Positions 1 through 64,000 of a stretch of 64,000 nucleotides of DNA are shown here, one piece after another. Origin of the DNA: Kiritimatiellia bacterium (lineage in GTDB: Bacteria > Verrucomicrobiota > Kiritimatiellia > RFP12 > JBMNHG01); the NCBI GenBank assembly GCA_045627705.1, contig JAZQOE010000124.1, positions 17,865 through 81,864 of the forward strand, read 5' to 3'. Position numbers and translations under genes: made by a program. The notes under the pieces were generated by a model. The model did no database searches and was not told the DNA's origin. It saw only the letters and a list, made by a program, of their open reading frames with translations. Every line of letters begins with the position of its first letter. Positions within the stretch are counted from its first letter, which is position 1.

Positions 1-1
1 C

Positions 2-640
2 TATGAAATCCCCTACGAAACCTGGTGGGGCAACAACGGCGGCAGTTACAAGGTCGATGGATTTACCTATGAATGGTTGCCGCTATCCGAGGGACTTCCA
101 ATCAAGCGCGGCGATTCGATCGTTGGCGATGTGCGCCTGCGCCGCGACGCTGGATCTCTCCATGTGCTGGCGGATGCGTTGAGCATGGTCGGCAATGACG
201 CTTCAAGGGCGTCCGCCGATGCGGATTGGAATCAAATGGAAGGCGTTGAACTTCTGTTGGCGCCGGAGGACGATGCCGATGCCGCCCATGCGGTGCGAAT
301 CCTCCTGACTGCTGGCGGCGGCAAGCCAGTCGCGTTGCGGTGGGACAATGACGCCAACGAATGGCAACCCCTGCGTGGTGCCGCCGTGGCTGTTCTTCCG
401 CGTTGGCACGGCTACGGATGGCGCCTCGAGGCGGAGATTCCGCTTTCTATACTGCCAGCGGACCTTTGCGCCGAGACGCCGCAGACCTTCCGCCGCATGA
501 AGTCTGGCAGCCAGGATCTCGTAACCATGCATGAGGCGCGCCTTGATTTCCGTGGGACGCCATACGTGAATGCCGGGCTTCGCCTGCGTGGCGACGACGG
601 CAAGGTGCAGCGCTATCCCTGGAGAGGGAAGGTGAAGTAA
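2..640 (+). CDS. hypothetical protein, 5'-truncated at window edge (C-terminal ~213 aa present)
   Basis: Reading frame is open from position 2 and continuous with the listed ORF 77..640. No recognisable catalytic motif. Confidence 0.35.
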   Translation, partial: YEIPYETWWGNNGGSYKVDGFTYEWLPLSEGLPIKRGDSIVGDVRLRRDAGSLHVLADALSMVGNDASRASADADWNQMEGVELLLAPEDDADAAHAVRILLTAGGGKPVALRWDNDANEWQPLRGAAVAVLPRWHGYGWRLEAEIPLSILPADLCAETPQTFRRMKSGSQDLVTMHEARLDFRGTPYVNAGLRLRGDDGKVQRYPWRGKVK

Positions 641-655
641 GGGGAGGTTGGAATG

Positions 656-2413
656 TCACGGCAGACACCGCGCGAAGTTGTCCTGAACACGATGGCGCGC
701 GGCTGCCTCGGTCTTCACGTCATCGACAGTGCGCGTCGCGGGGTCGTAGTTTACGCCCACGTAGATGACGCGCCGTCCGTCCGCCGCGTAGGCGTCGGCG
801 TAGCGCTTTTCACGGCACTGCGCGAGCGCGGCATCCGCTGACTTCCCGTACTTGAACTCGATGACGTATATCGCCTTCTCCGTATTCACCACCGAATCGG
901 GACGGCCGAGCGAATGCTGCTCTTCGGAGACGGCCTCGGCGCGGGCGAATACCATGTACGCGAGGAAGTAGCGCTTGATCTCCTTCTCGTCCTTGTCCAG
1001 CCACTCGTGTGGGATCTTCGAAAACGCCGTGCGCAGGAGCGCCGTGAACTTGGCACCCGTCTCGTCGGCGAAGAGTTCAGCAGCCGTTTCTTCCGCCGTT
1101 ATCGAGAAGTCATCCAGCTCGAAGTCTCTGCCGAAGACCGATGAGACATAGCCGCGGTAGAGCGACGAACGCACCTCCTCGTTCGGAATACGCAGGACGA
1201 CGGTCTCGCCGTCGATGCGGCGGTCGATCGTGAGATACCCGCCATGGTAGAGCAGCGCCACTGTCGGTGCTTCCAAGGCATCCGGCGCGTCAAGGGAGAC
1301 CAACTTGAATTTCTTCGCGAAATCCACTGGCGCGGCATTTCTCGCCTTCAGCGCATCGAAGACCAGCGTCGATCCGGCTGTCGCCTCCCAGTAGTTGCCG
1401 AACGCCTGGTTTGAGAGGGCGTTGCCGAGCGACACGGGGTTGACGACCTTGACAGGTCTGCGGGGCGAGAACTGGTAGCCGTCGTACCAGCGCAGCAGTT
1501 CGGAAAAGGCTTCGCCATACGAGATGTTGTTCGCGTCCGCGCACGCCTGGATGTGCCCGTGGAAATATTTCTCCACTTCCTCGTGCGTGTAGCCGAGGAG
1601 ATCCGCCGCGCGCGCGTCGAGCGAGAGGTCCTTTGGATTGTTGAACGCCGAGAAGATCGAGGTCTTCGCGAACTTCGTGACGCCCGTCACCATCAGAAAC
1701 CGCATGTCGCCGCAGTGCGCCTTCGCCTGGATGTAGAAGTCGTGCAGTGCCTTGCGCACGTCGGGAAGTTCCGCGCGTTCCTTTTCCGAGTCGAGGAACT
1801 GCGCGATCGGAGCGTCGTATTCGTCGATCAGCAGCACATACCTGCCGTTCTCGGACTTGTTCGCAACGGCTTCCAGCAAATTCTTGAAATTCGCGCCGCT
1901 GGTCTTCGCCGGGTCAAAGGGAACGCCATGTTCCCGGCAATGCCCTTCGACGAAATTCAGGAGATTAGACTTGAAGTCCGCAAAGTTGGCGGCCGATGTC
2001 TGGGACATGTCGAGATGTATTACAGGATAGACTTCCTTCTCCCAGTCCCAGTCGGTCCGCTCGATGGCCAGTCCCTGGAACAGCTCGCGCCGCCCCTGGA
2101 AAAGCGCCTTCAGAGTCGAGATCATCAGCGACTTCCCGAACCGCCGCGGCCGAGGCAGGTAGTAGATGCTTCCGGCATCAGGGCGAACCAACTCGTAAAG
2201 TTGCGCCGTCTTGTCAACATAGACATATCCGCGCCCGATGATCGAAGGGAAATCGTAGATGCTCGTGTCGATCGTTTTCATTCCATCGTATCGTACCACA
2301 ATCCATACTCGGTACACCACCTTTGTGTCTGTAGGATGCGTTCTGATGTCGGCCTGCAGAGTCGCGATGGTGTAGAATCCATCGGAAATCTCCAATTTCG
2401 CCGGTTCAACCAT
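656..2413 (-). CDS. AAA-ATPase-like domain protein with C-terminal PD-(D/E)XK nuclease-like (DUF1703/PDDEXK_9-type) domain. The true start is probably the internal Met near 2284 (MKTIDTSIYDF...).
   Basis: N-terminal region YVYVDKTAQLYEL...YYLPRPRRFGKSLMISTLKALF matches the 'predicted AAA-ATPase' family signature (YVDKT...RPRRFGKS). The C-terminus IYVIEFKYGKSADAALAQCREKRYADAY...VIYVGVNYD matches the associated PD-(D/E)XK domain. Confidence 0.7.
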   Translation of the reverse strand: MVEPAKLEISDGFYTIATLQADIRTHPTDTKVVYRVWIVVRYDGMKTIDTSIYDFPSIIGRGYVYVDKTAQLYELVRPDAGSIYYLPRPRRFGKSLMISTLKALFQGRRELFQGLAIERTDWDWEKEVYPVIHLDMSQTSAANFADFKSNLLNFVEGHCREHGVPFDPAKTSGANFKNLLEAVANKSENGRYVLLIDEYDAPIAQFLDSEKERAELPDVRKALHDFYIQAKAHCGDMRFLMVTGVTKFAKTSIFSAFNNPKDLSLDARAADLLGYTHEEVEKYFHGHIQACADANNISYGEAFSELLRWYDGYQFSPRRPVKVVNPVSLGNALSNQAFGNYWEATAGSTLVFDALKARNAAPVDFAKKFKLVSLDAPDALEAPTVALLYHGGYLTIDRRIDGETVVLRIPNEEVRSSLYRGYVSSVFGRDFELDDFSITAEETAAELFADETGAKFTALLRTAFSKIPHEWLDKDEKEIKRYFLAYMVFARAEAVSEEQHSLGRPDSVVNTEKAIYVIEFKYGKSADAALAQCREKRYADAYAADGRRVIYVGVNYDPATRTVDDVKTEAAARHRVQDNFARCLP

Positions 2414-2502
2414 GCCATATTGACCCTGTCCGTATGTGCCGCCATGCGTCGAAATGCCGCCACCGTGAACCCATCGGCTTTGGAGTACGTTAAATATGGT
2501 GT

Positions 2503-3396
2503 ATGGTCAGTCGAGAGACAAATGGGTTTACGCTGGTTGAGCTGGCGCTGGTGGTGCTCCTTGTGGGCATTCTGGCCTCGCTTGCCGTCGTGCGCCTGGG
2601 TAATACCACTGCCATCGCAAAACGGCGCGCCGCGGAGGCGGATGTCTGTTCGTTGCGCAATGCGATGGTTGGATCGGATGCCATGGCGGGCTACCTCGGC
2701 GACATGGGCGCAATCCCCGGTTTTTCGCCCGCGTTGCTCCGCGTGGGCAATCTCCTCTGTGCAACGAATCTCTTCGGGGTGGGGGATGTGCGGCTTGATG
2801 CCGACGACGGATTTGCTCGGCAGGGAATCGCATCTGCATCCGCTTTCACTTCCTGGGATGACGAAGCGAATCGCGGGTGGCGCGGCCCATATCTTTCCGT
2901 CTCGGCGGGAATAACAACCCCCGAAGGCGAATCCCATCTTTTCCCGCATGCCGATGACATCCGCTTCGATGGCGATTCAACTTTTGCGGCGCGCCGTTTT
3001 TTCCCTTCCGTTTCGCATCTTTCGCTCCCCGCTGAATATCGCAATCCCGATGGCGGCAAGCGTTCCGTCTATGGCTTCGCCACGGAGCCTGCGATCGGCG
3101 ATCCATGGGGCAATCCATACGTTCTCCAGATCCCGCCACCACAGGCGTTCGCTTCGCCGGACACCGTTTCGGCGCGGACGCGCTTCCGCTATGCGCGTTT
3201 CGTCTCGGCCGGTCCAGACGGCATACTTTCTACGCCGTGCTTTCCCGTTGATGCCGCGACATGGGGTGAAGAAACCCGCCGTGTTTCGCGCTTGGCCGGA
3301 CGCGACGCCCGCGGCGCATCCGCCCGCGGTGACGACATCGTGCTTTTCATAAACCGTTCGGATGTCTTTGAGGAAGACGAGTCGATCGAGCCATGA
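2503..3396 (+). CDS. type II secretion / type IV pilus pseudopilin, GspG-like
   Basis: Prepilin leader MVSRETNG|FTLVELALVVLLVGILASLAV, with the class III signal peptide G|F cleavage site. C-terminal DPWGNPY and GPDG motifs are typical of GspG major pseudopilins. Confidence 0.75.
   Translation: MVSRETNGFTLVELALVVLLVGILASLAVVRLGNTTAIAKRRAAEADVCSLRNAMVGSDAMAGYLGDMGAIPGFSPALLRVGNLLCATNLFGVGDVRLDADDGFARQGIASASAFTSWDDEANRGWRGPYLSVSAGITTPEGESHLFPHADDIRFDGDSTFAARRFFPSVSHLSLPAEYRNPDGGKRSVYGFATEPAIGDPWGNPYVLQIPPPQAFASPDTVSARTRFRYARFVSAGPDGILSTPCFPVDAATWGEETRRVSRLAGRDARGASARGDDIVLFINRSDVFEEDESIEP
2619..2632. repeat. copy of the dispersed palindromic motif core (aaaacggcgcgccg) inside pseudopilin gene 1
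   Basis: gcaaaacggcgcgccgcgg. Encodes AKRRAA. Confidence 0.4.
2986..3002. repeat. copy of the dispersed palindromic motif (gcggcgcgccgtttttt) inside pseudopilin gene 1
   Basis: cttttgcggcgcgccgttttttcc. Encodes FAARRFFP. Confidence 0.5.
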
Positions 3397-4442
3397 AACA
3401 TCCCTTCCATTCCATTGCATCGCGCTTTCGCGACCTCCCGCCGCGCCACGCATTCACACTTATCGAACTAGTGGTCGTACTCGTCCTGATTGGCGTGCTG
3501 ACGCATCTGCTTGTCGGCGAAATGTCGCGCTTTCAAACCCGTCGTCTCAATGAAGCGGCGGACACCCAACTCGAATCCCTCCGCCTCGCAATCGCTGGTT
3601 CTCCCGATTACCGCGATGCGACTGGCGCGCGCATCCGCGAAGGCTTTGTCGCCGATATGGGCCGTGCCCCGCGCGCTCTTCGCATCTATCCCGATGATGC
3701 TGGTTCCCCGCTTTCCCTCCGCGAACTTTGGGAGCGCCCTTCCGATGTCGCGGAATTCGCGCTCCGCCCTGCGACAGCCGAGAATCTTCTGCCGTCATGC
3801 GCTTCTCTCGCCGACCAGGATGTCTGCGTTCCTTGTGGCTGGCGCGGTCCCTACATCCAGCTCCCGATTTCGCAGACGCGTCTTCGCGATCCATGGGGCA
3901 ATACGATCGAAACGCCTGACACTGCTTCCTCGCCGCGCATTTTCGGCGCCGATACGAACGCCGTCGTTTCCGAGGGCGAAGAGATCGTGTGGGTGCGACA
4001 CCTCGGCGCCGATGGACGCGACGATTCGCTTGCTGGAGCGCACGGCGCGTTCCATGCGCTCGATCGTGATCGTTGGCTCCGTGTCGATGCCGATTCGGAT
4101 GCCAGGCCCGCAACGAGTCTTCTCGTGACGACCCGAGTGCTTGATTCGACGGGTTGCGCCGATGCGATGTCTATCGGTCGAAGCGTAACGGGCGTCCTTT
4201 ACTCCCCATGTGGCAGCGCGATTACCGCGGCCGTCGAAACCGCGACACTCCCTGCGGGGGCGAGCGTCAACCTCCGTTTCAAGGGCCTCACTCCTGGTAC
4301 GCGCATTCTCCGTTTGCGCCTTGGCGGACTTGCGCCAGAAGACCCGATGATTGTGGGCGTCGTCCATTCACTTCGGTTGCAGCCTGGCGACAACTCATTC
4401 GTTGAAACCTTCCGCACGGACTCGCAGGTGGTGGCGCCATGA
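3393..4442 (+). CDS. prepilin-type N-terminal cleavage/methylation domain protein (second pseudopilin, GspG/GspH-like)
   Basis: AFTLIELVVVLVLIGVL N-terminal helix. DPWGNT and LGADGRDD motifs. The start overlaps the upstream stop (ATGA), indicating translational coupling. Confidence 0.65.
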   Translation: MKHPFHSIASRFRDLPPRHAFTLIELVVVLVLIGVLTHLLVGEMSRFQTRRLNEAADTQLESLRLAIAGSPDYRDATGARIREGFVADMGRAPRALRIYPDDAGSPLSLRELWERPSDVAEFALRPATAENLLPSCASLADQDVCVPCGWRGPYIQLPISQTRLRDPWGNTIETPDTASSPRIFGADTNAVVSEGEEIVWVRHLGADGRDDSLAGAHGAFHALDRDRWLRVDADSDARPATSLLVTTRVLDSTGCADAMSIGRSVTGVLYSPCGSAITAAVETATLPAGASVNLRFKGLTPGTRILRLRLGGLAPEDPMIVGVVHSLRLQPGDNSFVETFRTDSQVVAP

Positions 4443-5530
4443 AGAACAATGCGTTCGATATCGTCGTGGCGATTACGCCCGATGGCGTTTCCCGCCTTGA
4501 TCTGCCAGATGGCAAGTTGCTTTCTTCGAGCCAACGCGACGGAAGCCCCTCCGAGGCCCTTGCCATTGCGTTCGGCTTGGGGCGTGTCAAACGCAATGCC
4601 CGCGTGCTTGTGCTTTCGACGGACTTCTTTTCGCAGACGGTTCGTCTTCCACGTCGCCAGATCGCTGGCCTTTCCGCTGCGGAAATCGAGACGGCGCTAG
4701 CGTATGAGATCGAGCCTTTCTCGAACATCCCGCGCGATCAGGGGGTCGCCGCATTCCAGGCGTTGACTGATGAAGGCGCCGACACCTCATCCTGGCGCAC
4801 GGTGCAAATCGCCCGCGCGGACTGGGACTCGCTTGATGCCGCCGCCATTGCCGCAGACGCAAGGCTCGCGGGATGTGCGCCTTTGGCTTCGCTCCCCGCT
4901 TCGGACGAAGCGATTGCCGGCGCTTTGCTGCAATACGCTTCCGATGCACTTTCATCTCCGCCGCGCATCCCTGTCGCCGCCGTGGCATCCACCACCGCAA
5001 AATCGCAGGTAATGCCCAAGGTAGCCGCGACGCTTTACCTGCTAGTCGCAATCGCTTGCCTTCTCCACTACGTTTTTGTCCCGCGCATGCGTGACAACTT
5101 GCGTACGGATGTCGAAGAGCGCGAAGCCCTCGCGGCGGCAAACGCCACTATCGCGAATGAAATCCGCGCCATCGAAGCACGCTCCGAGCAACTCAAAAAG
5201 AACCTTGCGGCGCGCAACGATGCCGCGCTTTCCCTCTCCGCGTACCGCAAGGCATGGAGTTCGCTCCTCCATGATCTTGTTACGGCCTGTGGCGATGATG
5301 TGATGGTGCGGTCGATTTCCGGTGATGTCCTTTCTGGTGGCGTCATGGTCGAGGCGATTGCGACCGATGTCGATGCCCCCGCATCGTTCATGGTGCGACT
5401 TGCCGATTTGACCGCGAAAAATGGTTGGATGTTGACTCCACGCGATGTGCGCAACGAAACGAAGGGACCATCGTCCTTCCGCTTCTCATTGGAATTTTCC
5501 GGGAAGCCCGATAACGGAGGTGCGAAATGA
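4439..5530 (+). CDS. GspL / PilM-PilN-like inner-membrane assembly protein (cytoplasmic domain, one TM, coiled-coil periplasmic part)
   Basis: Architecture only: an N-terminal ~200 aa soluble domain, a TM helix VAATLYLLVAIACLLHYVFV, then a coiled-coil. Position between the pseudopilins and the GspM-like gene. The start overlaps the upstream stop. Confidence 0.4.
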   Translation: MKNNAFDIVVAITPDGVSRLDLPDGKLLSSSQRDGSPSEALAIAFGLGRVKRNARVLVLSTDFFSQTVRLPRRQIAGLSAAEIETALAYEIEPFSNIPRDQGVAAFQALTDEGADTSSWRTVQIARADWDSLDAAAIAADARLAGCAPLASLPASDEAIAGALLQYASDALSSPPRIPVAAVASTTAKSQVMPKVAATLYLLVAIACLLHYVFVPRMRDNLRTDVEEREALAAANATIANEIRAIEARSEQLKKNLAARNDAALSLSAYRKAWSSLLHDLVTACGDDVMVRSISGDVLSGGVMVEAIATDVDAPASFMVRLADLTAKNGWMLTPRDVRNETKGPSSFRFSLEFSGKPDNGGAK

Positions 5531-6117
5531 ATAGCGGCCTCAAGATTTCAAATCGCGACCGCATCTTCATGATGTTTGCGCCGATGGCCTTTCTCGCAGT
5601 CGGATACTGGTTCTTCATCGCAAGGCCAATTTCGTCTGAAATCGCTTTGCTCAAGCATCGGGACGCATCGTTGGGTACGGCAGAAGAAATCGCTGCCGTA
5701 CGTCCTGGACTAGAGAAGAAGCTCCAGGAAATTTCACAGTCGTTTTCTGCCGCAAAGGCGATGCAGGATGAAATCATCGCTTCTTCACAACCGGCATACG
5801 GCGGTGAACCGGCTGAGATGATGCGAATGCTTCGCGAACTTTTCCACAGGCATGGCGGCAATGTCGCGACGAGTTCGCTGCGTGACGATGAACTGCAATT
5901 CGGACAAACCGCCCCAGTATATGTGGACTTGCTGAAGAGCTTCTCGTCCGCTGCCCCGCACCACTGGATTTTCGAGGTCGAGTCCGACTATGCCGGCATG
6001 GCGGCTGCACTTGACGAGCTTGCCAATAGCCACCAATGCGTGATTGATTCGCTTTCGATGCGGCCCGACGACACTGGCGCGTCATCTTGCGTCTGGAGAC
6101 TTTCGCTATGGATGTGA
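5527..6117 (+). CDS. GspM / PilO-like bitopic membrane protein
   Basis: 196 aa with one N-terminal TM (IFMMFAPMAFLAVGYWFFI), a coiled-coil and a periplasmic C-terminus. Operon context. The start overlaps the upstream stop. Confidence 0.35.
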   Translation: MNSGLKISNRDRIFMMFAPMAFLAVGYWFFIARPISSEIALLKHRDASLGTAEEIAAVRPGLEKKLQEISQSFSAAKAMQDEIIASSQPAYGGEPAEMMRMLRELFHRHGGNVATSSLRDDELQFGQTAPVYVDLLKSFSSAAPHHWIFEVESDYAGMAAALDELANSHQCVIDSLSMRPDDTGASSCVWRLSLWM

Positions 6118-7253
6118 CCTCCAACACCGCGACTTCTTTCCTCGATTCGATTTTCGCCCTTTGCGAAGCTTCGGGCGCTTCGGATATCCATCTCGCTGCC
6201 GACCAGGTTCCGCGGATGCGAATACAGGGCGATCTCTCGCCCGTAAAAAACGGCGCGCCGCTTTCCGCCGCCGAGTGCGAGTCGATTGCGCTTGGCCTGG
6301 TTGCGACGACTCTTTCGGCGGACGCATCAGATCCGCAGACCGCTGCGCGTGCGGCACTGCGTGCGAGTTGCGCGGTCGATGGCGCGACGACATCGCCAGC
6401 GGGACACCGCTATCGCTTCAACGTCTTCCTCGAGAATTCCCATCCCGCGATCGCCTTGCGCCGTCTCGATGATCGTTTCCTTTCGCTTTCCGAGCTCGGG
6501 CTTCCGCTGGGGCTTGCTGATTTCTGTGTTCAGCCGTACGGGCTCGTGATTGTCACGGGGCCCACTGGTTCGGGCAAGAGCACCACGCTTGCGACGCTTA
6601 TCGACCAAATCAATCGCGAGCGTCATGGCCATATCGTTACCATCGAGGATCCAATCGAATATCTCCACAAGTCGCAGTCGTGCCTTGTGCGACAGCGTCA
6701 GATCGGACGTGACGCGAAGAGCTTCAACGCCGCGCTTGTCGAATCGTTGCGACAGGATCCAGACGTGATTCTTGTTGGCGAAATCCGCGAGATCGACACC
6801 ATCCGCACTGCGATCACAGCGGCGGAAACTGGGCATCTCGTATTCACGACGCTGCATGCGGGCGATTGCGTTGGTGCCATCGAGCGCCTTGTCTCGGTTT
6901 TTCCTGCGGATGAGCAGGACGGCATACGGCGTCAGCTCGCGATGGTCTTACGCGGTGTTTTCGCGCAGCATCTTCTGCCTCCTGCCGTGCCAGGCACACG
7001 GCGCGTCGCATGCGGCGAGCTGCTTCTCGTGAATACCGCGATTGCGAATCTGATCGCGACGGGACGCGATGCGCAGATTTATTCGGCGATTGAAAGCGGG
7101 CGTAAATTCGGCATGCGAACTCTCGACCAGGAGTTGGCGTTCCTTTGCTCAAGCGGAAAGATTACGGAGCAGACCGCTCTTGCGATGTCGCGGAATCCCG
7201 ATGTCCTTCGCAGTTGGATCCGCTCGGATGCGAATCGCGAGGATGCGAGATGA
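6108..7253 (+). CDS. pilT: type IV pilus retraction (twitching motility) ATPase PilT
   Basis: Walker A GPTGSGKSTTLA, Asp box TIEDPIEY, His box TTLHAGDCVGAIERL, and the PilT-specific AIANLIATGRDAQIYSAIESGRKFGMRTLDQEL (AIRNLIRE-type) motif. Start chosen at MDVTSNTATSFLDSIF. The listed ORF starts at 6087. Confidence 0.85.
   Translation: MDVTSNTATSFLDSIFALCEASGASDIHLAADQVPRMRIQGDLSPVKNGAPLSAAECESIALGLVATTLSADASDPQTAARAALRASCAVDGATTSPAGHRYRFNVFLENSHPAIALRRLDDRFLSLSELGLPLGLADFCVQPYGLVIVTGPTGSGKSTTLATLIDQINRERHGHIVTIEDPIEYLHKSQSCLVRQRQIGRDAKSFNAALVESLRQDPDVILVGEIREIDTIRTAITAAETGHLVFTTLHAGDCVGAIERLVSVFPADEQDGIRRQLAMVLRGVFAQHLLPPAVPGTRRVACGELLLVNTAIANLIATGRDAQIYSAIESGRKFGMRTLDQELAFLCSSGKITEQTALAMSRNPDVLRSWIRSDANREDAR
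6245..6261. repeat. copy of the dispersed palindromic motif (aaaaaacggcgcgccgc) inside pilT
   Basis: Exact 15-mer aaaaacggcgcgccg. Encodes VKNGAPLS. Confidence 0.5.
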
Positions 7254-8737
7254 GTCAGCAGTCATCAAAAATCGACCTCGATTCCATCCGCATCGACCCT
7301 GCATGGGCCATGCGGATTCCATCGGCGTTGGCGCTGCGTAGGCTTGCGCTTCCGCTTTGCGTCGTGGATGGATCGCTTGCCGTCGCGATGGCGGATCCTC
7401 GCGATACCGCGACAGCCGATGCCATTTCACGTGCGGCGGGCATGCCGGTTACGCCATGCGAGGCGGATTCCGCGCAACTTCGCGCTTGGCTTCTTCGCGT
7501 CTATGGCGATTCGCGTTCGTCACAGTCCGTCACCGCGGGCGCGCAATCTGCGCAGTCTGGCGATCCCATTGCGATTGTCGATGGTCTCCTTCGCGCGGCG
7601 GCATTGCGCCATGCGTCCGACATCCATCTCGATCCAATGCGCGACGAGGCCCGTGTGCGCCTCCGCGTGGACGGCCAGCTCGAGGATTGCACCCGCATTC
7701 CGCCGGACGTAGTTCCCGGCGTGTGTTCACGGATCAAAGTCATGAGCGGACTCGACATCGCGGAAAAGCGCGCGCCGCAGGATGGCGCTTTCACATGGCG
7801 TATGCAGGGTTCAGAGCTGCCGCCGTTCGATGTGCGTGTCGCAACGCTTCCAGTACGTTTCGGCGAACGCATCACAATGCGGCTTCTCGAGACTGGTGGC
7901 GAGCGCCTTTCGATCGACGATCTTGGAATGGGCGAAACCCATCGCGCGATTTTCGAAAGGCTGCTTGAAAGTCCGCATGGACTGGTGCTGCTTACTGGGC
8001 CGACAGGGTCTGGCAAGACAACGACACTCTATGCGGCGATCCAGGCGCTTCTCCGGCGCGCGCCGCTAAACATCCTCACGGTCGAGGATCCTGTCGAATA
8101 CGAAATCGATGGCATCGCGCAGGTCGAGGTCGATTCGAGCGACAAGGTGAATTTCACGAAGGCGCTCAGGAGTTTGCTGCGTCACGATCCCGATGTCGTG
8201 ATGATTGGCGAAATCCGCGATCCGGAATCACTCGATACAGCTGTCAAGGCCGCGTTGACAGGCCATCTTGTTCTCTCCACGCTCCATGCCAACGATGCGG
8301 TGGGCGCTGTGACACGACTGTCGGACATGCATCTCGAACCGCATCTGGCCGCCGCGACGCTGCGCCTGAGCGTCGCCCAACGGCTTGTGCGCCGGCTCTG
8401 TCCGCATTGCCGTGTCGCGCGCGAACTCGATCTGGCTGGCGCGACTTCGCTCGGGCAACCCGCGCTTGCCGGGCGAACCGTATGCGAGCCACGCGGGTGC
8501 CTGTCATGCGCCGGCCGCGGTTATGCCGGCCGTATCGGACTATTCGAGATGTTTTCGCCTGATGCGGAAATCGCCGCGATGATTTCGCGGGGTGTGCCAG
8601 GCGTTGAACTAGCCTCCGCATTGCGCGAGCGCAGCTTCGCTTCCCTTGCCGACGACGCAAGGGGCAAACTGTTCGCGGGCGACGCATCTCTCGCTGATAT
8701 CCTTCGTGTCACGTTCATTTCCGATACTACAATATAA
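7250..8737 (+). CDS. gspE: GspE/PilB-family secretion/pilus assembly ATPase
   Basis: T2SSE_N-type N-domain. Walker A LLTGPTGSGKTTTL. TVEDPVEYEI, LSTLHANDAVGAVTRL, and a tetracysteine motif CPHC...CLSCAGRGYAGRIGLFE. ATGA overlap with the pilT stop. The listed ORF (7145) has a spurious 5' extension. Confidence 0.85.
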   Translation: MSQQSSKIDLDSIRIDPAWAMRIPSALALRRLALPLCVVDGSLAVAMADPRDTATADAISRAAGMPVTPCEADSAQLRAWLLRVYGDSRSSQSVTAGAQSAQSGDPIAIVDGLLRAAALRHASDIHLDPMRDEARVRLRVDGQLEDCTRIPPDVVPGVCSRIKVMSGLDIAEKRAPQDGAFTWRMQGSELPPFDVRVATLPVRFGERITMRLLETGGERLSIDDLGMGETHRAIFERLLESPHGLVLLTGPTGSGKTTTLYAAIQALLRRAPLNILTVEDPVEYEIDGIAQVEVDSSDKVNFTKALRSLLRHDPDVVMIGEIRDPESLDTAVKAALTGHLVLSTLHANDAVGAVTRLSDMHLEPHLAAATLRLSVAQRLVRRLCPHCRVARELDLAGATSLGQPALAGRTVCEPRGCLSCAGRGYAGRIGLFEMFSPDAEIAAMISRGVPGVELASALRERSFASLADDARGKLFAGDASLADILRVTFISDTTI

Positions 8738-8757
8738 TTTTTCCGAGAGAACCCATG

Positions 8758-8780
8758 CTTAAGGGGACAGGCCTTTTAAG
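8758..8780. repeat. degenerate copy (19/23) of the 23-bp REP-like palindrome, in reverse orientation, between convergent gspE and truB
   Basis: cttaaggggacaggccttttaag compared with the reverse complement of the consensus, cttaaagggacagactatttaag. The flanking 'atgcttaa...tttaagag' extensions also match other copies. Confidence 0.45.
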
Positions 8781-8836
8781 AGTGTGTTGCGGCGCCACGC
8801 TTGCCGCCGACAAACATGCGTATGGGATGGCGGCGC

Positions 8837-9556
8837 TTATGCGTATTGCTGGCATGGGATGACATGCGCGGCGAGTTCGTCGGGCGTCATCCCCAGCGCT
8901 TCCTTGAGCGGAACGGCGTGTGAAAGGTCGAGGCTGCCGGACCTGATCCTGCGCAGTGAAGACATGCACGCGCCGCAGCCGAGTTTCAGCCCGACATCGT
9001 GGCAGAGCGTGCGGATGTATGTCCCCTTCGAGCATTTGACCTCGAACGAAACGCTCGGCAGCGCGAATTCTGTCGCCTTGAAACTGTAAACGTGGATGAA
9101 GCGAGGGTCGCGCTGCACGGTCTCCCCCTGATGCGCGAGCTTGTAGAGCGGCACGCCGTTCACCTTGATAGCCGAGACCATGGGAGGCGTCTGCATTTGG
9201 TCGCCGTGCATTGAGTCCATCGCCTGTGAAACCTCTTCGGCCGTTATCGACGATGTGTCTTTTTCCACAACCGTATCGCCATCGATGTCCTGGGTCGTTG
9301 TCTCGCGTCCGAGGAGCATCGTGCCGGTGTACATCTTGTCGCCGCCCATGACGCGGTCGGAAAGCGAAGTTCCCTTTCCGAGCAGGATCACGAGCAGGCC
9401 CGTGGCATTTGGGTCGAGCGTCCCGCCATGTCCGACCTTGCGCTGGCGGAGATGGCGCTTGATCACGGCGACGACATCGTGCGAAGTGAATTCGACAGGC
9501 TTGTCGATGAGGAGAAGTCCGTCGATGTCGGGGAGGGGAAGATATTTCAGGCCCAT
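8837..9556 (-). CDS. truB: tRNA pseudouridine(55) synthase TruB
   Basis: MGLKYLPLPDIDGLLLIDKP...GHGGTLDP...PPMVSAIKVNG...FEVKCSKGTYIRTL are canonical TruB motifs. The listed 509-aa ORF is a spurious 5' extension into the neighbouring gene. Confidence 0.85.
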   Translation of the reverse strand: MGLKYLPLPDIDGLLLIDKPVEFTSHDVVAVIKRHLRQRKVGHGGTLDPNATGLLVILLGKGTSLSDRVMGGDKMYTGTMLLGRETTTQDIDGDTVVEKDTSSITAEEVSQAMDSMHGDQMQTPPMVSAIKVNGVPLYKLAHQGETVQRDPRFIHVYSFKATEFALPSVSFEVKCSKGTYIRTLCHDVGLKLGCGACMSSLRRIRSGSLDLSHAVPLKEALGMTPDELAAHVIPCQQYA

Positions 9557-9646
9557 TATGATGCCTCGTCGCAGTTGTTGCGTGGTTGAGTGTCGGGTGA
9601 ATGAATCGGCCGAAAAAGCGAGGCGATGCGGGATCGCGATGGATTT

Positions 9647-9663
9647 CGCGGCGCGCCGTTTTT
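9647..9663. repeat. copy of the dispersed palindromic motif (cgcggcgcgccgttttt), intergenic between truB and the CofE-like gene
   Basis: Exact match to the core ggcgcgccgttttt. Confidence 0.5.
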
Positions 9664-9684
9664 GTCGTGGACGCGCTTTCGGAA

Positions 9685-10953
9685 TTATTCCGTGGCGTAG
9701 GTGTCGAAGTAACCCTGGATCCAGACGATGGGTGTGCCCTTGTCGCCGCTGCCGGAGGTGAGGTCGCAGAGCGAGCCGATCAGGTCGGTGAGGCGGCGCG
9801 GGGTCGTGCCCTGCGATTCCATCGAGCCTTTGAGGTTCGAGTCCTTCTCCTGGATGCGGTCGCGGATCGCGGCGGCGAGCGCGTCGCCGGAGAGTCCGGC
9901 AAACTGGTTGTCGGCAAGGTATTTCAGCTTCAGTTCGTTCGGCGTGCCGACGAGGCCCTTGGTGAATGCCGGGGATACGACGGGATCGGCGAGCTCCCAG
10001 ATCTTGCCGACGGGGTCCTTGAAGGCGCCGTCGCCATAGACCATCACTTCGACCGTCTTGCCAGTGGCGGCCTTGAGACCGGCCTGGATGGCATCGACGA
10101 GGGGCTGCGGGTTGCGCGGGAAGAGCTTGACCTTGTCCTCGGTGGCCTTGTTCGAACCGAGCAGTCCATAGTCGGGATTGAAGCCGCTGCCGTCGATGGA
10201 GGCGGTCATGATGTTGTCGAGGGCGAAGACGGAATTGGCGCCGGCCTTGCGGAGGATGTGCTTGCTCTTTTCGCGGGTGTGGATGTCGCACACGAGGACA
10301 TCCTTCGCGAAGTCGAGTGCGCGTTCGATGCGGTTGGTGAAGTGGACGTCTGCCTCGCAGCCGCATTCGCGGATGAGGTCGAGGTAGTATTTCACGTAAT
10401 CGACGCCCGTGAAGGGGTGGAGGTCGTAGCCGAACGCCTTGCGGTAGGTCGCCTCGTCGATCGTGTCGCGCCAGGGGTCGATGTCGCAGTCCAGGAGCTT
10501 GGCGGGATCGAAGAGGTGGTTGCCGACTTCGTCGCTCGGGAAACTGAGCACGAGATGTATCTTCTTCAGGCCTGTCGCGATGCCGCGGAGACAGATTGCG
10601 AAGGGGTTGCGGGAGAGGATCGGGAAGGTGAGTGCGATTTCGCCGGATGGGAACTTGGCGGCCACGTCCTTGGCGATCTGGGCGACCGTGGCGTAGTTGC
10701 CCTGGGCGCGCGCGACGACCGCTTCCGTGACGGCCACGACATCGCGGTCTCTGATCGGGGATTGTTCGGCCTGCGAGCAGGCGAGCACGGATTCGACGAC
10801 AATCTTCGCAACGTCGTCACCGGCCCTGAATACCGGGGCGCGCACGCCGCGGCTAACTGTACCAGCCATCCTCTTCATGGAATTTTCTCCGTGTTTCCGC
10901 GGCTTGGAACGCATGTTTGAAGGACGCCCTTCAATGTCAGCCAAATCGCGCAA
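9685..10953 (-). CDS. CofE-like gamma-glutamyl ligase family protein (COG1478-like, long form). Function in a non-methanogen is unknown.
   Basis: Loose match to the F420-0:gamma-glutamyl ligase fold motifs: an N-terminal ...FRAGDDVAKIV...DRDVVAVTEAVV, then GSGFNPDYGLLGSN, MVYGDGAFKDPVG and GTTPRRLTDLIG. Tentative. Confidence 0.35.
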   Translation of the reverse strand: MRDLADIEGRPSNMRSKPRKHGENSMKRMAGTVSRGVRAPVFRAGDDVAKIVVESVLACSQAEQSPIRDRDVVAVTEAVVARAQGNYATVAQIAKDVAAKFPSGEIALTFPILSRNPFAICLRGIATGLKKIHLVLSFPSDEVGNHLFDPAKLLDCDIDPWRDTIDEATYRKAFGYDLHPFTGVDYVKYYLDLIRECGCEADVHFTNRIERALDFAKDVLVCDIHTREKSKHILRKAGANSVFALDNIMTASIDGSGFNPDYGLLGSNKATEDKVKLFPRNPQPLVDAIQAGLKAATGKTVEVMVYGDGAFKDPVGKIWELADPVVSPAFTKGLVGTPNELKLKYLADNQFAGLSGDALAAAIRDRIQEKDSNLKGSMESQGTTPRRLTDLIGSLCDLTSGSGDKGTPIVWIQGYFDTYATE

Positions 10954-11186
10954 AACGGTGGACGATTATATTTGTGCCGCGCCCGCCCACGCAAGGATTT
11001 TCTGTGTCCGCGCTTTCAGCCTGACCGCTTCCCATACGTGAGACACTTTCATCGTCTCGTCGCCGAAATAGTTGATGACCTTTGCCTTCGGGAGATCGCT
11101 CTTTGGGCACAGGGCGCCCGCCATGTCGTTTTCTGGCTGGATAGTGATTCGATGGGGCAGGGCGGTTTGCCCAAAACAGTTGCGGG

Positions 11187-11229
11187 GCGCCGCGAAACGG
11201 GTCTCCATTTCGCGGCGCGCCGCTTTTTT
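11187..11229. terminator. GC-rich hairpin carrying the dispersed palindromic motif, downstream of giant gene 1 (bidirectional terminator candidate)
   Basis: gcgccgcgaaa-cgggtctcc-atttcgcggcgcgccgc followed by tttttt on the + strand. The A-run on the other side is weak. Confidence 0.4.
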
Positions 11230-11252
11230 ACGCCGTCAATTCAAACGGACGG

Positions 11253-14200
11253 TTATCGGATGAAGATAAGCGTGCCGGGATTGACGGTTTCGCTCTCGTA
11301 GCAGCCGAGGTCGACGATGTCTTCCCTGGCGCCGGCGCGGCCCTTCCAGATACGGGGCGAGCCATCCAGGTCGATCGTCGAGAGCACGTTTTCGTTGTTG
11401 CCCGCGTCGATGGCGAGGCTGTTCGAGCGCAAGTGCGCGTCGAAGGCGGGATCGCTCCAGAGGACCGACGTGTTCTTGAGACCGGGATTCATGAGCATTA
11501 CGTTCGCGCTGCTGTTGGTCTCGTAGCCGCGGCCTTCCTCGATGTTCCAGAGAATGGTGTCATAGAGGTACAGGTGCGTGCCGGGCTCGTGAATCATGGC
11601 GCCGTCGGGCGGGATGAACGAGAGGATGCCGTCGCAGATGATCGAATTGTAGAATCGCGGGAAGATGTAGCGGCCGTTGTAGCCGCCGGTGTTCCCGACG
11701 AAGGTGCAATTGCGGATGTGCGGGTAGGAGGCATACCCGTGGAAGACGCCGGCGGGGGTGTAGTTGCCCGCGAAGAGGCAGTCGTCGAAGGTGCAGGTCG
11801 GCGGATTCTTGTTGTCGTTGTTGAAGTAGTTGATTCCGAAGACCGCCCCTTCGCGGCCGCCGAGGAACTTGCAGCGGCGGACATTCAGCGAGCCACCGTT
11901 GCGTCCGAAGAGGGCCGAGGCGCGATAGGCGTCGCTGAGCTGGTTGTTGGACTGGGTGACGGCGTTGTTGCGGAATGTGCAGTCTTCGAGGGTCACGTAG
12001 ATGTTCACTTCCATGCCGCCGAAGACGGTCGCGTTGTCGCTGTCGTTGTCCGCAAAGAGACAGTTCTTCGCGGTGAACACCTGCTGGTTGTTCAGCACCT
12101 GCTTTTCGAGGTAGATGGCGGAGTGACGGACCATGTTCGTGAAGACGCAGTCGATTGCGGTCACATCGGCGTTGTCGCGCTGGGCGATGCCGCCGACGGC
12201 CGCCTTGTTGTTTACGGACTGCGTGAAGACCGAGTTGGTCACCACTGCCGTGGCCGATACGACATGGAGGGCCATCGAGCGGGTGTCGCGGAAGGAGAGG
12301 TTCGCGATGCGGACCGCTTCGGTTCCGGTTACTGACACCAGTGTATCGGCCGTATTGTCGCCGGTGAGGATGCAGCCTTCCGCCGCGGAGGTCGTGTCGC
12401 CATCGGCTGAGCAACCGATGAGGTCGATGCCCGCGGCATTGAGCGGGAAGGATTCCTGTGCGGTCGTGTAGTTGCCGGGGAGGAGACGGACTTCATCGCC
12501 GACCGCGAGATTCGAGATCGCGAAGGTCGCGGTGCGGAGCGGATCGTCCAGGGCGCCAGTCGCGGCGTCGGAGCCATCCTTCGGATCGACGTACAGGTAG
12601 CCGGGGTGTGCGATGACGGTGAGGATGATGGTGTCGGTGCCGGTTTCCTTGAAGATGAAGCCGCCGCCGATCGTCACCTCGATCGTGTTGATGCCGTTGC
12701 CGCCGGTGACGGTGAGGCTGCCGGACGAGGCATGCTCGTCAACATCGATGTAGGCATTGCCGTTCCATGCGGCCGAGCTGGTGCCGGTCTCGAACGGGCC
12801 GTTCACGACGATCGGCAGGCGGGTCGTGGCGAGGATGCCCTGCTCGAACAGGGAAACCGTGAACCCGCGGGTCGCGCCCTGGCGGAGGAAGAACCTGGTG
12901 TCGCCACCGATTGTCACGAGGTTCGACGACGGGAAGACGTCGATCGCGAACGGCGCGATGCCTTCGGAGGTCCCGGACTCGGAGAGGACCAGGCGAGTGA
13001 TGGTCTCGGCGCAATCCGAGGCGACAGTGACAGGCAGATCGACTGGGCCGGCGCCATCGGGGATCGTCAGCGTCTCTGGGCCGGAGAGACCTTCGCCGTA
13101 TTCGATAGCGACGGTGACGGGTCCGCTGGCGGCGGGGGAGACGGAGACCTTGGTCGTGTAGGTGCTGCCCTTGAACACGTAGAGGGCGCCAGGCACTGGA
13201 ATCTGGAAGGCCGGCACGGGCGAAGCGTGGAAGGTCGATTCGTAGCAGCCGAGGTCGGCGGTTTCGATGGCGTCGCCGTCGTTGTCGGCGATGCGGGCGT
13301 TGCCCGCGAGGTCAATCTTGGTGCTCGCCACGGAGTTTACGCCGGCGTCAATCGCGGGCGAATACGGGCGGGGACGCGCGTCGAAGGCGGGATCATCCCA
13401 GGATACATCGCAGTTTTCAATCCACGGATTGTCCGTCGATACTCCATAGCTCGCCTGTTCGTTGTATCCGTTGCCGAGATCGGTGTTCCAGAGGATGACG
13501 TTCTGGAGGCGGAGCCTCGTGGCATCGTCGTTCATGTCGGACGAAGAGTGCGTGAGTGCGCCAACGTCGCAGAGGATGCAGTTGCGCAGGTAGGTGTCGC
13601 AGACATATCCGGTGAAACCGCCGCCGCAGCGGATGAACGTGCAGTTGTCGATGAGCCAGTTGGTGGTGTAGCCATTGATGATGTGGTGCGTGACGGGGTT
13701 GTCCACGAAGAGCGAATCCTGGACGCTGCAGGAAGTGCTGGAGCTCGTGCCGAAGAGGGCGCGGCCGGTATTGCCGAAGAAGCGGCAGCGGGCGAGATGC
13801 GCGGAACTCCAATTTCCCCATGCGCCCCAGATGTAGATGCAGGCGGCGGCCTGGCCATCGTGCAGCTTCTGGCTCAAGGCGCTGTTCGTGGCGAAGAGCG
13901 TGTCGTCCACCCTGATGTCGAAGCGCGAACCCGAAGGGGCCGCGATCGCGCCGTAGGAATTGGAGTTGCCGTTGAAGGCGCAGTTCGTCGCGTTGAATGT
14001 CGCGTTGTTGTTCTCGCTGCACCAGACGGTGCCGATTCGGCGGATGGAGAGGAACTCGCATCCGGCGGCATTCGCGATGCCGTTGTTGCTGATCTGGATT
14101 GCGCCGGCGGCGTTGTAGTTTTCGACCGACTGCGTGAAGAGGATGTTTTCGAGACTGGCTTCGGCGGCGCTGACATCGACCAACGGGCCTGTGGTGTCGC

Positions 14201-16742
14201 GCAGGTGGAGTCCACGGATGGAAGAGACCGCGTTGCCGTCCGCGAAGGTGAAGAGTGACTGGGCCTCGTTGCCGCCATCGACCACGCGATCGGTACGGAG
14301 GGAGGTGCCGGAGGCGTCCCAGTCGAGGATGCTGACACCATTTGCCAGGCTAATCGGGAAGACTTCGCCGTTGGCCGCGGAGTAGATGCCCTCGCCGACA
14401 TAGACCGTGCCGCCGATTGAATCGACTTCGGCGAGCGCGCGGGTGATGGAGCGGAATGGCGCTTCGGGGCGGCCCGTTCCGGTGGAGTCGTCGCCAAGGG
14501 CGGAGACGAAGACGTCCGACCAGCGGGTCGAGGTGATGTTGGCGACGGCGCTATCGGTTAGGCCGGCGTTGTTCATCACGGTGAGGGTGACTTGGCCGGG
14601 GGTGGTGACCCTCGCGGGGGAGACCGTCATCTGGTAGATTCCGCTTTCGCCGCCGAGGGAACCGTTATCGATCATTTCGGGCGTGACAAGAGTGCCTTCG
14701 ACGCTGTCGAGCATGATCTCGATATCCTTTGCGATCGCGGTCGGGGTCTCGACGGAGTAGGTGATCGTATCGACGAAGCTGTTGATTTCTTCCTCGTTGA
14801 GGGCACGTTCGCGGACCCACAGGACGTTCGTGACAACGCACGACGATTCGGGAGCCGTGAAGGAAATGTTCCTGGGCGGGTTGAGGCTGTCGTAGAAGAT
14901 CCAGGCGGAATCGGAGATCGAACCAGGATCCGAGGAGGTCGTGAACTGGTATTCGGAACTGCCGGTGAAAACGGGAAGTCCGGCGACATTGAGCGTGGAC
15001 GACGCCGTGTAGTCCCCGCTGCCGGTGACTGGATCGACGAGGGAGAAGGAATAGGGCGAGAACTGATAGGTCAGGTCGTCGAAGTAGTTGCCGTCGGCAT
15101 CGGTGATGCGCAGCTGCATGTAGTCGCCGCCGCCGCCTTCCTGGAGCTTGATGGTGATCGAATTCAGACCGGGGTAGAGCCTGCCTTCGGAAACATATTC
15201 GCCACCGGATCCGCCATTGGACACCTGCAGGATTCCGTTGTTCCAGACGCGGATGCCGTCGTCGTTGTAGTGGCGGAACCAGACTTTACGCTCGACCTTG
15301 TCGGGCATGTTGATGTAGATGTGCCAATACTTGATGTAGTCTCCGCGGTCGGGGGTGGGACTCCAGCGTCCGCTTTCGTCGGGGCAGTCCATTTCTGTCC
15401 AGACAAGGCTGCCGCTTGTGGGTGTCGCCCCGAGGACGCCATCGTAAACGAGGCCGTCGTAGGGGTACTGGTGCGCCTGGCCGCCGAAATTAGCGAGCTG
15501 GTCGCCATCCACGCCGCCAGTAGCACCGGAGGCGATCCAATCGTCGTTGAAGTTCGCGCCGAGGTGGAGGAGGCGCTTGAAGTAGCTGTGGGGAAGAGGG
15601 GTGGCGGCATTGCCCATGCCGATTTCCGAAGCAGCGAAGCCGATCGCCGTGACATCGGCCGTGACGGCCGTCACATTGCCGGCGTTGTTGACGACGCTCG
15701 CCGTGACCTTGGTCGTTCCAAGCGCGGAAATGGAAGACGGCGTGACGCTCATCGCGAATACTCCGAGCGGATCGCCGTAGGACGCGATGACATCCAGGGC
15801 GGAAAGTTTGCGGGGCGTATCGCCCTTGTTCAGCATGAGCGTGATGTCGCGCGTGGTGACTGTCGGCGTCGCGGTCGTGTAGGCGATCGAGCCATTGACC
15901 GACACTGGTTCGGCGTCTGTCTCCCCCGTGCGGAACCAGGCGGTGAAAATCACGTCGCCATCGGTGGGCGGCGCAGGGAAATCGATGGTCTCGGCGGGGA
16001 TCGTCCCTGCGATGTATCCATTCCATTTGTTTGCGTCGGGCTGGGCTTCGCCGATGGTGATCTGGTACTGGGTCGCTCCGAAAACGACCGGCATTTCCGC
16101 GATTTCCACCGCATTCGTACCGGTCATGGACGTGTTGCCGGTGATGGGGTTGCGGAGCGCCAGGTTCTCGGCATGGTGCCCAATGATTTCAATTTCGAGG
16201 TAGCCGGTGTAGCCATTGTCCTGCGGCCCGAAATTGATTCGGATTGCCTTTGCCGCGGCGAAGATGAAGCCATCGTCGGGGTTGGCGAACTTGGCGAAGC
16301 AATTGGCGGAGTTGCCGTCGTATGCGAGGGCGCTGTCCGGGATCGTCTCCCAGGATTCATCGCCCTTCAACGCCTCGATCGAGACAATGTTGATTCCATC
16401 GCGTCCGCTGTCGTTCCACTGCGAGTAGATGTTGATGCCGGAAATGGCGCATAAGACATCGAATTCGTAGGTCAGCGAACCATTGTTGCCGATCGTATAG
16501 CGTTCGGGATTGCTGCTGCCGTACAGGCCATCGGTCAGGCGGTCTGTTCCACCAGTGCCTTCGGCTCCGGCGCTGCCGTTGGCCACGGCCGTCGGGGTTT
16601 TGCCCAATATCAGATTGTCTGCGGCCGGGGTGAAACCGCCGGACGAGAGCGTTGCCCCGGTTGTCCAGACATTTGCCGCGGACGCGCAAGCGGCTGAAAG
16701 CGCCGCGGCCGCGAATAAACGAGCGATAGAACGTAACGACAT
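11253..16742 (-). CDS. giant secreted beta-helix protein, paralog 1 (1829 aa). Signal peptide, discoidin-like N-domain, PA14-like domain, Ig-like modules, two right-handed beta-helix modules each ending in DLGCYE, and a C-terminal ...PGTLIFIR tail.
   Basis: Signal peptide MSLRSIARLFAAAALSAACASA. PA14-like segment LLHLGANFNDD...NDDGIRVWNNGIL...IKLQEGGGGDYMQL. Beta-helix modules begin with YVDPKDGSDAATGALDDPLRTATFAI (DUF1565-like). Choice-of-anchor-Q-like motifs DPAFDARPRPYSPAIDAG...DLGCYE. The terminus reads VDLGCYESETVNPGTLIFIR. Confidence 0.8.
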   Translation of the reverse strand: MSLRSIARLFAAAALSAACASAANVWTTGATLSSGGFTPAADNLILGKTPTAVANGSAGAEGTGGTDRLTDGLYGSSNPERYTIGNNGSLTYEFDVLCAISGINIYSQWNDSGRDGINIVSIEALKGDESWETIPDSALAYDGNSANCFAKFANPDDGFIFAAAKAIRINFGPQDNGYTGYLEIEIIGHHAENLALRNPITGNTSMTGTNAVEIAEMPVVFGATQYQITIGEAQPDANKWNGYIAGTIPAETIDFPAPPTDGDVIFTAWFRTGETDAEPVSVNGSIAYTTATPTVTTRDITLMLNKGDTPRKLSALDVIASYGDPLGVFAMSVTPSSISALGTTKVTASVVNNAGNVTAVTADVTAIGFAASEIGMGNAATPLPHSYFKRLLHLGANFNDDWIASGATGGVDGDQLANFGGQAHQYPYDGLVYDGVLGATPTSGSLVWTEMDCPDESGRWSPTPDRGDYIKYWHIYINMPDKVERKVWFRHYNDDGIRVWNNGILQVSNGGSGGEYVSEGRLYPGLNSITIKLQEGGGGDYMQLRITDADGNYFDDLTYQFSPYSFSLVDPVTGSGDYTASSTLNVAGLPVFTGSSEYQFTTSSDPGSISDSAWIFYDSLNPPRNISFTAPESSCVVTNVLWVRERALNEEEINSFVDTITYSVETPTAIAKDIEIMLDSVEGTLVTPEMIDNGSLGGESGIYQMTVSPARVTTPGQVTLTVMNNAGLTDSAVANITSTRWSDVFVSALGDDSTGTGRPEAPFRSITRALAEVDSIGGTVYVGEGIYSAANGEVFPISLANGVSILDWDASGTSLRTDRVVDGGNEAQSLFTFADGNAVSSIRGLHLRDTTGPLVDVSAAEASLENILFTQSVENYNAAGAIQISNNGIANAAGCEFLSIRRIGTVWCSENNNATFNATNCAFNGNSNSYGAIAAPSGSRFDIRVDDTLFATNSALSQKLHDGQAAACIYIWGAWGNWSSAHLARCRFFGNTGRALFGTSSSTSCSVQDSLFVDNPVTHHIINGYTTNWLIDNCTFIRCGGGFTGYVCDTYLRNCILCDVGALTHSSSDMNDDATRLRLQNVILWNTDLGNGYNEQASYGVSTDNPWIENCDVSWDDPAFDARPRPYSPAIDAGVNSVASTKIDLAGNARIADNDGDAIETADLGCYESTFHASPVPAFQIPVPGALYVFKGSTYTTKVSVSPAASGPVTVAIEYGEGLSGPETLTIPDGAGPVDLPVTVASDCAETITRLVLSESGTSEGIAPFAIDVFPSSNLVTIGGDTRFFLRQGATRGFTVSLFEQGILATTRLPIVVNGPFETGTSSAAWNGNAYIDVDEHASSGSLTVTGGNGINTIEVTIGGGFIFKETGTDTIILTVIAHPGYLYVDPKDGSDAATGALDDPLRTATFAISNLAVGDEVRLLPGNYTTAQESFPLNAAGIDLIGCSADGDTTSAAEGCILTGDNTADTLVSVTGTEAVRIANLSFRDTRSMALHVVSATAVVTNSVFTQSVNNKAAVGGIAQRDNADVTAIDCVFTNMVRHSAIYLEKQVLNNQQVFTAKNCLFADNDSDNATVFGGMEVNIYVTLEDCTFRNNAVTQSNNQLSDAYRASALFGRNGGSLNVRRCKFLGGREGAVFGINYFNNDNKNPPTCTFDDCLFAGNYTPAGVFHGYASYPHIRNCTFVGNTGGYNGRYIFPRFYNSIICDGILSFIPPDGAMIHEPGTHLYLYDTILWNIEEGRGYETNSSANVMLMNPGLKNTSVLWSDPAFDAHLRSNSLAIDAGNNENVLSTIDLDGSPRIWKGRAGAREDIVDLGCYESETVNPGTLIFIR

Positions 16743-16784
16743 ACAAGTGCTCCTTGTGATGAAAACCCAACGTAAGTATCTGCA

Positions 16785-16814
16785 TTTTACGACTTGTGAA
16801 GGGTGAATCGCAAG
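16785..16814 (-). promoter_or_regulatory. candidate sigma70-type promoter of giant gene 1 (TTGCGA-N18-TAAAAT on the minus strand), with RBS AAGGAG before the ATG
   Basis: Reverse complement reads cttgcgattcacccttcacaagtcgtaaaatgc. Similar -35 'cttga/cttgc' boxes sit upstream of the other paralogs. Confidence 0.3.
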
Positions 16815-16928
16815 AAAATTCGCTTTGGGTTTGTCAAACGAACATCGGAAGTGCTATCATGACAAACTCTTTGAGATCAGCCGGCGTGCTTCTCGCCGGC
16901 CACTGAACCGCCTATCGAGGAAATAACC

Positions 16929-19193
16929 ATGGACGACACTGCCGCGACACCGAATGCAACCACGCAAGACCTTGAATCCGCATTTCTGGAGGCAATCGCC
17001 AAGACCCCGATACCGGTCGATGAATGCTTCGCGCAACTGAAGGCGATCGCCGCCCAGAAGCCAGATGTCGCGGGAAAATGCATCATCCTCCTTCGCGACC
17101 AGTTGATCGAGTCCGGTCTTGCCGAACCTCTCGCCGAGCTTTACACGATGTGGTCCTGCTCGGCTGGCGACCGTCCGGCCGCGAAGGATTGCCTTGCGAA
17201 TCTCAAGAAAGTCACGCGCGACCGCCTCTGGAACGCCATCGCGGATTCCTGCGCCTTCGGTGCGCCGAAGGTGGATGTCTCGGAGTCGATGCGCCGCTTC
17301 AATCTTCTCCGGGCGTGCAAGCCGGGCGTGACCTGCCTCGACAAGACATGGGGCGTCGGCATAATCAGGAAGATGGACGACTTCTACAAGCGCATGACCA
17401 TCGACTTCGCTTCGAAGAAGAACAACGTTATGCCCTTTGCGATCGCGGCCGAGGCGATTTCGCTTCCCTCGCCGTCGCACATTCTCGTGCAAGTCCACAA
17501 CGACGCCGCCGGCTATGCCGCGAAGGTCAAGGATCATCCCGGGCAGGTCGTTCGCGACGCACTTGCCAGCATGGGGCAGATGACCCTCGCCCGCCTCGAG
17601 ATTTTCCTCACCGAAAACAAGATCGTCTCCAACTGGAAGTCCTTCTGGGACAAGGCCCGCAAGGAACTCAAGGACGACCCGTGCGTCGAGATTCCCGCCA
17701 AGCGCAACGATCCGCTGGTGATTCACGAGGTCGCCCCGCAGATTGGCGATGGCGCATGGTTCCAGGCGCTCGGCGCGACGCTCGACATCGAAAAGATCCT
17801 CGAGCAGATTCTCAAGCTGGAATCCGAGACCGCAGGCAAGCAGCTTTCCGGCTTCGAGAAGGAAGTCGTCGATGGCCGTCTCGCCTTCGCGCTCAAGGGC
17901 GCGCGAAACGCGGACCATGCGCTTTACGCCCGCCTGGCGATTGTCGCCGGCCGGCTTGGCCTCGAGAATCCGTCCGTCGCCGAAACGCGCGCCCAGCTTT
18001 GGGCGGACGACAACTACATCGCCGCCGGCGAAAAGCTTTCCTCCCGCGATGTCGCGCATCTCGTGGCGTTCCTTCTCGCCGATGGCGACGAAGCGGCATG
18101 CAAGCTTCTCGGCTCGATCGAGAAGATGAACTATGCGATGGCGTCCGAAGTGCTCAACCAGCTCAAGGAGCGCGGTGCCGACGATCCCGCATACTGCAGG
18201 CTCCGCGACACCGTCTGGAGCATCCTCTCGCGCTCCAATCCCCCTGCGATCATCCTGGTATGGGTGCTCCGCAACCTTTGGAGCCTCCGCGACAAGAAGA
18301 CCCTTGAAACCGTCAACGGCTGGAGGCTTCCGTCGAACTATGTGCTGCTTGGCCATGCGCTTGCGGTCTCCGAGAATCCGAATCTCACGGGCGAACTGCT
18401 CCACATGCGCAACACGATCGACAACCTTCTCTCGCCAGAGGTGAAGAAGGATGCACCCGCCGAATCGAAGAGCGCGGTCCGCGACTGGTTCAGGACCATC
18501 TTCGTGTCGCTCGCCGAAAACGAGCAGGAGGCGATTTTCGCGCATGTCCGCGGGTCGGATGCGTGGGAACCGGCGATGCAGCGCGGCATGATCGGCCGCA
18601 TGATCAAGGCGAACGAGAATCTCAAGGCGAACAAGGTCGCGAGCGAGGATGCCGCGGCAAGCCAGGCTTTGGCCGGACGCTGGACATCGCTTCGTTCCCG
18701 CAAGGAGCGCGAGATGGCGCTCGACCATCTCGTCAAGGTCGAGATACCCGAAAACGTCAAGGCGATCGAATACGGCCGTTCCCTCGGCGACTTGCGCGAG
18801 AACTTCGAGTACCAGTCCGCGAAGGACACGGAGCGCGTGCTCCACGCCCGCCGCGAAAGCTGGGAAGAGGATCTCCGCAATGTCCGCGGCACAGATTTCG
18901 CGGAAGTCGTTCCGGAGGTCGTCGGCATGGGCGCCCGCGTCACGCTCCGCTTCGAGGATGGTTCGACGCGCGTCTGCAGCGTCCTCGGCGAGTGGGACCA
19001 CGACGAAGCCCTCGCGATCTACTCCAACCTCAGCGGTCTCGCAAAGAGCATCGAGGGCAGGAAGGCCGGCGACGCGGCCGTCATTCCGACCGAGGATGGC
19101 GAGAAGGCCGTGACGATCGTGGCCGTCGAGCCGCTCGACGCGACGGTGCGCGCATGGATTGTTTCCGAGCCCGCCGCGACGGCCGCGGAATAA
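16929..19193 (+). CDS. large (754 aa) protein with a C-terminal GreA/GreB-like transcript cleavage factor domain fused to a ~600-aa N-terminal domain of unknown function
   Basis: C-terminal SLGDLRENFEYQSAKDTERVLHARRESWEEDL (GreA GDLsENAEY.AAKe motif) followed by ARVTLRFEDGSTRVCSVLGEWDHDEALAIYSNLSGLAKSIEGRKAGDAAVIPTEDGEKAVTIVAVEP, an FKBP-like Gre C-domain. Confidence 0.55.
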   Translation: MDDTAATPNATTQDLESAFLEAIAKTPIPVDECFAQLKAIAAQKPDVAGKCIILLRDQLIESGLAEPLAELYTMWSCSAGDRPAAKDCLANLKKVTRDRLWNAIADSCAFGAPKVDVSESMRRFNLLRACKPGVTCLDKTWGVGIIRKMDDFYKRMTIDFASKKNNVMPFAIAAEAISLPSPSHILVQVHNDAAGYAAKVKDHPGQVVRDALASMGQMTLARLEIFLTENKIVSNWKSFWDKARKELKDDPCVEIPAKRNDPLVIHEVAPQIGDGAWFQALGATLDIEKILEQILKLESETAGKQLSGFEKEVVDGRLAFALKGARNADHALYARLAIVAGRLGLENPSVAETRAQLWADDNYIAAGEKLSSRDVAHLVAFLLADGDEAACKLLGSIEKMNYAMASEVLNQLKERGADDPAYCRLRDTVWSILSRSNPPAIILVWVLRNLWSLRDKKTLETVNGWRLPSNYVLLGHALAVSENPNLTGELLHMRNTIDNLLSPEVKKDAPAESKSAVRDWFRTIFVSLAENEQEAIFAHVRGSDAWEPAMQRGMIGRMIKANENLKANKVASEDAAASQALAGRWTSLRSRKEREMALDHLVKVEIPENVKAIEYGRSLGDLRENFEYQSAKDTERVLHARRESWEEDLRNVRGTDFAEVVPEVVGMGARVTLRFEDGSTRVCSVLGEWDHDEALAIYSNLSGLAKSIEGRKAGDAAVIPTEDGEKAVTIVAVEPLDATVRAWIVSEPAATAAE

Positions 19194-19236
19194 CCCATTT
19201 CCTTTCACAGCTTCCGTATTCCCGCGTGTACCTTGA

Positions 19237-20163
19237 ATGCCGAATGTCCGAAATAGACGCAACCGCCGCATCTGGCGCTGCCGCGATTTCGAGTTGCATC
19301 TCGATGATGGCCCATTCCTGATGGGCATCGTCAATGCGACGCCCGACTCGTTCCATGCGGCGTCGCGCGGGGTGACGGCGAACGCCGCCGTTTCGCTTGG
19401 CGTTCGCCTTGTGTGCGAAGGCGCGGACATCATCGATGTCGGCGGGGAATCGACCCGTCCCGGCGCGCGGCACATATCGGAAGCGGAAGAAACAAGGCGT
19501 GTCGTCCCGGTCATTGCCGGCCTTCGCGAGCAAGTCGATCTCCCGATTTCCATCGATACCAGCCATGCGTCCGTGGCGCGCGCCGCGATCGAAGCTGGCG
19601 CGTCGATCGTGAACGACGTTTCCGCCGGCGCCGATCCCGAAATGGCGGAAGTCGTACGCGAATCAGGCGCGGGCTGGATACTCATGCGGTCGTGCGTACC
19701 GCCCGGCACCCCGGGCAAACCATGCGACGGCGACTTCGCCGAGGATTGCGCGCACTGCGTGGCATGCGATGCGGCGGAGTATCTTTCCGCCCGTGCCAAT
19801 GCAGCGCTTGCCGCTGGCGTCGAACGGGGCCGCATCGCGCTTGATCCTGGTGTCGGGTTCACGAATTCCGCCGAGATGGACATCCATCTCATCGCGGCTA
19901 TCGCAAAGCTTGCGAAGCTTGGATATCCCGTTCTGGCCGGGGTTTCGCGCAAGCGCTTCATCGCCGGAATCGCGGGAGATGGCGCGGCGGCGGAGGATCG
20001 TCTTGCCGGCAGCATCGCCGCCGTTCTCGCGTGCGCGCGAAGGGGTGCGCACGTGCTGCGCGTGCACGACGTGCGCGAGACGCGCCAGGCGCTGGCCGTT
20101 GACCGCGCGGTTGCCGCCGCTGAAAAAACGGCGCGCCGTTTTTCCGGGAAGGAGGCGTGTTGA
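19237..20163 (+). CDS. folP: dihydropteroate synthase
   Basis: LMGIVNATPDSFHAAS (the ILNVTPDSFSDGG motif). ADIIDVGGESTRPG. ISIDTSHASVARAAIEAGASIVNDVSAG. GVGFTNS...VSRKRFI. Confidence 0.85.
   Translation: MPNVRNRRNRRIWRCRDFELHLDDGPFLMGIVNATPDSFHAASRGVTANAAVSLGVRLVCEGADIIDVGGESTRPGARHISEAEETRRVVPVIAGLREQVDLPISIDTSHASVARAAIEAGASIVNDVSAGADPEMAEVVRESGAGWILMRSCVPPGTPGKPCDGDFAEDCAHCVACDAAEYLSARANAALAAGVERGRIALDPGVGFTNSAEMDIHLIAAIAKLAKLGYPVLAGVSRKRFIAGIAGDGAAAEDRLAGSIAAVLACARRGAHVLRVHDVRETRQALAVDRAVAAAEKTARRFSGKEAC
20123..20143. repeat. perfect 21-bp palindrome aaaaaacggcgcgccgttttt at the 3' end of folP, 22 bp before the cdaA start
   Basis: Exact self-complementary copy of the dispersed motif. Encodes EKTARRF in folP. 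Confidence 0.6.
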
Positions 20164-20165
20164 CC

Positions 20166-20993
20166 ATGCATGGTTTTATTGGAACCTTTCTTGGCGCTGC
20201 CCTGCAAATCCTGCTGATAACAGTGGCCGTCCACCAGTTGATCAGGCTCTTCCGCGGCACGCGCAGCGCACAGATATTGCTGGGTGTGGTGATAGTGCTG
20301 ATCCCCGTGCTGTTCTTCACGCAATGGCTGCACCTCGACGTCCTCGCATGGGTGTTCAAGTGGGTGCTGCTCTATCTCGTCTTTGCGCCACTGGTGATAT
20401 TCCAGCCCGAACTCCGACGCGCCCTGGCCCGTCTCGGCAGGGGAGGATTCGCGCAGGAGAGCAAGGAGAAGCGCCAGGACCGCGTGGAGCTGCTTGCCTC
20501 TGTGGCGGAGCGTCTTTCGTCGCGCCATCACGGCGCGATTATCGCGATCGAGCGCAACGACCGGCTTGGCGAATACGAATCCAACGCCACGATCATCGAC
20601 TCACCGTTGCAGCCCGACCTGCTGGTCAGCATCTTCTTCCCCAACGCCCCGCTCCATGATGGCGGCGTCATCGTCAAGGGCGACCGCATCCACGCCGCCC
20701 GATGCATCTTCCCGCTAGCCGAAAGCAACGACCCGCACCTCGTCCGCCATGGCACCCGCCACCGCGCGGCGCTCGGCCTCTGTGAGGCGACCGATGCGCT
20801 TGTGCTCGTGGTTTCCGAGGAGACGGGGGAGATCCGCATCTACTGCGAGAAGCATGCGACAAAGCCGCTCGATTCGCACAACCTGCGCCGTTGCCTGGCC
20901 GCGACGCTTCCCGCGGAGGTCACGGAGGCATGGCGCTTCCTGCTGTCGCTTGGCGTTGACGATCCGGCCGCGCTCGGGAGGGACATGCCATGA
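20166..20993 (+). CDS. cdaA: diadenylate cyclase CdaA (DisA_N domain with N-terminal TM helices)
   Basis: Three N-terminal TM helices. DisA_N motifs LHDGGVIVKGDRI and GTRHRAALGLCEATDALVLVVSEETGEI. RBS GGAGG 11 nt upstream of ATG 20166. The listed ORF starts at GTG 20157. Confidence 0.8.
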   Translation: MHGFIGTFLGAALQILLITVAVHQLIRLFRGTRSAQILLGVVIVLIPVLFFTQWLHLDVLAWVFKWVLLYLVFAPLVIFQPELRRALARLGRGGFAQESKEKRQDRVELLASVAERLSSRHHGAIIAIERNDRLGEYESNATIIDSPLQPDLLVSIFFPNAPLHDGGVIVKGDRIHAARCIFPLAESNDPHLVRHGTRHRAALGLCEATDALVLVVSEETGEIRIYCEKHATKPLDSHNLRRCLAATLPAEVTEAWRFLLSLGVDDPAALGRDMP

Positions 20994-22207
20994 AGTCCGT
21001 CACCTCTTCAATCGCGGCGTTTGCGCGCGACATGTTCGCGAAATATTCCGAATGGTTCCGGCGCGAGTGGAAGTACATCATCCTCTCCCTCGGAATCGCG
21101 ATGGCCGCGTTTTTCCTCATCCAGGGCGAAGTCATCCATTCGACGACGCTCGACGTGCCTGTCGTGATGGCGGATTATTCCGAGGGGCTTTGGCGCACGA
21201 AGGTTCCGGAGAAGAAGGACTTCGAGGCGAGTCCGGACTTGCGGACCGTCAAAGTCGAATTCCGCGGGGACGCAAACGAACTCGCCGCGCTTGGCGCCGG
21301 CGCCAACATTTCGATCAGGATTCCATATCCGTCGCAAAAGAAGCGGACGGAAGCGCTGGAAGGCGATGGCAAGGTCAAGGTCTTTCTCAGACGCAGATTC
21401 GTGGATGGCGCACGCACCCGCGACGCGCGCCCGGTCGAATTCGATCCGGACTACGTGTTCGTCACGATCGACGAATCCGAAGAGTACGAGTTCAATGTCG
21501 AGCCGGCGATAACCGGGTCTCCGGCCACGAACCATGTAGTCAATGTGAAGCGCGACATCCAGTTCGACACGATGACGGTGAAAGTGCGCGGACCCAAGTC
21601 ACGCCTCAAGCGCCTGAGCGAGGAAGGCGTCGCCCTGCGGACCGACCCCATCGACCTGGAAGGCAGGGCGCAGAATTTCGAGGCGCGCGTGAAGGTGCGC
21701 CCCCCTGTCGATGTGCCGGATGCGAAGGTCGATCCCTCCGAAGTATTCGTGAAGGTGACGGTTGGCGAAGTCCAGGGGGCGCAATCGCTGATCGGCGAGA
21801 TTTCGAATGTGCCGGTCCGCGTGACGCAGGAGACCGGTGGACTTGGAGTATCGTGGATTGCCGATCCCGCTTTCGTGATGCTCCGCGTTCGCGGGAACAC
21901 GAACAGCGTCGCGGCGATCCAGTCCGAACATTCGAAACTCTTCGCGGTCGTCCACGCGGAAAACGGCGACGATGCCAGCAAGAGCCATCGCGTCTGGACA
22001 TTCCTCCCGGAGGAATTCAAGGACACGGTCCAGATTGTAAGCGTAGTGCCGCAGTCCGTGACGCTGCGGCGAATCGAGCGGGAAGAGTCGCCCGCCGAAC
22101 CAACCGACGGCACTACGGATGCGGATGGCACCGCAAACGACGAACAGCGGCCTGCGAAGGAAGAATCCGTTGAAACACCCGCATCGCGCGAGGCGCCTGC
22201 GGAATAA
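20990..22207 (+). CDS. cdaR: CdaA regulatory protein CdaR-like (YbbR-type repeats)
   Basis: Immediately downstream of cdaA, overlapping with ATGA. One N-terminal TM, then repeated beta-rich YbbR-like segments. Call is based on synteny plus architecture. Confidence 0.55.
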   Translation: MKSVTSSIAAFARDMFAKYSEWFRREWKYIILSLGIAMAAFFLIQGEVIHSTTLDVPVVMADYSEGLWRTKVPEKKDFEASPDLRTVKVEFRGDANELAALGAGANISIRIPYPSQKKRTEALEGDGKVKVFLRRRFVDGARTRDARPVEFDPDYVFVTIDESEEYEFNVEPAITGSPATNHVVNVKRDIQFDTMTVKVRGPKSRLKRLSEEGVALRTDPIDLEGRAQNFEARVKVRPPVDVPDAKVDPSEVFVKVTVGEVQGAQSLIGEISNVPVRVTQETGGLGVSWIADPAFVMLRVRGNTNSVAAIQSEHSKLFAVVHAENGDDASKSHRVWTFLPEEFKDTVQIVSVVPQSVTLRRIEREESPAEPTDGTTDADGTANDEQRPAKEESVETPASREAPAE

Positions 22208-22220
22208 CCGCATTCCGAAA

Positions 22221-24917
22221 ATGAACACACTTTATGCAAAACGAGGCAAGGCCGCATCCATCAGGAAAACCTGGAAGATGCGCTTCCTTGGCTTCATCAT
22301 CCTCCCTTGCGTGATCCTGCCGATTCTCTCGATGGTGTTGTACGACGCCAAGGACGTTCCATGGGTGCAGGATCCACCGAACAATCCGATCAACAATCCG
22401 CTTGGCCCGGTGGGCGCCTACACGGCCTGGGTCGGCTATTTCCTTTTCGGGTTCGCATCGTGGCTGGGTCCGATCTGGATGGCGGTGTATGGTTTCATGC
22501 TCGCTTCGAGCAAGGCCGTTGGACGCCTGTTCAAGCGGCTGATCTGGTGCCTGCTTTCCATCGCCTCCGCGGCCAGCATCGTGCAATTCGCCAATTCCAG
22601 CCTTGCCGAACAGTGCAAGTCAATCGAACTCGACTCATCCGGCGGGATCATCGGCAGATTCATGATGGACGAAGTGCTTGTCCGCTTCGTTGGACCGGTC
22701 GGGGGAATCTTCATCGCGGCCGTTCTGCTGTTGCTGTCGGTTGCGATCTTCGCCGGTTTCGGCAACATCGGAATCTTCTTCAACTGGATTGGCGAAAAGT
22801 GGAGCGACGCCAGGATGCGCCGTCTCGACCAGGCGGAAAAGGATCGCATAATCGCCGAACGCGAGCGCAAGGCCGAGGAGAAGGCCGAGCGTGAACGCGA
22901 ACGCGAGGAGGCGCGGGCGGAGAAGGAACGCCTCCGCGAGGAGGCCCGCGCCGAGAAGGAGCGCATCCGCGAGGAGAAGGAACGCGAGCGCGAAGAGCGC
23001 AGGCGCGAACAGGAAGAACGCGATCGCGAGGAGCGCGAGCGTGAAGAGCGCCGCCGCGAGGAAATCATCAGGGCCGAGGAACAGCGCGCCGCGGAAGAAC
23101 GCGCCCGCGCCGAAGCCGCGGCGGAAGAGGACGACGACGAAGGCGGCCGCCTCGAATCGGATTCGATCGACATGCGGCCTCGCGACTACGAACCGGAACA
23201 GCCGGTCCAGCCCGCTCCGCGCGCCCCTGCGCCGGTCTCGGCCACGCCTGCCGCCCCCGAAGCGCCATACGAACTTCCTTCGACCCGTCTGCTCGCGCCT
23301 GTCCCGGAATCGACGGCGGTCTATGGCGATACCGACGAAAAGCAGCGTATCCTTGTCGAGACGCTCCGCGAGTTCCGTCTCGAGGTCGAGGTCACGCACG
23401 TCGAGCGCGGTCCGGTTGTGACGACCTTCGAGCTTCTTCCCGCCTCCGGCATCCGCCCCGAGCAGATTGCCGCCATGGCCAAGACCATCGAGATGCGCCT
23501 TCGCGCAACGGGCATCCGCATCGAGGCGCCAATCCCCGGCAAGGGCGTGGTCGGCGTGGAAATCCCGAACGAAAAGGCGTGCGCCGTGACTGTGCGCGAA
23601 ATCCTCGAGGGCCCAACATGGAAGGAGGCCGAGAAGAAGATGTTCCTGCCGATGCTGCTCGGCAAGGATGCGAGCGGCCACGACCTCGTCTGCGACCTCG
23701 CTTCGATCCCGCACCTTCTCATCGCCGGTGCTACGGGTTCCGGCAAATCCGTCTGCACAAACGCGATTCTCACGGGTCTCCTGATGTCGCGCACGCCAGA
23801 CCAGTTGCGCCTCATCCTCGTCGATCCGAAGGTCGTCGAATTCTCCGGCTACAATGCCATCCCGCATCTCGTCGTGCCAATCATCACCGATCCGAAGAAG
23901 GTTTCGCTCGGCCTGGTATGGGCCATCCAGGAGATGGAGAAGCGCTACCAGATTCTCGCGAAGGCCGGCGTGAAGAACATCGCGTCGTACAACGCCCGCG
24001 CCATGCAGGTCCAGCAGGACTTCTTCGACAACGGCGCCCAGCCGCCCCCGAAGCAGGAGAAGATGCCGTATATCGTGATCGTCATCGACGAACTTGCGGA
24101 CCTGATGCTCCAGGTCGGCCGCGAAATCGACGACTCCATCTCACGCCTCGCGGCAAAGGCCCGCGCTGTCGGCATACACCTCATCCTCGCGACGCAGCGA
24201 CCGACGGTGAATGTCGTCACGGGCACCATCAAGGCGAACATCGCCGGCCGCATCGCCTTCCAGGTCGCGTCACAGGTCGATAGCAAGACAATCCTCGACG
24301 GCAAGGGCGCGGAGTCGCTCATCGGCCATGGCGACATGCTCTTCCTAAATCCGCGCGCAAGCAAGGTCATCCGCGCGCAGGGCGCGTACATCGGCGACGA
24401 AGATGCCGAGGCTGTCACCAAGTTCATCCGCGCACAGGCCGCCCCGCGATACCTGCAGGAGGTCCAGGACCAGCTTGATGCCGCCGACAACGAAGAACAG
24501 CAGTCCCAGTCGCGCTATCGCCGCGGCGGCGGCCCGTCGCGCCCTGCGCCGTCATCCGGCGGCGGATCGCAGCGCACGCCGTCCGCGCAAGGCGGCGCGC
24601 CGCTTCCCGCCGACCCCGGTGACCAGGATTTCGGCGGCGACGACGCGGATGCCGACGAAATCCTCTACCAGCGCGCGCTCCAGGTCGTGCGCGAGACGCA
24701 TCGCGCATCGACATCTTCCATCCAGCGCCGCCTCCGCATCGGCTACACCCGCGCCGCGCGTCTCGTGGATCTCATGGAGGAACGCGGCATAGTCGGCCCG
24801 CCACGCGGTTCCGACCCGCGCGAAATCCTGGTCGATCTCGATGGCGAGGTGCCGAACAATGCGGCGACTGGCTTTGACGACGATAGCGCCGATGATTCCA
24901 TCGACGAAGGGAACTAA
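22221..24917 (+). CDS. ftsK: DNA translocase FtsK/SpoIIIE
   Basis: N-terminal TM helices. A long charged E/R/K-rich linker. Motor domain with LLIAGATGSGKSVCTNAIL, VDPKVVEFSGY, IVIVIDELADLM and LILATQRPTVNVVTGTIKAN. C-terminal winged-helix gamma domain (LYQRALQVVRE...SIQRRLRIGYTRAARLVDLME). Start chosen at MNTLYAKRGK. The listed ORF starts at 22119. Confidence 0.85.
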   Translation: MNTLYAKRGKAASIRKTWKMRFLGFIILPCVILPILSMVLYDAKDVPWVQDPPNNPINNPLGPVGAYTAWVGYFLFGFASWLGPIWMAVYGFMLASSKAVGRLFKRLIWCLLSIASAASIVQFANSSLAEQCKSIELDSSGGIIGRFMMDEVLVRFVGPVGGIFIAAVLLLLSVAIFAGFGNIGIFFNWIGEKWSDARMRRLDQAEKDRIIAERERKAEEKAEREREREEARAEKERLREEARAEKERIREEKEREREERRREQEERDREEREREERRREEIIRAEEQRAAEERARAEAAAEEDDDEGGRLESDSIDMRPRDYEPEQPVQPAPRAPAPVSATPAAPEAPYELPSTRLLAPVPESTAVYGDTDEKQRILVETLREFRLEVEVTHVERGPVVTTFELLPASGIRPEQIAAMAKTIEMRLRATGIRIEAPIPGKGVVGVEIPNEKACAVTVREILEGPTWKEAEKKMFLPMLLGKDASGHDLVCDLASIPHLLIAGATGSGKSVCTNAILTGLLMSRTPDQLRLILVDPKVVEFSGYNAIPHLVVPIITDPKKVSLGLVWAIQEMEKRYQILAKAGVKNIASYNARAMQVQQDFFDNGAQPPPKQEKMPYIVIVIDELADLMLQVGREIDDSISRLAAKARAVGIHLILATQRPTVNVVTGTIKANIAGRIAFQVASQVDSKTILDGKGAESLIGHGDMLFLNPRASKVIRAQGAYIGDEDAEAVTKFIRAQAAPRYLQEVQDQLDAADNEEQQSQSRYRRGGGPSRPAPSSGGGSQRTPSAQGGAPLPADPGDQDFGGDDADADEILYQRALQVVRETHRASTSSIQRRLRIGYTRAARLVDLMEERGIVGPPRGSDPREILVDLDGEVPNNAATGFDDDSADDSIDEGN

Positions 24918-24953
24918 CACACTTTCATCGCCCCAAACAGGGAGAACCACATC

Positions 24954-25979
24954 ATGTCACTTGGCGAAACACTTAGGAAGGCACGCGAGGAACGAGGGCT
25001 GTCAGTCGCCGATGTCGCGCAATCCACGCGCCTTCTGTCCCGCCAGATTTCGGCAATCGAAAACGAAGATTTCTCCGGTATCACCGCGGCAATCTACGGC
25101 AAGGGATTCATCAAGCTCTACGCGGAATGCGTGGGCGTCGATCCCGCGCCGCTTTGCGCAGAGTTCACGGAAATCTACAACGGCAGCCGCCCGCCAGTCA
25201 TCGCCCGCCGCACCATTCCGCAGACATCTCCGGTGCAGCGCCCTGTCGTGCGCACGATCCAACGCCAGCCAGTCCAGGAAACACCCGCGCCGGTTCCTCC
25301 ATCGCCTGCGCCAGTCGAAAAGCCCGTCGCAAACGCCCAGGATGAATCGGCCCGGACGGAACCAGCCGCCATCACACAGCCCGCCCCCGCCGCACAAGGG
25401 GATCAGACTGCGACATTGGGCGAGGCCGCGCCATCCCTCGGCGAACTCTTCGATGCGGCGGCGCGCACGCAGGCGGCGTCAGCGCCGGCCACTCGCGTCG
25501 CGACTCCTTCACTTCGCCAGCATGGACCGGTCACGCAACCTGCGACGACAGTCCGACCCGCCGCGGCCCCGCAACCTCCTGTCCGCCGCCGCATCCCATC
25601 GGGTGCGCCACAGCAGACTCCAGCTCCGGCGTCGCAACCAGCCGCAGCCCCGCAGCAACGGCGTCCGGCATGGAATCCCCAAAAGGCAACGCCAGCCGAC
25701 GCCACCAGGGAGAACGCGCCGCGCGAACCCTTCTTGCCCGCAAGACTCCTGTCGAACAAATGGGCTGTCGCCGGACTGTGCGCCCTCATCGCGGTACTGG
25801 TCGTTGTCGGGGCCATCGTCTCATCGAACGTCCGTACTTCTCCGGCGCAAGCGCAGCAAGGCTCGCAGGGTGTCGGCGCGGCAGACCAGGCCATGCCTTC
25901 AAATGTTCCGGATTCCGCGATGATTCCTCCCGGACTCAACGAACGCGTGGTCCCGCCGCCTTCCCCATACATGGAGTAG
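24954..25979 (+). CDS. rodZ: RodZ-like cytoskeleton protein (XRE-type HTH, Pro/Ala-rich linker, single TM)
   Basis: N-terminal LGETLRKAREERGLSVADVAQSTRLLSRQISAIENEDFSGITAAIYGKGFIKLYAECVGVD matches the RodZ N-domain. Pro-rich spacer. TM VAGLCALIAVLVVVGAIV. Confidence 0.55.
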   Translation: MSLGETLRKAREERGLSVADVAQSTRLLSRQISAIENEDFSGITAAIYGKGFIKLYAECVGVDPAPLCAEFTEIYNGSRPPVIARRTIPQTSPVQRPVVRTIQRQPVQETPAPVPPSPAPVEKPVANAQDESARTEPAAITQPAPAAQGDQTATLGEAAPSLGELFDAAARTQAASAPATRVATPSLRQHGPVTQPATTVRPAAAPQPPVRRRIPSGAPQQTPAPASQPAAAPQQRRPAWNPQKATPADATRENAPREPFLPARLLSNKWAVAGLCALIAVLVVVGAIVSSNVRTSPAQAQQGSQGVGAADQAMPSNVPDSAMIPPGLNERVVPPPSPYME

Positions 25980-25985
25980 CGCGCC

Positions 25986-27338
25986 ATGGACGCACCGACA
26001 ATCGGCTTCATCTCCCTCGGCTGCGCGAAGAACCTGGTCGATTCGCAGGTGATGGCCGGTGCCCTCATGGATGCCGGCATCGCGCTCGCGGCGGTTGACG
26101 AGGCCGACGTAATACTCGTAAACACCTGCGCATTCGTCCAGGACGCGCGCGACGAGGCGATGCGCAACATCGACTGGGCCTGCGGACAAAAGACCGCGGG
26201 CAACTGCCGCGCCGTGATCGTCGCCGGCTGCCTTCCCCAGCGATACAAGGGTGCGCTTGCGAAAGTCTTCCCGCAAGTCGATGCATTCATCGGCGTCGAT
26301 GAACTCGACCTGATTGGCGAAGTCGCGCTCGCCGCGCTGAAACGACGCAAGCGCTCCGCCGCCGAAGTTCGCGTTGGCGAAGGCCTCCCATGCAGGGTGT
26401 TCAATCCCACGCGCCCAGCATTGCGCTTCTCCGGCGAGCATTGCGCCTTCCTGAAGATCGCCGAAGGATGCATGCACGCATGCGCATACTGCGCGATTCC
26501 AGGCATACGCGGACGACAGCGCTCGCGCACGCTTCCAGACATTGTCAACGAGGCAAGGGCGTTGCTCGACACAGGCGTGAAGGAACTCACGCTCATCGCA
26601 CAGGACACGACCGCGTACGGACGAGACAAGAAAAACGGCGCGCCGCGTCTCCCGGAACTGCTCCGCGCGCTTGACGCCCTCGATGGCGACTTCTGGCTTC
26701 GTCTGCTCTACGGTCATCCGGGCACTGTTGACGATGCGCTTCTCGATGCGATGTCGTCATGCCGCCACGTTGTCCCATACCTCGATCTTCCAATCCAGCA
26801 TAGTTCCCCCGCGATCCTGCGCGCCATGCACCGCGCCGATACGGTAAAGGCTGTCGCCGATCTTCCACGACGCCTTCGCGCCGCCATTCCTTCCATCACC
26901 CTTCGCACGACATGCATGGTTGGCTTCCCCGGAGAAGGCGAAGAGGAGTTCGATCAGCTGCTGGACTACGTGGGAGAAGCGCGTTTCGACGCCCTTGGCG
27001 CCTTTGTGTTCTGTCCGGAAGAGGACACCCCGGCCTACGGGTTGCCGATTCCTCCCGCGGAGGTTTCGGAGGCGCGCCGCGAAAAACTGCTCGCCCTGCA
27101 GCAGCGGATCATGCGCGAAAACCACAGGGCGCTTGTCGGGCGGACCGATCGCGCATTGCTGTTGCAACCGCCGTCCCGCAAGGGTGGCGCGTGGCTTGCT
27201 CGCACAACACGTCAGGCGCCAGAAGTCGATGGTTGGACGCGCGTGAGCAGCGTACCGTCATCCGCCAAGCCAGGCGATTTCATTTCCGTCCGCTACACTG
27301 GCGGACATGGATGCGACCTTACCGCGTGCATCTGTTAA
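25986..27338 (+). CDS. rimO: ribosomal protein S12 methylthiotransferase RimO (radical-SAM MTTase with TRAM domain)
   Basis: IGFISLGCAKNLVDSQVM (MTTase N-domain). Radical-SAM CxxxCxxC (CMHACAYCAIP). C-terminal TRAM-like region. Confidence 0.8.
   Translation: MDAPTIGFISLGCAKNLVDSQVMAGALMDAGIALAAVDEADVILVNTCAFVQDARDEAMRNIDWACGQKTAGNCRAVIVAGCLPQRYKGALAKVFPQVDAFIGVDELDLIGEVALAALKRRKRSAAEVRVGEGLPCRVFNPTRPALRFSGEHCAFLKIAEGCMHACAYCAIPGIRGRQRSRTLPDIVNEARALLDTGVKELTLIAQDTTAYGRDKKNGAPRLPELLRALDALDGDFWLRLLYGHPGTVDDALLDAMSSCRHVVPYLDLPIQHSSPAILRAMHRADTVKAVADLPRRLRAAIPSITLRTTCMVGFPGEGEEEFDQLLDYVGEARFDALGAFVFCPEEDTPAYGLPIPPAEVSEARREKLLALQQRIMRENHRALVGRTDRALLLQPPSRKGGAWLARTTRQAPEVDGWTRVSSVPSSAKPGDFISVRYTGGHGCDLTACIC
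26631..26645. repeat. copy of the dispersed palindromic motif (aaaaacggcgcgccg) inside rimO
   Basis: Exact 15-mer. Encodes KNGAP. Confidence 0.5.
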
Positions 27339-27412
27339 CTGCTCCATAAGATGGCTAACAAGGGACGCATCCCGATTTCTTCTGATGAAAGCAGCCAAAT
27401 GTTCGTTTCCGG

Positions 27413-27437
27413 AAAATCGGGGTCTGTCCCTATTTCC
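27413..27437 (+). repeat. left copy of an inverted repeat (core CGGGGTCTGTCCC) flanking the GH63-like gene
   Basis: aaaatcggggtctgtccctatttcc. The reverse-complement partner lies at 29252..29275. Confidence 0.5.
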
Positions 27438-27454
27438 ACAACAAGCCTGATGCA

Positions 27455-29197
27455 TTGGAACTTGCAATGAAACTTGACTTTTCGACTACGCCGTTTAGCG
27501 CACCGGGTTCCTATCTCGCGATTTCTCGTCACGCCAAGGGCGATCGCTGGCAGGCTTCCGCGGATGGCCTTTATCTCCGCACTGTCCATGCCAACGTATC
27601 CACGCCATTCATCTGTCGCTTTGTGCCGATTTGCGACGGAATGCCGATCGAAGATTTCACTTGCGAGATGGATCCCGCCGAACTGCGGGTTTCCACCCAA
27701 TCGGGCGAAATCCGATTCTGCTTCGCAAGCGAACGCACAATCCTTATGCGCACGCAAGGCGCGGGTCTTTCCGTCCGCCTTGATTTCCTTGCCGAGGGAA
27801 CGGTATTCAATCACTTCACGGAAATGCCGTGCGACGGCCGGACGCTTTGGATGGCGAATGCCGACAAGAATCTCTCGCGCTTCGTGCTTGACCCGCAGCG
27901 CGGCGCTCTTTCGATCGATCAGGAGTGGAAGATTTCCAGTTCCCTGCGGATGGCCGCAGAGATTGCGCCTGCGCCAGGCGAGGGCAGCGCACAGCTGGCC
28001 ATTCACGAGGTGCGCACGGAATGGGATGGCAAACCTCTGCCGAAAGATTACGATGGAGCGCGGGCCTTGCAGGCTGCCTCATTCGAAAAGTTCCTCGATG
28101 CGATGCCAAGCGTGCCAGCGGGATTCGCCAACGCCAGGATTGTGGCCTCGCACCTTCTCTGGTCAACATACGTGCTCGCGGAGGGATTCCTTCTCCGCCC
28201 CGCGCTGTATATGTCGAAGAACTGGATGACGCGCGTCTGGAGCTGGGACCACTGCTTCAATGCGCTTGCGCTGAATGTGCATCTACCGGAATTGGCATGG
28301 AGCCAGTTCATGGTCCTATTCGATCTGCAGGATCCAACGACAGGCGCGGTGCCTGACTGCGCTTGCGACGGCCAGGTCTTCTGGGGCTTTTGCAAACCGC
28401 CGATCCATGGTTGGGCATTGCGCCGCATGATGGCGGAACATGACATTCCACCGTCGCATCTCGCGGAAGCATACGACCGCATCGGGCGTTGGACGGAATG
28501 GTGGTTCTCCCGCCGCGACCTCGACCACAACGGCCTCTGCGAATACAACCACGGCAACGATTCAGGATGGGATAATTCGACGGCCTTTGCGCTTCCTCCT
28601 CCAGTCGAACTCCCGGACTTGCAGGCGTTCCTTGCAATCCAGATGGATGTCCTTGGCGAACTCGCGGAGAAACTGGACAGGCGCGACGAGGCCGCGGCAT
28701 GGCGCAAACGTTCCGATGAACTTATCGCGCACATGGCCGCGAACTGCTTTGACGCCGATGGAATGCCTATCGCGCGCCGCGCCTACTCCCGCGAGGTTGT
28801 TCCGTGCGACAGTCTGATACTCTACCTGCCGATTCTGCTCGGCAAGCGGTTGCCAGAGCGCATCCGCGCCACGCTCGTGCGCGAGCTGTCATCGGACCGC
28901 TTCCTTACCGAATGGGGCTATGCTACCGAAAGTCCGAAGAGCCCCGCATACGAATCCGATGGCTACTGGCGCGGTCCAATCTGGGCGCCAAGTACGCTGC
29001 TCATTCTCGATGGCCTTCGCGCATGCGGCGAGGAAGCGCTTGCCCGCCGCGTGGCCGAACGATTTGCGCTCATGTTCGCGAGGAGCGGCAGCGCGGAAAA
29101 CTTCGACGCCCAAACAGGCGAAGGCCTCCGCGACAGGGCATACACCTGGACCGCGAGCGCCTTCCTCGTTATCGCGCACGACTATCTGGGCTCGTAG
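27455..29197 (+). CDS. six-hairpin (alpha/alpha)6 glycoside hydrolase, GH63/MGH1-like
   Basis: WSWDHCFNALAL, EYNHGNDSGWDNS and GYWRGPIWAPSTLL are typical of mannosylglycerate hydrolase / GH63 / trehalase-type (alpha/alpha)6 glycosidases. The family assignment is tentative. Confidence 0.5.
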   Translation: MELAMKLDFSTTPFSAPGSYLAISRHAKGDRWQASADGLYLRTVHANVSTPFICRFVPICDGMPIEDFTCEMDPAELRVSTQSGEIRFCFASERTILMRTQGAGLSVRLDFLAEGTVFNHFTEMPCDGRTLWMANADKNLSRFVLDPQRGALSIDQEWKISSSLRMAAEIAPAPGEGSAQLAIHEVRTEWDGKPLPKDYDGARALQAASFEKFLDAMPSVPAGFANARIVASHLLWSTYVLAEGFLLRPALYMSKNWMTRVWSWDHCFNALALNVHLPELAWSQFMVLFDLQDPTTGAVPDCACDGQVFWGFCKPPIHGWALRRMMAEHDIPPSHLAEAYDRIGRWTEWWFSRRDLDHNGLCEYNHGNDSGWDNSTAFALPPPVELPDLQAFLAIQMDVLGELAEKLDRRDEAAAWRKRSDELIAHMAANCFDADGMPIARRAYSREVVPCDSLILYLPILLGKRLPERIRATLVRELSSDRFLTEWGYATESPKSPAYESDGYWRGPIWAPSTLLILDGLRACGEEALARRVAERFALMFARSGSAENFDAQTGEGLRDRAYTWTASAFLVIAHDYLGS

Positions 29198-29251
29198 CAA
29201 TGAAATACATGGATGGCAACAAGTTTAGGTAAGAGGTAAAAGGTTGGCGGG

Positions 29252-29275
29252 GGCAATGGGGACAGACCCCGTTTC
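29252..29275 (-). repeat. right (inverted) copy of the repeat flanking the GH63-like gene
   Basis: ggcaatggggacagaccccgtttc is the reverse complement of gaaacggggtctgtccccattgcc. The 13-bp core is identical to the copy at 27418..27430, and the small hairpin GGGG-acaga-CCCC is preserved. Confidence 0.5.
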
Positions 29276-29326
29276 GTGCGCTTCTTCCCTTGAACAATTC
29301 GGGTTTCGCGGATAATCTTTGGAAAA

Positions 29327-31249
29327 ATGCGTTCGTTCCTGAAATTCATGTCGGGACTTGTAAAGGTTGTCCTATGCATGATCGGGTTGCTGGTTGTTGT
29401 GCTGGCACTTTTCCTGAATGCCTGCTCGCGGCGAGTCCCCGATGCCCTTGCGCGCCGTATCGAGGATGCGCTTTGCACGGATGCGATCTGCGTTCGCTTC
29501 GATACCGCCGCATTCAATTTGTTCGAGGGCATCACCTTCAATCGTATGCGGCTCTACGCGCGTGGAATGCTCGGCCAGCCGCTTGTGGAAGTCGATAGCC
29601 TTCATGTCGGGCTAACCCTACGCTTTGGAAGTTCGATACCGGAATGTATCGATTCGCTTTCATTGCGCGGCCTTGATTTCGCAGAGTTCCCCGATTTCGA
29701 CAGACTGGGCGGCCTGTTGGCCGATACCGCGGAGGATGCCGGCGATGATCCCGGGTCTTCAGCGTATTCTTGGATGATGCGCCCAATCGACTTGGATATC
29801 CGCGATTTCAATTTCCTCGGCACTAGAATCGAGACTGTCACATCGCGTGTCACGCTGCGCGGGCGCATCTTCCACTTCGATGATTTCCGGTTGCACTGGG
29901 CCGGTGAAAACTGGCCCGAACACGCCATCGGAGAATTGACGCACAATATCGACGAGGGTTCATTCCGTTTTTCGCTCGACGGATATGCCACCCCAAAACC
30001 GCTTTATCCTATTTTCCATGCGATCGGTGCGAACGGCGTGGTGAGGTTTTGCGAAGACTTCTCGAATTTCCATTCGCCCCTTGAGACGAAGTTCGAGCTT
30101 TTGCAGCGCGACATGGCTTCTCCGACGGAGATTAAGGTGTCGTTGGACGGAGGAGGCTTCGACTATCTTGGCATGCCACTTGCGCATGCCCGCGCCGTGG
30201 TGACCTATTCCGAGGGCGGCATTAGAAACCAGGTGAAGGTCAAGTCGCTTTTCGCGGAGCATGGCACAGGCGTTGTTTCCGGCGATATGGAACTCGATCC
30301 AGATTGCGAGTGCCTGTCGATGAACCTGAAATCCACGGTCGCTGTTCCGGTGGTTGCAAGGGTGATCTCCGACTTCAATGCCGAACTTGCGTCGAATGTC
30401 GTCGCGGCGATTTCATTCGATGCGCCACCAACAATCACTGCTTCGGGGAAGGTGAGCTTGGACGGAAGCGAGACCGTCGATCTGCGCGGGCATATTACGT
30501 CGGTCCATCCGTTTACGGTCATCGACGTGCCCGTGGAGAGCGCCGACAGCGATTATGCCCTGACCGAGAAATACTGCGATTTCCCGAACATGTCCGCGTC
30601 TGCGTTCGGCGGGATGGTGACAGGGCTTGTGCATCTTGCGGAAATTCCCGGCACCACGAACCAAGAGTGGATGGTGCATGGCGTGGGGGAGGGGACAGGC
30701 CTCAAATTCGGGGACTTCTGCCGCGATTTGTTCGCGTACACGAACTCTTTTGGCGGCGTGCTCAATGGCACATTCGACCTTTCCGCTCCGCTTGAGCGCG
30801 GGGCTTTCCCCACTGGATTCGGACATGCCAGGGTGCATGACGGCATAATCGCGCGCATTCCGCTCTTCGCAGGCTTTACCGACTATCTCGCCGAGAATAT
30901 CCCAGGTATCGACACTGTCGTCACACAGTCTGATTTGTCGGGTGATTTTGTCTGCACCAATCGCCAGTTCCGTACGGAGAATCTTCTTGTCGAAGGCGGA
31001 TTCTTTAGCATGCGCGCGAGTGGCCGCTATCGCGACATCGACCATTCGCTTGATTTTGTCGCCAAGGTTCGTCTCCTTCGCGAGAAGACGCTTGCAGGCA
31101 AGCTTATCCGAATCGTCACCTTCCCATTTAACAAGTTCCTTGAATTCCGCGTGTTCGGCACTGCGGAAGAACCGAGGTGGGCGTACATTGGCATTTTGGA
31201 CCGCGTGATCGATATCTTCCGTGGCGAAGACGAAGAAGCCGACGAATAG
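29327..31249 (+). CDS. membrane-anchored hypothetical protein, possibly AsmA-family-like
   Basis: N-terminal TM VKVVLCMIGLLVVVLALFL. 640 aa, beta-rich. The C-terminal ...RVFGTAEEPRW is reminiscent of AsmA/TamB-type C-termini. Weak. Confidence 0.3.
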   Translation: MRSFLKFMSGLVKVVLCMIGLLVVVLALFLNACSRRVPDALARRIEDALCTDAICVRFDTAAFNLFEGITFNRMRLYARGMLGQPLVEVDSLHVGLTLRFGSSIPECIDSLSLRGLDFAEFPDFDRLGGLLADTAEDAGDDPGSSAYSWMMRPIDLDIRDFNFLGTRIETVTSRVTLRGRIFHFDDFRLHWAGENWPEHAIGELTHNIDEGSFRFSLDGYATPKPLYPIFHAIGANGVVRFCEDFSNFHSPLETKFELLQRDMASPTEIKVSLDGGGFDYLGMPLAHARAVVTYSEGGIRNQVKVKSLFAEHGTGVVSGDMELDPDCECLSMNLKSTVAVPVVARVISDFNAELASNVVAAISFDAPPTITASGKVSLDGSETVDLRGHITSVHPFTVIDVPVESADSDYALTEKYCDFPNMSASAFGGMVTGLVHLAEIPGTTNQEWMVHGVGEGTGLKFGDFCRDLFAYTNSFGGVLNGTFDLSAPLERGAFPTGFGHARVHDGIIARIPLFAGFTDYLAENIPGIDTVVTQSDLSGDFVCTNRQFRTENLLVEGGFFSMRASGRYRDIDHSLDFVAKVRLLREKTLAGKLIRIVTFPFNKFLEFRVFGTAEEPRWAYIGILDRVIDIFRGEDEEADE

Positions 31250-31277
31250 CGCGTTGCGACAATTTCGAGAAACCCCC

Positions 31278-31306
31278 TTGCTTGATTTCCAGAATTATTG
31301 TAAATT
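31278..31306 (+). promoter_or_regulatory. candidate sigma70 promoter of giant gene 2 (TTGCTT-N17-TAAATT), with RBS AAGGAG 8 nt before the ATG
   Basis: cttgcttgatttccagaattattgtaaatt. The same 'cttgatt' theme appears upstream of paralogs 3 and 4. Confidence 0.35.
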
Positions 31307-31345
31307 GGCCAAAGTCGATTCGGTTCCCCTGTAAGGAGTTGCGTT

Positions 31346-34300
31346 ATGTCGTTCAATAAATCCCGCTCGTGTCGGTTGTTCGCCGGCGCAGTTGCCGCCT
31401 TGGCGGCGTTGTTGCCATCGGTTTCCCGTGGCGATGTCGCATTGTCGGGCCAGTTGCCATCCGGATACTGGACAGACTTGCTTCACCTCGGCTCAAATTT
31501 CAATACCGATGATTTGGTCCAGGGTGGCGACGATTGGCTTGCGGGGTGGGGTGGCCAGGCTAACCAGCACCCTTATCCCGGGCAGAAGTACACCGATCTG
31601 CGGACTTCCGGCTCCACGGCTACTCCGGGTTCCCTTGTCTGGACACCGTCTTCTTTCGATGGTGGCATCTGGCAGCCAAGCAACCGCGATTCATACACGA
31701 AATTCTGGCATGTCTATGTCATCGTGCCGGGGACCAGTCCCCGCGAGGTGTATTTTTATACTCGGCAGGATGACGATGTCCGCGTCTGGAACAATGGCAT
31801 CCTGGCTTTCGAAAGCATCGGCTGGGATAACAATGCCGAGAAGGGGCCTTTCCCCGCAGTATTGGTTCCCGGGCAAAATTCGATAACCATCAGGCTCGAC
31901 GAGGGCACCGGCGGCGACTACATGGCTATCCGTGTAACCGACCGCAATAACAACCCATACAGCGATCTCACCTATTCGCTCGTCCCTAGTCCGGAGTTTT
32001 GCGATCCGCTCGCAGGCATTTCGGGGTTTACCTCGACCAACGCCGCCAAGGTTGCGTTCCTGCCTTCTTTGCCGACTGCCACCGAATACCAGTTGTCGCT
32101 TTCCAATGACCCCGCCGAGCTGGATACCAACGGCTGGCTCGCTTATACCGAGGGCTTGCAGCCTGATTCTATCATCGACTTCCCCAAGCCGGCCACAAGC
32201 CTGGCTTCGATTGCCATCTATGCCTGGTTCCGCACCAATGGGGACGACTCCACCATTGAGTCCGTCTCAAATTCAATCCTCTACAATGTCACCCCTCCCG
32301 TGGCCGTGACAAAGGATATCGTTGTCCCAATCAACCCCGCGGCCGGCCGCGAAATCCTGCCCATCGAAATCGATGCCGGTTCACATGACGACTTTGTCGG
32401 CGTGCGCAGCATGGCGGTCTCCCCCGGCAAGATCACCGGCAGCGGACCCGTCACTCTCACCGTTTACAATTCCCTCGGCGTCGCCGGTACCGCCACGGCC
32501 CAAATTACCGCCGTTCCCGCCGAAGGCCCGCTTCCCCACGGCAATTGGACGACAATGCTCCACCTGGGTACCATTTTCAACCAGGATGACCTTTCGAATT
32601 CCGGCGGCATCGATGCCGACCATCTCGAATCGTATGGCGGACAGGCCAACCAGAAGCCTTACCATGGCCTCACATACGATGGTCTTCCAACGGCCCTGCA
32701 TGGTACCGCTCCGCTCACTTGGACGGCTTCCTACGATTCCGATGGCCACTGGGAGCCTTCCGGCCGCGACAACTATATCAAGTATTGGCATGTCTATCTC
32801 AATGTCCCCGGCCCGACAAACCGTACCGCGCGCTTCAATTTCCTCCATGACGATAACGTCCGCGCCTGGAATAACGGTTCGCTTTTCTACTCCCGAAATT
32901 ACGATGGCGCATGGCATTCCGTCGATACTCCTCTCGTTCCCGGCTTGAACTCCATTACTTTCAAGCTTGAAGAGGGCGGCGGCGGCGACTATTTCGAGGT
33001 CAACATGACCGACACCGCCGGCAATTTCATGGATGATGTCACCTTCCAGCTTGATCCTACTGAGTTCAAGATCGAGAACCCGATTACGGGCAGCGTCGAT
33101 TTCCTCGGCACAAACGCCCTCCGCGTGGCCAAGATGCCACGCGATCCCGGCGCGACTGCCTACCAGTTAACGCTCAGCGGCGATGAGGCTTCGATCGATT
33201 CCGACAATTGGCTCGAATACTTCCCCGGCATGACTCCTTCCGATTTGTTCTCTTTCGCCGAGCCAGCCGCCGACGGTCCGATTACGATCCACGCCTGGAT
33301 GCGTTCCTCCATCGGTACGAACCACTACGAGGGCCCGTCGATCACCTACACCCACGACGTCCCGATCGTCAAAGTGAAGCCGGCCGACCTCGACATCGAC
33401 CCCGTCAACGGCACCACCGTGCTGCCTTCGGATATCGATGATGGCACTTCCGATCCTGTCTCCGGGATCTATTCGCTCTCGGTCGTGCCACCTGTAATCT
33501 ACGAACCCACGGATGTCACGCTCGTCGCGATGAACAACGCCGGCCTCGTTTCCACCGCCACGACCTCGGTCGCCCCGTCGTTCTGGGCGGCTCTCGATGT
33601 CGTCGGCGACGATACCGCATACTCCACCCTCGAAGCCAGCTTCCAGGCCGTCGCCTACGGTTCCCCCGCGGCGACTGCCACGGTGTTCTGCTCGTGGAAT
33701 TTCGGCGATGGTTCCGCCGCCGTCGAAGGCCAGGACCTTTTCTCCACCACGCACCTCTATGATCGCCCCGGCGCATTCGATGTCTCGCTGACGATGACCA
33801 GCGCCCTCGGCGATGTCTCGGTAACCAATATCGTCAAGGCGATCAAGATTCTTGGCGACCGCTTTGTCGCTTCCGCCGATGCCGGCGCAGGCGTTTATCC
33901 GTACACCGACGAAACCCTCGCCAGCTCCGACATCGCCGCCGTAGTCGCCGCCGCGCAGCAGGCTTCCGCCGCCGGCGCCGAAGGCGTGGTCGTCGAGGTC
34001 GGGCCGGGCAGCTACGATCTTACGACGCAGATCGACCTCGTCGAGCCTATCACCCTCCTCGGCGTCGCCGGCCCCGCGGACACGCATCTGCGGCAGACCG
34101 TCGATCAGCTGTGCGTTGTCACCGTCTCCACGAATGCCACCGTCGCCGGTCTCACGCTCCACGGCAAGTTTATCTCCAATGACAACCGCGTTGGCGGCGG
34201 CATCCGCATGACTTCCGGCGTCGCCACCAATATCGTCGTCACCGATTGTACGGGCGGTGGCCACGCCATAGGCCCGCTGTATGGCTCCGCCTATCTCGAT

Positions 34301-36370
34301 GGCGATGCGTACATGGTTGACAGCTCAGTCGTCAACAACCGCAACTGGTACAATGGCGGCGCCCTCTGGATCAAGGGCTCCGCCATCGCGGACCGCTGCG
34401 AAATTGCCTACAACTACGGAAGCGCCCAGCACCACTCCGGCGATGGCGGCGCGGGCGTTCGCATGGAGTCCGGCACCGTCCGCAACTGCTTCATCCACCA
34501 CAATGAATCCATCTACCACGCCGGTGGCGGCGTTCGCATAGACAATGGTCTCCTGGAGAACTGCACGATCGTGGCCAACCAGGTCGGCGCGTCCGACAAT
34601 GTGTCCGGCATGGGCGCCGGTGGCGTCCGCCACAACGGCGGCACCGTCCGCAACTGCATAATCTACGGCAACCATGACTATGCCGGAACCCCGTCCGATT
34701 ACGCCGGTACTGGCGGCGCCACCTATTCCTGCGCCCCCGAACTCGTGAGCGGCACGGGCAACATCGCGCTCGATCCGCTGTTTGCCGATGTCGCGTCGGG
34801 CGACTATCGCCCCCAGGCATCGTCGCCATGCGTCGATTCCGGCACGGCCATCGATCCTTCGGTTGCGCTCGACTTCTCTCTTGGCGCGCGCGTTGTCGAT
34901 GGCAACGGCGATGGCACCCCCGCTATCGACATGGGATGCTTCGAGTACGTCCGCGACACCTCGATCTTCGACTGCTCGTTTGTTGTCGAAGGCGACTCCG
35001 CCGCGCTTGGTTCTCTTGACGCATCCTTCACGGCCACGCTCTACGGAAGCTTTGCCGCCACGTCTTCCGTGACTTGCGCCTGGGATTTCGGCGATGGCTC
35101 CGAATTGGTCACCGGCCACAATCTCTTCGAGGTCGGGCACAAGTACGATTCGCTCGGGCTTTTCACGGTGACCCTCTCCGTGGTCAACTCGCTTGGCGAA
35201 TCGGTCTCCTTCGCCCGCCCCGACTGCATCTGCGTCCTTTCCTCCCAAGTCTATGCCGCGACCAATGGCGCCGCGATCTTCCCGTACGCTACTCCCGAAA
35301 CCGCGGCGACCGACCTCGGCGAGGCGTTCAAGGTCGTGCCGCGCGCATTCGACTGCGGCGCCACTTCCGCCGTTGTCTCGATCGGACCCGGCGAATTCAC
35401 GATTTCGTCGGAGTTCGCGCTTGACAAGCCAATCACCGTCATCGGCTCCGGACGCGACGCCACCCACGTGCGGCAGGTCTCCGACGACCAGCGCGTTTTC
35501 GTGATATCCGATCCCGCCGCGATTGTCTCCAGCCTCACGGTCCATGGCAAATATACCCCGAACAACCGCTGGGGCGGCGGTATCCATCTGACTGGCGGCA
35601 TGGCCACCAATGTCGTCGTCACCGGCTGCACAGGCGGCGGCCACGCGATTGGCGGACTCTGCGGTTCGGTCTATCTCGGCGGCAGCAACGCCACCCTCGT
35701 CGATAGCCTTGTCATCAGCAACCGCTATGATTATAACGGCGGCGGCGTCTGGCTTGAGAGCGACAGCGCGCTCGTGGACCGCTGCGAGATCGCATGGAAC
35801 CGCGGTTCGATGCAGCACCACTCCGGCGACGGCGGCGGCGGCGTCCGCATTTGGGTGGGTACCGTCCGCAACTGCCTCATTCACCACAATACGTCCATCT
35901 TCCATCCGGGTGGCGGCGTCCGCAACTATTTCGGCACGCTCGAGAACTGCACCATCGTCGATAACTCCGTCGAACAGAATGGCATCGGCAATGGCGGGGG
36001 CGTCTTCCAGCAGGGCGGTACCGTCCGCAATTGCATCATCGCCGGCAACCGCTGCGACGATACGAACCAGGGCGGCGTCAATGCTGGTCCCGAAGACTAC
36101 CACATGCACGACAGCCAGTATGTAGCCAACACCTGCGCCCCCGAAGTTCCGGAGGAGAACGGCAACATCCGTCTCGCGCCCGTATTCAAGGACGCCGCGA
36201 ATTGCGACTACCACATCGGCTTCTCCAGCCCGACTGTCGGCGCCGGCTCCTTCGTCGAGTGGATGGACGGCGCCGTCGATCTCGATGGCGAAATCCGCGT
36301 CCTCGGCCGTGCGGTTGACATGGGTTGCTACGAGACCCGCCTCCCCGGTACGCTGATCTTCATCAGATAG
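31346..36370 (+). CDS. giant secreted beta-helix protein, paralog 2 (1674 aa). Signal peptide, two PA14-like domains, Ig-like modules, two beta-helix modules ending in DMGCFE/DMGCYE, and a C-terminal LPGTLIFIR.
   Basis: Signal peptide MSFNKSRSCRLFAGAVAALAALLPSVSRG. PA14-like DLLHLGSNFNTDD...QDDDVRVWNNGILAF...IRLDEGTGGDYMAI, duplicated as TMLHLGTIFNQDD...HDDNVRAWNNGSLFY...FKLEEGGGGDYFEV. Beta-helix and choice-of-anchor-Q-like motifs DPLFADVASGDYRPQASSPCVDSG...IDMGCFEY and VDMGCYETRLPGTLIFIR at the terminus. Confidence 0.8.
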   Translation: MSFNKSRSCRLFAGAVAALAALLPSVSRGDVALSGQLPSGYWTDLLHLGSNFNTDDLVQGGDDWLAGWGGQANQHPYPGQKYTDLRTSGSTATPGSLVWTPSSFDGGIWQPSNRDSYTKFWHVYVIVPGTSPREVYFYTRQDDDVRVWNNGILAFESIGWDNNAEKGPFPAVLVPGQNSITIRLDEGTGGDYMAIRVTDRNNNPYSDLTYSLVPSPEFCDPLAGISGFTSTNAAKVAFLPSLPTATEYQLSLSNDPAELDTNGWLAYTEGLQPDSIIDFPKPATSLASIAIYAWFRTNGDDSTIESVSNSILYNVTPPVAVTKDIVVPINPAAGREILPIEIDAGSHDDFVGVRSMAVSPGKITGSGPVTLTVYNSLGVAGTATAQITAVPAEGPLPHGNWTTMLHLGTIFNQDDLSNSGGIDADHLESYGGQANQKPYHGLTYDGLPTALHGTAPLTWTASYDSDGHWEPSGRDNYIKYWHVYLNVPGPTNRTARFNFLHDDNVRAWNNGSLFYSRNYDGAWHSVDTPLVPGLNSITFKLEEGGGGDYFEVNMTDTAGNFMDDVTFQLDPTEFKIENPITGSVDFLGTNALRVAKMPRDPGATAYQLTLSGDEASIDSDNWLEYFPGMTPSDLFSFAEPAADGPITIHAWMRSSIGTNHYEGPSITYTHDVPIVKVKPADLDIDPVNGTTVLPSDIDDGTSDPVSGIYSLSVVPPVIYEPTDVTLVAMNNAGLVSTATTSVAPSFWAALDVVGDDTAYSTLEASFQAVAYGSPAATATVFCSWNFGDGSAAVEGQDLFSTTHLYDRPGAFDVSLTMTSALGDVSVTNIVKAIKILGDRFVASADAGAGVYPYTDETLASSDIAAVVAAAQQASAAGAEGVVVEVGPGSYDLTTQIDLVEPITLLGVAGPADTHLRQTVDQLCVVTVSTNATVAGLTLHGKFISNDNRVGGGIRMTSGVATNIVVTDCTGGGHAIGPLYGSAYLDGDAYMVDSSVVNNRNWYNGGALWIKGSAIADRCEIAYNYGSAQHHSGDGGAGVRMESGTVRNCFIHHNESIYHAGGGVRIDNGLLENCTIVANQVGASDNVSGMGAGGVRHNGGTVRNCIIYGNHDYAGTPSDYAGTGGATYSCAPELVSGTGNIALDPLFADVASGDYRPQASSPCVDSGTAIDPSVALDFSLGARVVDGNGDGTPAIDMGCFEYVRDTSIFDCSFVVEGDSAALGSLDASFTATLYGSFAATSSVTCAWDFGDGSELVTGHNLFEVGHKYDSLGLFTVTLSVVNSLGESVSFARPDCICVLSSQVYAATNGAAIFPYATPETAATDLGEAFKVVPRAFDCGATSAVVSIGPGEFTISSEFALDKPITVIGSGRDATHVRQVSDDQRVFVISDPAAIVSSLTVHGKYTPNNRWGGGIHLTGGMATNVVVTGCTGGGHAIGGLCGSVYLGGSNATLVDSLVISNRYDYNGGGVWLESDSALVDRCEIAWNRGSMQHHSGDGGGGVRIWVGTVRNCLIHHNTSIFHPGGGVRNYFGTLENCTIVDNSVEQNGIGNGGGVFQQGGTVRNCIIAGNRCDDTNQGGVNAGPEDYHMHDSQYVANTCAPEVPEENGNIRLAPVFKDAANCDYHIGFSSPTVGAGSFVEWMDGAVDLDGEIRVLGRAVDMGCYETRLPGTLIFIR

Positions 36371-36392
36371 CCGGTTCCCGGTCGCAAAAAAA

Positions 36393-36439
36393 CGGAGCGC
36401 CGCGAAATGCCCCCGCATTTTCGCGGCGCGCCGTTTTTT
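36393..36439 (+). terminator. rho-independent terminator of giant gene 2 (built from the dispersed palindromic motif)
   Basis: aaaaaaacggagcgccgcgaaatgc-cccc-gcattttcgcggcgcgccg followed by tttttt. Confidence 0.7.
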
Positions 36440-36467
36440 CTTCGCTCGCCAGCGCAATCTTTTCCGC

Positions 36468-36496
36468 TTGATTTAAATAATGATACCATCTATACT
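36468..36496 (+). promoter_or_regulatory. candidate sigma70 promoter of giant gene 3 (TTGATT-N17-TATACT)
   Basis: cttgatttaaataatgataccatctatact. RBS caGGAGaacagctATG. Confidence 0.4.
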
Positions 36497-36541
36497 TGCG
36501 CTAATTGATGGCTTGGGTTCATCAATGTCAGGAGAACAGCT

Positions 36542-39500
36542 ATGTCCATGCGTTTCGTTTCGCAAGTGCTCGCGGCGGCGGCCGCTGGCCTTTTCCTTTG
36601 TGCGTCGGCCAAGGCCGATGTCGCGATGACCGGTCCTCTGCCCAATGGGTACTGGACGGACCTCCTCCATCTGGGAGCCAACTTCCAGACCGATATGTTT
36701 ACCTCCAATGGCCCCAACCTTGATACCGACCTTCTTTCTGGTTATGGCGGTGAAGCCAACCAGGAACCTAGCGACGGCCTTGTCTATGCCGGCCTATCGA
36801 GTGTCAAGAGCACATCGCAGGAGCCGAGCGGCCAGCTTACCTGGACGGCGATGCACGATTCCGATGGCATTTGGCAGCCTAGCAATGTCGATAATTACAT
36901 CAAATACTGGCACACATATCTGATTGTTCCAGGCGCCACGGCCCGCGGCGCCAAGATCTACACTCGCCAGGATGACGACCTCCGCATCTGGATCAACGGC
37001 GCAGTTGCCGTCAACAGCCCCGGTTATTCCGACAACGAGAAGGGCCCGTTCGATATTACCCTCCAGCCGGGCATGAATTCGGTTACCATCAAGCTCGTAG
37101 AGGGTGGCGGCGGCGACTACATGGCCGTCCGGATGACCGATACAAATGGCCAGTATTTCGATGATATCACATACGCGTTGTTTCCCGCGAAGCTGACGCT
37201 CGTCAACCCTGTCACCGGCAGCGAAGGCTACATCTCCGGCGATAGCGTCAAGATCTCCAGGTTCCCGTCTGTCGCCGACGCGGTTTCCTACCAGTTCACG
37301 CTTTCCGACGATCCATCGTCCGTTTCCGGCGCCGCGTGGAAGCCGTATGTGAATGGCATGATCCCCGAAGACGAAGTCTCCATCACTCCGCCGGCGGCAA
37401 GCGGCGATGAGGTCACGGTCTATGCGTGGTTCCTCCATTCCGACGGCACCCTTTCCTGCGATTCGGATTCAATCGTCTGGACATCCGCCGCCCCGACGGC
37501 AAAGGCCAAGGCATCGCTCTCGATCCCTATCAATGTCACGGCCGGCACTGTCATTGCGCCCGAACTGGTGGATGACGGCTCCGAAAGCGGCGACATCGGC
37601 ATCTACTCGGTGTCTGTCTCCCCGGACCGCATCTACGGCGACACTGATGTGACGCTCACGGTCATGAACAACGCCGGCGTCATCGCCACCGATACCGTGA
37701 GGGTCTCCCTCTCTTCCAAGCTCGACATCCATGTTTCGAACAGTGGCGACGACACCACCGGCGACGGCACGGTCGGCAACCCATACGCCACGATCCAGAA
37801 GGCGGTCTCCGTGGTTGCGGACGGCGGGGCGATCTACCTGGCCTCCGGCACCTACTTCGACGGAGAGTCGTATCCCTACGCCGTTTCAGGCATCTCCATC
37901 TGCAAGGAACCCGGCGACGCCGGCACTGCCATCCTCGATGGCGGCAACGCTTCCGGCAATCTCTTCACCGTGTCTTCCGGCTCGCTCGCCCTTGTCGACC
38001 TCGTTATGATGGGCACGACCGACGAACTCGTCTTCGCCACGCAATCCGCCCTCGCCGTCACAAACTGCGTCTTCACCCAGACCCAGCAGAACCGCGTTGG
38101 CTATAAGACGGGCGCCATCGAGCTGAACACGCATTCCTCCCTCGACGCATTCGGCTCCACCTTCCGCGACATGACCGTGACGGCAGTGATCCGCCTGTCC
38201 GGCAGCAATTCGGAAGGCAGCGTTGTCACCCTGCGCAACTGCCTGTTCGAGAACAACGCTGTCGGTTGCGACCTCGGCAGCAACAACCATGAGGGCAGCC
38301 TGATCTATACCCGCGTCAATGGCGGCTCGGCCTTCAACTTCTACGACACGGTCTTCCGCAACAACTCCACGTATGATTGGGGAGTACACGACGCATACAT
38401 GTCCCCGATCGTCTATTCGGACTTCACGCCCCTGGACATCGACCGCTGCCAGTTCATCGGCAACAGCGGCGGCAACCTGATCGGCATCTGCTACGCCAAC
38501 GGCGACGTCCGCAACTCGCTCTTCGTCGAAAATCGCACGCCTTACTCCATCGCGCACGGCTATTCCTCCACCGTCTCGTTCCGCAACTGCACCTTCGTGC
38601 GTGGCACGGGCGGTTTCACCGGCTACAGGGCCCATTCCGAACTCTACAACTGCATCCTCTACGGGCTGGACCACTTGAACCATCGGGATCCGCATGGTGC
38701 CAGTGCCGATTATCTGACGCTCCATGATTCCTTCATCTACGGCATCGACATGGCTTCCAGCGCCGAGCTCGGCTACTTTATCGGCGGCAGCTCGAATGTG
38801 ACGATCGGCACCGACCCGCTGCTCGCCAATGTGGACGTCCTTCCGTCCGACGCCGGCTTCGATGCCCGCCCGCTTCCCTACAGCCCCGTGATCGACGCCG
38901 GCGACAACTCCGCCATCCGCGCCAGCGCGACCGATCTCGCCGGCAGCCCCCGCGTGGCCAACAACTCGGACGCCTCCTCCGCGACAGTCGATCTCGGATG
39001 CTACGAATCGCTCTTCCACGCCGCCATCCAGCCGACCTTCCAGTTCCCGGTCCCCGGATCGCTCAGCGGCTACCGCGGCGTGACATACCAGGTTCCTGTC
39101 ACCATTTCCCCAGCCGTTTCCGGTTCCGTCTCCGCCCAGATCAGCTACGGCGAGGGCGTGACCGGTCCCGCCACCCTTGAGTTCCCCAATGGCGCAGGTC
39201 CCGTCACCCTCGAGCTCGAACTCCTCTCCGGCGACGCCACTTCCGCTCGCGTCACCATCACCGAAAGCGGCATCTCCCAGGGTGTGCTTCCCGGCAGATT
39301 CGATGTGTTCATGGACGACATCGTGATCACCGTTGGCGGCGTGACGAACATCTACGTCCGCGAAGGCACCAGCTTTGACATTCCGGTCTCCCTCGCCCTC
39401 GAGGGCGCAGTCGCCCCTGGCGACGTAGCCTTCGCGATCGACTCGGTTTCGGGATCCGGTACCAGCCAGGCCTCATGGATCGGCGGCGAAGCCGTGGTTC

Positions 39501-42500
39501 CCGCAGGCGCACACAGTTCGACCGGCTCCATCCATATCGAGGCCGGCAGCGGCATCAACGAAATCGTCCTTACCTCCGGCGCGACCTTCGCCGAGACCGG
39601 CACCGGGACAGTCGCGCTACGCGTCATCGCCTATCCCGGCTTCCTCGTGGTGGATCCGGAGAATGGCGATGACGATGCGAGCGGCACCATCGGAAATCCG
39701 ATGCGCACTATCGACCGTGCTCTGTCGGTACTTTCCGCGGGCGATGAAATCCACCTGCTTCCGGGCACTTACAATGCTTCCAACGTGGCATTCCCCATTG
39801 AGCCAGGCACGATCGCCCTCGTAGGCTGCGACTCTACCGGCGCTCTCGCCGAAGACAGCTCGCTGTGCGTCATCGATGGCGCGAACGCCGTGAAGAACCT
39901 CGTGAAGTATGTCGGAGTCTCCGGTTCCTCCACCGGCCGCATCGCGAACGTGTGGCTGCGCAATTCCATGGAGGAAGCAGTCTATTGCGAAGACTCCGAT
40001 GTCGTCGTGAGCAACGACTTCTTCACGCAGTCCGCCCCCAAGGGCGAGAATGGCGGCGCCCTCCGCGTCCACAATATCAGCCATGTCGAAGCCGATGATT
40101 GCTGCTTCAGTGGCATGGTCCGCCGCGCCGTCGTCAATTGCACGGCGGTTGACTCATCGGCCGCAAAGAGTTTCACGGCGCGCCGCTCGGTCTTCATCGA
40201 CAACACGAACTACCAGGCTTCGATCGGGGCGAACGATGGCGGTCCGTTTACAATCACCGTCGAGGATTCCGACTTCATCCGCAACTGCGGCAATGCCAAT
40301 ACGGGCGTCCATGACGCCTACGCTTCCGCCGTCGCTTATGTCAACAACGACCACCTGATCATGGATCGCTGCCGCTTCTTCGGCAACACCGGCAACCATA
40401 TAATCGGCCAGGAATACATGGGCAACTACACCTGCCGTATTTCGAACTCGCTGTTCGTCGAGAATAACAACAACAAGTCCGCCTTCCACGGCTATTCCGG
40501 TCACATCGAGATCCACAACTGCACCTTCCTGCGCAACTCCGGCGGCTATGCCGGCCGCATTATCACGACGGCCATATACAATGGCATTTTCGTTGATGAT
40601 GGCGCACTTTCCAAGGCCGATACGGGAGATGGCGATGAATCCTCGAGAATCCAGCTCCACGACTGCATTGTCCACAATATTACCGGGGGCCAGAGATTCA
40701 ACGCCGCCGCCAGCACCGGCGTCGTGGATGTCGAACCCAAGCTGGCGAACGCTGGAGTCGCATGGGACGCCGAAGGCTTTGACGCCCGCCCGCTTCCCTA
40801 CAGCCCTGCAATCGATGCGGGCGACAACGCCTTCGTCCAGGGCGAGTACGACCTTGCCGGCAATCCCCGCATTGCCGACAACACGGATTCCGGCTCCGCT
40901 GTCGTGGATTTCGGCTGCTACGAGTCGCTTTTCCATGCGGAAGTTGAGCCGACCTTCCGCGTTCCGCTGCAAGGCTCCATCGCCGGCTACCGCGGCGTGA
41001 CTTACTCGATCCCGATATCTATCGCCCCCGCCGTGTCCGGTCCCGTCGAGGCGGTTGTCACATACGGTCCCGGCCTTGCCGGCCCGGAGACACTCTCCTT
41101 TGAGGATGGCGCCGATACAGTTATCCTCGCGCTCGAGGTGCTCGATTCCGATGCGACCTTTGCGCAGGTCGTCATCAGCGAGTCTGGCACCGAGCACGGC
41201 ATCCTCGATGGCGTCTATGACATCTTCATGGATGATCTGGTCGTGTCTGTTGAAGGAAAGTTGAACTTCTTCGTCCGCGGAGGAGCCGAGATTGACATCC
41301 CGTTCTCCCTGGCGCTTGATGGCGCTGTCGCCCCCGGTGACGTTGCGTTCACGGTTTCGGCGATCCAGGGCGATGGTACCAGCACGGCCGAATGGGTCGG
41401 CGGCGAACCGCTTATCCCCTCCGGCTATCACAGCTCGACTGGCGCAATCCACGTGGTTGGCGGGTCCGGGCTGAACACCGTGCGAGTCACAACCTCCGCT
41501 TCCGCCTTCGCCGAAACGGATCAGCCGATTGCCGATATCGGGATCGTAGCCCACCCTGGCTACCTCTATGTCGATCCCGTGAACGGAAGCAATGCGAATA
41601 TCGGTTCGCTGGAGCAGCCCCTCGCGACCATCGGCTTCGCGCTCTCCGTGCTAAACGCTGGCGACGAGGTCAGGCTGCTTCCCGGCACCTACTCGGCCGC
41701 CGCCGAAGCCTTCCCGTACCAGCCCGGCATGATTCGGATTGTCGGTTGCGATGCGACTGGCGCTCCCGCCGAAGATCCATCGCTGTGCGTGATCGATGGC
41801 GGCAATGCCGTTGCAAGCCTCTTCCGCTACGAGCTCGTTTCCGGTGATATGGCTGGGCATATCGCGAATGTCTGGTTGCGCGAATCCATCTCCCAGGCCA
41901 TCTACTGCATTGATTCCGATCTCGTGGTAAGCAACGCCTTCTTCACGCAGGGCGTCGGCAACCTCGACGAGTGCGGTGGCATCCGTGCCCACAATGTCTG
42001 CAATACCGAAATGATCGACTGCTGCTTCAGCGGTATGGTGCGCCGCGCCGCGGTCCAGTGTTCCTCCGATGGCGGTACCGGCCCACTGGTTGTCCGTAAC
42101 TGCCAGTTCATCGACAACACGCTGGGTTACGCCTCCGTCGCGTACTACGACGGTGGCAATCGCGGGTTCTCGGCCACGCTTGTCGATTGCGATTTCATCC
42201 GCAATGTCGGCCAGCCCGGCCGCGGTCTCCCCGACTGCTCCGCCTGCGCAGCCGCCTATGTGAACGACAACGCCCTGTACATCGATCGCTGCCGCTTCCT
42301 CGGCAACGGCGGCAACCAGGTGATTGGCGGACGCAACACGCCGTGTTCCATCGCGAACTCGCTCTTCGCCGGCAATAACACGACGGACAGCAACTTCAAG
42401 GGCTGGAACACCAGGCCGCCTGTCGTGAACTGCACATTCGTCGGCAACAGCGGCGGCTACGATGGCTACGGCTTCAGCCCATACTTCCGCAACTGCGTGT

Positions 42501-42877
42501 TCTACAAGGATGGCGCAATCAGCAAGGATAGCAACGATAGCGGTCACTCCTACATCCGCGACTCGCTGGTCTTCGGCGATCCGGTCGAGGGCGACCTCGG
42601 CTATGTCGAGGAAGCCGTCGGAACGGTTGTGACCGGCGTTGACCCGCTCCTCAAGAACGCGGATGTCGCCTGGGATGCCGAAGGCTTCGACGCCCATCTG
42701 AAGAATAACAGCCCGGCTATCGATGCCGGCAACGTCGATCTGGTCTCCGGCGATCTCGACCTCGATGGCACCGCCCGCCTGAAGTATGGCCACACGAAGA
42801 AGTTTGGCCTCAAGGTCGATTTTGGATGCTACGAAGCCACCGTCCCCGCCGCCGGCACGCTTATCTTCCTCAAGTAG
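36542..42877 (+). CDS. giant secreted beta-helix protein, paralog 3 (2111 aa). Signal peptide, PA14-like domain, Ig-like modules, three beta-helix modules (two forming a tandem ~640-aa duplication), and C-terminal ...AAGTLIFLK.
   Basis: Signal peptide MSMRFVSQVLAAAAAGLFLCASAKA. PA14-like DLLHLGANFQTD...QDDDLRIWINGAVAV...IKLVEGGGGDYMAV. Repeated module boundaries VDLGCYESLFHAAIQPTFQFPVPG (~38990) and VDFGCYESLFHAEVEPTFRVPLQG (~40905). Terminal VDFGCYEATVPAAGTLIFLK. Confidence 0.8.
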   Translation: MSMRFVSQVLAAAAAGLFLCASAKADVAMTGPLPNGYWTDLLHLGANFQTDMFTSNGPNLDTDLLSGYGGEANQEPSDGLVYAGLSSVKSTSQEPSGQLTWTAMHDSDGIWQPSNVDNYIKYWHTYLIVPGATARGAKIYTRQDDDLRIWINGAVAVNSPGYSDNEKGPFDITLQPGMNSVTIKLVEGGGGDYMAVRMTDTNGQYFDDITYALFPAKLTLVNPVTGSEGYISGDSVKISRFPSVADAVSYQFTLSDDPSSVSGAAWKPYVNGMIPEDEVSITPPAASGDEVTVYAWFLHSDGTLSCDSDSIVWTSAAPTAKAKASLSIPINVTAGTVIAPELVDDGSESGDIGIYSVSVSPDRIYGDTDVTLTVMNNAGVIATDTVRVSLSSKLDIHVSNSGDDTTGDGTVGNPYATIQKAVSVVADGGAIYLASGTYFDGESYPYAVSGISICKEPGDAGTAILDGGNASGNLFTVSSGSLALVDLVMMGTTDELVFATQSALAVTNCVFTQTQQNRVGYKTGAIELNTHSSLDAFGSTFRDMTVTAVIRLSGSNSEGSVVTLRNCLFENNAVGCDLGSNNHEGSLIYTRVNGGSAFNFYDTVFRNNSTYDWGVHDAYMSPIVYSDFTPLDIDRCQFIGNSGGNLIGICYANGDVRNSLFVENRTPYSIAHGYSSTVSFRNCTFVRGTGGFTGYRAHSELYNCILYGLDHLNHRDPHGASADYLTLHDSFIYGIDMASSAELGYFIGGSSNVTIGTDPLLANVDVLPSDAGFDARPLPYSPVIDAGDNSAIRASATDLAGSPRVANNSDASSATVDLGCYESLFHAAIQPTFQFPVPGSLSGYRGVTYQVPVTISPAVSGSVSAQISYGEGVTGPATLEFPNGAGPVTLELELLSGDATSARVTITESGISQGVLPGRFDVFMDDIVITVGGVTNIYVREGTSFDIPVSLALEGAVAPGDVAFAIDSVSGSGTSQASWIGGEAVVPAGAHSSTGSIHIEAGSGINEIVLTSGATFAETGTGTVALRVIAYPGFLVVDPENGDDDASGTIGNPMRTIDRALSVLSAGDEIHLLPGTYNASNVAFPIEPGTIALVGCDSTGALAEDSSLCVIDGANAVKNLVKYVGVSGSSTGRIANVWLRNSMEEAVYCEDSDVVVSNDFFTQSAPKGENGGALRVHNISHVEADDCCFSGMVRRAVVNCTAVDSSAAKSFTARRSVFIDNTNYQASIGANDGGPFTITVEDSDFIRNCGNANTGVHDAYASAVAYVNNDHLIMDRCRFFGNTGNHIIGQEYMGNYTCRISNSLFVENNNNKSAFHGYSGHIEIHNCTFLRNSGGYAGRIITTAIYNGIFVDDGALSKADTGDGDESSRIQLHDCIVHNITGGQRFNAAASTGVVDVEPKLANAGVAWDAEGFDARPLPYSPAIDAGDNAFVQGEYDLAGNPRIADNTDSGSAVVDFGCYESLFHAEVEPTFRVPLQGSIAGYRGVTYSIPISIAPAVSGPVEAVVTYGPGLAGPETLSFEDGADTVILALEVLDSDATFAQVVISESGTEHGILDGVYDIFMDDLVVSVEGKLNFFVRGGAEIDIPFSLALDGAVAPGDVAFTVSAIQGDGTSTAEWVGGEPLIPSGYHSSTGAIHVVGGSGLNTVRVTTSASAFAETDQPIADIGIVAHPGYLYVDPVNGSNANIGSLEQPLATIGFALSVLNAGDEVRLLPGTYSAAAEAFPYQPGMIRIVGCDATGAPAEDPSLCVIDGGNAVASLFRYELVSGDMAGHIANVWLRESISQAIYCIDSDLVVSNAFFTQGVGNLDECGGIRAHNVCNTEMIDCCFSGMVRRAAVQCSSDGGTGPLVVRNCQFIDNTLGYASVAYYDGGNRGFSATLVDCDFIRNVGQPGRGLPDCSACAAAYVNDNALYIDRCRFLGNGGNQVIGGRNTPCSIANSLFAGNNTTDSNFKGWNTRPPVVNCTFVGNSGGYDGYGFSPYFRNCVFYKDGAISKDSNDSGHSYIRDSLVFGDPVEGDLGYVEEAVGTVVTGVDPLLKNADVAWDAEGFDAHLKNNSPAIDAGNVDLVSGDLDLDGTARLKYGHTKKFGLKVDFGCYEATVPAAGTLIFLK

Positions 42878-42904
42878 CAATCCATCGCCAACCTAAAATA
42901 ATCG

Positions 42905-42947
42905 GTGCGCCGCGGAATGCCCAACATTCCGCGGCGCACTGTTTTCG
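42905..42947 (+). terminator. rho-independent terminator of giant gene 3
   Basis: gtgcgccgcggaatg-cccaa-cattccgcggcgcac followed by tgttttcg. Confidence 0.7.
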
Positions 42948-42986
42948 TATGTCTCCGATTTCGCATATATTTATGTCATTTCAACA

Positions 42987-43009
42987 CTTAAATAGTCTGT
43001 CCCTTTAAG
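42987..43009 (+). repeat. solo copy of the 23-bp REP-like palindrome, ~210 bp upstream of carB
   Basis: cttaaatagtctgtccctttaag is identical to the copies at 52594 and 53708. Confidence 0.6.
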
Positions 43010-43133
43010 CAGATTGTCGGCTGGATGGACATTCGGTTGAGGTTCAAAAATTGAAAAGGAATCATGAATCAAGTTGCCGTGGGGGCGGGTCTGTGGCAAA
43101 ATGGAATTCCGTGCGGATGCGTGTCCCCCGTGG

Positions 43134-43176
43134 CATTTCGCGGCGCGCCGCTTGTTTTTGCGGCGCGCCGTTTTTG
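43134..43176. repeat. tandem pair of the dispersed palindromic motif in the carB 5' region
   Basis: catttcgcggcgcgccgcttgttttt then tgcggcgcgccgtttttg. The left arm is a degenerate copy of the terminator-type element (gtgtcccccgtggcatttcgcgg). Confidence 0.5.
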
Positions 43177-43218
43177 TGCGCTCACCACTGGAACCCCTCA
43201 ACCGCGGAAAGGTCTTGC

Positions 43219-46200
43219 ATGGAAGCGTCGTCGAAGATTCAGAAAGTCCTCATCATTGGCTCCGGCCCCATCGTCATCGGCCAGGCGTGCGAGTTCGACT
43301 ATTCCGGTACGCAGGCTTGCAAGGCGCTTCGCGCATGCGGCTACAAGGTCGTTCTCGTAAATTCAAATCCCGCGACGATCATGACTGACCCCGTGATGGC
43401 CGACGCGACCTACATCGAGCCGCTCAATGCCGACCGTCTCGAGCAAATCATCGCGAAGGAACGCCCCGATGCAATCCTCCCGAATCTCGGTGGTCAGACA
43501 GGTCTCAACCTTTCGATGGAACTTGCGAAGAAGGGCATCCTCGACCGCTACGGCGTGAAGGTCATCGGTGTCAACCTCGATGCCATCGAACGCGGCGAGG
43601 ACCGCGAGGTCTTCAAGGACACGATGCAAAAGCTCGGTATCGAAACGCCAAAGAGCGGCATCGTCCATACTGTCGAGGAGGCGAAGAATCTCGTCCTCGA
43701 TGAGATCGGCTTCCCCGTGGTCGTCCGCCCCGCCTACACCATGGGCGGTTCCGGCGGCGGTTTCTGCTACAACGTCGAAGAGCTTGAGACGATTTGCGCG
43801 CGTGGTCTCGACGCTTCGCTCACGCACCAGTGCCTTATCGAGGAGTCCATCCTCAACTGGGAGGAACTCGAGGTCGAAGTCGTGCGCGACGCGAAGAACC
43901 AGATGATCTCGGTGTGCTTCATCGAGAACATCGACGCGGTCGGCGTCCACACTGGCGACAGCTTCTGCGCCGCGCCGTTCCTGACAATTTCGAAGGACCT
44001 CGAGGAGCGCCTGAAGCGCGACGCATTCAAGATCGTCGAGGCAATCGGCGTGATCGGCGGCTGCAACGTGCAGTGGGCGCATGATCCGAAGACCGGCCGC
44101 GTCGTAATCATCGAGATCAATCCGCGCACTTCCCGCTCGTCCGCGCTCGCATCGAAGGCGACAGGCTTCCCGATTGCGCTCGTCTCCGCCAAACTCGCGG
44201 CGGGCATGACGCTCGACCAGCTTCCATACTGGCGCGACGGGTCGCTTGAGAAGTACACGCCCGATGGCGACTACATCGTTCTTAAGTTCGCCCGATGGGC
44301 CTTTGAGAAGTTCCGCGCCGTCGAAGACCATCTCGGCACGCAGATGAAGGCCGTGGGCGAGGTGATGTCGATCGGCAAGACCTACAAGGAGACCTTCCAG
44401 AAGGCGATTCGCGCACTGGAGCGCGGCCGCGCCGGACTCGGTTTCGCAAAGGACTTCCACGAGCGCTCCCTCGACGATTTGCTGAAGATGCTCGCGATCG
44501 CGAATTCCGAGCGTCACTTCCAGATGTACGAGGCGCTCCGCAAGGGCGCGACCAACGAACAGATCACACACCTTACCGGCGTGAAGGATTACTTCGTCCA
44601 GCAGATGCGCGAACTCGTCGAGGAAGAGGATCGTATCCTCCAGTCGATCGGCCGTCTCCCGCCCGACGACCAACTCGTGCAGGCGAAGAAGGACGGCTTC
44701 AGCGACAAGTACCTTGCGCAGATCCTGAAGGTTTCAGAGAAGTCCATCCGCGACCGCCGCACCGCCCTCGGTTGCGTCGAGAAGTGGTTCGCCGTCCCCG
44801 TTAGCGGCGCCGAAAACCAGGCGTACTACTATTCGACGTACAACTGGGACAATGCTTCCGGCAACTCTGGCAATTCCGCCTTTGGCGAGGTCAAGGTTTC
44901 CGCGAATCCCAAGAAGGTCATGATCCTCGGCGGCGGCCCGAACCGAATCGGCCAGGGTATCGAGTTCGACTACTGCTGCACGCATGCGGCGATGGCGATG
45001 CGCCAGGCCGGATACGAGACCATAATGGTCAACTGCAATCCCGAGACGGTCTCCACCGACTACGATACTTCCGACAAGCTTTACTTCGAGCCTGTGACGG
45101 TCGAAGACGTCCTGCAGATCTACCAGTCGGAAAAGCCAGAGGGCGTGATCGTGCAGTTTGGCGGACAGACTCCGCTCAACATCGCGCGTGGTCTCGAGGA
45201 GGCAGGCTGCCACATCCTTGGCACTTCCGTCGATTCCATTGACGCCGCCGAAGACCGCGATCTATTCCACTCCATCATGGACCGCCTCGGCATCCCCATG
45301 CCGGAGTCGATGATGGCGAGCGATCTCGACGCGGCGCTTTCCTGCGCGGCCAAGCTCGGCTACCCGCTCATCATCCGTCCGTCGTTCGTTCTTGGCGGAC
45401 GCGGCATGGAGGTGATCTACGACGAGATCATGCTCCGCGAGTATGTCGCAAAAGCCGTGGGTGTGACTCCCGACCGTCCGCTCTACCTCGACCGCTTCCT
45501 GCACCATGCGCTCGAATGCGAGGCGGATGCGCTTTCCGATGGCACAGACATCTTCATTCCTGCCATCATGCAGCACATCGAGCTTGCTGGCATCCACTCT
45601 GGCGACTCCGCATGCGTGCTGCCTCCGGTGTCGATCTCCGACAGCAACCGCGACACCATTCTGGACTACACGCGCCGCATCGCTTCCGAGCTGAAGGTCG
45701 TTGGCTTGATGAACATGCAGTTCGCGATCGAAGACGACAAGGTCTATGTGATCGAGGCCAATCCGCGCGCCTCGCGCACTGTCCCGTTGGTGTCGAAGGT
45801 CGGCGGCGTTTCGATGGCGCGTATCGCGACGCAGCTCATGATCGGTCAGACGGTGAAATCGCTCGGCCTGAATCATCGCCATGTCGTGCCGTATTTCGGC
45901 GTGAAGGAAGCGGTGCTTCCATTCGAGAAGTTCCCGGAAGTCGATCCCGTCCTCGGACCGGAAATGCGTTCGACGGGCGAAGTGCTTGGCCTCGCGAATA
46001 CCTTTGGCCTTGCCTATTTCAAGAGCCAGGAAGCGGTTGGTTCACCGTTGCCGACCGAGCCAGGTGGAAAGCTGCTCATCTCGCTTTCCGAGAAGCAGCC
46101 CGATGCTGTCCGTGCGGCGAAGAATTTCGCGAGCCTCGGCTTCGAGCTTGTTGGGACGACGGGCACTGTCGCCTTCCTGCGCAAGAATGGCGTCGAAGCC

Positions 46201-46470
46201 ACGGAAATCGCAAAGATCGGCGAGGGCCGCCCAGACGTGCTCGACGCGATCAAGAACCGCGAAGTGAATCTGATCGTGAATACGCCGTCAGTGCGCCGCG
46301 ACGCGCGCGCCGACGATTCGCGCATCCGCCAGGCCGCGATCAAGTACCGCGTGCCTTACCTCACCACCATCGCGGCCGCGCTCGCGGCTTCGGAGGGCAT
46401 CCGCGCCGCGCGTGACGGCTTGGGTGCCGTGAATTCCCTGCAGAATTACCACGCGACCATCCGCGGGTAG
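43219..46470 (+). CDS. carB: carbamoyl-phosphate synthase large subunit
   Basis: KVLIIGSGPIVIGQACEFDYSGTQACKALRACGYKVVLVNSNPATIMTDP. Two ATP-grasp halves (second starts KVMILGGGPNRIGQGIEFDYCC). C-terminal MGS-like domain. Start chosen at MEASSKIQK (1083 aa). The listed ORF has a 5' extension. Confidence 0.9.
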   Translation: MEASSKIQKVLIIGSGPIVIGQACEFDYSGTQACKALRACGYKVVLVNSNPATIMTDPVMADATYIEPLNADRLEQIIAKERPDAILPNLGGQTGLNLSMELAKKGILDRYGVKVIGVNLDAIERGEDREVFKDTMQKLGIETPKSGIVHTVEEAKNLVLDEIGFPVVVRPAYTMGGSGGGFCYNVEELETICARGLDASLTHQCLIEESILNWEELEVEVVRDAKNQMISVCFIENIDAVGVHTGDSFCAAPFLTISKDLEERLKRDAFKIVEAIGVIGGCNVQWAHDPKTGRVVIIEINPRTSRSSALASKATGFPIALVSAKLAAGMTLDQLPYWRDGSLEKYTPDGDYIVLKFARWAFEKFRAVEDHLGTQMKAVGEVMSIGKTYKETFQKAIRALERGRAGLGFAKDFHERSLDDLLKMLAIANSERHFQMYEALRKGATNEQITHLTGVKDYFVQQMRELVEEEDRILQSIGRLPPDDQLVQAKKDGFSDKYLAQILKVSEKSIRDRRTALGCVEKWFAVPVSGAENQAYYYSTYNWDNASGNSGNSAFGEVKVSANPKKVMILGGGPNRIGQGIEFDYCCTHAAMAMRQAGYETIMVNCNPETVSTDYDTSDKLYFEPVTVEDVLQIYQSEKPEGVIVQFGGQTPLNIARGLEEAGCHILGTSVDSIDAAEDRDLFHSIMDRLGIPMPESMMASDLDAALSCAAKLGYPLIIRPSFVLGGRGMEVIYDEIMLREYVAKAVGVTPDRPLYLDRFLHHALECEADALSDGTDIFIPAIMQHIELAGIHSGDSACVLPPVSISDSNRDTILDYTRRIASELKVVGLMNMQFAIEDDKVYVIEANPRASRTVPLVSKVGGVSMARIATQLMIGQTVKSLGLNHRHVVPYFGVKEAVLPFEKFPEVDPVLGPEMRSTGEVLGLANTFGLAYFKSQEAVGSPLPTEPGGKLLISLSEKQPDAVRAAKNFASLGFELVGTTGTVAFLRKNGVEATEIAKIGEGRPDVLDAIKNREVNLIVNTPSVRRDARADDSRIRQAAIKYRVPYLTTIAAALAASEGIRAARDGLGAVNSLQNYHATIRG

Positions 46471-46508
46471 GGCTGGCTTCCCGCCGGTCCTTGCGCCTGG
46501 TTCGCGTC

Positions 46509-48470
46509 CTACTTGCCAATGACAAGTTCAAAGGGGCCGCAGGGGAGATCGTCTGCGCCGCGAAGGTTGCAGGCTGGATAGTCGTCCCAGGCATAGCGCA
46601 CCTTCTCAGGCTCCATGCCATCGGGAATCGCGATGCGTACGGTATCGCCCATGATCGATGCCTCGGCAGAGGCGAACTTGCCATCGGCGCCACCCAACTG
46701 GAATCCAGCAAGCACTGTATCCTCGAAGGCGGTGAGCGCCGAATCCTTCGGGAAGGAAACGACGACGGCGCCATTGACGATTTCCGCGGAGACGGGAATC
46801 GGACCTGCCGCGGCAATGCCCGTTTCGCCGTATGTGCGGACGCGCGCCAGCCGCGCGAGGCGTTCGCCCACGGACTTCTTGTTCTTTGGATGGATGTCGT
46901 TGTGGTCGCCGATGTCGATGGTTACAGCCGTCCCGCAGTTCCCTAGCGTTTCGCCGAGACGCATCTGCATCCACCGCATCGCGGCCCACTTGCTTTCGAC
47001 GGGTTCTTCGTGTGTCTTCTGATACGCGGCGAGCTGGACGATGTAGAAGGGCAGTCCGTCGGGCGAGACGAAGCGCTTCCGCCAATCCTCGACCAGCGCC
47101 GTAAGGACCTTGCCATACAATTCAACATGGTCGATGTCGGAGCATCCCTGGTACCAGATCGCTCCCTTCAACGCCATCGGGCAAAGCGGATTGACCATTG
47201 CGTTGTAGCACGCGGCGATAGTCCATGAATCGGCCCCGCCATCCTTCGGCTTCGCGGGGTAGGTGATTCCCTTCGATGAACGCCATTCGCCGGCAAGCGG
47301 AACCGCCTCCATGTCTGGAAGCGCGATGCGAAGCGAATTCGGCTTCTCCGATAGGAATCCACCATTTCCGCCCTCGTCATCGATGCGCACCGCGATGAGG
47401 TTTTCGCCCTCGTGGAGCAAGCCGTCCGGAATCTTGTAGGAGCGCCCGATTCCAAACACTGCGGTACTGCCTACAAGTTCGCCGTTCACGTATGCCTTGT
47501 CGGAATCGTCCAGCACGCCGAGCTTGAGCGATGCACCCGCGGCCGCTGCCTGCTCGGTGGTGAGCGTTATGGTGCGACGGTACCAGACGCAGCCGTCGAA
47601 GGCGCGGTTGAACTGCTTTTCGAAGGATTGCGGAAGCCTTACGGTCTTCCACTCGGAATCATCGAAATCAAGCTTTTCGGCACCGATGTCGCCGGCGGCC
47701 TTGCACTCGGCCTTCCATTGCGACATTCTCTTGCGATAGCCTTGCAATCCGCCCTCGGCCTCGTAGGCGTCGCGTCGTTCGTGCATTTTCGCGATGGATT
47801 TCTTGCACTGCGGATCGGCGGTGGCGTATGCGTCTTCGGAAAGCCATGTCTTGATTGGCGACCCGCTCCAGCATGCGCTGATCAATCCGATCGGGACATC
47901 GGGAAGGGCGGCGCGCAACGACTGACCAAAGAAGAAACCGCATGCGGAGAAGGTCTTCGACACATCTGGATCGCAGGTCTTCCACTCGCACGGACGGCGC
48001 ATGGTCGCGAGAGGTTCGTAGGATGTCGCGCGCAGGCTGGTGTAGAAGCGCAGGAGTTTATCCTTGCGCTTCTCGATGTCGTGCTTGCCGGTTGTCAATC
48101 CCCACGAATAGCACATCTCCATGTTCGATTGACCGGAGCACAGCCAGATGTCGCCAATCGCGATATCCTTGAGCACCACGGCCTCGACGCCATTTGTTGA
48201 AAGCGACAGTCTGTGTCCGATGCCCGGTTGCGTCTGCGGCGGAAATTCCACGCGCCATACGCCATCGTCACCCGCTACGGTTGAAACCGCCGTTTCATCG
48301 AGCGTGACCGCGATCTTTGTGTCGGCATCGGCGCTTCCCCATATCGGCAGCTTGCAATCGCGTTGCAACACCGCGTGACTGGTGAACGGCGCACCGAACG
48401 CGGCATCGGCCGAAAGTGCATTTGCAGCGGCCAAAGCGACTGCCATGGTAATTGCAATAACTTTGTTCAT
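46509..48470 (-). CDS. sialate O-acetylesterase family protein (SGNH/DUF303-type carbohydrate esterase) with signal peptide
   Basis: Signal peptide MNKVIAITMAVALAAANALSA. IWLCSGQSNMEM catalytic motif of 9-O-acetylesterases. Confidence 0.7.
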   Translation of the reverse strand: MNKVIAITMAVALAAANALSADAAFGAPFTSHAVLQRDCKLPIWGSADADTKIAVTLDETAVSTVAGDDGVWRVEFPPQTQPGIGHRLSLSTNGVEAVVLKDIAIGDIWLCSGQSNMEMCYSWGLTTGKHDIEKRKDKLLRFYTSLRATSYEPLATMRRPCEWKTCDPDVSKTFSACGFFFGQSLRAALPDVPIGLISACWSGSPIKTWLSEDAYATADPQCKKSIAKMHERRDAYEAEGGLQGYRKRMSQWKAECKAAGDIGAEKLDFDDSEWKTVRLPQSFEKQFNRAFDGCVWYRRTITLTTEQAAAAGASLKLGVLDDSDKAYVNGELVGSTAVFGIGRSYKIPDGLLHEGENLIAVRIDDEGGNGGFLSEKPNSLRIALPDMEAVPLAGEWRSSKGITYPAKPKDGGADSWTIAACYNAMVNPLCPMALKGAIWYQGCSDIDHVELYGKVLTALVEDWRKRFVSPDGLPFYIVQLAAYQKTHEEPVESKWAAMRWMQMRLGETLGNCGTAVTIDIGDHNDIHPKNKKSVGERLARLARVRTYGETGIAAAGPIPVSAEIVNGAVVVSFPKDSALTAFEDTVLAGFQLGGADGKFASAEASIMGDTVRIAIPDGMEPEKVRYAWDDYPACNLRGADDLPCGPFELVIGK

Positions 48471-48577
48471 TCTTTTCTCCGTCTAGATTCTCAATGGACA
48501 AAACACGTTTTACAACACATTGGAATCGCTCGCCATGGAAAAGTGCGTTAGCGCGCACCCGTTATGAGATATAAAAT

Positions 48578-48596
48578 GTCGCCTGGCAGGCGACAC
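48578..48596. promoter_or_regulatory. 19-bp perfect palindrome TGTCGCCTG-g-CAGGCGACA in the divergent esterase/recA intergenic region (candidate operator)
   Basis: Perfect 9-bp arms, preceded by a tataaaa-like element, ~160 bp upstream of the recA ATG. Confidence 0.3.
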
Positions 48597-48753
48597 ATGG
48601 CGAAGAGGCAAATGCTATCCTCCCGCCATGTTCAACGTACGGACCATCTCTCGCCGACTTGGCGCAAACGCGACAATTCCGTTTTCCTTTTGCCAGTGCG
48701 GCAAATGGTATGGTACGATTCTCAACAAAATCACAATCATTCGGGAGTTCATC

Positions 48754-49812
48754 ATGGCTGAAAAGAAAGCTGTCACCAACCAACTCGATGCCGTCCTCGC
48801 CTCGATCCGCAAGGAGTTCGGCGAGAATTCAATCATGCGCCTCGGCGATACCGACGTCTCGAAAAATGTCGATGTAATCAGCACCGAAGCCTTCTCGCTC
48901 GACCTCGCCCTCGGTGTCGGCGGTCTTCCGCGCGGCCGCATCATCGAAATCTACGGCCAGGAGTCTTCCGGCAAGACCACCCTCTGCCTCCATGTGATCG
49001 CCGCTGCGCAGCGCGCAGGCGGCATCGCCGCGTTCGTCGATGCCGAGCACGCGATGGATCCAAGCTACGCCAAGCGTATCGGCGTGAAGCTCGACAACCT
49101 CCTCGTTTCCCAGCCCTCTTCTGGCGAAGAGGCCCTCACTATCACCGAGTCGCTCGTGAAGAGCGGATCTCTCGATGTCGTGGTGGTGGATTCAGTCGCG
49201 GCGCTCGCTCCGCAGGCCGAACTCGATGGCAGCATGGGCGATTCGCATGTGGGCTTGCAGGCCCGCCTGATGTCCCAGGCGATGCGCAAACTCACCGGCG
49301 CCCTGGCCACGACGAAGACCCTCTGTATCTTCACGAACCAGATCCGCGAAAAGATTGGTGTGATGTTCGGCAACCCGGAAACAACTCCCGGCGGCCGCGC
49401 TCTGAAGTTCTATTCCTCCGTGCGCCTCAATGTCCAGAAGATCGGCACGATAAAGGACGCCGGTGGAACGGTCGTCGGTTCCCGTACGCGCGTGAAGGTC
49501 GTCAAGAACAAGGTCGCTCCGCCCTTCACCGAGGCAGAGTTCGACATCCTCTACGATCGCGGAATCTCGTGGGAAGGCTCCGTGCTCGATGCCGCGCTCA
49601 ACGCGAATGTCGTCACGAAGAAGGGCTCGTGGCTCTCCTTCGGGTCCGATCTGATCGGACAGGGCGCACTCGCCGCGACTGAATTCCTCCGCTCGAATCC
49701 CGCTGTCTGCCAGCAGGTGATCGAGAAGATCAAGGAGGTCAATCCCGCCGCCGCCAACATCAAGGGACGCCCGGTCGAGGAAACGGCGGAAGCCGCCCCC
49801 GAAGAAGAGTAA
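48754..49812 (+). CDS. recA: recombinase RecA
   Basis: [47 protein letters not shown] and VVVDSVAAL. Start chosen at MAEKKAV (352 aa). The listed ORF has a 5' extension. Confidence 0.9.
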
Positions 49813-49908
49813 CCACCGCTTCGCTTGCGGCCCGCACGGTTGACGCCGGGCGGGCCGTTTCTATTTTGGCCCCGATTGACACAATCTCGCGCGAGGACTG
49901 TTCCTGAC

Positions 49909-50805
49909 ATGCCAGCGATCTATTGGATTTTCACCGTATTCATCACTCTTTTCGGTGCATGCATCGGCAGTTTCCTGAACGTTTGCATCTGGCGTATTCC
50001 ACTGGGGATGTCCATCGTGTCGCCGGGTTCGCACTGTCCGAAGTGCAATCATCCGATTCCATGGTGGCAGAATATCCCCATGTTCAGTTGGTTTGCCCTG
50101 CGCGGGAAATGCCACTATTGCAAGGCGCCGATTTCGTTCCGCTATCCGTTTGTCGAAACGTTGACCGCCGCCCTGTTTCTGCTTGTCTGGCTCAAATTCC
50201 TTGCGCCACTGGTAGATCCGCAGCTGCCTTATTCTTGGGCCACGAATGTACCTACCCATCCGCTTCTCGGTACGACGCCGTTCAATGATATCCGCGGACT
50301 GCCCATCTATCTGCTGATGGTTGTCGGACTCGTCTTCGGATCGTTCGTCGATATCGACCACCTGATTTTGCCAGACCGCGTAACAATCGGCGGCATAATC
50401 CTCGGCCTTGTCTCCTCCCCGCTTGTTCCGGAACTCCAGTGCGCGGCGACATGGCAGCAAGCGCTCATCCGTTCCGCAATCGGCTTCGCCGTCGGCTTTG
50501 GAGGACTGTGGCTCGTATCATTTCTTGGCTCGCTAGCCTTCCGAAAAGAGGCGATGGGCTTCGGCGATGTCAAGCTCATGGGCGCGATCGGCGCGCTTTG
50601 CGGCTGGCAATCCGTTGTCTTCACGCTGATCGCCGGTTCGTTCCTTGGTTCGTTCGTCGGCATCGCGCTCATGGCCGCGAAAAAGCGCGACCTGCAGGGA
50701 CGCATTCCATTCGGCCCATTCCTCGCCATCGGCGCAATCGCCTGGATTTGCTGGGGACAAACCTTGTTCAACCTCTACATGCGCCTTCTGTCCCCGCGCG
50801 TGTAG
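49909..50805 (+). CDS. pilD: prepilin peptidase (A24 family; PilD/GspO)
   Basis: Zn-binding CPKCNHPIPWWQNIPMFSWFALRGKCHYCKAPIS. Catalytic GFGDVKLMGAIGA. Polytopic membrane protein. Start chosen at MPAIYWIF. Confidence 0.8.
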   Translation: MPAIYWIFTVFITLFGACIGSFLNVCIWRIPLGMSIVSPGSHCPKCNHPIPWWQNIPMFSWFALRGKCHYCKAPISFRYPFVETLTAALFLLVWLKFLAPLVDPQLPYSWATNVPTHPLLGTTPFNDIRGLPIYLLMVVGLVFGSFVDIDHLILPDRVTIGGIILGLVSSPLVPELQCAATWQQALIRSAIGFAVGFGGLWLVSFLGSLAFRKEAMGFGDVKLMGAIGALCGWQSVVFTLIAGSFLGSFVGIALMAAKKRDLQGRIPFGPFLAIGAIAWICWGQTLFNLYMRLLSPRV

Positions 50806-50834
50806 CCATTTGGGAATAATCTGACGAGGACATC

Positions 50835-51590
50835 ATGGACACAGAATTTTCAATAAGCGATGGCGACGATATCGCCATCAATGTTCAGAAGGCGCAAGAA
50901 CGCATCGCCGCCGCGTGTGCGCGTGCGGGGCGTTCACCCGACGAAGTTGAGATTATCGCCGTGACAAAAACCCACGGCCCCGAAGTCGTACGCGACGCAT
51001 GGCGTGCGGGACTACGGCGCTTTGGGGAAAACCGCGTCCAGGAAGCGGCGTGGAAAATTCCAGAATGCGGATCTGGTCCTGAATGGCATTTGATCGGGCA
51101 CCTCCAGCGCAACAAGGTCACGCACGCGCTTCCGTTGTTTCCCGTGATCGAGGCGGTAGATTCCGTGCGCTTGCTTGATGCCATTATTGCTGCCGCCGAA
51201 GAAACCGGGGACAGACCCGAAATCCTGTTCGAGGTGAATGTGTCGGGCGAGGCGAGCAAGTTCGGGTTGAAGCCTGGTGAAGTGCCGGCGATTGTCGAAC
51301 GCGCGCTGGCGAATTCGAATATCACGGTCGGCGGACTGATGACCATGGCGCCATTCGCCCCTGAACCCGAAAAGACGCGTCCAGTCTTCGCCGGATTGCG
51401 CGAACTGCGCGACCAGCTCCAAGATGAATTTGGAATCGTGCTGCCCCACCTTTCGATGGGGATGAGCAACGATTACGAAATCGCGGTCGAAGAAGGCGCC
51501 ACCTGGGTCCGTCTAGGCACATGCCTCTTTGGGCAGCGCCCGAAGTGGAAGCCCGTCCGCGAAAACGACTTCGACTACGAAAACCAGTAG
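50835..51590 (+). CDS. yggS: YggS-family pyridoxal-phosphate homeostasis protein
   Basis: IIAVTKTH, FGENRVQE, GHLQRNK and SMGMSNDYEIAVEEGATWVRLGTCLFG. Confidence 0.8.
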   Translation: MDTEFSISDGDDIAINVQKAQERIAAACARAGRSPDEVEIIAVTKTHGPEVVRDAWRAGLRRFGENRVQEAAWKIPECGSGPEWHLIGHLQRNKVTHALPLFPVIEAVDSVRLLDAIIAAAEETGDRPEILFEVNVSGEASKFGLKPGEVPAIVERALANSNITVGGLMTMAPFAPEPEKTRPVFAGLRELRDQLQDEFGIVLPHLSMGMSNDYEIAVEEGATWVRLGTCLFGQRPKWKPVRENDFDYENQ

Positions 51591-51596
51591 TCGGAT

Positions 51597-52646
51597 TTAG
51601 TTCCCAGCAATCGGCGCCGCGACGATTTCGTAGAGGAACGATGCGTCGTTCATGTCTGTGATCAAGGCCTCGTAGCCGACGCAGGCAAGGCGCTCGCCTA
51701 GCCCTTGCGCTTCTTCCCATGAACCAAAGTTCGCGCCGAAACATAGATTCACGCCATAGAAGCGAACTGGCACACCTGGATTCTTCTCAAATTCAAAGTG
51801 CGGACCGCGCGCGACAATTCGACCGTGCGTACCTGCAGGCTTGTCTCGCGGGACAATAGCCGAAAAATCCAGTGACGAACCAGGAATAATGTCGCGGTAA
51901 GGACGCATCGGTATCCAGTCGTCGGAAGGAGTTATCCGGCACGGCCCGACATTGCCTGCAATTGTAAACGGACGCGATCCGGAAATCTTGAGGTCAAGCG
52001 ATGATGTTGCTCCCGCGTGATGAGGAGAAGTGCCGAAGGCGATGCGGATTTCAAGGATATTGGCATTCCATGTGCGGTTGTCCTGGAGCATCATGAAAAC
52101 GGGCTTTGCCGATGATATCGCAAGACTGGTCTTGCCGCTCGCGTTGACCACCTCGAACGAATCCGTGGTCGCTGTGATAATCTGTGGCTTCTCTCCACGT
52201 TCAAGCGGGATGTCTCGCCATTCGTTGCCGGCACGGACGCGGCCACCGAAGAAACTATGCGGAAGACATGTACGTAGGCAGAGGCCATTTGATTCGAAAT
52301 CGCGATCTGGCGTGCCTTCGTAATGCACGGATATCGCGCCATCGGAATCGGCGCCAACCCTGACGATGCCATTGACACAAGTTCCAGCGTCATCGCATTT
52401 TGGAATCGAGAATGGCATCGATCCATCGGCAGAGCCAGTTGTACGGAAGTCCACTGTTGCCGTGGCTGCCGACCAGTTCAATCGATAGACGCATGGCGCA
52501 AACGATAGCCCAAGTTCTTCCAAGGCCAGTTCGCCGCCCGAATACAAATTCGCCGCGACCGCGTTCGCGGCAAACATAATTATTCCTGCTACTCTTAAAT
52601 AGTCTGTCCCTTTAAGCATTTTCCGCAAGTTTTTCATTTGAGTCAT
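51597..52646 (-). CDS. hypothetical protein (possibly secreted). The start codon is uncertain because a REP-like element lies in the first 20 codons. Alternative start near 52577.
   Basis: Long ORF with high-GC codon usage. The N-terminus MTQMKNLRKMLKGTDYLRVAGIIMFAANAVAA is signal-peptide-like, but codons 11-18 are the translated REP element. Confidence 0.4.
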   Translation of the reverse strand: MTQMKNLRKMLKGTDYLRVAGIIMFAANAVAANLYSGGELALEELGLSFAPCVYRLNWSAATATVDFRTTGSADGSMPFSIPKCDDAGTCVNGIVRVGADSDGAISVHYEGTPDRDFESNGLCLRTCLPHSFFGGRVRAGNEWRDIPLERGEKPQIITATTDSFEVVNASGKTSLAISSAKPVFMMLQDNRTWNANILEIRIAFGTSPHHAGATSSLDLKISGSRPFTIAGNVGPCRITPSDDWIPMRPYRDIIPGSSLDFSAIVPRDKPAGTHGRIVARGPHFEFEKNPGVPVRFYGVNLCFGANFGSWEEAQGLGERLACVGYEALITDMNDASFLYEIVAAPIAGN

Positions 52647-53730
52647 CCTCTTCCTTTGCAGTCGCTTACGCCATCGTCACCGGGTTATTTTGTAGCCGTC
52701 TTGCGGAGCAGATTCTTATCCCGTTCCACTCCCTGCACATCCCGATGCCGTAGCCGCCCGTCTTCCTGCCCTCGCTGAAGTGACCCGCGAACTTTTCGAC
52801 CACTCCATTCACGAATTCCTTCGTCCCGACCGCGAAGCCCTTCGTAAAATGCCTCACCTTGCAGCGCAGCATCACCGGCAATTCGAGCTTGCCATGCCCC
52901 GCCAGCACTTTCCGCACTTCCTCGTGGTCGAGTGTATCCACACCCTTCGCATACAGCAGCGCACGGTACTGCGGCGCGACCGCCCCGAAGTCTGGCTTGT
53001 TCGCTTCTGGCCTGTAAATCCTTGTAATGCACAATCGCGCGTACCTGTCGCCAGCGACAGCCGCGCCATAGCTACTCCAGCGGTAGTCCTTTGGATCCTC
53101 AACTATCTGCGCACGGATCGGGTTGAGTTCGATGTACGCAGCCACAGCGGCGAGCGACCCGCCGCCTTCGACGAAAGTGCTGCCGAAGCGGCCTTGCCAG
53201 AGTGTTCCCTCGTGCCCCTCGTGATGGGCGCGGTACCATACCGAGAAGCGCTGCTTAAGGCACTGCATGAAAGGCGAGATGTCGCCCATGCGCCTCCGCA
53301 GCATCTCCTGCTCAGTCTCCAATCGGTTGATCCAATTGTGCTTGCGGTATTCGTCCCACTGGCATTTCAGCTCCGCCGCGTTCATCGAGCCATAGAGAAT
53401 TTCGACACGCTCCAGCAATATTGCCTCCGTAAGCTCGATCGCCTTCGGCACATGCACGAGCACGTGGAAGTGGTTCGACATCACGCAGTACGCCAGGACC
53501 TCCAGCCCGGAGAACGCCGCGACCTTCCGCAGCATCCTCACGAACATCTCCTTCTCCGCGTCCCCGAACGCCATCTTCTTGAACGCGCACCTGCTCACCA
53601 GGTGGTAGTATCCCTCGCCTTCGTTCTTTGCTCTTGCCTTGCGCATGGTTTTCTCCTTTGCACGCATGATACGCCGCAACTTGCGGACATGTCAATGCTT
53701 AAATAGTCTGTCCCTTTAAGAGTTTTGGTG
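52594..53730 (-). mobile_element. candidate IS200/IS605-like (RAYT-like) unit: a Y1 transposase gene bounded by two identical 23-bp REP-like palindromes in direct orientation
   Basis: Copies at 52594..52616 and 53708..53730 are identical (cttaaatagtctgtccctttaag), placed 50 bp beyond the stop and 62 bp upstream of the start of the transposase gene. A Y1 HUH transposase lies between them. Confidence 0.45.
52666..53646 (-). CDS. IS200-like Y1 (HUH) transposase / REP-associated tyrosine transposase-like protein with extended C-terminal domain
   Basis: GYYHLVSRCAFKKMAFG...VLAYCVMSNHFHVLVHVP. HUH motif (HFHVL) in the N-terminal ~140 aa. RBS AAGGAG 8 nt upstream of the Met at 53646. The listed ORF starts at 53679. 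Confidence 0.65.
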   Translation of the reverse strand: MRKARAKNEGEGYYHLVSRCAFKKMAFGDAEKEMFVRMLRKVAAFSGLEVLAYCVMSNHFHVLVHVPKAIELTEAILLERVEILYGSMNAAELKCQWDEYRKHNWINRLETEQEMLRRRMGDISPFMQCLKQRFSVWYRAHHEGHEGTLWQGRFGSTFVEGGGSLAAVAAYIELNPIRAQIVEDPKDYRWSSYGAAVAGDRYARLCITRIYRPEANKPDFGAVAPQYRALLYAKGVDTLDHEEVRKVLAGHGKLELPVMLRCKVRHFTKGFAVGTKEFVNGVVEKFAGHFSEGRKTGGYGIGMCREWNGIRICSARRLQNNPVTMA

Positions 53731-53821
53731 TAAATTCTGAAATCTGATTTCTTTGCCAAGCCGTTTGTGATACGATGGAACACAATCCGCGATATTGTAC
53801 AATGCGGCATGGAGTCAAGCG

Positions 53822-54907
53822 ATGGCTGTTTCTGTCTGTATCGACAACCTAGTCAAGAAATTCGGCGATTTTACCGCTGTAAACGATGTAAGTCTCCACA
53901 TCGAGCCGGGCGAGATTTTCTTCATGCTCGGCCCTAGCGGATGCGGCAAGACGACGCTCCTTCGCTGCGTTGCCGGTTTTCATACTCCAGATAGCGGGCG
54001 GATCACAATAGGCGACCGCGACATCACTTCGCTTCCGCCATACGTCCGCGATACCGGCATGGTTTTCCAGAGTTATGCGCTTTGGCCTCACATGACGATT
54101 GCGCAAAATGTCGCTTTCGGCCTGGAAATGCGCAACGTGCCGAAGTTCGAGATCGAGCGCCGCGTGAAGACCGCACTCGACCATGTGAAGATCGCAGACC
54201 GCGCAGATTCGAAGCCGAACCAGCTTTCAGGCGGACAGCAACAGCGCGTCGCGCTTGCGCGCGCCCTTGTCATCGAGCCAAAGTGCCTGCTCCTCGACGA
54301 ACCGCTTTCGAATCTCGACGCCAAGTTGCGCCTTGAGATGCGCATCGAGATCCGCCGTATCTGCAAGGATGCCGGCCTTACCGCGCTATATGTCACGCAT
54401 GACCAGAAGGAGGCGCTGGCAATTGCGGACCGTCTCGCCGTCATGCGCGAGGGTTGTCTTCAGCAGGTCGGTTCGCCCGCCGAGGTCTATCGCAATCCCG
54501 CGAACCGCTTTGTCGCTGGCTTTATCGGCGAAGCGAATTTCATCGATGGCAAGGCCGTTTCCACATCGAACGGACGCCTTGCGCTCGAGACTCCGATCGG
54601 CGTATTCGAGGCTCGCATTCCGATGACAGTCGCGGATGCTTCGTCGGCAAGCGCGATTTGCGTTCGTCCAGAAAGCCTGCATCTTCTGCCCGCCGATGCG
54701 GCTCCAGGCGTGAACAGGATGCGCGGTCGCATTATCCAATCCGTATATCAAGGCGAAATCGCGCAGCACGTGGTCGCAGTCGATATCCCGAACGGCGCGC
54801 CGCTTGAGTTCAAGGTTTGCGAACTCGCCCCGATGGCCGGTATCGCCGAGCGCAATGGCGCGGAAGTCATGCTTTCGTTCGAGGCGGAGCAGGCGACGGC
54901 AGTGTAG
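53822..54907 (+). CDS. ABC transporter ATP-binding protein (PotA/FbpC/MalK-type importer ATPase with C-terminal TOBE-like domain)
   Basis: Walker A GPSGCGKTT, ABC signature LSGGQQQRVALARAL, Walker B LLLDEPLSNLD, H-loop VTHDQ. Confidence 0.8.
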   Translation: MAVSVCIDNLVKKFGDFTAVNDVSLHIEPGEIFFMLGPSGCGKTTLLRCVAGFHTPDSGRITIGDRDITSLPPYVRDTGMVFQSYALWPHMTIAQNVAFGLEMRNVPKFEIERRVKTALDHVKIADRADSKPNQLSGGQQQRVALARALVIEPKCLLLDEPLSNLDAKLRLEMRIEIRRICKDAGLTALYVTHDQKEALAIADRLAVMREGCLQQVGSPAEVYRNPANRFVAGFIGEANFIDGKAVSTSNGRLALETPIGVFEARIPMTVADASSASAICVRPESLHLLPADAAPGVNRMRGRIIQSVYQGEIAQHVVAVDIPNGAPLEFKVCELAPMAGIAERNGAEVMLSFEAEQATAV

Positions 54908-54946
54908 CGTTTTCAGGCCATAGTGACGATTTCAAGGAGGCAAAGC

Positions 54947-55987
54947 ATGTCAGACAAGCGGATTATCAATGCAGTGGCCCCGATTCGCATTTGCGATCTC
55001 GGCGGTTGGTCCGACACTTGGTTCGCGAAACGCGGCAAGATTCTCAACATGGGCGTATATCCATACGTCCAGTGTCAGATGAGCGTATCGCCTGCGGAAG
55101 GGAGCGAAGGGCGCCTGACAATCTTTGCCGAGAACTATGGCGACCGCTACACCATCAATCCGCAGGAGGTCGTCTATGCGCGCCATCCGCTTCTCGAGGC
55201 ATGCGTTGAAATCATGAAGATTCCGCAGGGGCTTGATATCGAGGTCAACCTCTATTCGTCGGTGCCCGGCGGATCTTCGACCGGCACGTCGGCGGCTGTC
55301 ACCGTCGCGTTGATTGGCGCGCTGGACATGCTCACGCCTGGCCGCATGACGCCGCACGAAGTCGCGGCGAAGGCCCACGAGGTCGAGACCGTCCTGCTCA
55401 ACCAGCAAAGCGGCATCCAAGACCAGCTTTGTTCGGCTTTCGGCGGCGTCAACTTCATCGACATGCACGAGTATCCGCATTCGTCCGTTTCGCCGATCCA
55501 TATCCCAAACAGCACATGGTGGGAACTCGAGTCCCGCATATCGCTTGTATTCGTCGGTCACACCCACCACTCGTCGAAGGTGCATGAAAGCGTGATCGAG
55601 GAGCTTCGCGCCGCCGGCGATACCGGCGGGGCGAAACTCGATGCGCTGCGCAAGTGCGCGGAGGACGGCCGCGACGCCTTGTTCGCGGGCGACTTCGCGG
55701 CCTTTGGACGCGCCATGGCGGCGAATACCGATGCCCAGGCGAATCTGCACCCAGCCCTCGTCTCGAAGACAGCGCAGAAGATCATCGATGTCGCGAAACA
55801 GCATGGGGCGCTTGGCTGGAAGGTCAACGGCGCTGGTGGCGATGGAGGTTCGCTCACGCTCCTCAGCGCGCCCTCCCGCTCGCAGCAACGCGCCATGCTA
55901 CGCGAGATAGAGCAGCTGGGCGATGGTGTACGGGTGATCGACACCTATCTCAGCCGCTATGGATTGCGCGTCTGGGAAGGGCTCTGA
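54947..55987 (+). CDS. GHMP-family sugar kinase (HddA/fucokinase-like)
   Basis: APIRICDLGGWSDT N-terminal motif. Glycine-rich ATP loop PGGSSTGTSAAVTVALIGAL. Confidence 0.6.
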   Translation: MSDKRIINAVAPIRICDLGGWSDTWFAKRGKILNMGVYPYVQCQMSVSPAEGSEGRLTIFAENYGDRYTINPQEVVYARHPLLEACVEIMKIPQGLDIEVNLYSSVPGGSSTGTSAAVTVALIGALDMLTPGRMTPHEVAAKAHEVETVLLNQQSGIQDQLCSAFGGVNFIDMHEYPHSSVSPIHIPNSTWWELESRISLVFVGHTHHSSKVHESVIEELRAAGDTGGAKLDALRKCAEDGRDALFAGDFAAFGRAMAANTDAQANLHPALVSKTAQKIIDVAKQHGALGWKVNGAGGDGGSLTLLSAPSRSQQRAMLREIEQLGDGVRVIDTYLSRYGLRVWEGL

Positions 55988-56040
55988 TCCACTTCGGGAA
56001 AAGCATTTCAAGCCATCCGTAAAACTGATCGCGCATACCC

Positions 56041-56793
56041 ATGTCCTTCCTTCCCTCGCTTTCTTCCCTGCCGTTTTCGCTGCCCATCGCCGGCGTGGTA
56101 CTCGCATACCAGCAGTCCGATGGTTTCGGCAAGTTCATCGTTATCATGCAGCTGTGTTTTTCCGCGATCGCGCTCGCGGTGTTCATCGAGAAATTCAAGG
56201 CGTTTCGGAAAATTGCCTTTTTTGTCGGAAGATTCCGCAATCTGTTCGACAGTTCAGCCGATTCCCTGAAGCTCTACAACCCCAATGCTTCCACGGCGTC
56301 GCTCGAGTCAAACCCGGCCGAGGCGATCTATCGCGTCGCCTGCTCCAGGGTCACCGAAATCATGAGTCCCGCAGGTATCGAAAGCTGGAGGAACAATGCC
56401 CCGACGGTCGCGGGGCTTGCCGATACCGAAATCGATGTCATCGACACTTCCATCGAAAACACCCTCCTTGACCAGGAAGGCATCCTTGAAAGTGGAATGA
56501 CGATTCTCGCGGTCGCGGTTTCGGCATCTCCATTGCTCGGCCTCTTTGGAACCGTGTGGGGCGTTCTCAACGCATTCCAGTCGATGGGCAGAAGCGGAAG
56601 CGCGCTTCTTTCGGATGTCGCTCCAGGAATTTCATCCGCGATGCTTACCACCGTCGTAGGCCTCTTCGTCGCAATCCCCGCATCGATCGCCTACAATGTC
56701 CTTGGGTCGAAGATCAAATCGATCCAGAATCAACTCGAAGGCTTCGCCGATGACCTGAAAAGCCGCATCGCCTTCGAGTTCAAGCAGCGCTAG
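56041..56793 (+). CDS. MotA/TolQ/ExbB proton-channel family protein
   Basis: Three TM helices. GLFGTVWGVLNAF and TTVVGLFVAIPASIAYN motifs. Confidence 0.7.
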   Translation: MSFLPSLSSLPFSLPIAGVVLAYQQSDGFGKFIVIMQLCFSAIALAVFIEKFKAFRKIAFFVGRFRNLFDSSADSLKLYNPNASTASLESNPAEAIYRVACSRVTEIMSPAGIESWRNNAPTVAGLADTEIDVIDTSIENTLLDQEGILESGMTILAVAVSASPLLGLFGTVWGVLNAFQSMGRSGSALLSDVAPGISSAMLTTVVGLFVAIPASIAYNVLGSKIKSIQNQLEGFADDLKSRIAFEFKQR

Positions 56794-56835
56794 GGATGAT
56801 CCGCCGCATGCCGATTCGCCACGCGGTCGCCGTTC

Positions 56836-57624
56836 ATGGAAGCATCCAAGACCATGCCTGAAACCGGAAAACAAAGTGATCGCGTTGCGCTGGTGACTGG
56901 CGGGGCGCGCCGCCTTGGGCGCGCGATTTCGCTGGCGTTCGCCAATGCCGGCTATGGGGTCGCGATCCACTGCAACAAGTCAGTCGCCGAGGCGGAAGCG
57001 CTCGCCGATGAAATCAACCGGCGCCATGCGGCAACCGCCCCGCGGGCATGGGTCGTCCGCGGCGATCTCGCAATCCCGTCAGAATGCGATGCGGTGATCG
57101 GCCGCGCAATCGAAAGCGTCGGCCGCCTTGACGTGCTTGTGAACAACGCCGCGTCTTTCGCGCTTGTCTCGCTTGCGGATTCGCGCCCCGAAGATTTCGA
57201 GTCGCAGTACAAGTTGAACGCGCTCGCGCCCGCGCTTCTTTCGCGCAAGTTCAGCGAATATGTCCTCTCGGCCGCAAACAGCGAAAGCGCGCGAACGCAT
57301 CGCGCGATCGTGAACATCATCGACCAGCGCATCGCGCATCCACGCGCGAACTGCATCCCATACGAAATGTCGAAGATAGCGCTGGAAGGCTTCACCCGCG
57401 CCGCCGCCGTTGAACTGGCGCCGCTCATCACGGTGAACGCCGTCGCTCCAGGCGCAGTGCTCGCGCCATCCGCGGAATGCGGCGCACATGAGCCGGCTGG
57501 CAAAGCGCTGCTCGGGCATCATCCCACTCCAGGGGCAATTGCCGAGGCGGTCGTATGGCTCGCGGAGAATCCATTTGTCACGGGGCAGACGATATTCGTC
57601 GATTCCGGGCAACACCTGCTTTGA
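56836..57624 (+). CDS. SDR-family oxidoreductase, pteridine reductase (FolM/PTR1)-like
   Basis: VALVTGGARRLGRAI: the TGxxxRxG variant of the Rossmann motif is characteristic of FolM/PTR1. NNAA. The catalytic Y...K is present as YEMSK. Confidence 0.6.
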   Translation: MEASKTMPETGKQSDRVALVTGGARRLGRAISLAFANAGYGVAIHCNKSVAEAEALADEINRRHAATAPRAWVVRGDLAIPSECDAVIGRAIESVGRLDVLVNNAASFALVSLADSRPEDFESQYKLNALAPALLSRKFSEYVLSAANSESARTHRAIVNIIDQRIAHPRANCIPYEMSKIALEGFTRAAAVELAPLITVNAVAPGAVLAPSAECGAHEPAGKALLGHHPTPGAIAEAVVWLAENPFVTGQTIFVDSGQHLL

Positions 57625-57648
57625 TTTCCGAACCATGGGCCATCACGC

Positions 57649-59245
57649 AATGAAAACTACAAAAGTCTTTCTCGCTCCAATCGACATTCGCGCCGAAGAT
57701 CCCGACGCGAGGATGGCGGAAATTATTTCCGCGATCAACGAGGCACGCGGACAAGGCGCCAAGCTCGTGGTATTGCCTTCGCTGGTCGATCTCTATGAAG
57801 ATGAAGCCGATAAAATCGCTGCGTCTTCGCAGGGTATCGCGGTTGTAATCGGCGGAGACTATTCGTGCATCGTCATAAAAAACGGCGCGCCGTTTTTTGT
57901 TGGAGAAGGCGAGCTGGCCGAAATCGAGGGACTGGGGCGCGTGGCGCTTCTCCCAAATTCGTCCGAAGATATCTTCATTCCCCGTGATGCCGATGCAGCA
58001 ATCATTTCGGGCTGCGAACCCTTCGCCCGCGGCGAAATCGACAGGCGCGCGTGGTGGTTGTCGAGACTCGCCCGCAAAATCACGATTCCATTCATCTATG
58101 TCAATGCGATTGGCGTTCGCGACGAGGGGAAGGTCGTACGCGCATACGATGGCGCGACAATGGTTTTTGGCGCCGATGGCGCGCGCCTTGATGTTTCAAA
58201 GCCGTTTGACGGCAAGCGGGCGATCGCCACGATCAAGGCGGATGGGACCGTCGATGGCGCGACGTGCGAAGAGCCGAGCGATGGCATCCCGGAAGTTGTC
58301 GCCGCGTTGCGCTATGGCATTTTGCGCTTCCTTTCCGCGCTTCGCATCAAGCGCGTGGTAATCGGCGTCTCCGGCGGAATCGACTCTGCGGTTTCGGCCG
58401 CGCTGTATGGTTCGATCCTTCCGCCCGAAGATATCCTGCTCGTCGGCATGCCCGGTCCATTCACATCGGCGACAACCCGCAATCTCGGCCGTTCGCTGGC
58501 CTCCAACCTCGGCGCGCGCTTCGCTGAAATGCCGATTGGCCCCGCGGTCGATCTCACGCGCTCCGAATTCGCGAATCTCATGAGCGAGGGTCCTGGCGAC
58601 AACACCCCTGGCGCATGGACGCTCTCGCCGTTTGCCATCGAAAACGTGCAGGCGCGCGACCGCGGCTCGCGTGTTCTCGCGGCGGCGGCGGCGGCCTTTG
58701 GCGGTGTCGTGAGCTGCAACGCCAACAAGGCGGAAATCACCATCGGCTACGGCACGCTCTATGGCGACATCCTTGGCTGGCTGGCGTGTCTGGGCGATTT
58801 GTGGAAGGGCGACGTTTACGCTGTCGGCAGGGAACTCAACGAGTCGCACTACAACCGTGAATTGATTCCCGAAGGCATCTTCAAGATCAAGCCCTCGGCG
58901 GAGCTGAGCGAGAAGCAGGCCGTCGAAAAGGGACTAGGCGATCCGCTCGTGTATCCGTATCACGACAAGCTGTTCCGTTCGTGGGTCGAGCATGAGGATG
59001 TCTTCAACGATTCTCTAGAAGCGTATCGTGGCGGAAGACTCGCGAAAGAAATCGGCTACGATGGAGACATTGCAAAGCTCTTCGCAAACGAAGACGAGTT
59101 TGTCGCCGACCTCACGCGCTGGTGGAAACTCTATCGTGGACTCGCCGTCGCGAAACGAATGCAGGCGCCACCCATTTTCGCCGTCACAAACGCACCCTTT
59201 GGCGCCGTCCCCGAATCCCAACTCGCGCCCGTCTTTCCGAAGTAG
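57649..59245 (+). CDS. nadE: glutamine-dependent NAD+ synthetase (degenerate N-terminal CN-hydrolase-like domain plus C-terminal NAD synthetase domain)
   Basis: PP-loop VVIGVSGGIDSAV. EITIGYGTLYGD. The N-terminal ~260 aa resemble a nitrilase-type domain (KLVVLPSL). Start chosen at MKTTKVFLA. The listed ORF 57488 overlaps the SDR gene. Confidence 0.7.
57877..57898. repeat. perfect 22-bp palindrome aaaaaacggcgcgccgtttttt inside nadE
   Basis: Exact self-complementary copy. Encodes IKNGAPFF. Confidence 0.6.
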
Positions 59246-59377
59246 ATGTGCGGCGAGTTGAATACGCAGGAGTATTCGCACGCTTGGCGAAATGTGGAAC
59301 CGCGCAGGGTCTTTGGGGCGACAGCCCCCAGCACCACTTGTTAGCTGTTCACTGTTATCTGTTCACTGTTATCTCCA

Positions 59378-61078
59378 ATGAAATCCATCATGGCTTGCAT
59401 AACCAGCCTGTGTCTCGCTTCCGCGCCATGCGTCGCGCTTTCCGCCGACGCCTTCGCTACGATGCGAACGAACATGGCGCATTACCTGGTTGACCAGCTT
59501 CTCAACGCCCCGATTGCGCCAGGTGATTCCGATGCGCTGCATGTGCCGCCTTTCGACGGCGATGGCGTCTGGAACGATGTTGACTATGCGTCACGGCGTT
59601 CGAGCACATGGCCGGCGAAGCTTCATCTGCGTCGGATGTACGGACTCGCCGCGCAGGGTGCCCCCGAATCGCGCTCGGCAGCGATCGAGGCGCTCGCCGC
59701 ATGGGTACGCCTCGATCCGCAAAGCGACAACTGGTGGAACCAGGAGATTGGCACTCCGAAATCGCTATGCGAAACGATGATCCTCCTTGGCGACGACCTG
59801 CCCGCCGAACTGCGCGATGCGGTCCGTCCGATCCTCGATCGTTCAAAGCCGGGCCGTACCGGACAAAACCGCACGTGGCTCGCGGGCATACACGCGATGA
59901 AGGGAATGATCTACGGCGACGCCAACGCGGTAGCGGCGGCGCACAGGACGCTCCTCGACGAACTGAAGATCGTCGGTCTTGGGACCGAAGGCCTGCAGGA
60001 TGATTTCACCTTCCACCAGCATGGCCCCCAGATGCAGCTTGGCACATACGGGCTTTCGTTCTTCCGCGAGATGACGAAGTGGGCGACTGTCTTCGACGGC
60101 ACGCCATACGCATTCCCATCCGACAAGCTTGCACTTCTCGAGCACTTCTTCACCGATGCGCTTCAATGGCCGGTTTATTGCGGCACAATGGATTTCTCGG
60201 CGTGCGGGCGCCAGATAGTCGGCGATTACCCGGCAACGAAAGCGCATTCGGTATTCGCCGGCGCCGTCGCCCTCAAGCGCATCGGATGCCTTGCCGATTT
60301 CGATCCCGACAAATTTGGAACGCTCGCCGGTTCACGATACTTCCCGAGCAGCGCCTACCTTGTGCACCGTGCGCCAGAATTCTTCTTCGCCTTGCGAATG
60401 TGCGCGCCCGATATCGTCGGCGCGGAAACCGTAAACAGCGAGAACCTTCTTGGACGCTACACTGCCGATGGCGCCACCTACTTCCGCACTGCGGGAAACG
60501 GATTCATCGATGCCATCCGAATGTGGGACTGGAGCTTTATTCCAGGCACGACGGAGGCAATCAAGAAGAAGCCGGATCTCAAGGTCCATGGCAGACGCAA
60601 CCAGGATGGCGGAAGCGCGACTGGCGCGGTCGAAGACGGGATTGCAACGGCCGAGATGAGTTTCCGCGCGTCGGAATTCGTCGCGGACAAACGATGGCGC
60701 TGCGCAGGCAACGGCTTTGAAGCCACGGGGTCTGGCATTTCTTCGGAAAGCGTCTGGCGCATTGTCACCACCATCGACCAGCGGTTGGTGCAAGGGACCG
60801 TAACCATCGTGGGCGCCGACGGCATTCGCATGCCGCTTGCCGATGGCGATCAAGTCATCCCGATGCCCGCGCACATCGAGCATGCGGGAATCGCCTACGA
60901 CATCGCTTCCGCCGATGGCGAACTACATGTCGGGCAATCCATGCGCCGTGGCAGCTGGCGCCGCATCAATGCCGCGGCATCAAATGAGCCCGTCGAGGGC
61001 AAGATGCTCCTCATCTATATCGATCATGGCGTTCGTCCGAGCGGCGCAGGTTATAGATATTCCGTGACAGCCAAATAA
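59378..61078 (+). CDS. polysaccharide lyase family 8-like protein (chondroitin AC / hyaluronate / xanthan lyase family) with signal peptide
   Basis: Signal peptide MKSIMACITSLCLASAPCVALSA. (alpha/alpha) toroid-like N-half with NRTWLAGIHAMKG and FHQHGPQMQLGTYGLSF, reminiscent of the PL8 catalytic region. Beta-sheet C-half. Assignment is tentative. Confidence 0.45.
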   Translation: MKSIMACITSLCLASAPCVALSADAFATMRTNMAHYLVDQLLNAPIAPGDSDALHVPPFDGDGVWNDVDYASRRSSTWPAKLHLRRMYGLAAQGAPESRSAAIEALAAWVRLDPQSDNWWNQEIGTPKSLCETMILLGDDLPAELRDAVRPILDRSKPGRTGQNRTWLAGIHAMKGMIYGDANAVAAAHRTLLDELKIVGLGTEGLQDDFTFHQHGPQMQLGTYGLSFFREMTKWATVFDGTPYAFPSDKLALLEHFFTDALQWPVYCGTMDFSACGRQIVGDYPATKAHSVFAGAVALKRIGCLADFDPDKFGTLAGSRYFPSSAYLVHRAPEFFFALRMCAPDIVGAETVNSENLLGRYTADGATYFRTAGNGFIDAIRMWDWSFIPGTTEAIKKKPDLKVHGRRNQDGGSATGAVEDGIATAEMSFRASEFVADKRWRCAGNGFEATGSGISSESVWRIVTTIDQRLVQGTVTIVGADGIRMPLADGDQVIPMPAHIEHAGIAYDIASADGELHVGQSMRRGSWRRINAAASNEPVEGKMLLIYIDHGVRPSGAGYRYSVTAK

Positions 61079-61095
61079 CTTGCCTCTCATTTGCA

Positions 61096-61124
61096 TTGAT
61101 TTGGATCGTGCATAAGGCTAACAT
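61096..61124 (+). promoter_or_regulatory. candidate sigma70 promoter of giant gene 4 (TTGATT-N17-TAACAT), RBS GGAGG
   Basis: cattgatttggatcgtgcataaggctaacat, then ttGGAGGagttgtttccATG. Confidence 0.35.
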
Positions 61125-61168
61125 TCCAACATCAAGGTAAATGGTGCCTTGTTGGAGGAGTTGTTTCC

Positions 61169-64000
61169 ATGAATGTGTCGAGGTCGTTGATGGCCGCCCT
61201 TGTCGCGGGCGCGCTTCTTTCCATCCCGTCCATTTCGCATGCCGAACTGGGCGACTATCAAGAATTCACCGACAAGGAAAACTGGTCGGCAACCGTCAGT
61301 GGCAACGGCGACGGCCAAGGTGCCGCCGCGATCATCAACGGCAATGAGACGGACATGTGGCAGTGCGACTGGCGAGGGGACGCATGGTTCTGCATCGACC
61401 TCGGCTCGCGCCGCACCATCCGCGCCTTCAAATATCGTCCGCGCCAGGCAGACCACAGCATCAAGGACTACAAGCTCTGGGTGCTCGATGCGCCTGTCAC
61501 ATCATACGACGATGTCAACGCGCTTCCCAATTCCCATGCTCCCGCATCGGCTGGTGTCCTGCCGTTCACCAACGACCCGACATACATCGAAGTTGAGTCC
61601 CCGCAGGTCGGCCGCTATGTCGTAATGCAGTCGTTCACGACCTACGAGCACAGCGCCGGTTGCCGCGAGTTCTGGCTATACGGCGAAAACGCCGCCACGC
61701 CCTGCTTCGTCTTTTGGCCGGCATCGAAGCGCGTCTATGCCATGGAATCGGCCGACTTCGCGCTTTCGGCGACAGACCATGACACCGGTTCGCTTTCCGC
61801 CGATTTCTCGCTGAGCGATCCCAATGGCGCAATCGCATCCGTCGTCCTGGGCAATGCGGACATTACCGCCGGCGGCGCGGATGTCGCCACGTTCACGGCT
61901 GGGGTCTGCGACCAGGGTACGCTTGCGGTAACGGCCTCGGCCAATATCGGCACGGCCACAATGACGCTCTCCGAAGGCTCGTCGTCGTTCGGCGCCATCT
62001 CGCGTTCCGCGCAGATTGAATCCGTCGCGCGCGTGGTGCGTCTCGTCGGTAGCCCGAACATCGGCGTGGGAATCGGCTCGTCCGTGACGCGCACCATCCA
62101 GATTGTCGATTCCGAACTCGCCGCCCCCGGCGCAATCACGCTTTCGGCCGGCGCGCCCTCAAATCCTTCGGCGTCTGTCTCCGGTGATGCCTCGATCGCC
62201 GATGGAGCATTCGCCTCCTCCGGCTCCATCATCCTTACCGGCGAAAGCGAAGGCTCCGCCACGGTACTGCTTACCCTCGGCAACGACTTCGTCTTCGAGG
62301 AAACCGGCACCTCCACGCTTTCCCTCATGGTCGCGACCCTCGGCGACACGATCTACGTCGCGCCCAACGGAGACGATTCGAACATCGGCACCGAGAACCT
62401 TCCCCTTCGCTCCATCTCCGCCGCCGCGACTCTCGCAATGGACAGCGGCGCCGACATCGTGATCGCCGCCGGCCTTTACGACGCCGCCCACGGCGAAACA
62501 TTCCCGATCCTTCCTCCGAACGGAATCGAAATCCGCGGCGTCGCGGGTGCGACGCGCACCCCCGCCGATTCGACCATCATCGACTGCGGTGGCACTGGCG
62601 GCTGCTTCTCCTTCCCGGCAGTCCATTCCGCCACGGCCGGACTCCTCTCCAACCTCGTGATCACCAACGCCGCGCACTTCGCCGTGAAGGGCAACCTCTG
62701 GTACGGCACGATGGAGAACTGCATTGTCGATGGCGTGACCGCCTCCTCTGGCGACGACGCGATCTTCTCGATCGACTCCCTTGACTACAGCACCAGCCTG
62801 CTCTTCACGAACTGCGTCTTCCGCAACGTCACCACCTCGGGCGAGTACTGGATGCGCTTCAGCTACAGGTACGGCCCGATCTCCTTCGCCGACTGCTCCT
62901 TCGAGAACCTCTCGATCACCGGCGGCAATAGTTATACCGCCAAGACTGGACCGATCGTGATGTATTCGACATACTGCAACGGAACGAATGACTCGACTGT
63001 GAAGTTCCTGCGCTGCACATTCGACAACCTCAACGTTTACCGTACCTCGGGCAATTACAGCTCCGACGGCGGATACTTTGAAAACGGCGTGATCAACCCG
63101 TGGGCGAAGACATGGGTGGACCGCTGCGTCTTCCGCCACGCTTCCGCCCCATTCGCCTATTTCGGCGGAAACCGCAACGAGACGCACATCTACAACTCGC
63201 TCTTCTACGACATCGATTGCGGAGAATGGGGCGTTGCGCATGTCTTCTACGGCGCCGAACTCGATGTGCGCAACTGCACCTTCGACCAGGTGAGCACGGT
63301 CTTCCATACCGATGGCAACCACGCCATCACGACCGTCCACAACCTCTCGATCTCTTCCGCTTCGAGGCTGAACTCGATGGACAAGTCCCGCCTCGTGCTC
63401 AAGAGCTGCAATGTCTTCGACACGCCGGTCGCGGACATGTACGACGTGTTCTACGACACTACGTCGAGCGAAAACGTGACATCCTACGCGCCGGACTACG
63501 TCGCCGCGTACGACAGCGCGAACCCCGGCGCCGAGAACTACCGCCTCTGGTCGTACAGCGAACTGATCGATATCGGCGACAATTCCGCCATCAACGGCGA
63601 CTATGCCCTCGACCTCGCCGACAAGCCGCGCGCGTACAGCGCAGCCGGCACGGCGGTCGTCGATCTCGGCGCGTACGAGTCCCGTTTCGGTGCGCCCGAC
63701 ACAGTCTCCTTCTACACGCCTTCGACAATCTTCCATGGGTTCGTCGGTGAATCCGTAACGATTCCAGTAAGCATCAACCCCGCGCCGGAAACCACGACTC
63801 CTGTCCAAGCCGCCGTCGCGCTTGGCGCGGACCTTTCGACCGAGACCCCAACGCTCGCATGGGCCACGGGCACCGAGGTCAACCAGTTGACGGTCACGGC
63901 CGCGGACGCCTTGACGGACGGCGATGGCGAGCGCATGCTGGTCACGGTTTCGGAAAACGGAACGTCGGTCGGCATCGAGCCTCTCGCTGTTGGCGTGTAC
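61169..64000 (+). CDS. giant secreted beta-helix protein, paralog 4 (3'-truncated at window end, >943 aa). Signal peptide, discoidin (F5/8 type C)-like domain, Ig-like and beta-helix modules, and a canonical DLGAYE motif.
   Basis: Absent from the ORF track because no stop lies within the window. The frame is open from ATG 61169 to 64000. Signal peptide MNVSRSLMAALVAGALLSIPSISHA. Discoidin-like IINGNETDMWQ...WFCIDLGSRRTIRAFKYRPRQ...IKDYKLWV. DUF1565-like IYVAPNGDDSNIGTENLPLRSISAA. VVDLGAYESRFGAPDTVSFYTPS. Next module begins as in paralogs 1-3. Confidence 0.75.
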   Translation, partial: MNVSRSLMAALVAGALLSIPSISHAELGDYQEFTDKENWSATVSGNGDGQGAAAIINGNETDMWQCDWRGDAWFCIDLGSRRTIRAFKYRPRQADHSIKDYKLWVLDAPVTSYDDVNALPNSHAPASAGVLPFTNDPTYIEVESPQVGRYVVMQSFTTYEHSAGCREFWLYGENAATPCFVFWPASKRVYAMESADFALSATDHDTGSLSADFSLSDPNGAIASVVLGNADITAGGADVATFTAGVCDQGTLAVTASANIGTATMTLSEGSSSFGAISRSAQIESVARVVRLVGSPNIGVGIGSSVTRTIQIVDSELAAPGAITLSAGAPSNPSASVSGDASIADGAFASSGSIILTGESEGSATVLLTLGNDFVFEETGTSTLSLMVATLGDTIYVAPNGDDSNIGTENLPLRSISAAATLAMDSGADIVIAAGLYDAAHGETFPILPPNGIEIRGVAGATRTPADSTIIDCGGTGGCFSFPAVHSATAGLLSNLVITNAAHFAVKGNLWYGTMENCIVDGVTASSGDDAIFSIDSLDYSTSLLFTNCVFRNVTTSGEYWMRFSYRYGPISFADCSFENLSITGGNSYTAKTGPIVMYSTYCNGTNDSTVKFLRCTFDNLNVYRTSGNYSSDGGYFENGVINPWAKTWVDRCVFRHASAPFAYFGGNRNETHIYNSLFYDIDCGEWGVAHVFYGAELDVRNCTFDQVSTVFHTDGNHAITTVHNLSISSASRLNSMDKSRLVLKSCNVFDTPVADMYDVFYDTTSSENVTSYAPDYVAAYDSANPGAENYRLWSYSELIDIGDNSAINGDYALDLADKPRAYSAAGTAVVDLGAYESRFGAPDTVSFYTPSTIFHGFVGESVTIPVSINPAPETTTPVQAAVALGADLSTETPTLAWATGTEVNQLTVTAADALTDGDGERMLVTVSENGTSVGIEPLAVGVY

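What the first reader, a model, noticed from the sequence alone, without database searches (positions are those of the whole stretch)
52594..53730. Identical 23-bp REP-like palindromes (CTTAAATAGTCTGTCCCTTTAAG) bracket a Y1 (IS200-like/RAYT-like) transposase gene, with further solo copies elsewhere in the window
The 23-mer occurs identically at 42987 (upstream of carB), 52594 and 53708. A 19/23 copy in reverse orientation lies at 8758, between convergent gspE and truB. The copies at 52594 and 53708 lie 50 bp beyond the stop and 62 bp upstream of the start of a gene (52666..53646, minus strand). This gene encodes an HUH Y1 transposase (YYHLV...MSNHFHVLVHVP). The flanking nucleotides are swapped palindromically between the copies (act-CTTAAA...TTTAAG-cat versus atg-CTTAAA...TTTAAG-agt). 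The element is therefore a 6-7 bp stem / 11-nt loop hairpin presented identically at both ends. This is the organisation of IS200/IS605 ends and of REP-RAYT pairs. The solo copies behave as REP sequences. One copy sits inside the first 20 codons of the ORF 51597..52646, making that gene's start codon questionable.
Basis: seen in the sequence. Interest (0 to 1): 0.6.

Follow-up and report, generated by a model that had tools for sequence, protein, structure and literature searches.

The report
Tyrosine-nuclease gene bracketed by GGGACAG-box repeats
A 1.1-kb unit made of a RAYT/TIRYT-type single-strand DNA nuclease gene and two identical 23-base repeats is real and has moved as a block between genomes, but it belongs to a known, poorly studied kind of element and differs mainly in having its two repeats in the same orientation.

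Summary
The 23-mer is exact at 42987, 52594 and 53698 (not 53708). A 19/23 inverted variant lies at 8758. None are expected by chance.

Four homologous genes (67-83% identical, six gene neighbourhoods counting the window) carry the same or a near-identical repeat on both sides. Similarity starts and stops at the repeats. Left and right copies share variant bases.

Across more distant relatives the conserved part is the "loop", AAGGGACAG, not the stem. It is about 30-fold enriched, strand-specifically, upstream of the genes, often 11-13 nt before a TTGAC. This matches the GGGGWSAS box of published TIRYT/TIRtron elements.

Fourteen distant relatives have an inverted downstream copy. The window's clade has a direct copy.

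Best reading: the repeats are the enzyme's cognate sites, in a direct-repeat variant of a TIRtron, with solo copies nearby. It is neither an IS200/IS605 element nor a canonical REP-RAYT pair. REP-like abundance could not be tested, because the source genome is absent from the collections searched.

The parts
53698..53720 (-). Left (gene-upstream) 23-nt repeat. On the gene's sense strand it reads CTTAAAGGGACAGACTATTTAAG, with the core box AAGGGACAG.
   Evidence: Exact copy. The same repeat lies at the same place in L007, L008, L090 and L095. Similarity between elements begins at its first base.
53666..53695 (-). Sigma-70-like promoter TTGACA-18-TATCAT for the Y1 gene. It begins 2 nt after the left repeat.
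   Evidence: 11 of 12 consensus match. It is conserved in L007, L008 and L090. A TTGAC begins 11-13 nt after the box in 17 of 42 family loci.
53653..53658 (-). Shine-Dalgarno sequence AAGGAG, 6 nt before the ATG at 53646.
   Evidence: Read from the sequence. Conserved in related elements.
52666..53646 (-). Gene for a 326-aa class-2 Y1 HUH/Tyr enzyme (RAYT/TIRYT type). HUH is at 53472-53464 and the catalytic Tyr171 at 53136-53134.
52617..52665 (-). 49-nt spacer between the stop codon and the right repeat. It is partly conserved (aaGGAagAGGATG...ATGAA.AAC) in L007 and L008.
   Evidence: Alignment.
52594..52616 (-). Right (gene-downstream) 23-nt repeat, in direct orientation relative to the left one. 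It lies within codons 11-18 of ORF 51597-52646.
   Evidence: Exact copy. Direct downstream copies lie 37-55 nt after the stop in WIN, L007, L008, L090 and L015, and about 41-44 nt after it in L094 and L095. Similarity between elements ends within or just after it.
42978..43009 (-). Solo copy of the left-end type: the 23-mer plus an in-register TGTTGAAAT. It lies between the terminator of the 2111-aa ORF and carB.
   Evidence: Exact 23-mer. 30 of 33 identical to 53688-53720. No further similarity to element interior. Neighbouring genes, terminator.
8758..8780 (+). Diverged solo copy CTTAAGGGGACAGGCCTTTTAAG (19/23). It has a perfect GGGGWSAS box and the same ATG..AGT flanks as the right repeat.
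   Evidence: It lies between the convergent GspE-type gene and truB.

Best explanation
The 23-mer is the cognate DNA site of the adjacent Y1 HUH/Tyr enzyme. The enzyme is a long (about 325 aa) member of the RAYT/TIRYT branch of the TnpA-Y1 superfamily.

The part the family recognises is the asymmetric core AAGGGACAG. Here it is displayed in the 11-nt loop of a weak 6-bp hairpin on the gene's sense strand. The CTTAAA/TTTAAG arms are an addition found in this clade and a few others.

Gene, promoter and the two repeats form a unit of about 1127 bp (52594-53720) that has relocated as a block over evolutionary time. It is a variant of the published 'TIRtron', with the two repeats direct instead of inverted.

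The left repeat sits 2 nt upstream of the -35 hexamer, so enzyme bound there probably also controls its own transcription. Solo copies (42987, 8758) are dispersed or left-over single ends, like the small solo-TIR families described for TIRYT genes.

Shown: the repeats, their placement, family-wide conservation of the box, the catalytic residues, the TnpAREP-like fold, the six different neighbourhoods, and left/right co-variation.

Inferred: binding and cleavage of the site as single-stranded DNA, the way the unit moves, and autoregulation.
For: - The repeats are exact, with none expected by chance.
- The same or a near-identical repeat sits on both sides of homologs P0003, P0005, P0002 and P0008 (70-83% identical) and a variant beside P0010 (67%). 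Counting the window, these lie in six different gene neighbourhoods. Nothing is syntenic except the gene.
- Similarity starts at the first base of the left repeat and ends in or just after the right repeat.
- Left and right copies share variants: ACAAT in both copies in L090, GATAAA arms in both in L094, GGCCC in both in L015.
- GGGACAG occurs 56 times on the sense strand and 8 on the antisense strand in 15.4 kb of upstream flanks of 83 homologs at 35-83% identity. That is 3.6 per kb against 0.11 per kb background.
- The box sits a fixed 11-13 nt before a TTGAC in 17 of 42 loci.
- In 14 more distant relatives an inverted copy follows the gene. This is the published TIRtron layout, and the box fits its GGGGWSAS motif (PMC3733652).
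- Identical proteins P0036 (12 contigs) and P0014 (6 contigs) each occupy a single context, which indicates a low-copy, stably held gene.
Against: - There is no biochemical evidence for any member of this clade.
- The hairpin is marginal: -1.6 kcal/mol, z -2.5.
- Only 10 of 56 upstream boxes have a stem of 4 bp or more closing the same 11-nt loop. Recognition as duplex DNA is therefore not excluded.
- The direct orientation differs from the defining layout of TIRtrons and REPtrons.
- 25 of 62 family loci lack an exact box upstream.
- The genome-wide copy number of the 23-mer is unknown.
Confidence: 0.6

Rival explanations
1. It is an autonomous insertion sequence of the IS200/IS605 type. The two same-strand hairpins would be the left and right ends, and the enzyme would excise the top strand as a circle and paste it elsewhere ('peel and paste').
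For: - Both repeats are on the same strand in direct orientation, as IS200/IS605 end hairpins are.
- The unit has sharp boundaries and lies in six different neighbourhoods.
- The sense strand folds slightly better than the antisense strand.
Against: - NCBIfam transpos_IS200 scores 26 bits against a 55-bit cut-off.
- The tyrosine motif is Y...NP (class 2, RAYT-like), not the Y...Q of IS200 transposases (PMC6006769, Table 1).
- The fold is closer to TnpAREP than to IS608 or ISDra2 TnpA.
- No conserved sequence lies outside the hairpins where IS608-type cleavage and target sites would be. The left flanks differ in all six elements.
- Identical proteins were not seen in more than one context.
- Only one gene copy lies in the 64-kb window.
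Confidence: 0.2
2. The 23-mer is mainly a duplex operator or regulatory palindrome. It would be bound by the Y1 protein's C-terminal region or by another regulator to control the Y1 promoter and neighbouring genes, with no DNA cleavage or mobility involved.
For: - The left copy abuts the -35 hexamer.
- The box-to-TTGAC spacing is fixed across the family.
- Tandem, iteron-like arrays of the box lie upstream of several homologs.
- The CTTAAA-N11-TTTAAG arms resemble half-sites.
Against: - It does not explain the second copy placed 37-55 nt after the stop codon in seven loci, nor the inverted copy 200-270 nt after it in 14 others.
- It does not explain why element similarity ends exactly at the repeats.
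- It does not explain why the catalytic His and Tyr residues stay invariant or nearly so.
- The conserved core is asymmetric, not palindromic.
Confidence: 0.12
3. The repeat is a coding or translation-start module. With the ATG that flanks it, it reads M-LKGTDYL-RV. It has spread because it supplies start codons or signal-peptide n-regions to genes.
For: - Only one frame of the 23-mer is open.
- In the window it lies within the N-terminal signal-peptide region of ORF 51597-52646.
- In L095 the flanking ATG plus the repeat supplies the start of a TatD gene.
- The variant at 8758 also follows an ATG.
Against: - The left copy and the solo copy at 42987 are not in ORFs. They run into stop codons.
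- The flanking ATG is present in only 3 of 8 right-end or solo copies.
- L008 reads the repeat in another frame.
- Family-wide conservation is of a DNA box upstream of promoters.
Confidence: 0.05

Closest known systems
TIRYT / TIRtron (Di Nocera, De Gregorio and Rocco 2013, PMC3733652)
   Same: - RAYT-like Y1 gene that is longer than canonical RAYTs.
- Short flanking repeats carrying the GGGGWSAS motif. The window repeat has AGGGACAG (7 of 8) and the copy at 8758 has GGGGACAG (8 of 8).
- Some published TIRs are self-complementary.
- Small families of solo copies occur.
- Fourteen relatives of the window gene show the inverted TIR layout.
   Different: - In the window and its clade the downstream copy is direct, not inverted.
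- It lies about 50 nt after the stop rather than 200-270 nt.
- The two copies are identical 23-mers with palindromic 6-bp arms.
REP-RAYT / REPtron (E. coli TnpAREP, PDB 4ER8; PMC3479197, PMC3116915)
   Same: - HUH and Y...NP motifs.
- A gene flanked by its cognate short structured repeats, with further solo copies in intergenic DNA.
- Low gene copy number.
   Different: - No GTAG- or CGTC-tagged G+C-rich palindrome.
- Direct instead of inverted flanking copies.
- The protein is twice as long: a three-helix insertion at 74-117 and a C-terminal tail of about 135 aa.
- It scores below the NCBIfam equivalog cut-off (63 versus 80 bits).
- High genomic abundance has not been shown.
IS200/IS605 family (IS608, ISDra2)
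   Same: - Y1 HUH chemistry.
- Hairpins near both ends on the same strand.
- No terminal inverted repeats in the window element.
- Size of about 1 kb.
   Different: - Different tyrosine motif (Y...NP, not Y...Q).
- Weak HMM match (26 versus 55 bits).
- No conserved guide, cleavage or target sequence outside the hairpins.
- No sign of multicopy identical elements.
TnpAY1 subclasses 2.1 and 2.3 (Quentin et al. 2018, PMC6006769)
   Same: - The motifs NHFH, WQ, YIELNP and WSS fit subclass 2.1.
- The length (326 aa), the insertion of about 50 aa between beta3 and alphaC, and the long C-terminal tail fit subclass 2.3 (median 325 aa).
   Different: - That study found no REP-like sequences for subclasses 2.1 and 2.3. 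Here the genes carry conserved flanking boxes.
- Alteromonadales and Vibrionales proteins of the 2.3 type are only 25-31% identical to the window protein and carry YVDLNP.

Membership tests
IS200/IS605 insertion sequences | Transposase matches the IS200 TnpA model and carries the Y...Q tyrosine motif | tested here: not met
   NCBIfam transpos_IS200 scores 26 bits against a 55-bit cut-off. The motif is AAYIELNP. The criterion comes from PMC6006769, Table 1.
IS200/IS605 insertion sequences | Subterminal hairpins at both ends on the same strand | tested here: met
   Both 23-mers are direct, with a 6-bp stem and an 11-nt loop. The hairpin is weak at -1.6 kcal/mol.
IS200/IS605 insertion sequences | Insertion 3' of a specific short target, with conserved cleavage sites outside the hairpins | tested here: not met
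   No conserved bases lie 5' of the left repeat in six elements. Similarity ends at or in the right repeat.
IS200/IS605 insertion sequences | Several near-identical copies per genome | tested here: inconclusive
   The source genome is not available. There is one gene in 64 kb. Identical relatives P0036 and P0014 each occupy one context. Three paralog-like copies (88-94% identical) come from one metagenome sample, but it is unknown whether they share a genome.
REP-RAYT (REPtron) | RAYT protein: HUH plus Y...NP, with a TnpAREP-like fold | tested here: met
   [not shown]
REP-RAYT (REPtron) | Passes the curated REP_Tyr_transpos equivalog model | tested here: not met
   63.4 bits against an 80-bit cut-off.
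REP-RAYT (REPtron) | Gene flanked by REPs in inverted orientation, with a GTAG-tagged G+C-rich palindrome | tested here: not met
   The copies are direct, A+T-rich (8 of 23 G+C) and lack GT[AG]G at the foot.
REP-RAYT (REPtron) | Tens to hundreds of dispersed extragenic copies in the genome | not testable with these tools
   Two solo copies lie in 64 kb. The source genome is absent from the GTDB representatives, the JGI metagenomes and IMG/VR.
TIRYT / TIRtron | Flanking repeats carry the GGGGWSAS motif | tested here: met
   AGGGACAG in the 23-mer (7 of 8) and GGGGACAG at 8758 (8 of 8). The box is about 30-fold enriched upstream of homologs.
TIRYT / TIRtron | The two flanking repeats are terminal inverted repeats | tested here: not met
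   They are direct in the window, L007, L008, L090 and L015 and in L094 and L095. They are inverted in 14 more distant relatives.
TIRYT / TIRtron | RAYT-like Y1 protein that is longer than RAYTs and has its own signatures | tested here: met
   326 aa, with an insertion at 74-117 and a C-terminal tail.
TnpAY1 subclass 2.1/2.3 | Assignment with the authors' subclass HMMs | not tested
   The HMMs are not available here. The motifs fit 2.1 and the architecture fits 2.3 (PMC6006769, Table 1).

The most novel reading that the evidence does not exclude
The window's clade may have turned the TIRYT layout into a one-gene cassette that moves by enzyme-mediated strand exchange between two identical, directly repeated box sites.

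Cleavage at the same position in both copies would release a single-stranded circle carrying the gene and one repeat. It would leave one solo repeat in the chromosome. Solo repeats would serve as landing sites.

This would explain three things: the identical and co-varying ends, the sharp boundaries, and, in the window, flanks arranged so that both reciprocal joints would form perfect 9-bp stems (ACT-[23]-AGT and ATG-[23]-CAT).

The right end would also donate a start codon and the first codons to the gene it lands in front of.
Probability: 0.2. Interest if true: 0.65.

Novelty: new variant of a known kind. Interest (0 to 1): 0.4.

Why it matters
RAYT/TIRYT enzymes are widespread. For this long subfamily alone, 616 clusters at 50% identity match at E of 1e-30 or better. 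Only the E. coli enzyme has been studied biochemically, and nobody knows how these genes or their repeats move.

The largest survey reported no associated repeats for the long subclasses 2.1 and 2.3. Here a short, deeply conserved box (AAGGGACAG) is tied to such genes. It is seen in two layouts (inverted and direct), with co-varying ends and a fixed position next to the promoter.

That gives a defined 23-nt substrate and a 326-aa protein for a direct cleavage and strand-transfer test. It also gives a natural contrast, direct versus inverted ends, for asking whether the gene itself is still mobile.

The gain is incremental rather than a new principle.

Tried and rejected
- **Source genome look-ups.** Exact-protein look-ups of the window gene (326-aa and 333-aa starts) and of its 94% relative found nothing. 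The source genome and any further copies could not be examined.
- **GTDB scan.** A scan with CTTAANGGGACAGNCNNTTTAAG gave 6 hits, about what chance predicts for 19 fixed bases by my own estimate. All are a perfect-palindrome look-alike, CTTAAAGGGACAG(T/A)C(C/G)CTTTAAG, in Thermoleophilaceae MAGs, Vibrio and Desulfohalobiaceae. In L001 it lies between convergent genes, like a bidirectional terminator. I judged these not demonstrably related.
- **Other collection scans.** The JGI metagenome and IMG/VR scans for the exact repeat found nothing.
- **Rfam.** No family matched in the element, the window or 11 related loci, apart from a tmRNA and a tRNA elsewhere.
- **attL/attR reading of the swapped flanks.** Complementarity is 3+3 in the window but 0-2 in five other elements. 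I kept it only as the novel case.
- **Solo copies as decayed elements.** Apart from the 9 in-register bases at 42987, there is no significant similarity of their flanks to element interiors.
- **Conserved RNA or ORF in the 200-270-nt spacer of TIRtron-type relatives.** There is no conservation across clades.
- **Neighbouring ORF 51597-52646 for an empty-site comparison.** Only five distant homologs exist.
- **Replication-strand bias from GC skew.** The skew follows gene orientation and is uninformative.
- **Plasmid collection.** Only 25-31% identical relatives turned up, and the one inspected (L102) lacks the GGGACAG box.
- **AlphaFold-database fold library.** It was unavailable.
Full report
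**1. Observation**

The 23-mer CTTAAATAGTCTGTCCCTTTAAG occurs exactly three times in the window, all on the + strand: 42987-43009, 52594-52616 and 53698-53720. No match with up to 3 mismatches appeared in 100 dinucleotide-preserving shuffles. The true gaps to the gene are 49 nt after the stop codon and 51 nt before the start codon.

A 19/23 variant, CTTAAGGGGACAGGCCTTTTAAG, lies at 8758-8780 in the opposite orientation. It sits between a convergent GspE-type gene and truB.

The window is 60% G+C and the repeat is 35% G+C. Among all four copies only the 23-mer is shared. The solo copy at 42987 is the exception in one respect: it matches the copy at 53698 over 30 of 33 bases. On the gene's sense strand this means that TGTTGAAAT follows the solo repeat where TTGACAT (the -35 region) follows the left repeat.

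**2. The gene**

ORF 52666-53646 (minus strand) is preceded by AAGGAG. It encodes a 326-aa protein that matches Pfam Y1_Tnp at 1.8e-14. It matches both halves of NCBIfam REP_Tyr_transpos, but at 63 bits against an 80-bit cut-off. It scores 26 bits against a 55-bit cut-off for transpos_IS200.

In an alignment of 31 homologs, Y14-H15, H59 of the N-H-F-H motif and Y171 of AAYIELNP are invariant, and H61 is nearly invariant.

An AlphaFold model built on that alignment is confident (pLDDT 88). Its best solved match is E. coli TnpAREP bound to a REP hairpin (4ER8):
- Foldseek gives TM 0.76.

Relative to TnpAREP the protein has a three-helix insertion (about residues 74-117) between the HUH strand and the next core helix. 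It also has a C-terminal tail of about 135 residues with no recognisable match.

**3. The unit recurs elsewhere**

The family is large. At E of 0.001 or better, 1707 proteins match. Among 50%-identity representatives, 616 clusters match at E of 1e-30 or better.

Close homologs were fetched with their DNA: P0003, P0005 and P0002 (81-83% identical), P0008 (70%) and P0010 (67%). These loci are L007, L008, L090, L095 and L094.

- All lie in different gene neighbourhoods, and nothing but the Y1 gene is shared with the window.
- In each, the same or a near-identical repeat lies about 50-70 nt upstream of the start. A second copy in the same orientation lies about 40-55 nt after the stop.
- Alignment of the elements shows that similarity begins at the first base of the left repeat. 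It runs through a TTGACA-N18-TATCAT promoter, the AAGGAG and the gene, and ends within or just after the right repeat.
- Left and right copies of one element share variant bases. Both are ACAAT in L090, both have GATAAA arms in L094, and both have GGCCC in L015.

This is how the two ends of an element recognised by a single protein are expected to behave.

**4. What is conserved is the 'loop'**

I fetched 80 further loci encoding homologs at 35-55% identity. With L007-L009 this gives 83 loci for the count below.

- The heptamer GGGACAG occurs 56 times on the sense strand and 8 times on the antisense strand in 15.4 kb of 200-nt upstream flanks. That is 3.6 per kb against 0.11 per kb in the rest of the loci.
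- The consensus of the gene-proximal copy is aAAGGGACAG(g/a)C.atT.
- In 17 of 42 loci a TTGAC begins 11-13 nt after it.
- Several loci carry two to four tandem copies.
- A stem of 4 bp or more closing exactly the 11-nt loop GGGACAG+4 is found in 10 of 56 instances, against 0-1 in other registers. The stems differ in sequence: CTTAAA/TTTAAG, ATAAA/TTTAT, CTAA/TTAG and CAAA/TTTG.

The hairpin is therefore a recurrent feature but not a universal one.

As single-stranded DNA the window repeat folds at only -1.6 kcal/mol on the sense strand and -0.7 on the other strand.

**5. Two layouts**

In 14 more distant relatives an inverted copy lies 160-270 nt after the stop in most cases, and at 390 nt in one. 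An example is L026, which reads GGGACAGACAAACTATTA ... TAATAGTTTGTCTGTCCC.

That is the 'TIRtron' described by Di Nocera et al. (PMC3733652): RAYT-like 'TIRYT' genes flanked by terminal inverted repeats that share GGGGWSAS. Some of those repeats are self-complementary, and some have small solo-copy families. The window repeat has AGGGACAG and the copy at 8758 has GGGGACAG.

In the window's clade the downstream copy is direct and close to the stop codon. This holds for the window, L007, L008, L090 and L015 and for L094 and L095.

Quentin et al. (PMC6006769) equate TIRYTs with their subclass 2.1. They describe a related subclass 2.3 of median length 325 aa with a 55-aa insertion. They report that neither automatic nor manual searches found REP-like sequences for either subclass.

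The window protein has 2.1-type motifs (NHFH, WQ, YIELNP, WSS) and a 2.3-type architecture. Plasmid- or chromid-borne relatives, including two with 2.3-type motifs from Photobacterium and Pseudoalteromonas, are only 25-31% identical to it.

**6. Mobility**

Proteins identical to P0036 (12 contigs from different samples) and to P0014 (6 contigs) each occupy a single genomic context. Clusters at 90% identity stand for few contigs. This does not look like an actively multiplying insertion sequence.

At 67-83% identity, however, the context differs every time and the unit keeps both repeats. It therefore relocates as a block on longer time scales. Three copies that are 88-94% identical to each other come from one metagenome sample. 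Whether they share a genome is unknown.

**7. Likely mechanism**

I consider it most likely (0.6) that the repeat is the enzyme's cognate site. By analogy with TnpAREP and IS608 TnpA, it would be recognised as single-stranded DNA, with AAGGGACAG as the specificity and probably cleavage determinant. The left copy, 2 nt from the -35 hexamer, would double as an autoregulatory site.

These steps are inferred. The anatomy, the conservation, the catalytic residues and the fold are shown.

The rivals are:
- a true IS200/IS605-type element (0.2);
- a purely regulatory duplex operator (0.12);
- a coding or start-codon module (0.05).

The last rests on two cases where the right repeat and the ATG beside it lie at the start of the downstream gene. 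One is the window ORF 51597-52646. Its signal-peptide hydrophobic core aligns from residue 19 with residue 8 of homolog P0128. The other is a TatD gene in L095 that begins MLKGTDNLRYFDSHAHF. I read these as consequences of insertion next to gene starts, not as the function of the repeat.

**8. The swapped flanks**

In the window the flanks are ACT-[23]-CAT on the left and ATG-[23]-AGT on the right, read on the sense strand. Both reciprocal joints would therefore have perfect 9-bp stems, as expected for attL/attR after a crossover inside the repeat. The chance of this for one element is about 1 in 4096.

It is not reproduced in L007, L008, L090, L094 or L095. The solo variant at 8758 also carries the same ATG..AGT flanks as the right copy. 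I keep the cassette model only as the most novel reading not excluded (0.2).

**9. Limits**

The source genome is not in the GTDB representative genomes, the JGI metagenome contigs or IMG/VR. No empty site could be recovered.

**10. Verdict**

The finding is real and non-random.
- It is a gene-plus-repeats unit of the RAYT/TIRYT branch of Y1 HUH enzymes.
- It is best filed as a direct-repeat variant of the TIRtron.
- It is not an IS200/IS605 element and not a canonical REP-RAYT pair.

The kind is already described but biochemically unexplored. The new points are the direct layout, the co-varying ends, the depth of conservation of the box in the long subfamily, and its fixed position next to the promoter.

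Noticed in passing
window 2988, 6252, 9650, 11214, 20130, 26637, 36425, 43142, 43162, 57884 (weaker: 2624, 24594): A second and more abundant palindromic repeat family, (A-run)cGGCGCGCCg(T-run), has about 10-12 copies in 64 kb. It looks like bidirectional terminators or a REP-like family. Two tandem copies lie 130-150 bp from the solo 23-mer, upstream of carB.
   Followed up: partly
window 27415-27448 and 29241-29274: A 34-nt inverted pair (76% complementary) brackets the MGH1-like glycoside hydrolase gene 27455-29197. Each arm contains a GGG(G)ACAGACCCC hairpin followed by a T-run. They are probably small terminators that happen to contain GGGACAG.
   Followed up: partly
window 51597-52646 (minus strand): This ORF aligns only with residues 8-314 of 504-610-aa homologs and lacks their C-terminal part (the best homolog carries a Pfam PF00150, GH5-family, match). 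It appears C-terminally truncated. The n-region of its signal peptide is encoded by the right 23-mer.
   Followed up: partly
L095 2123-2941: A TatD-family gene starts at the ATG that flanks the right repeat. Its first nine codons (MLKGTDNLR) come from the repeat and precede the usual FDSHAH motif.
   Followed up: partly
L001 7084-7106, L002 2321-2343, L004 6654-6676, L005 5681-5703, L003 865-887, L006 6672-6694: A near-perfect palindrome, CTTAAAGGGACAG(T/A)C(C/G)CTTTAAG, occurs in two Thermoleophilaceae MAGs of about 70% G+C (three copies in one MAG), in Vibrio sinus and in a Desulfohalobiaceae MAG. The commonest form folds at -7.7 kcal/mol. In L001 it lies between convergent genes. Any link to Y1 genes is untested.
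   Followed up: partly
L020, L022, L025, L026, L027, L036, L056, L061, L065, L089, L091 (stop codon to inverted repeat): TIRtron-type relatives keep a 200-270-nt non-coding spacer between the stop codon and the inverted right repeat. It is conserved only between close relatives and matches no Rfam family.
   Followed up: partly
L025 about 3410-3450, L019 3730-3890, L040 about 425-495, L026 about 3890-3945: Tandem, iteron-like arrays of two to four copies of the GGGACAG box (period 18-53 nt) lie upstream of several homologs. L025 also has four inverted copies downstream.
   Followed up: no
L102 1189-2163 and flanks (Pseudoalteromonas sp. HL-AS2 plasmid): A gene with subclass-2.3-type motifs (324 aa, NHTH, YVDLNP) has GGGTGTCAC directly before its ATG and GGGTGTCAT twice downstream, inside a tandem duplication of about 220 bp. 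Direct flanking repeats may also exist in a subclass reported to have none.
   Followed up: no
L091 7524 and 9930; L036 1259; L039 1491; L076 6922; L009 168: Solo copies of the locus-specific repeat lie 2-3 kb from the Y1 gene in several relatives. In L091 the solo copy matches the gene-proximal copy over about 21 of 22 nt.
   Followed up: no
window 36542-42877 and 31346-36370 (+), 11253-16742 (-): Very large beta-helix/DUF1565-type ORFs contain internal repeats of about 1920 nt and are mutually similar across strands. With the Chlam_PMP-like neighbours in L008, this suggests an organism related to the PVC group. The taxon was not established.
   Followed up: no
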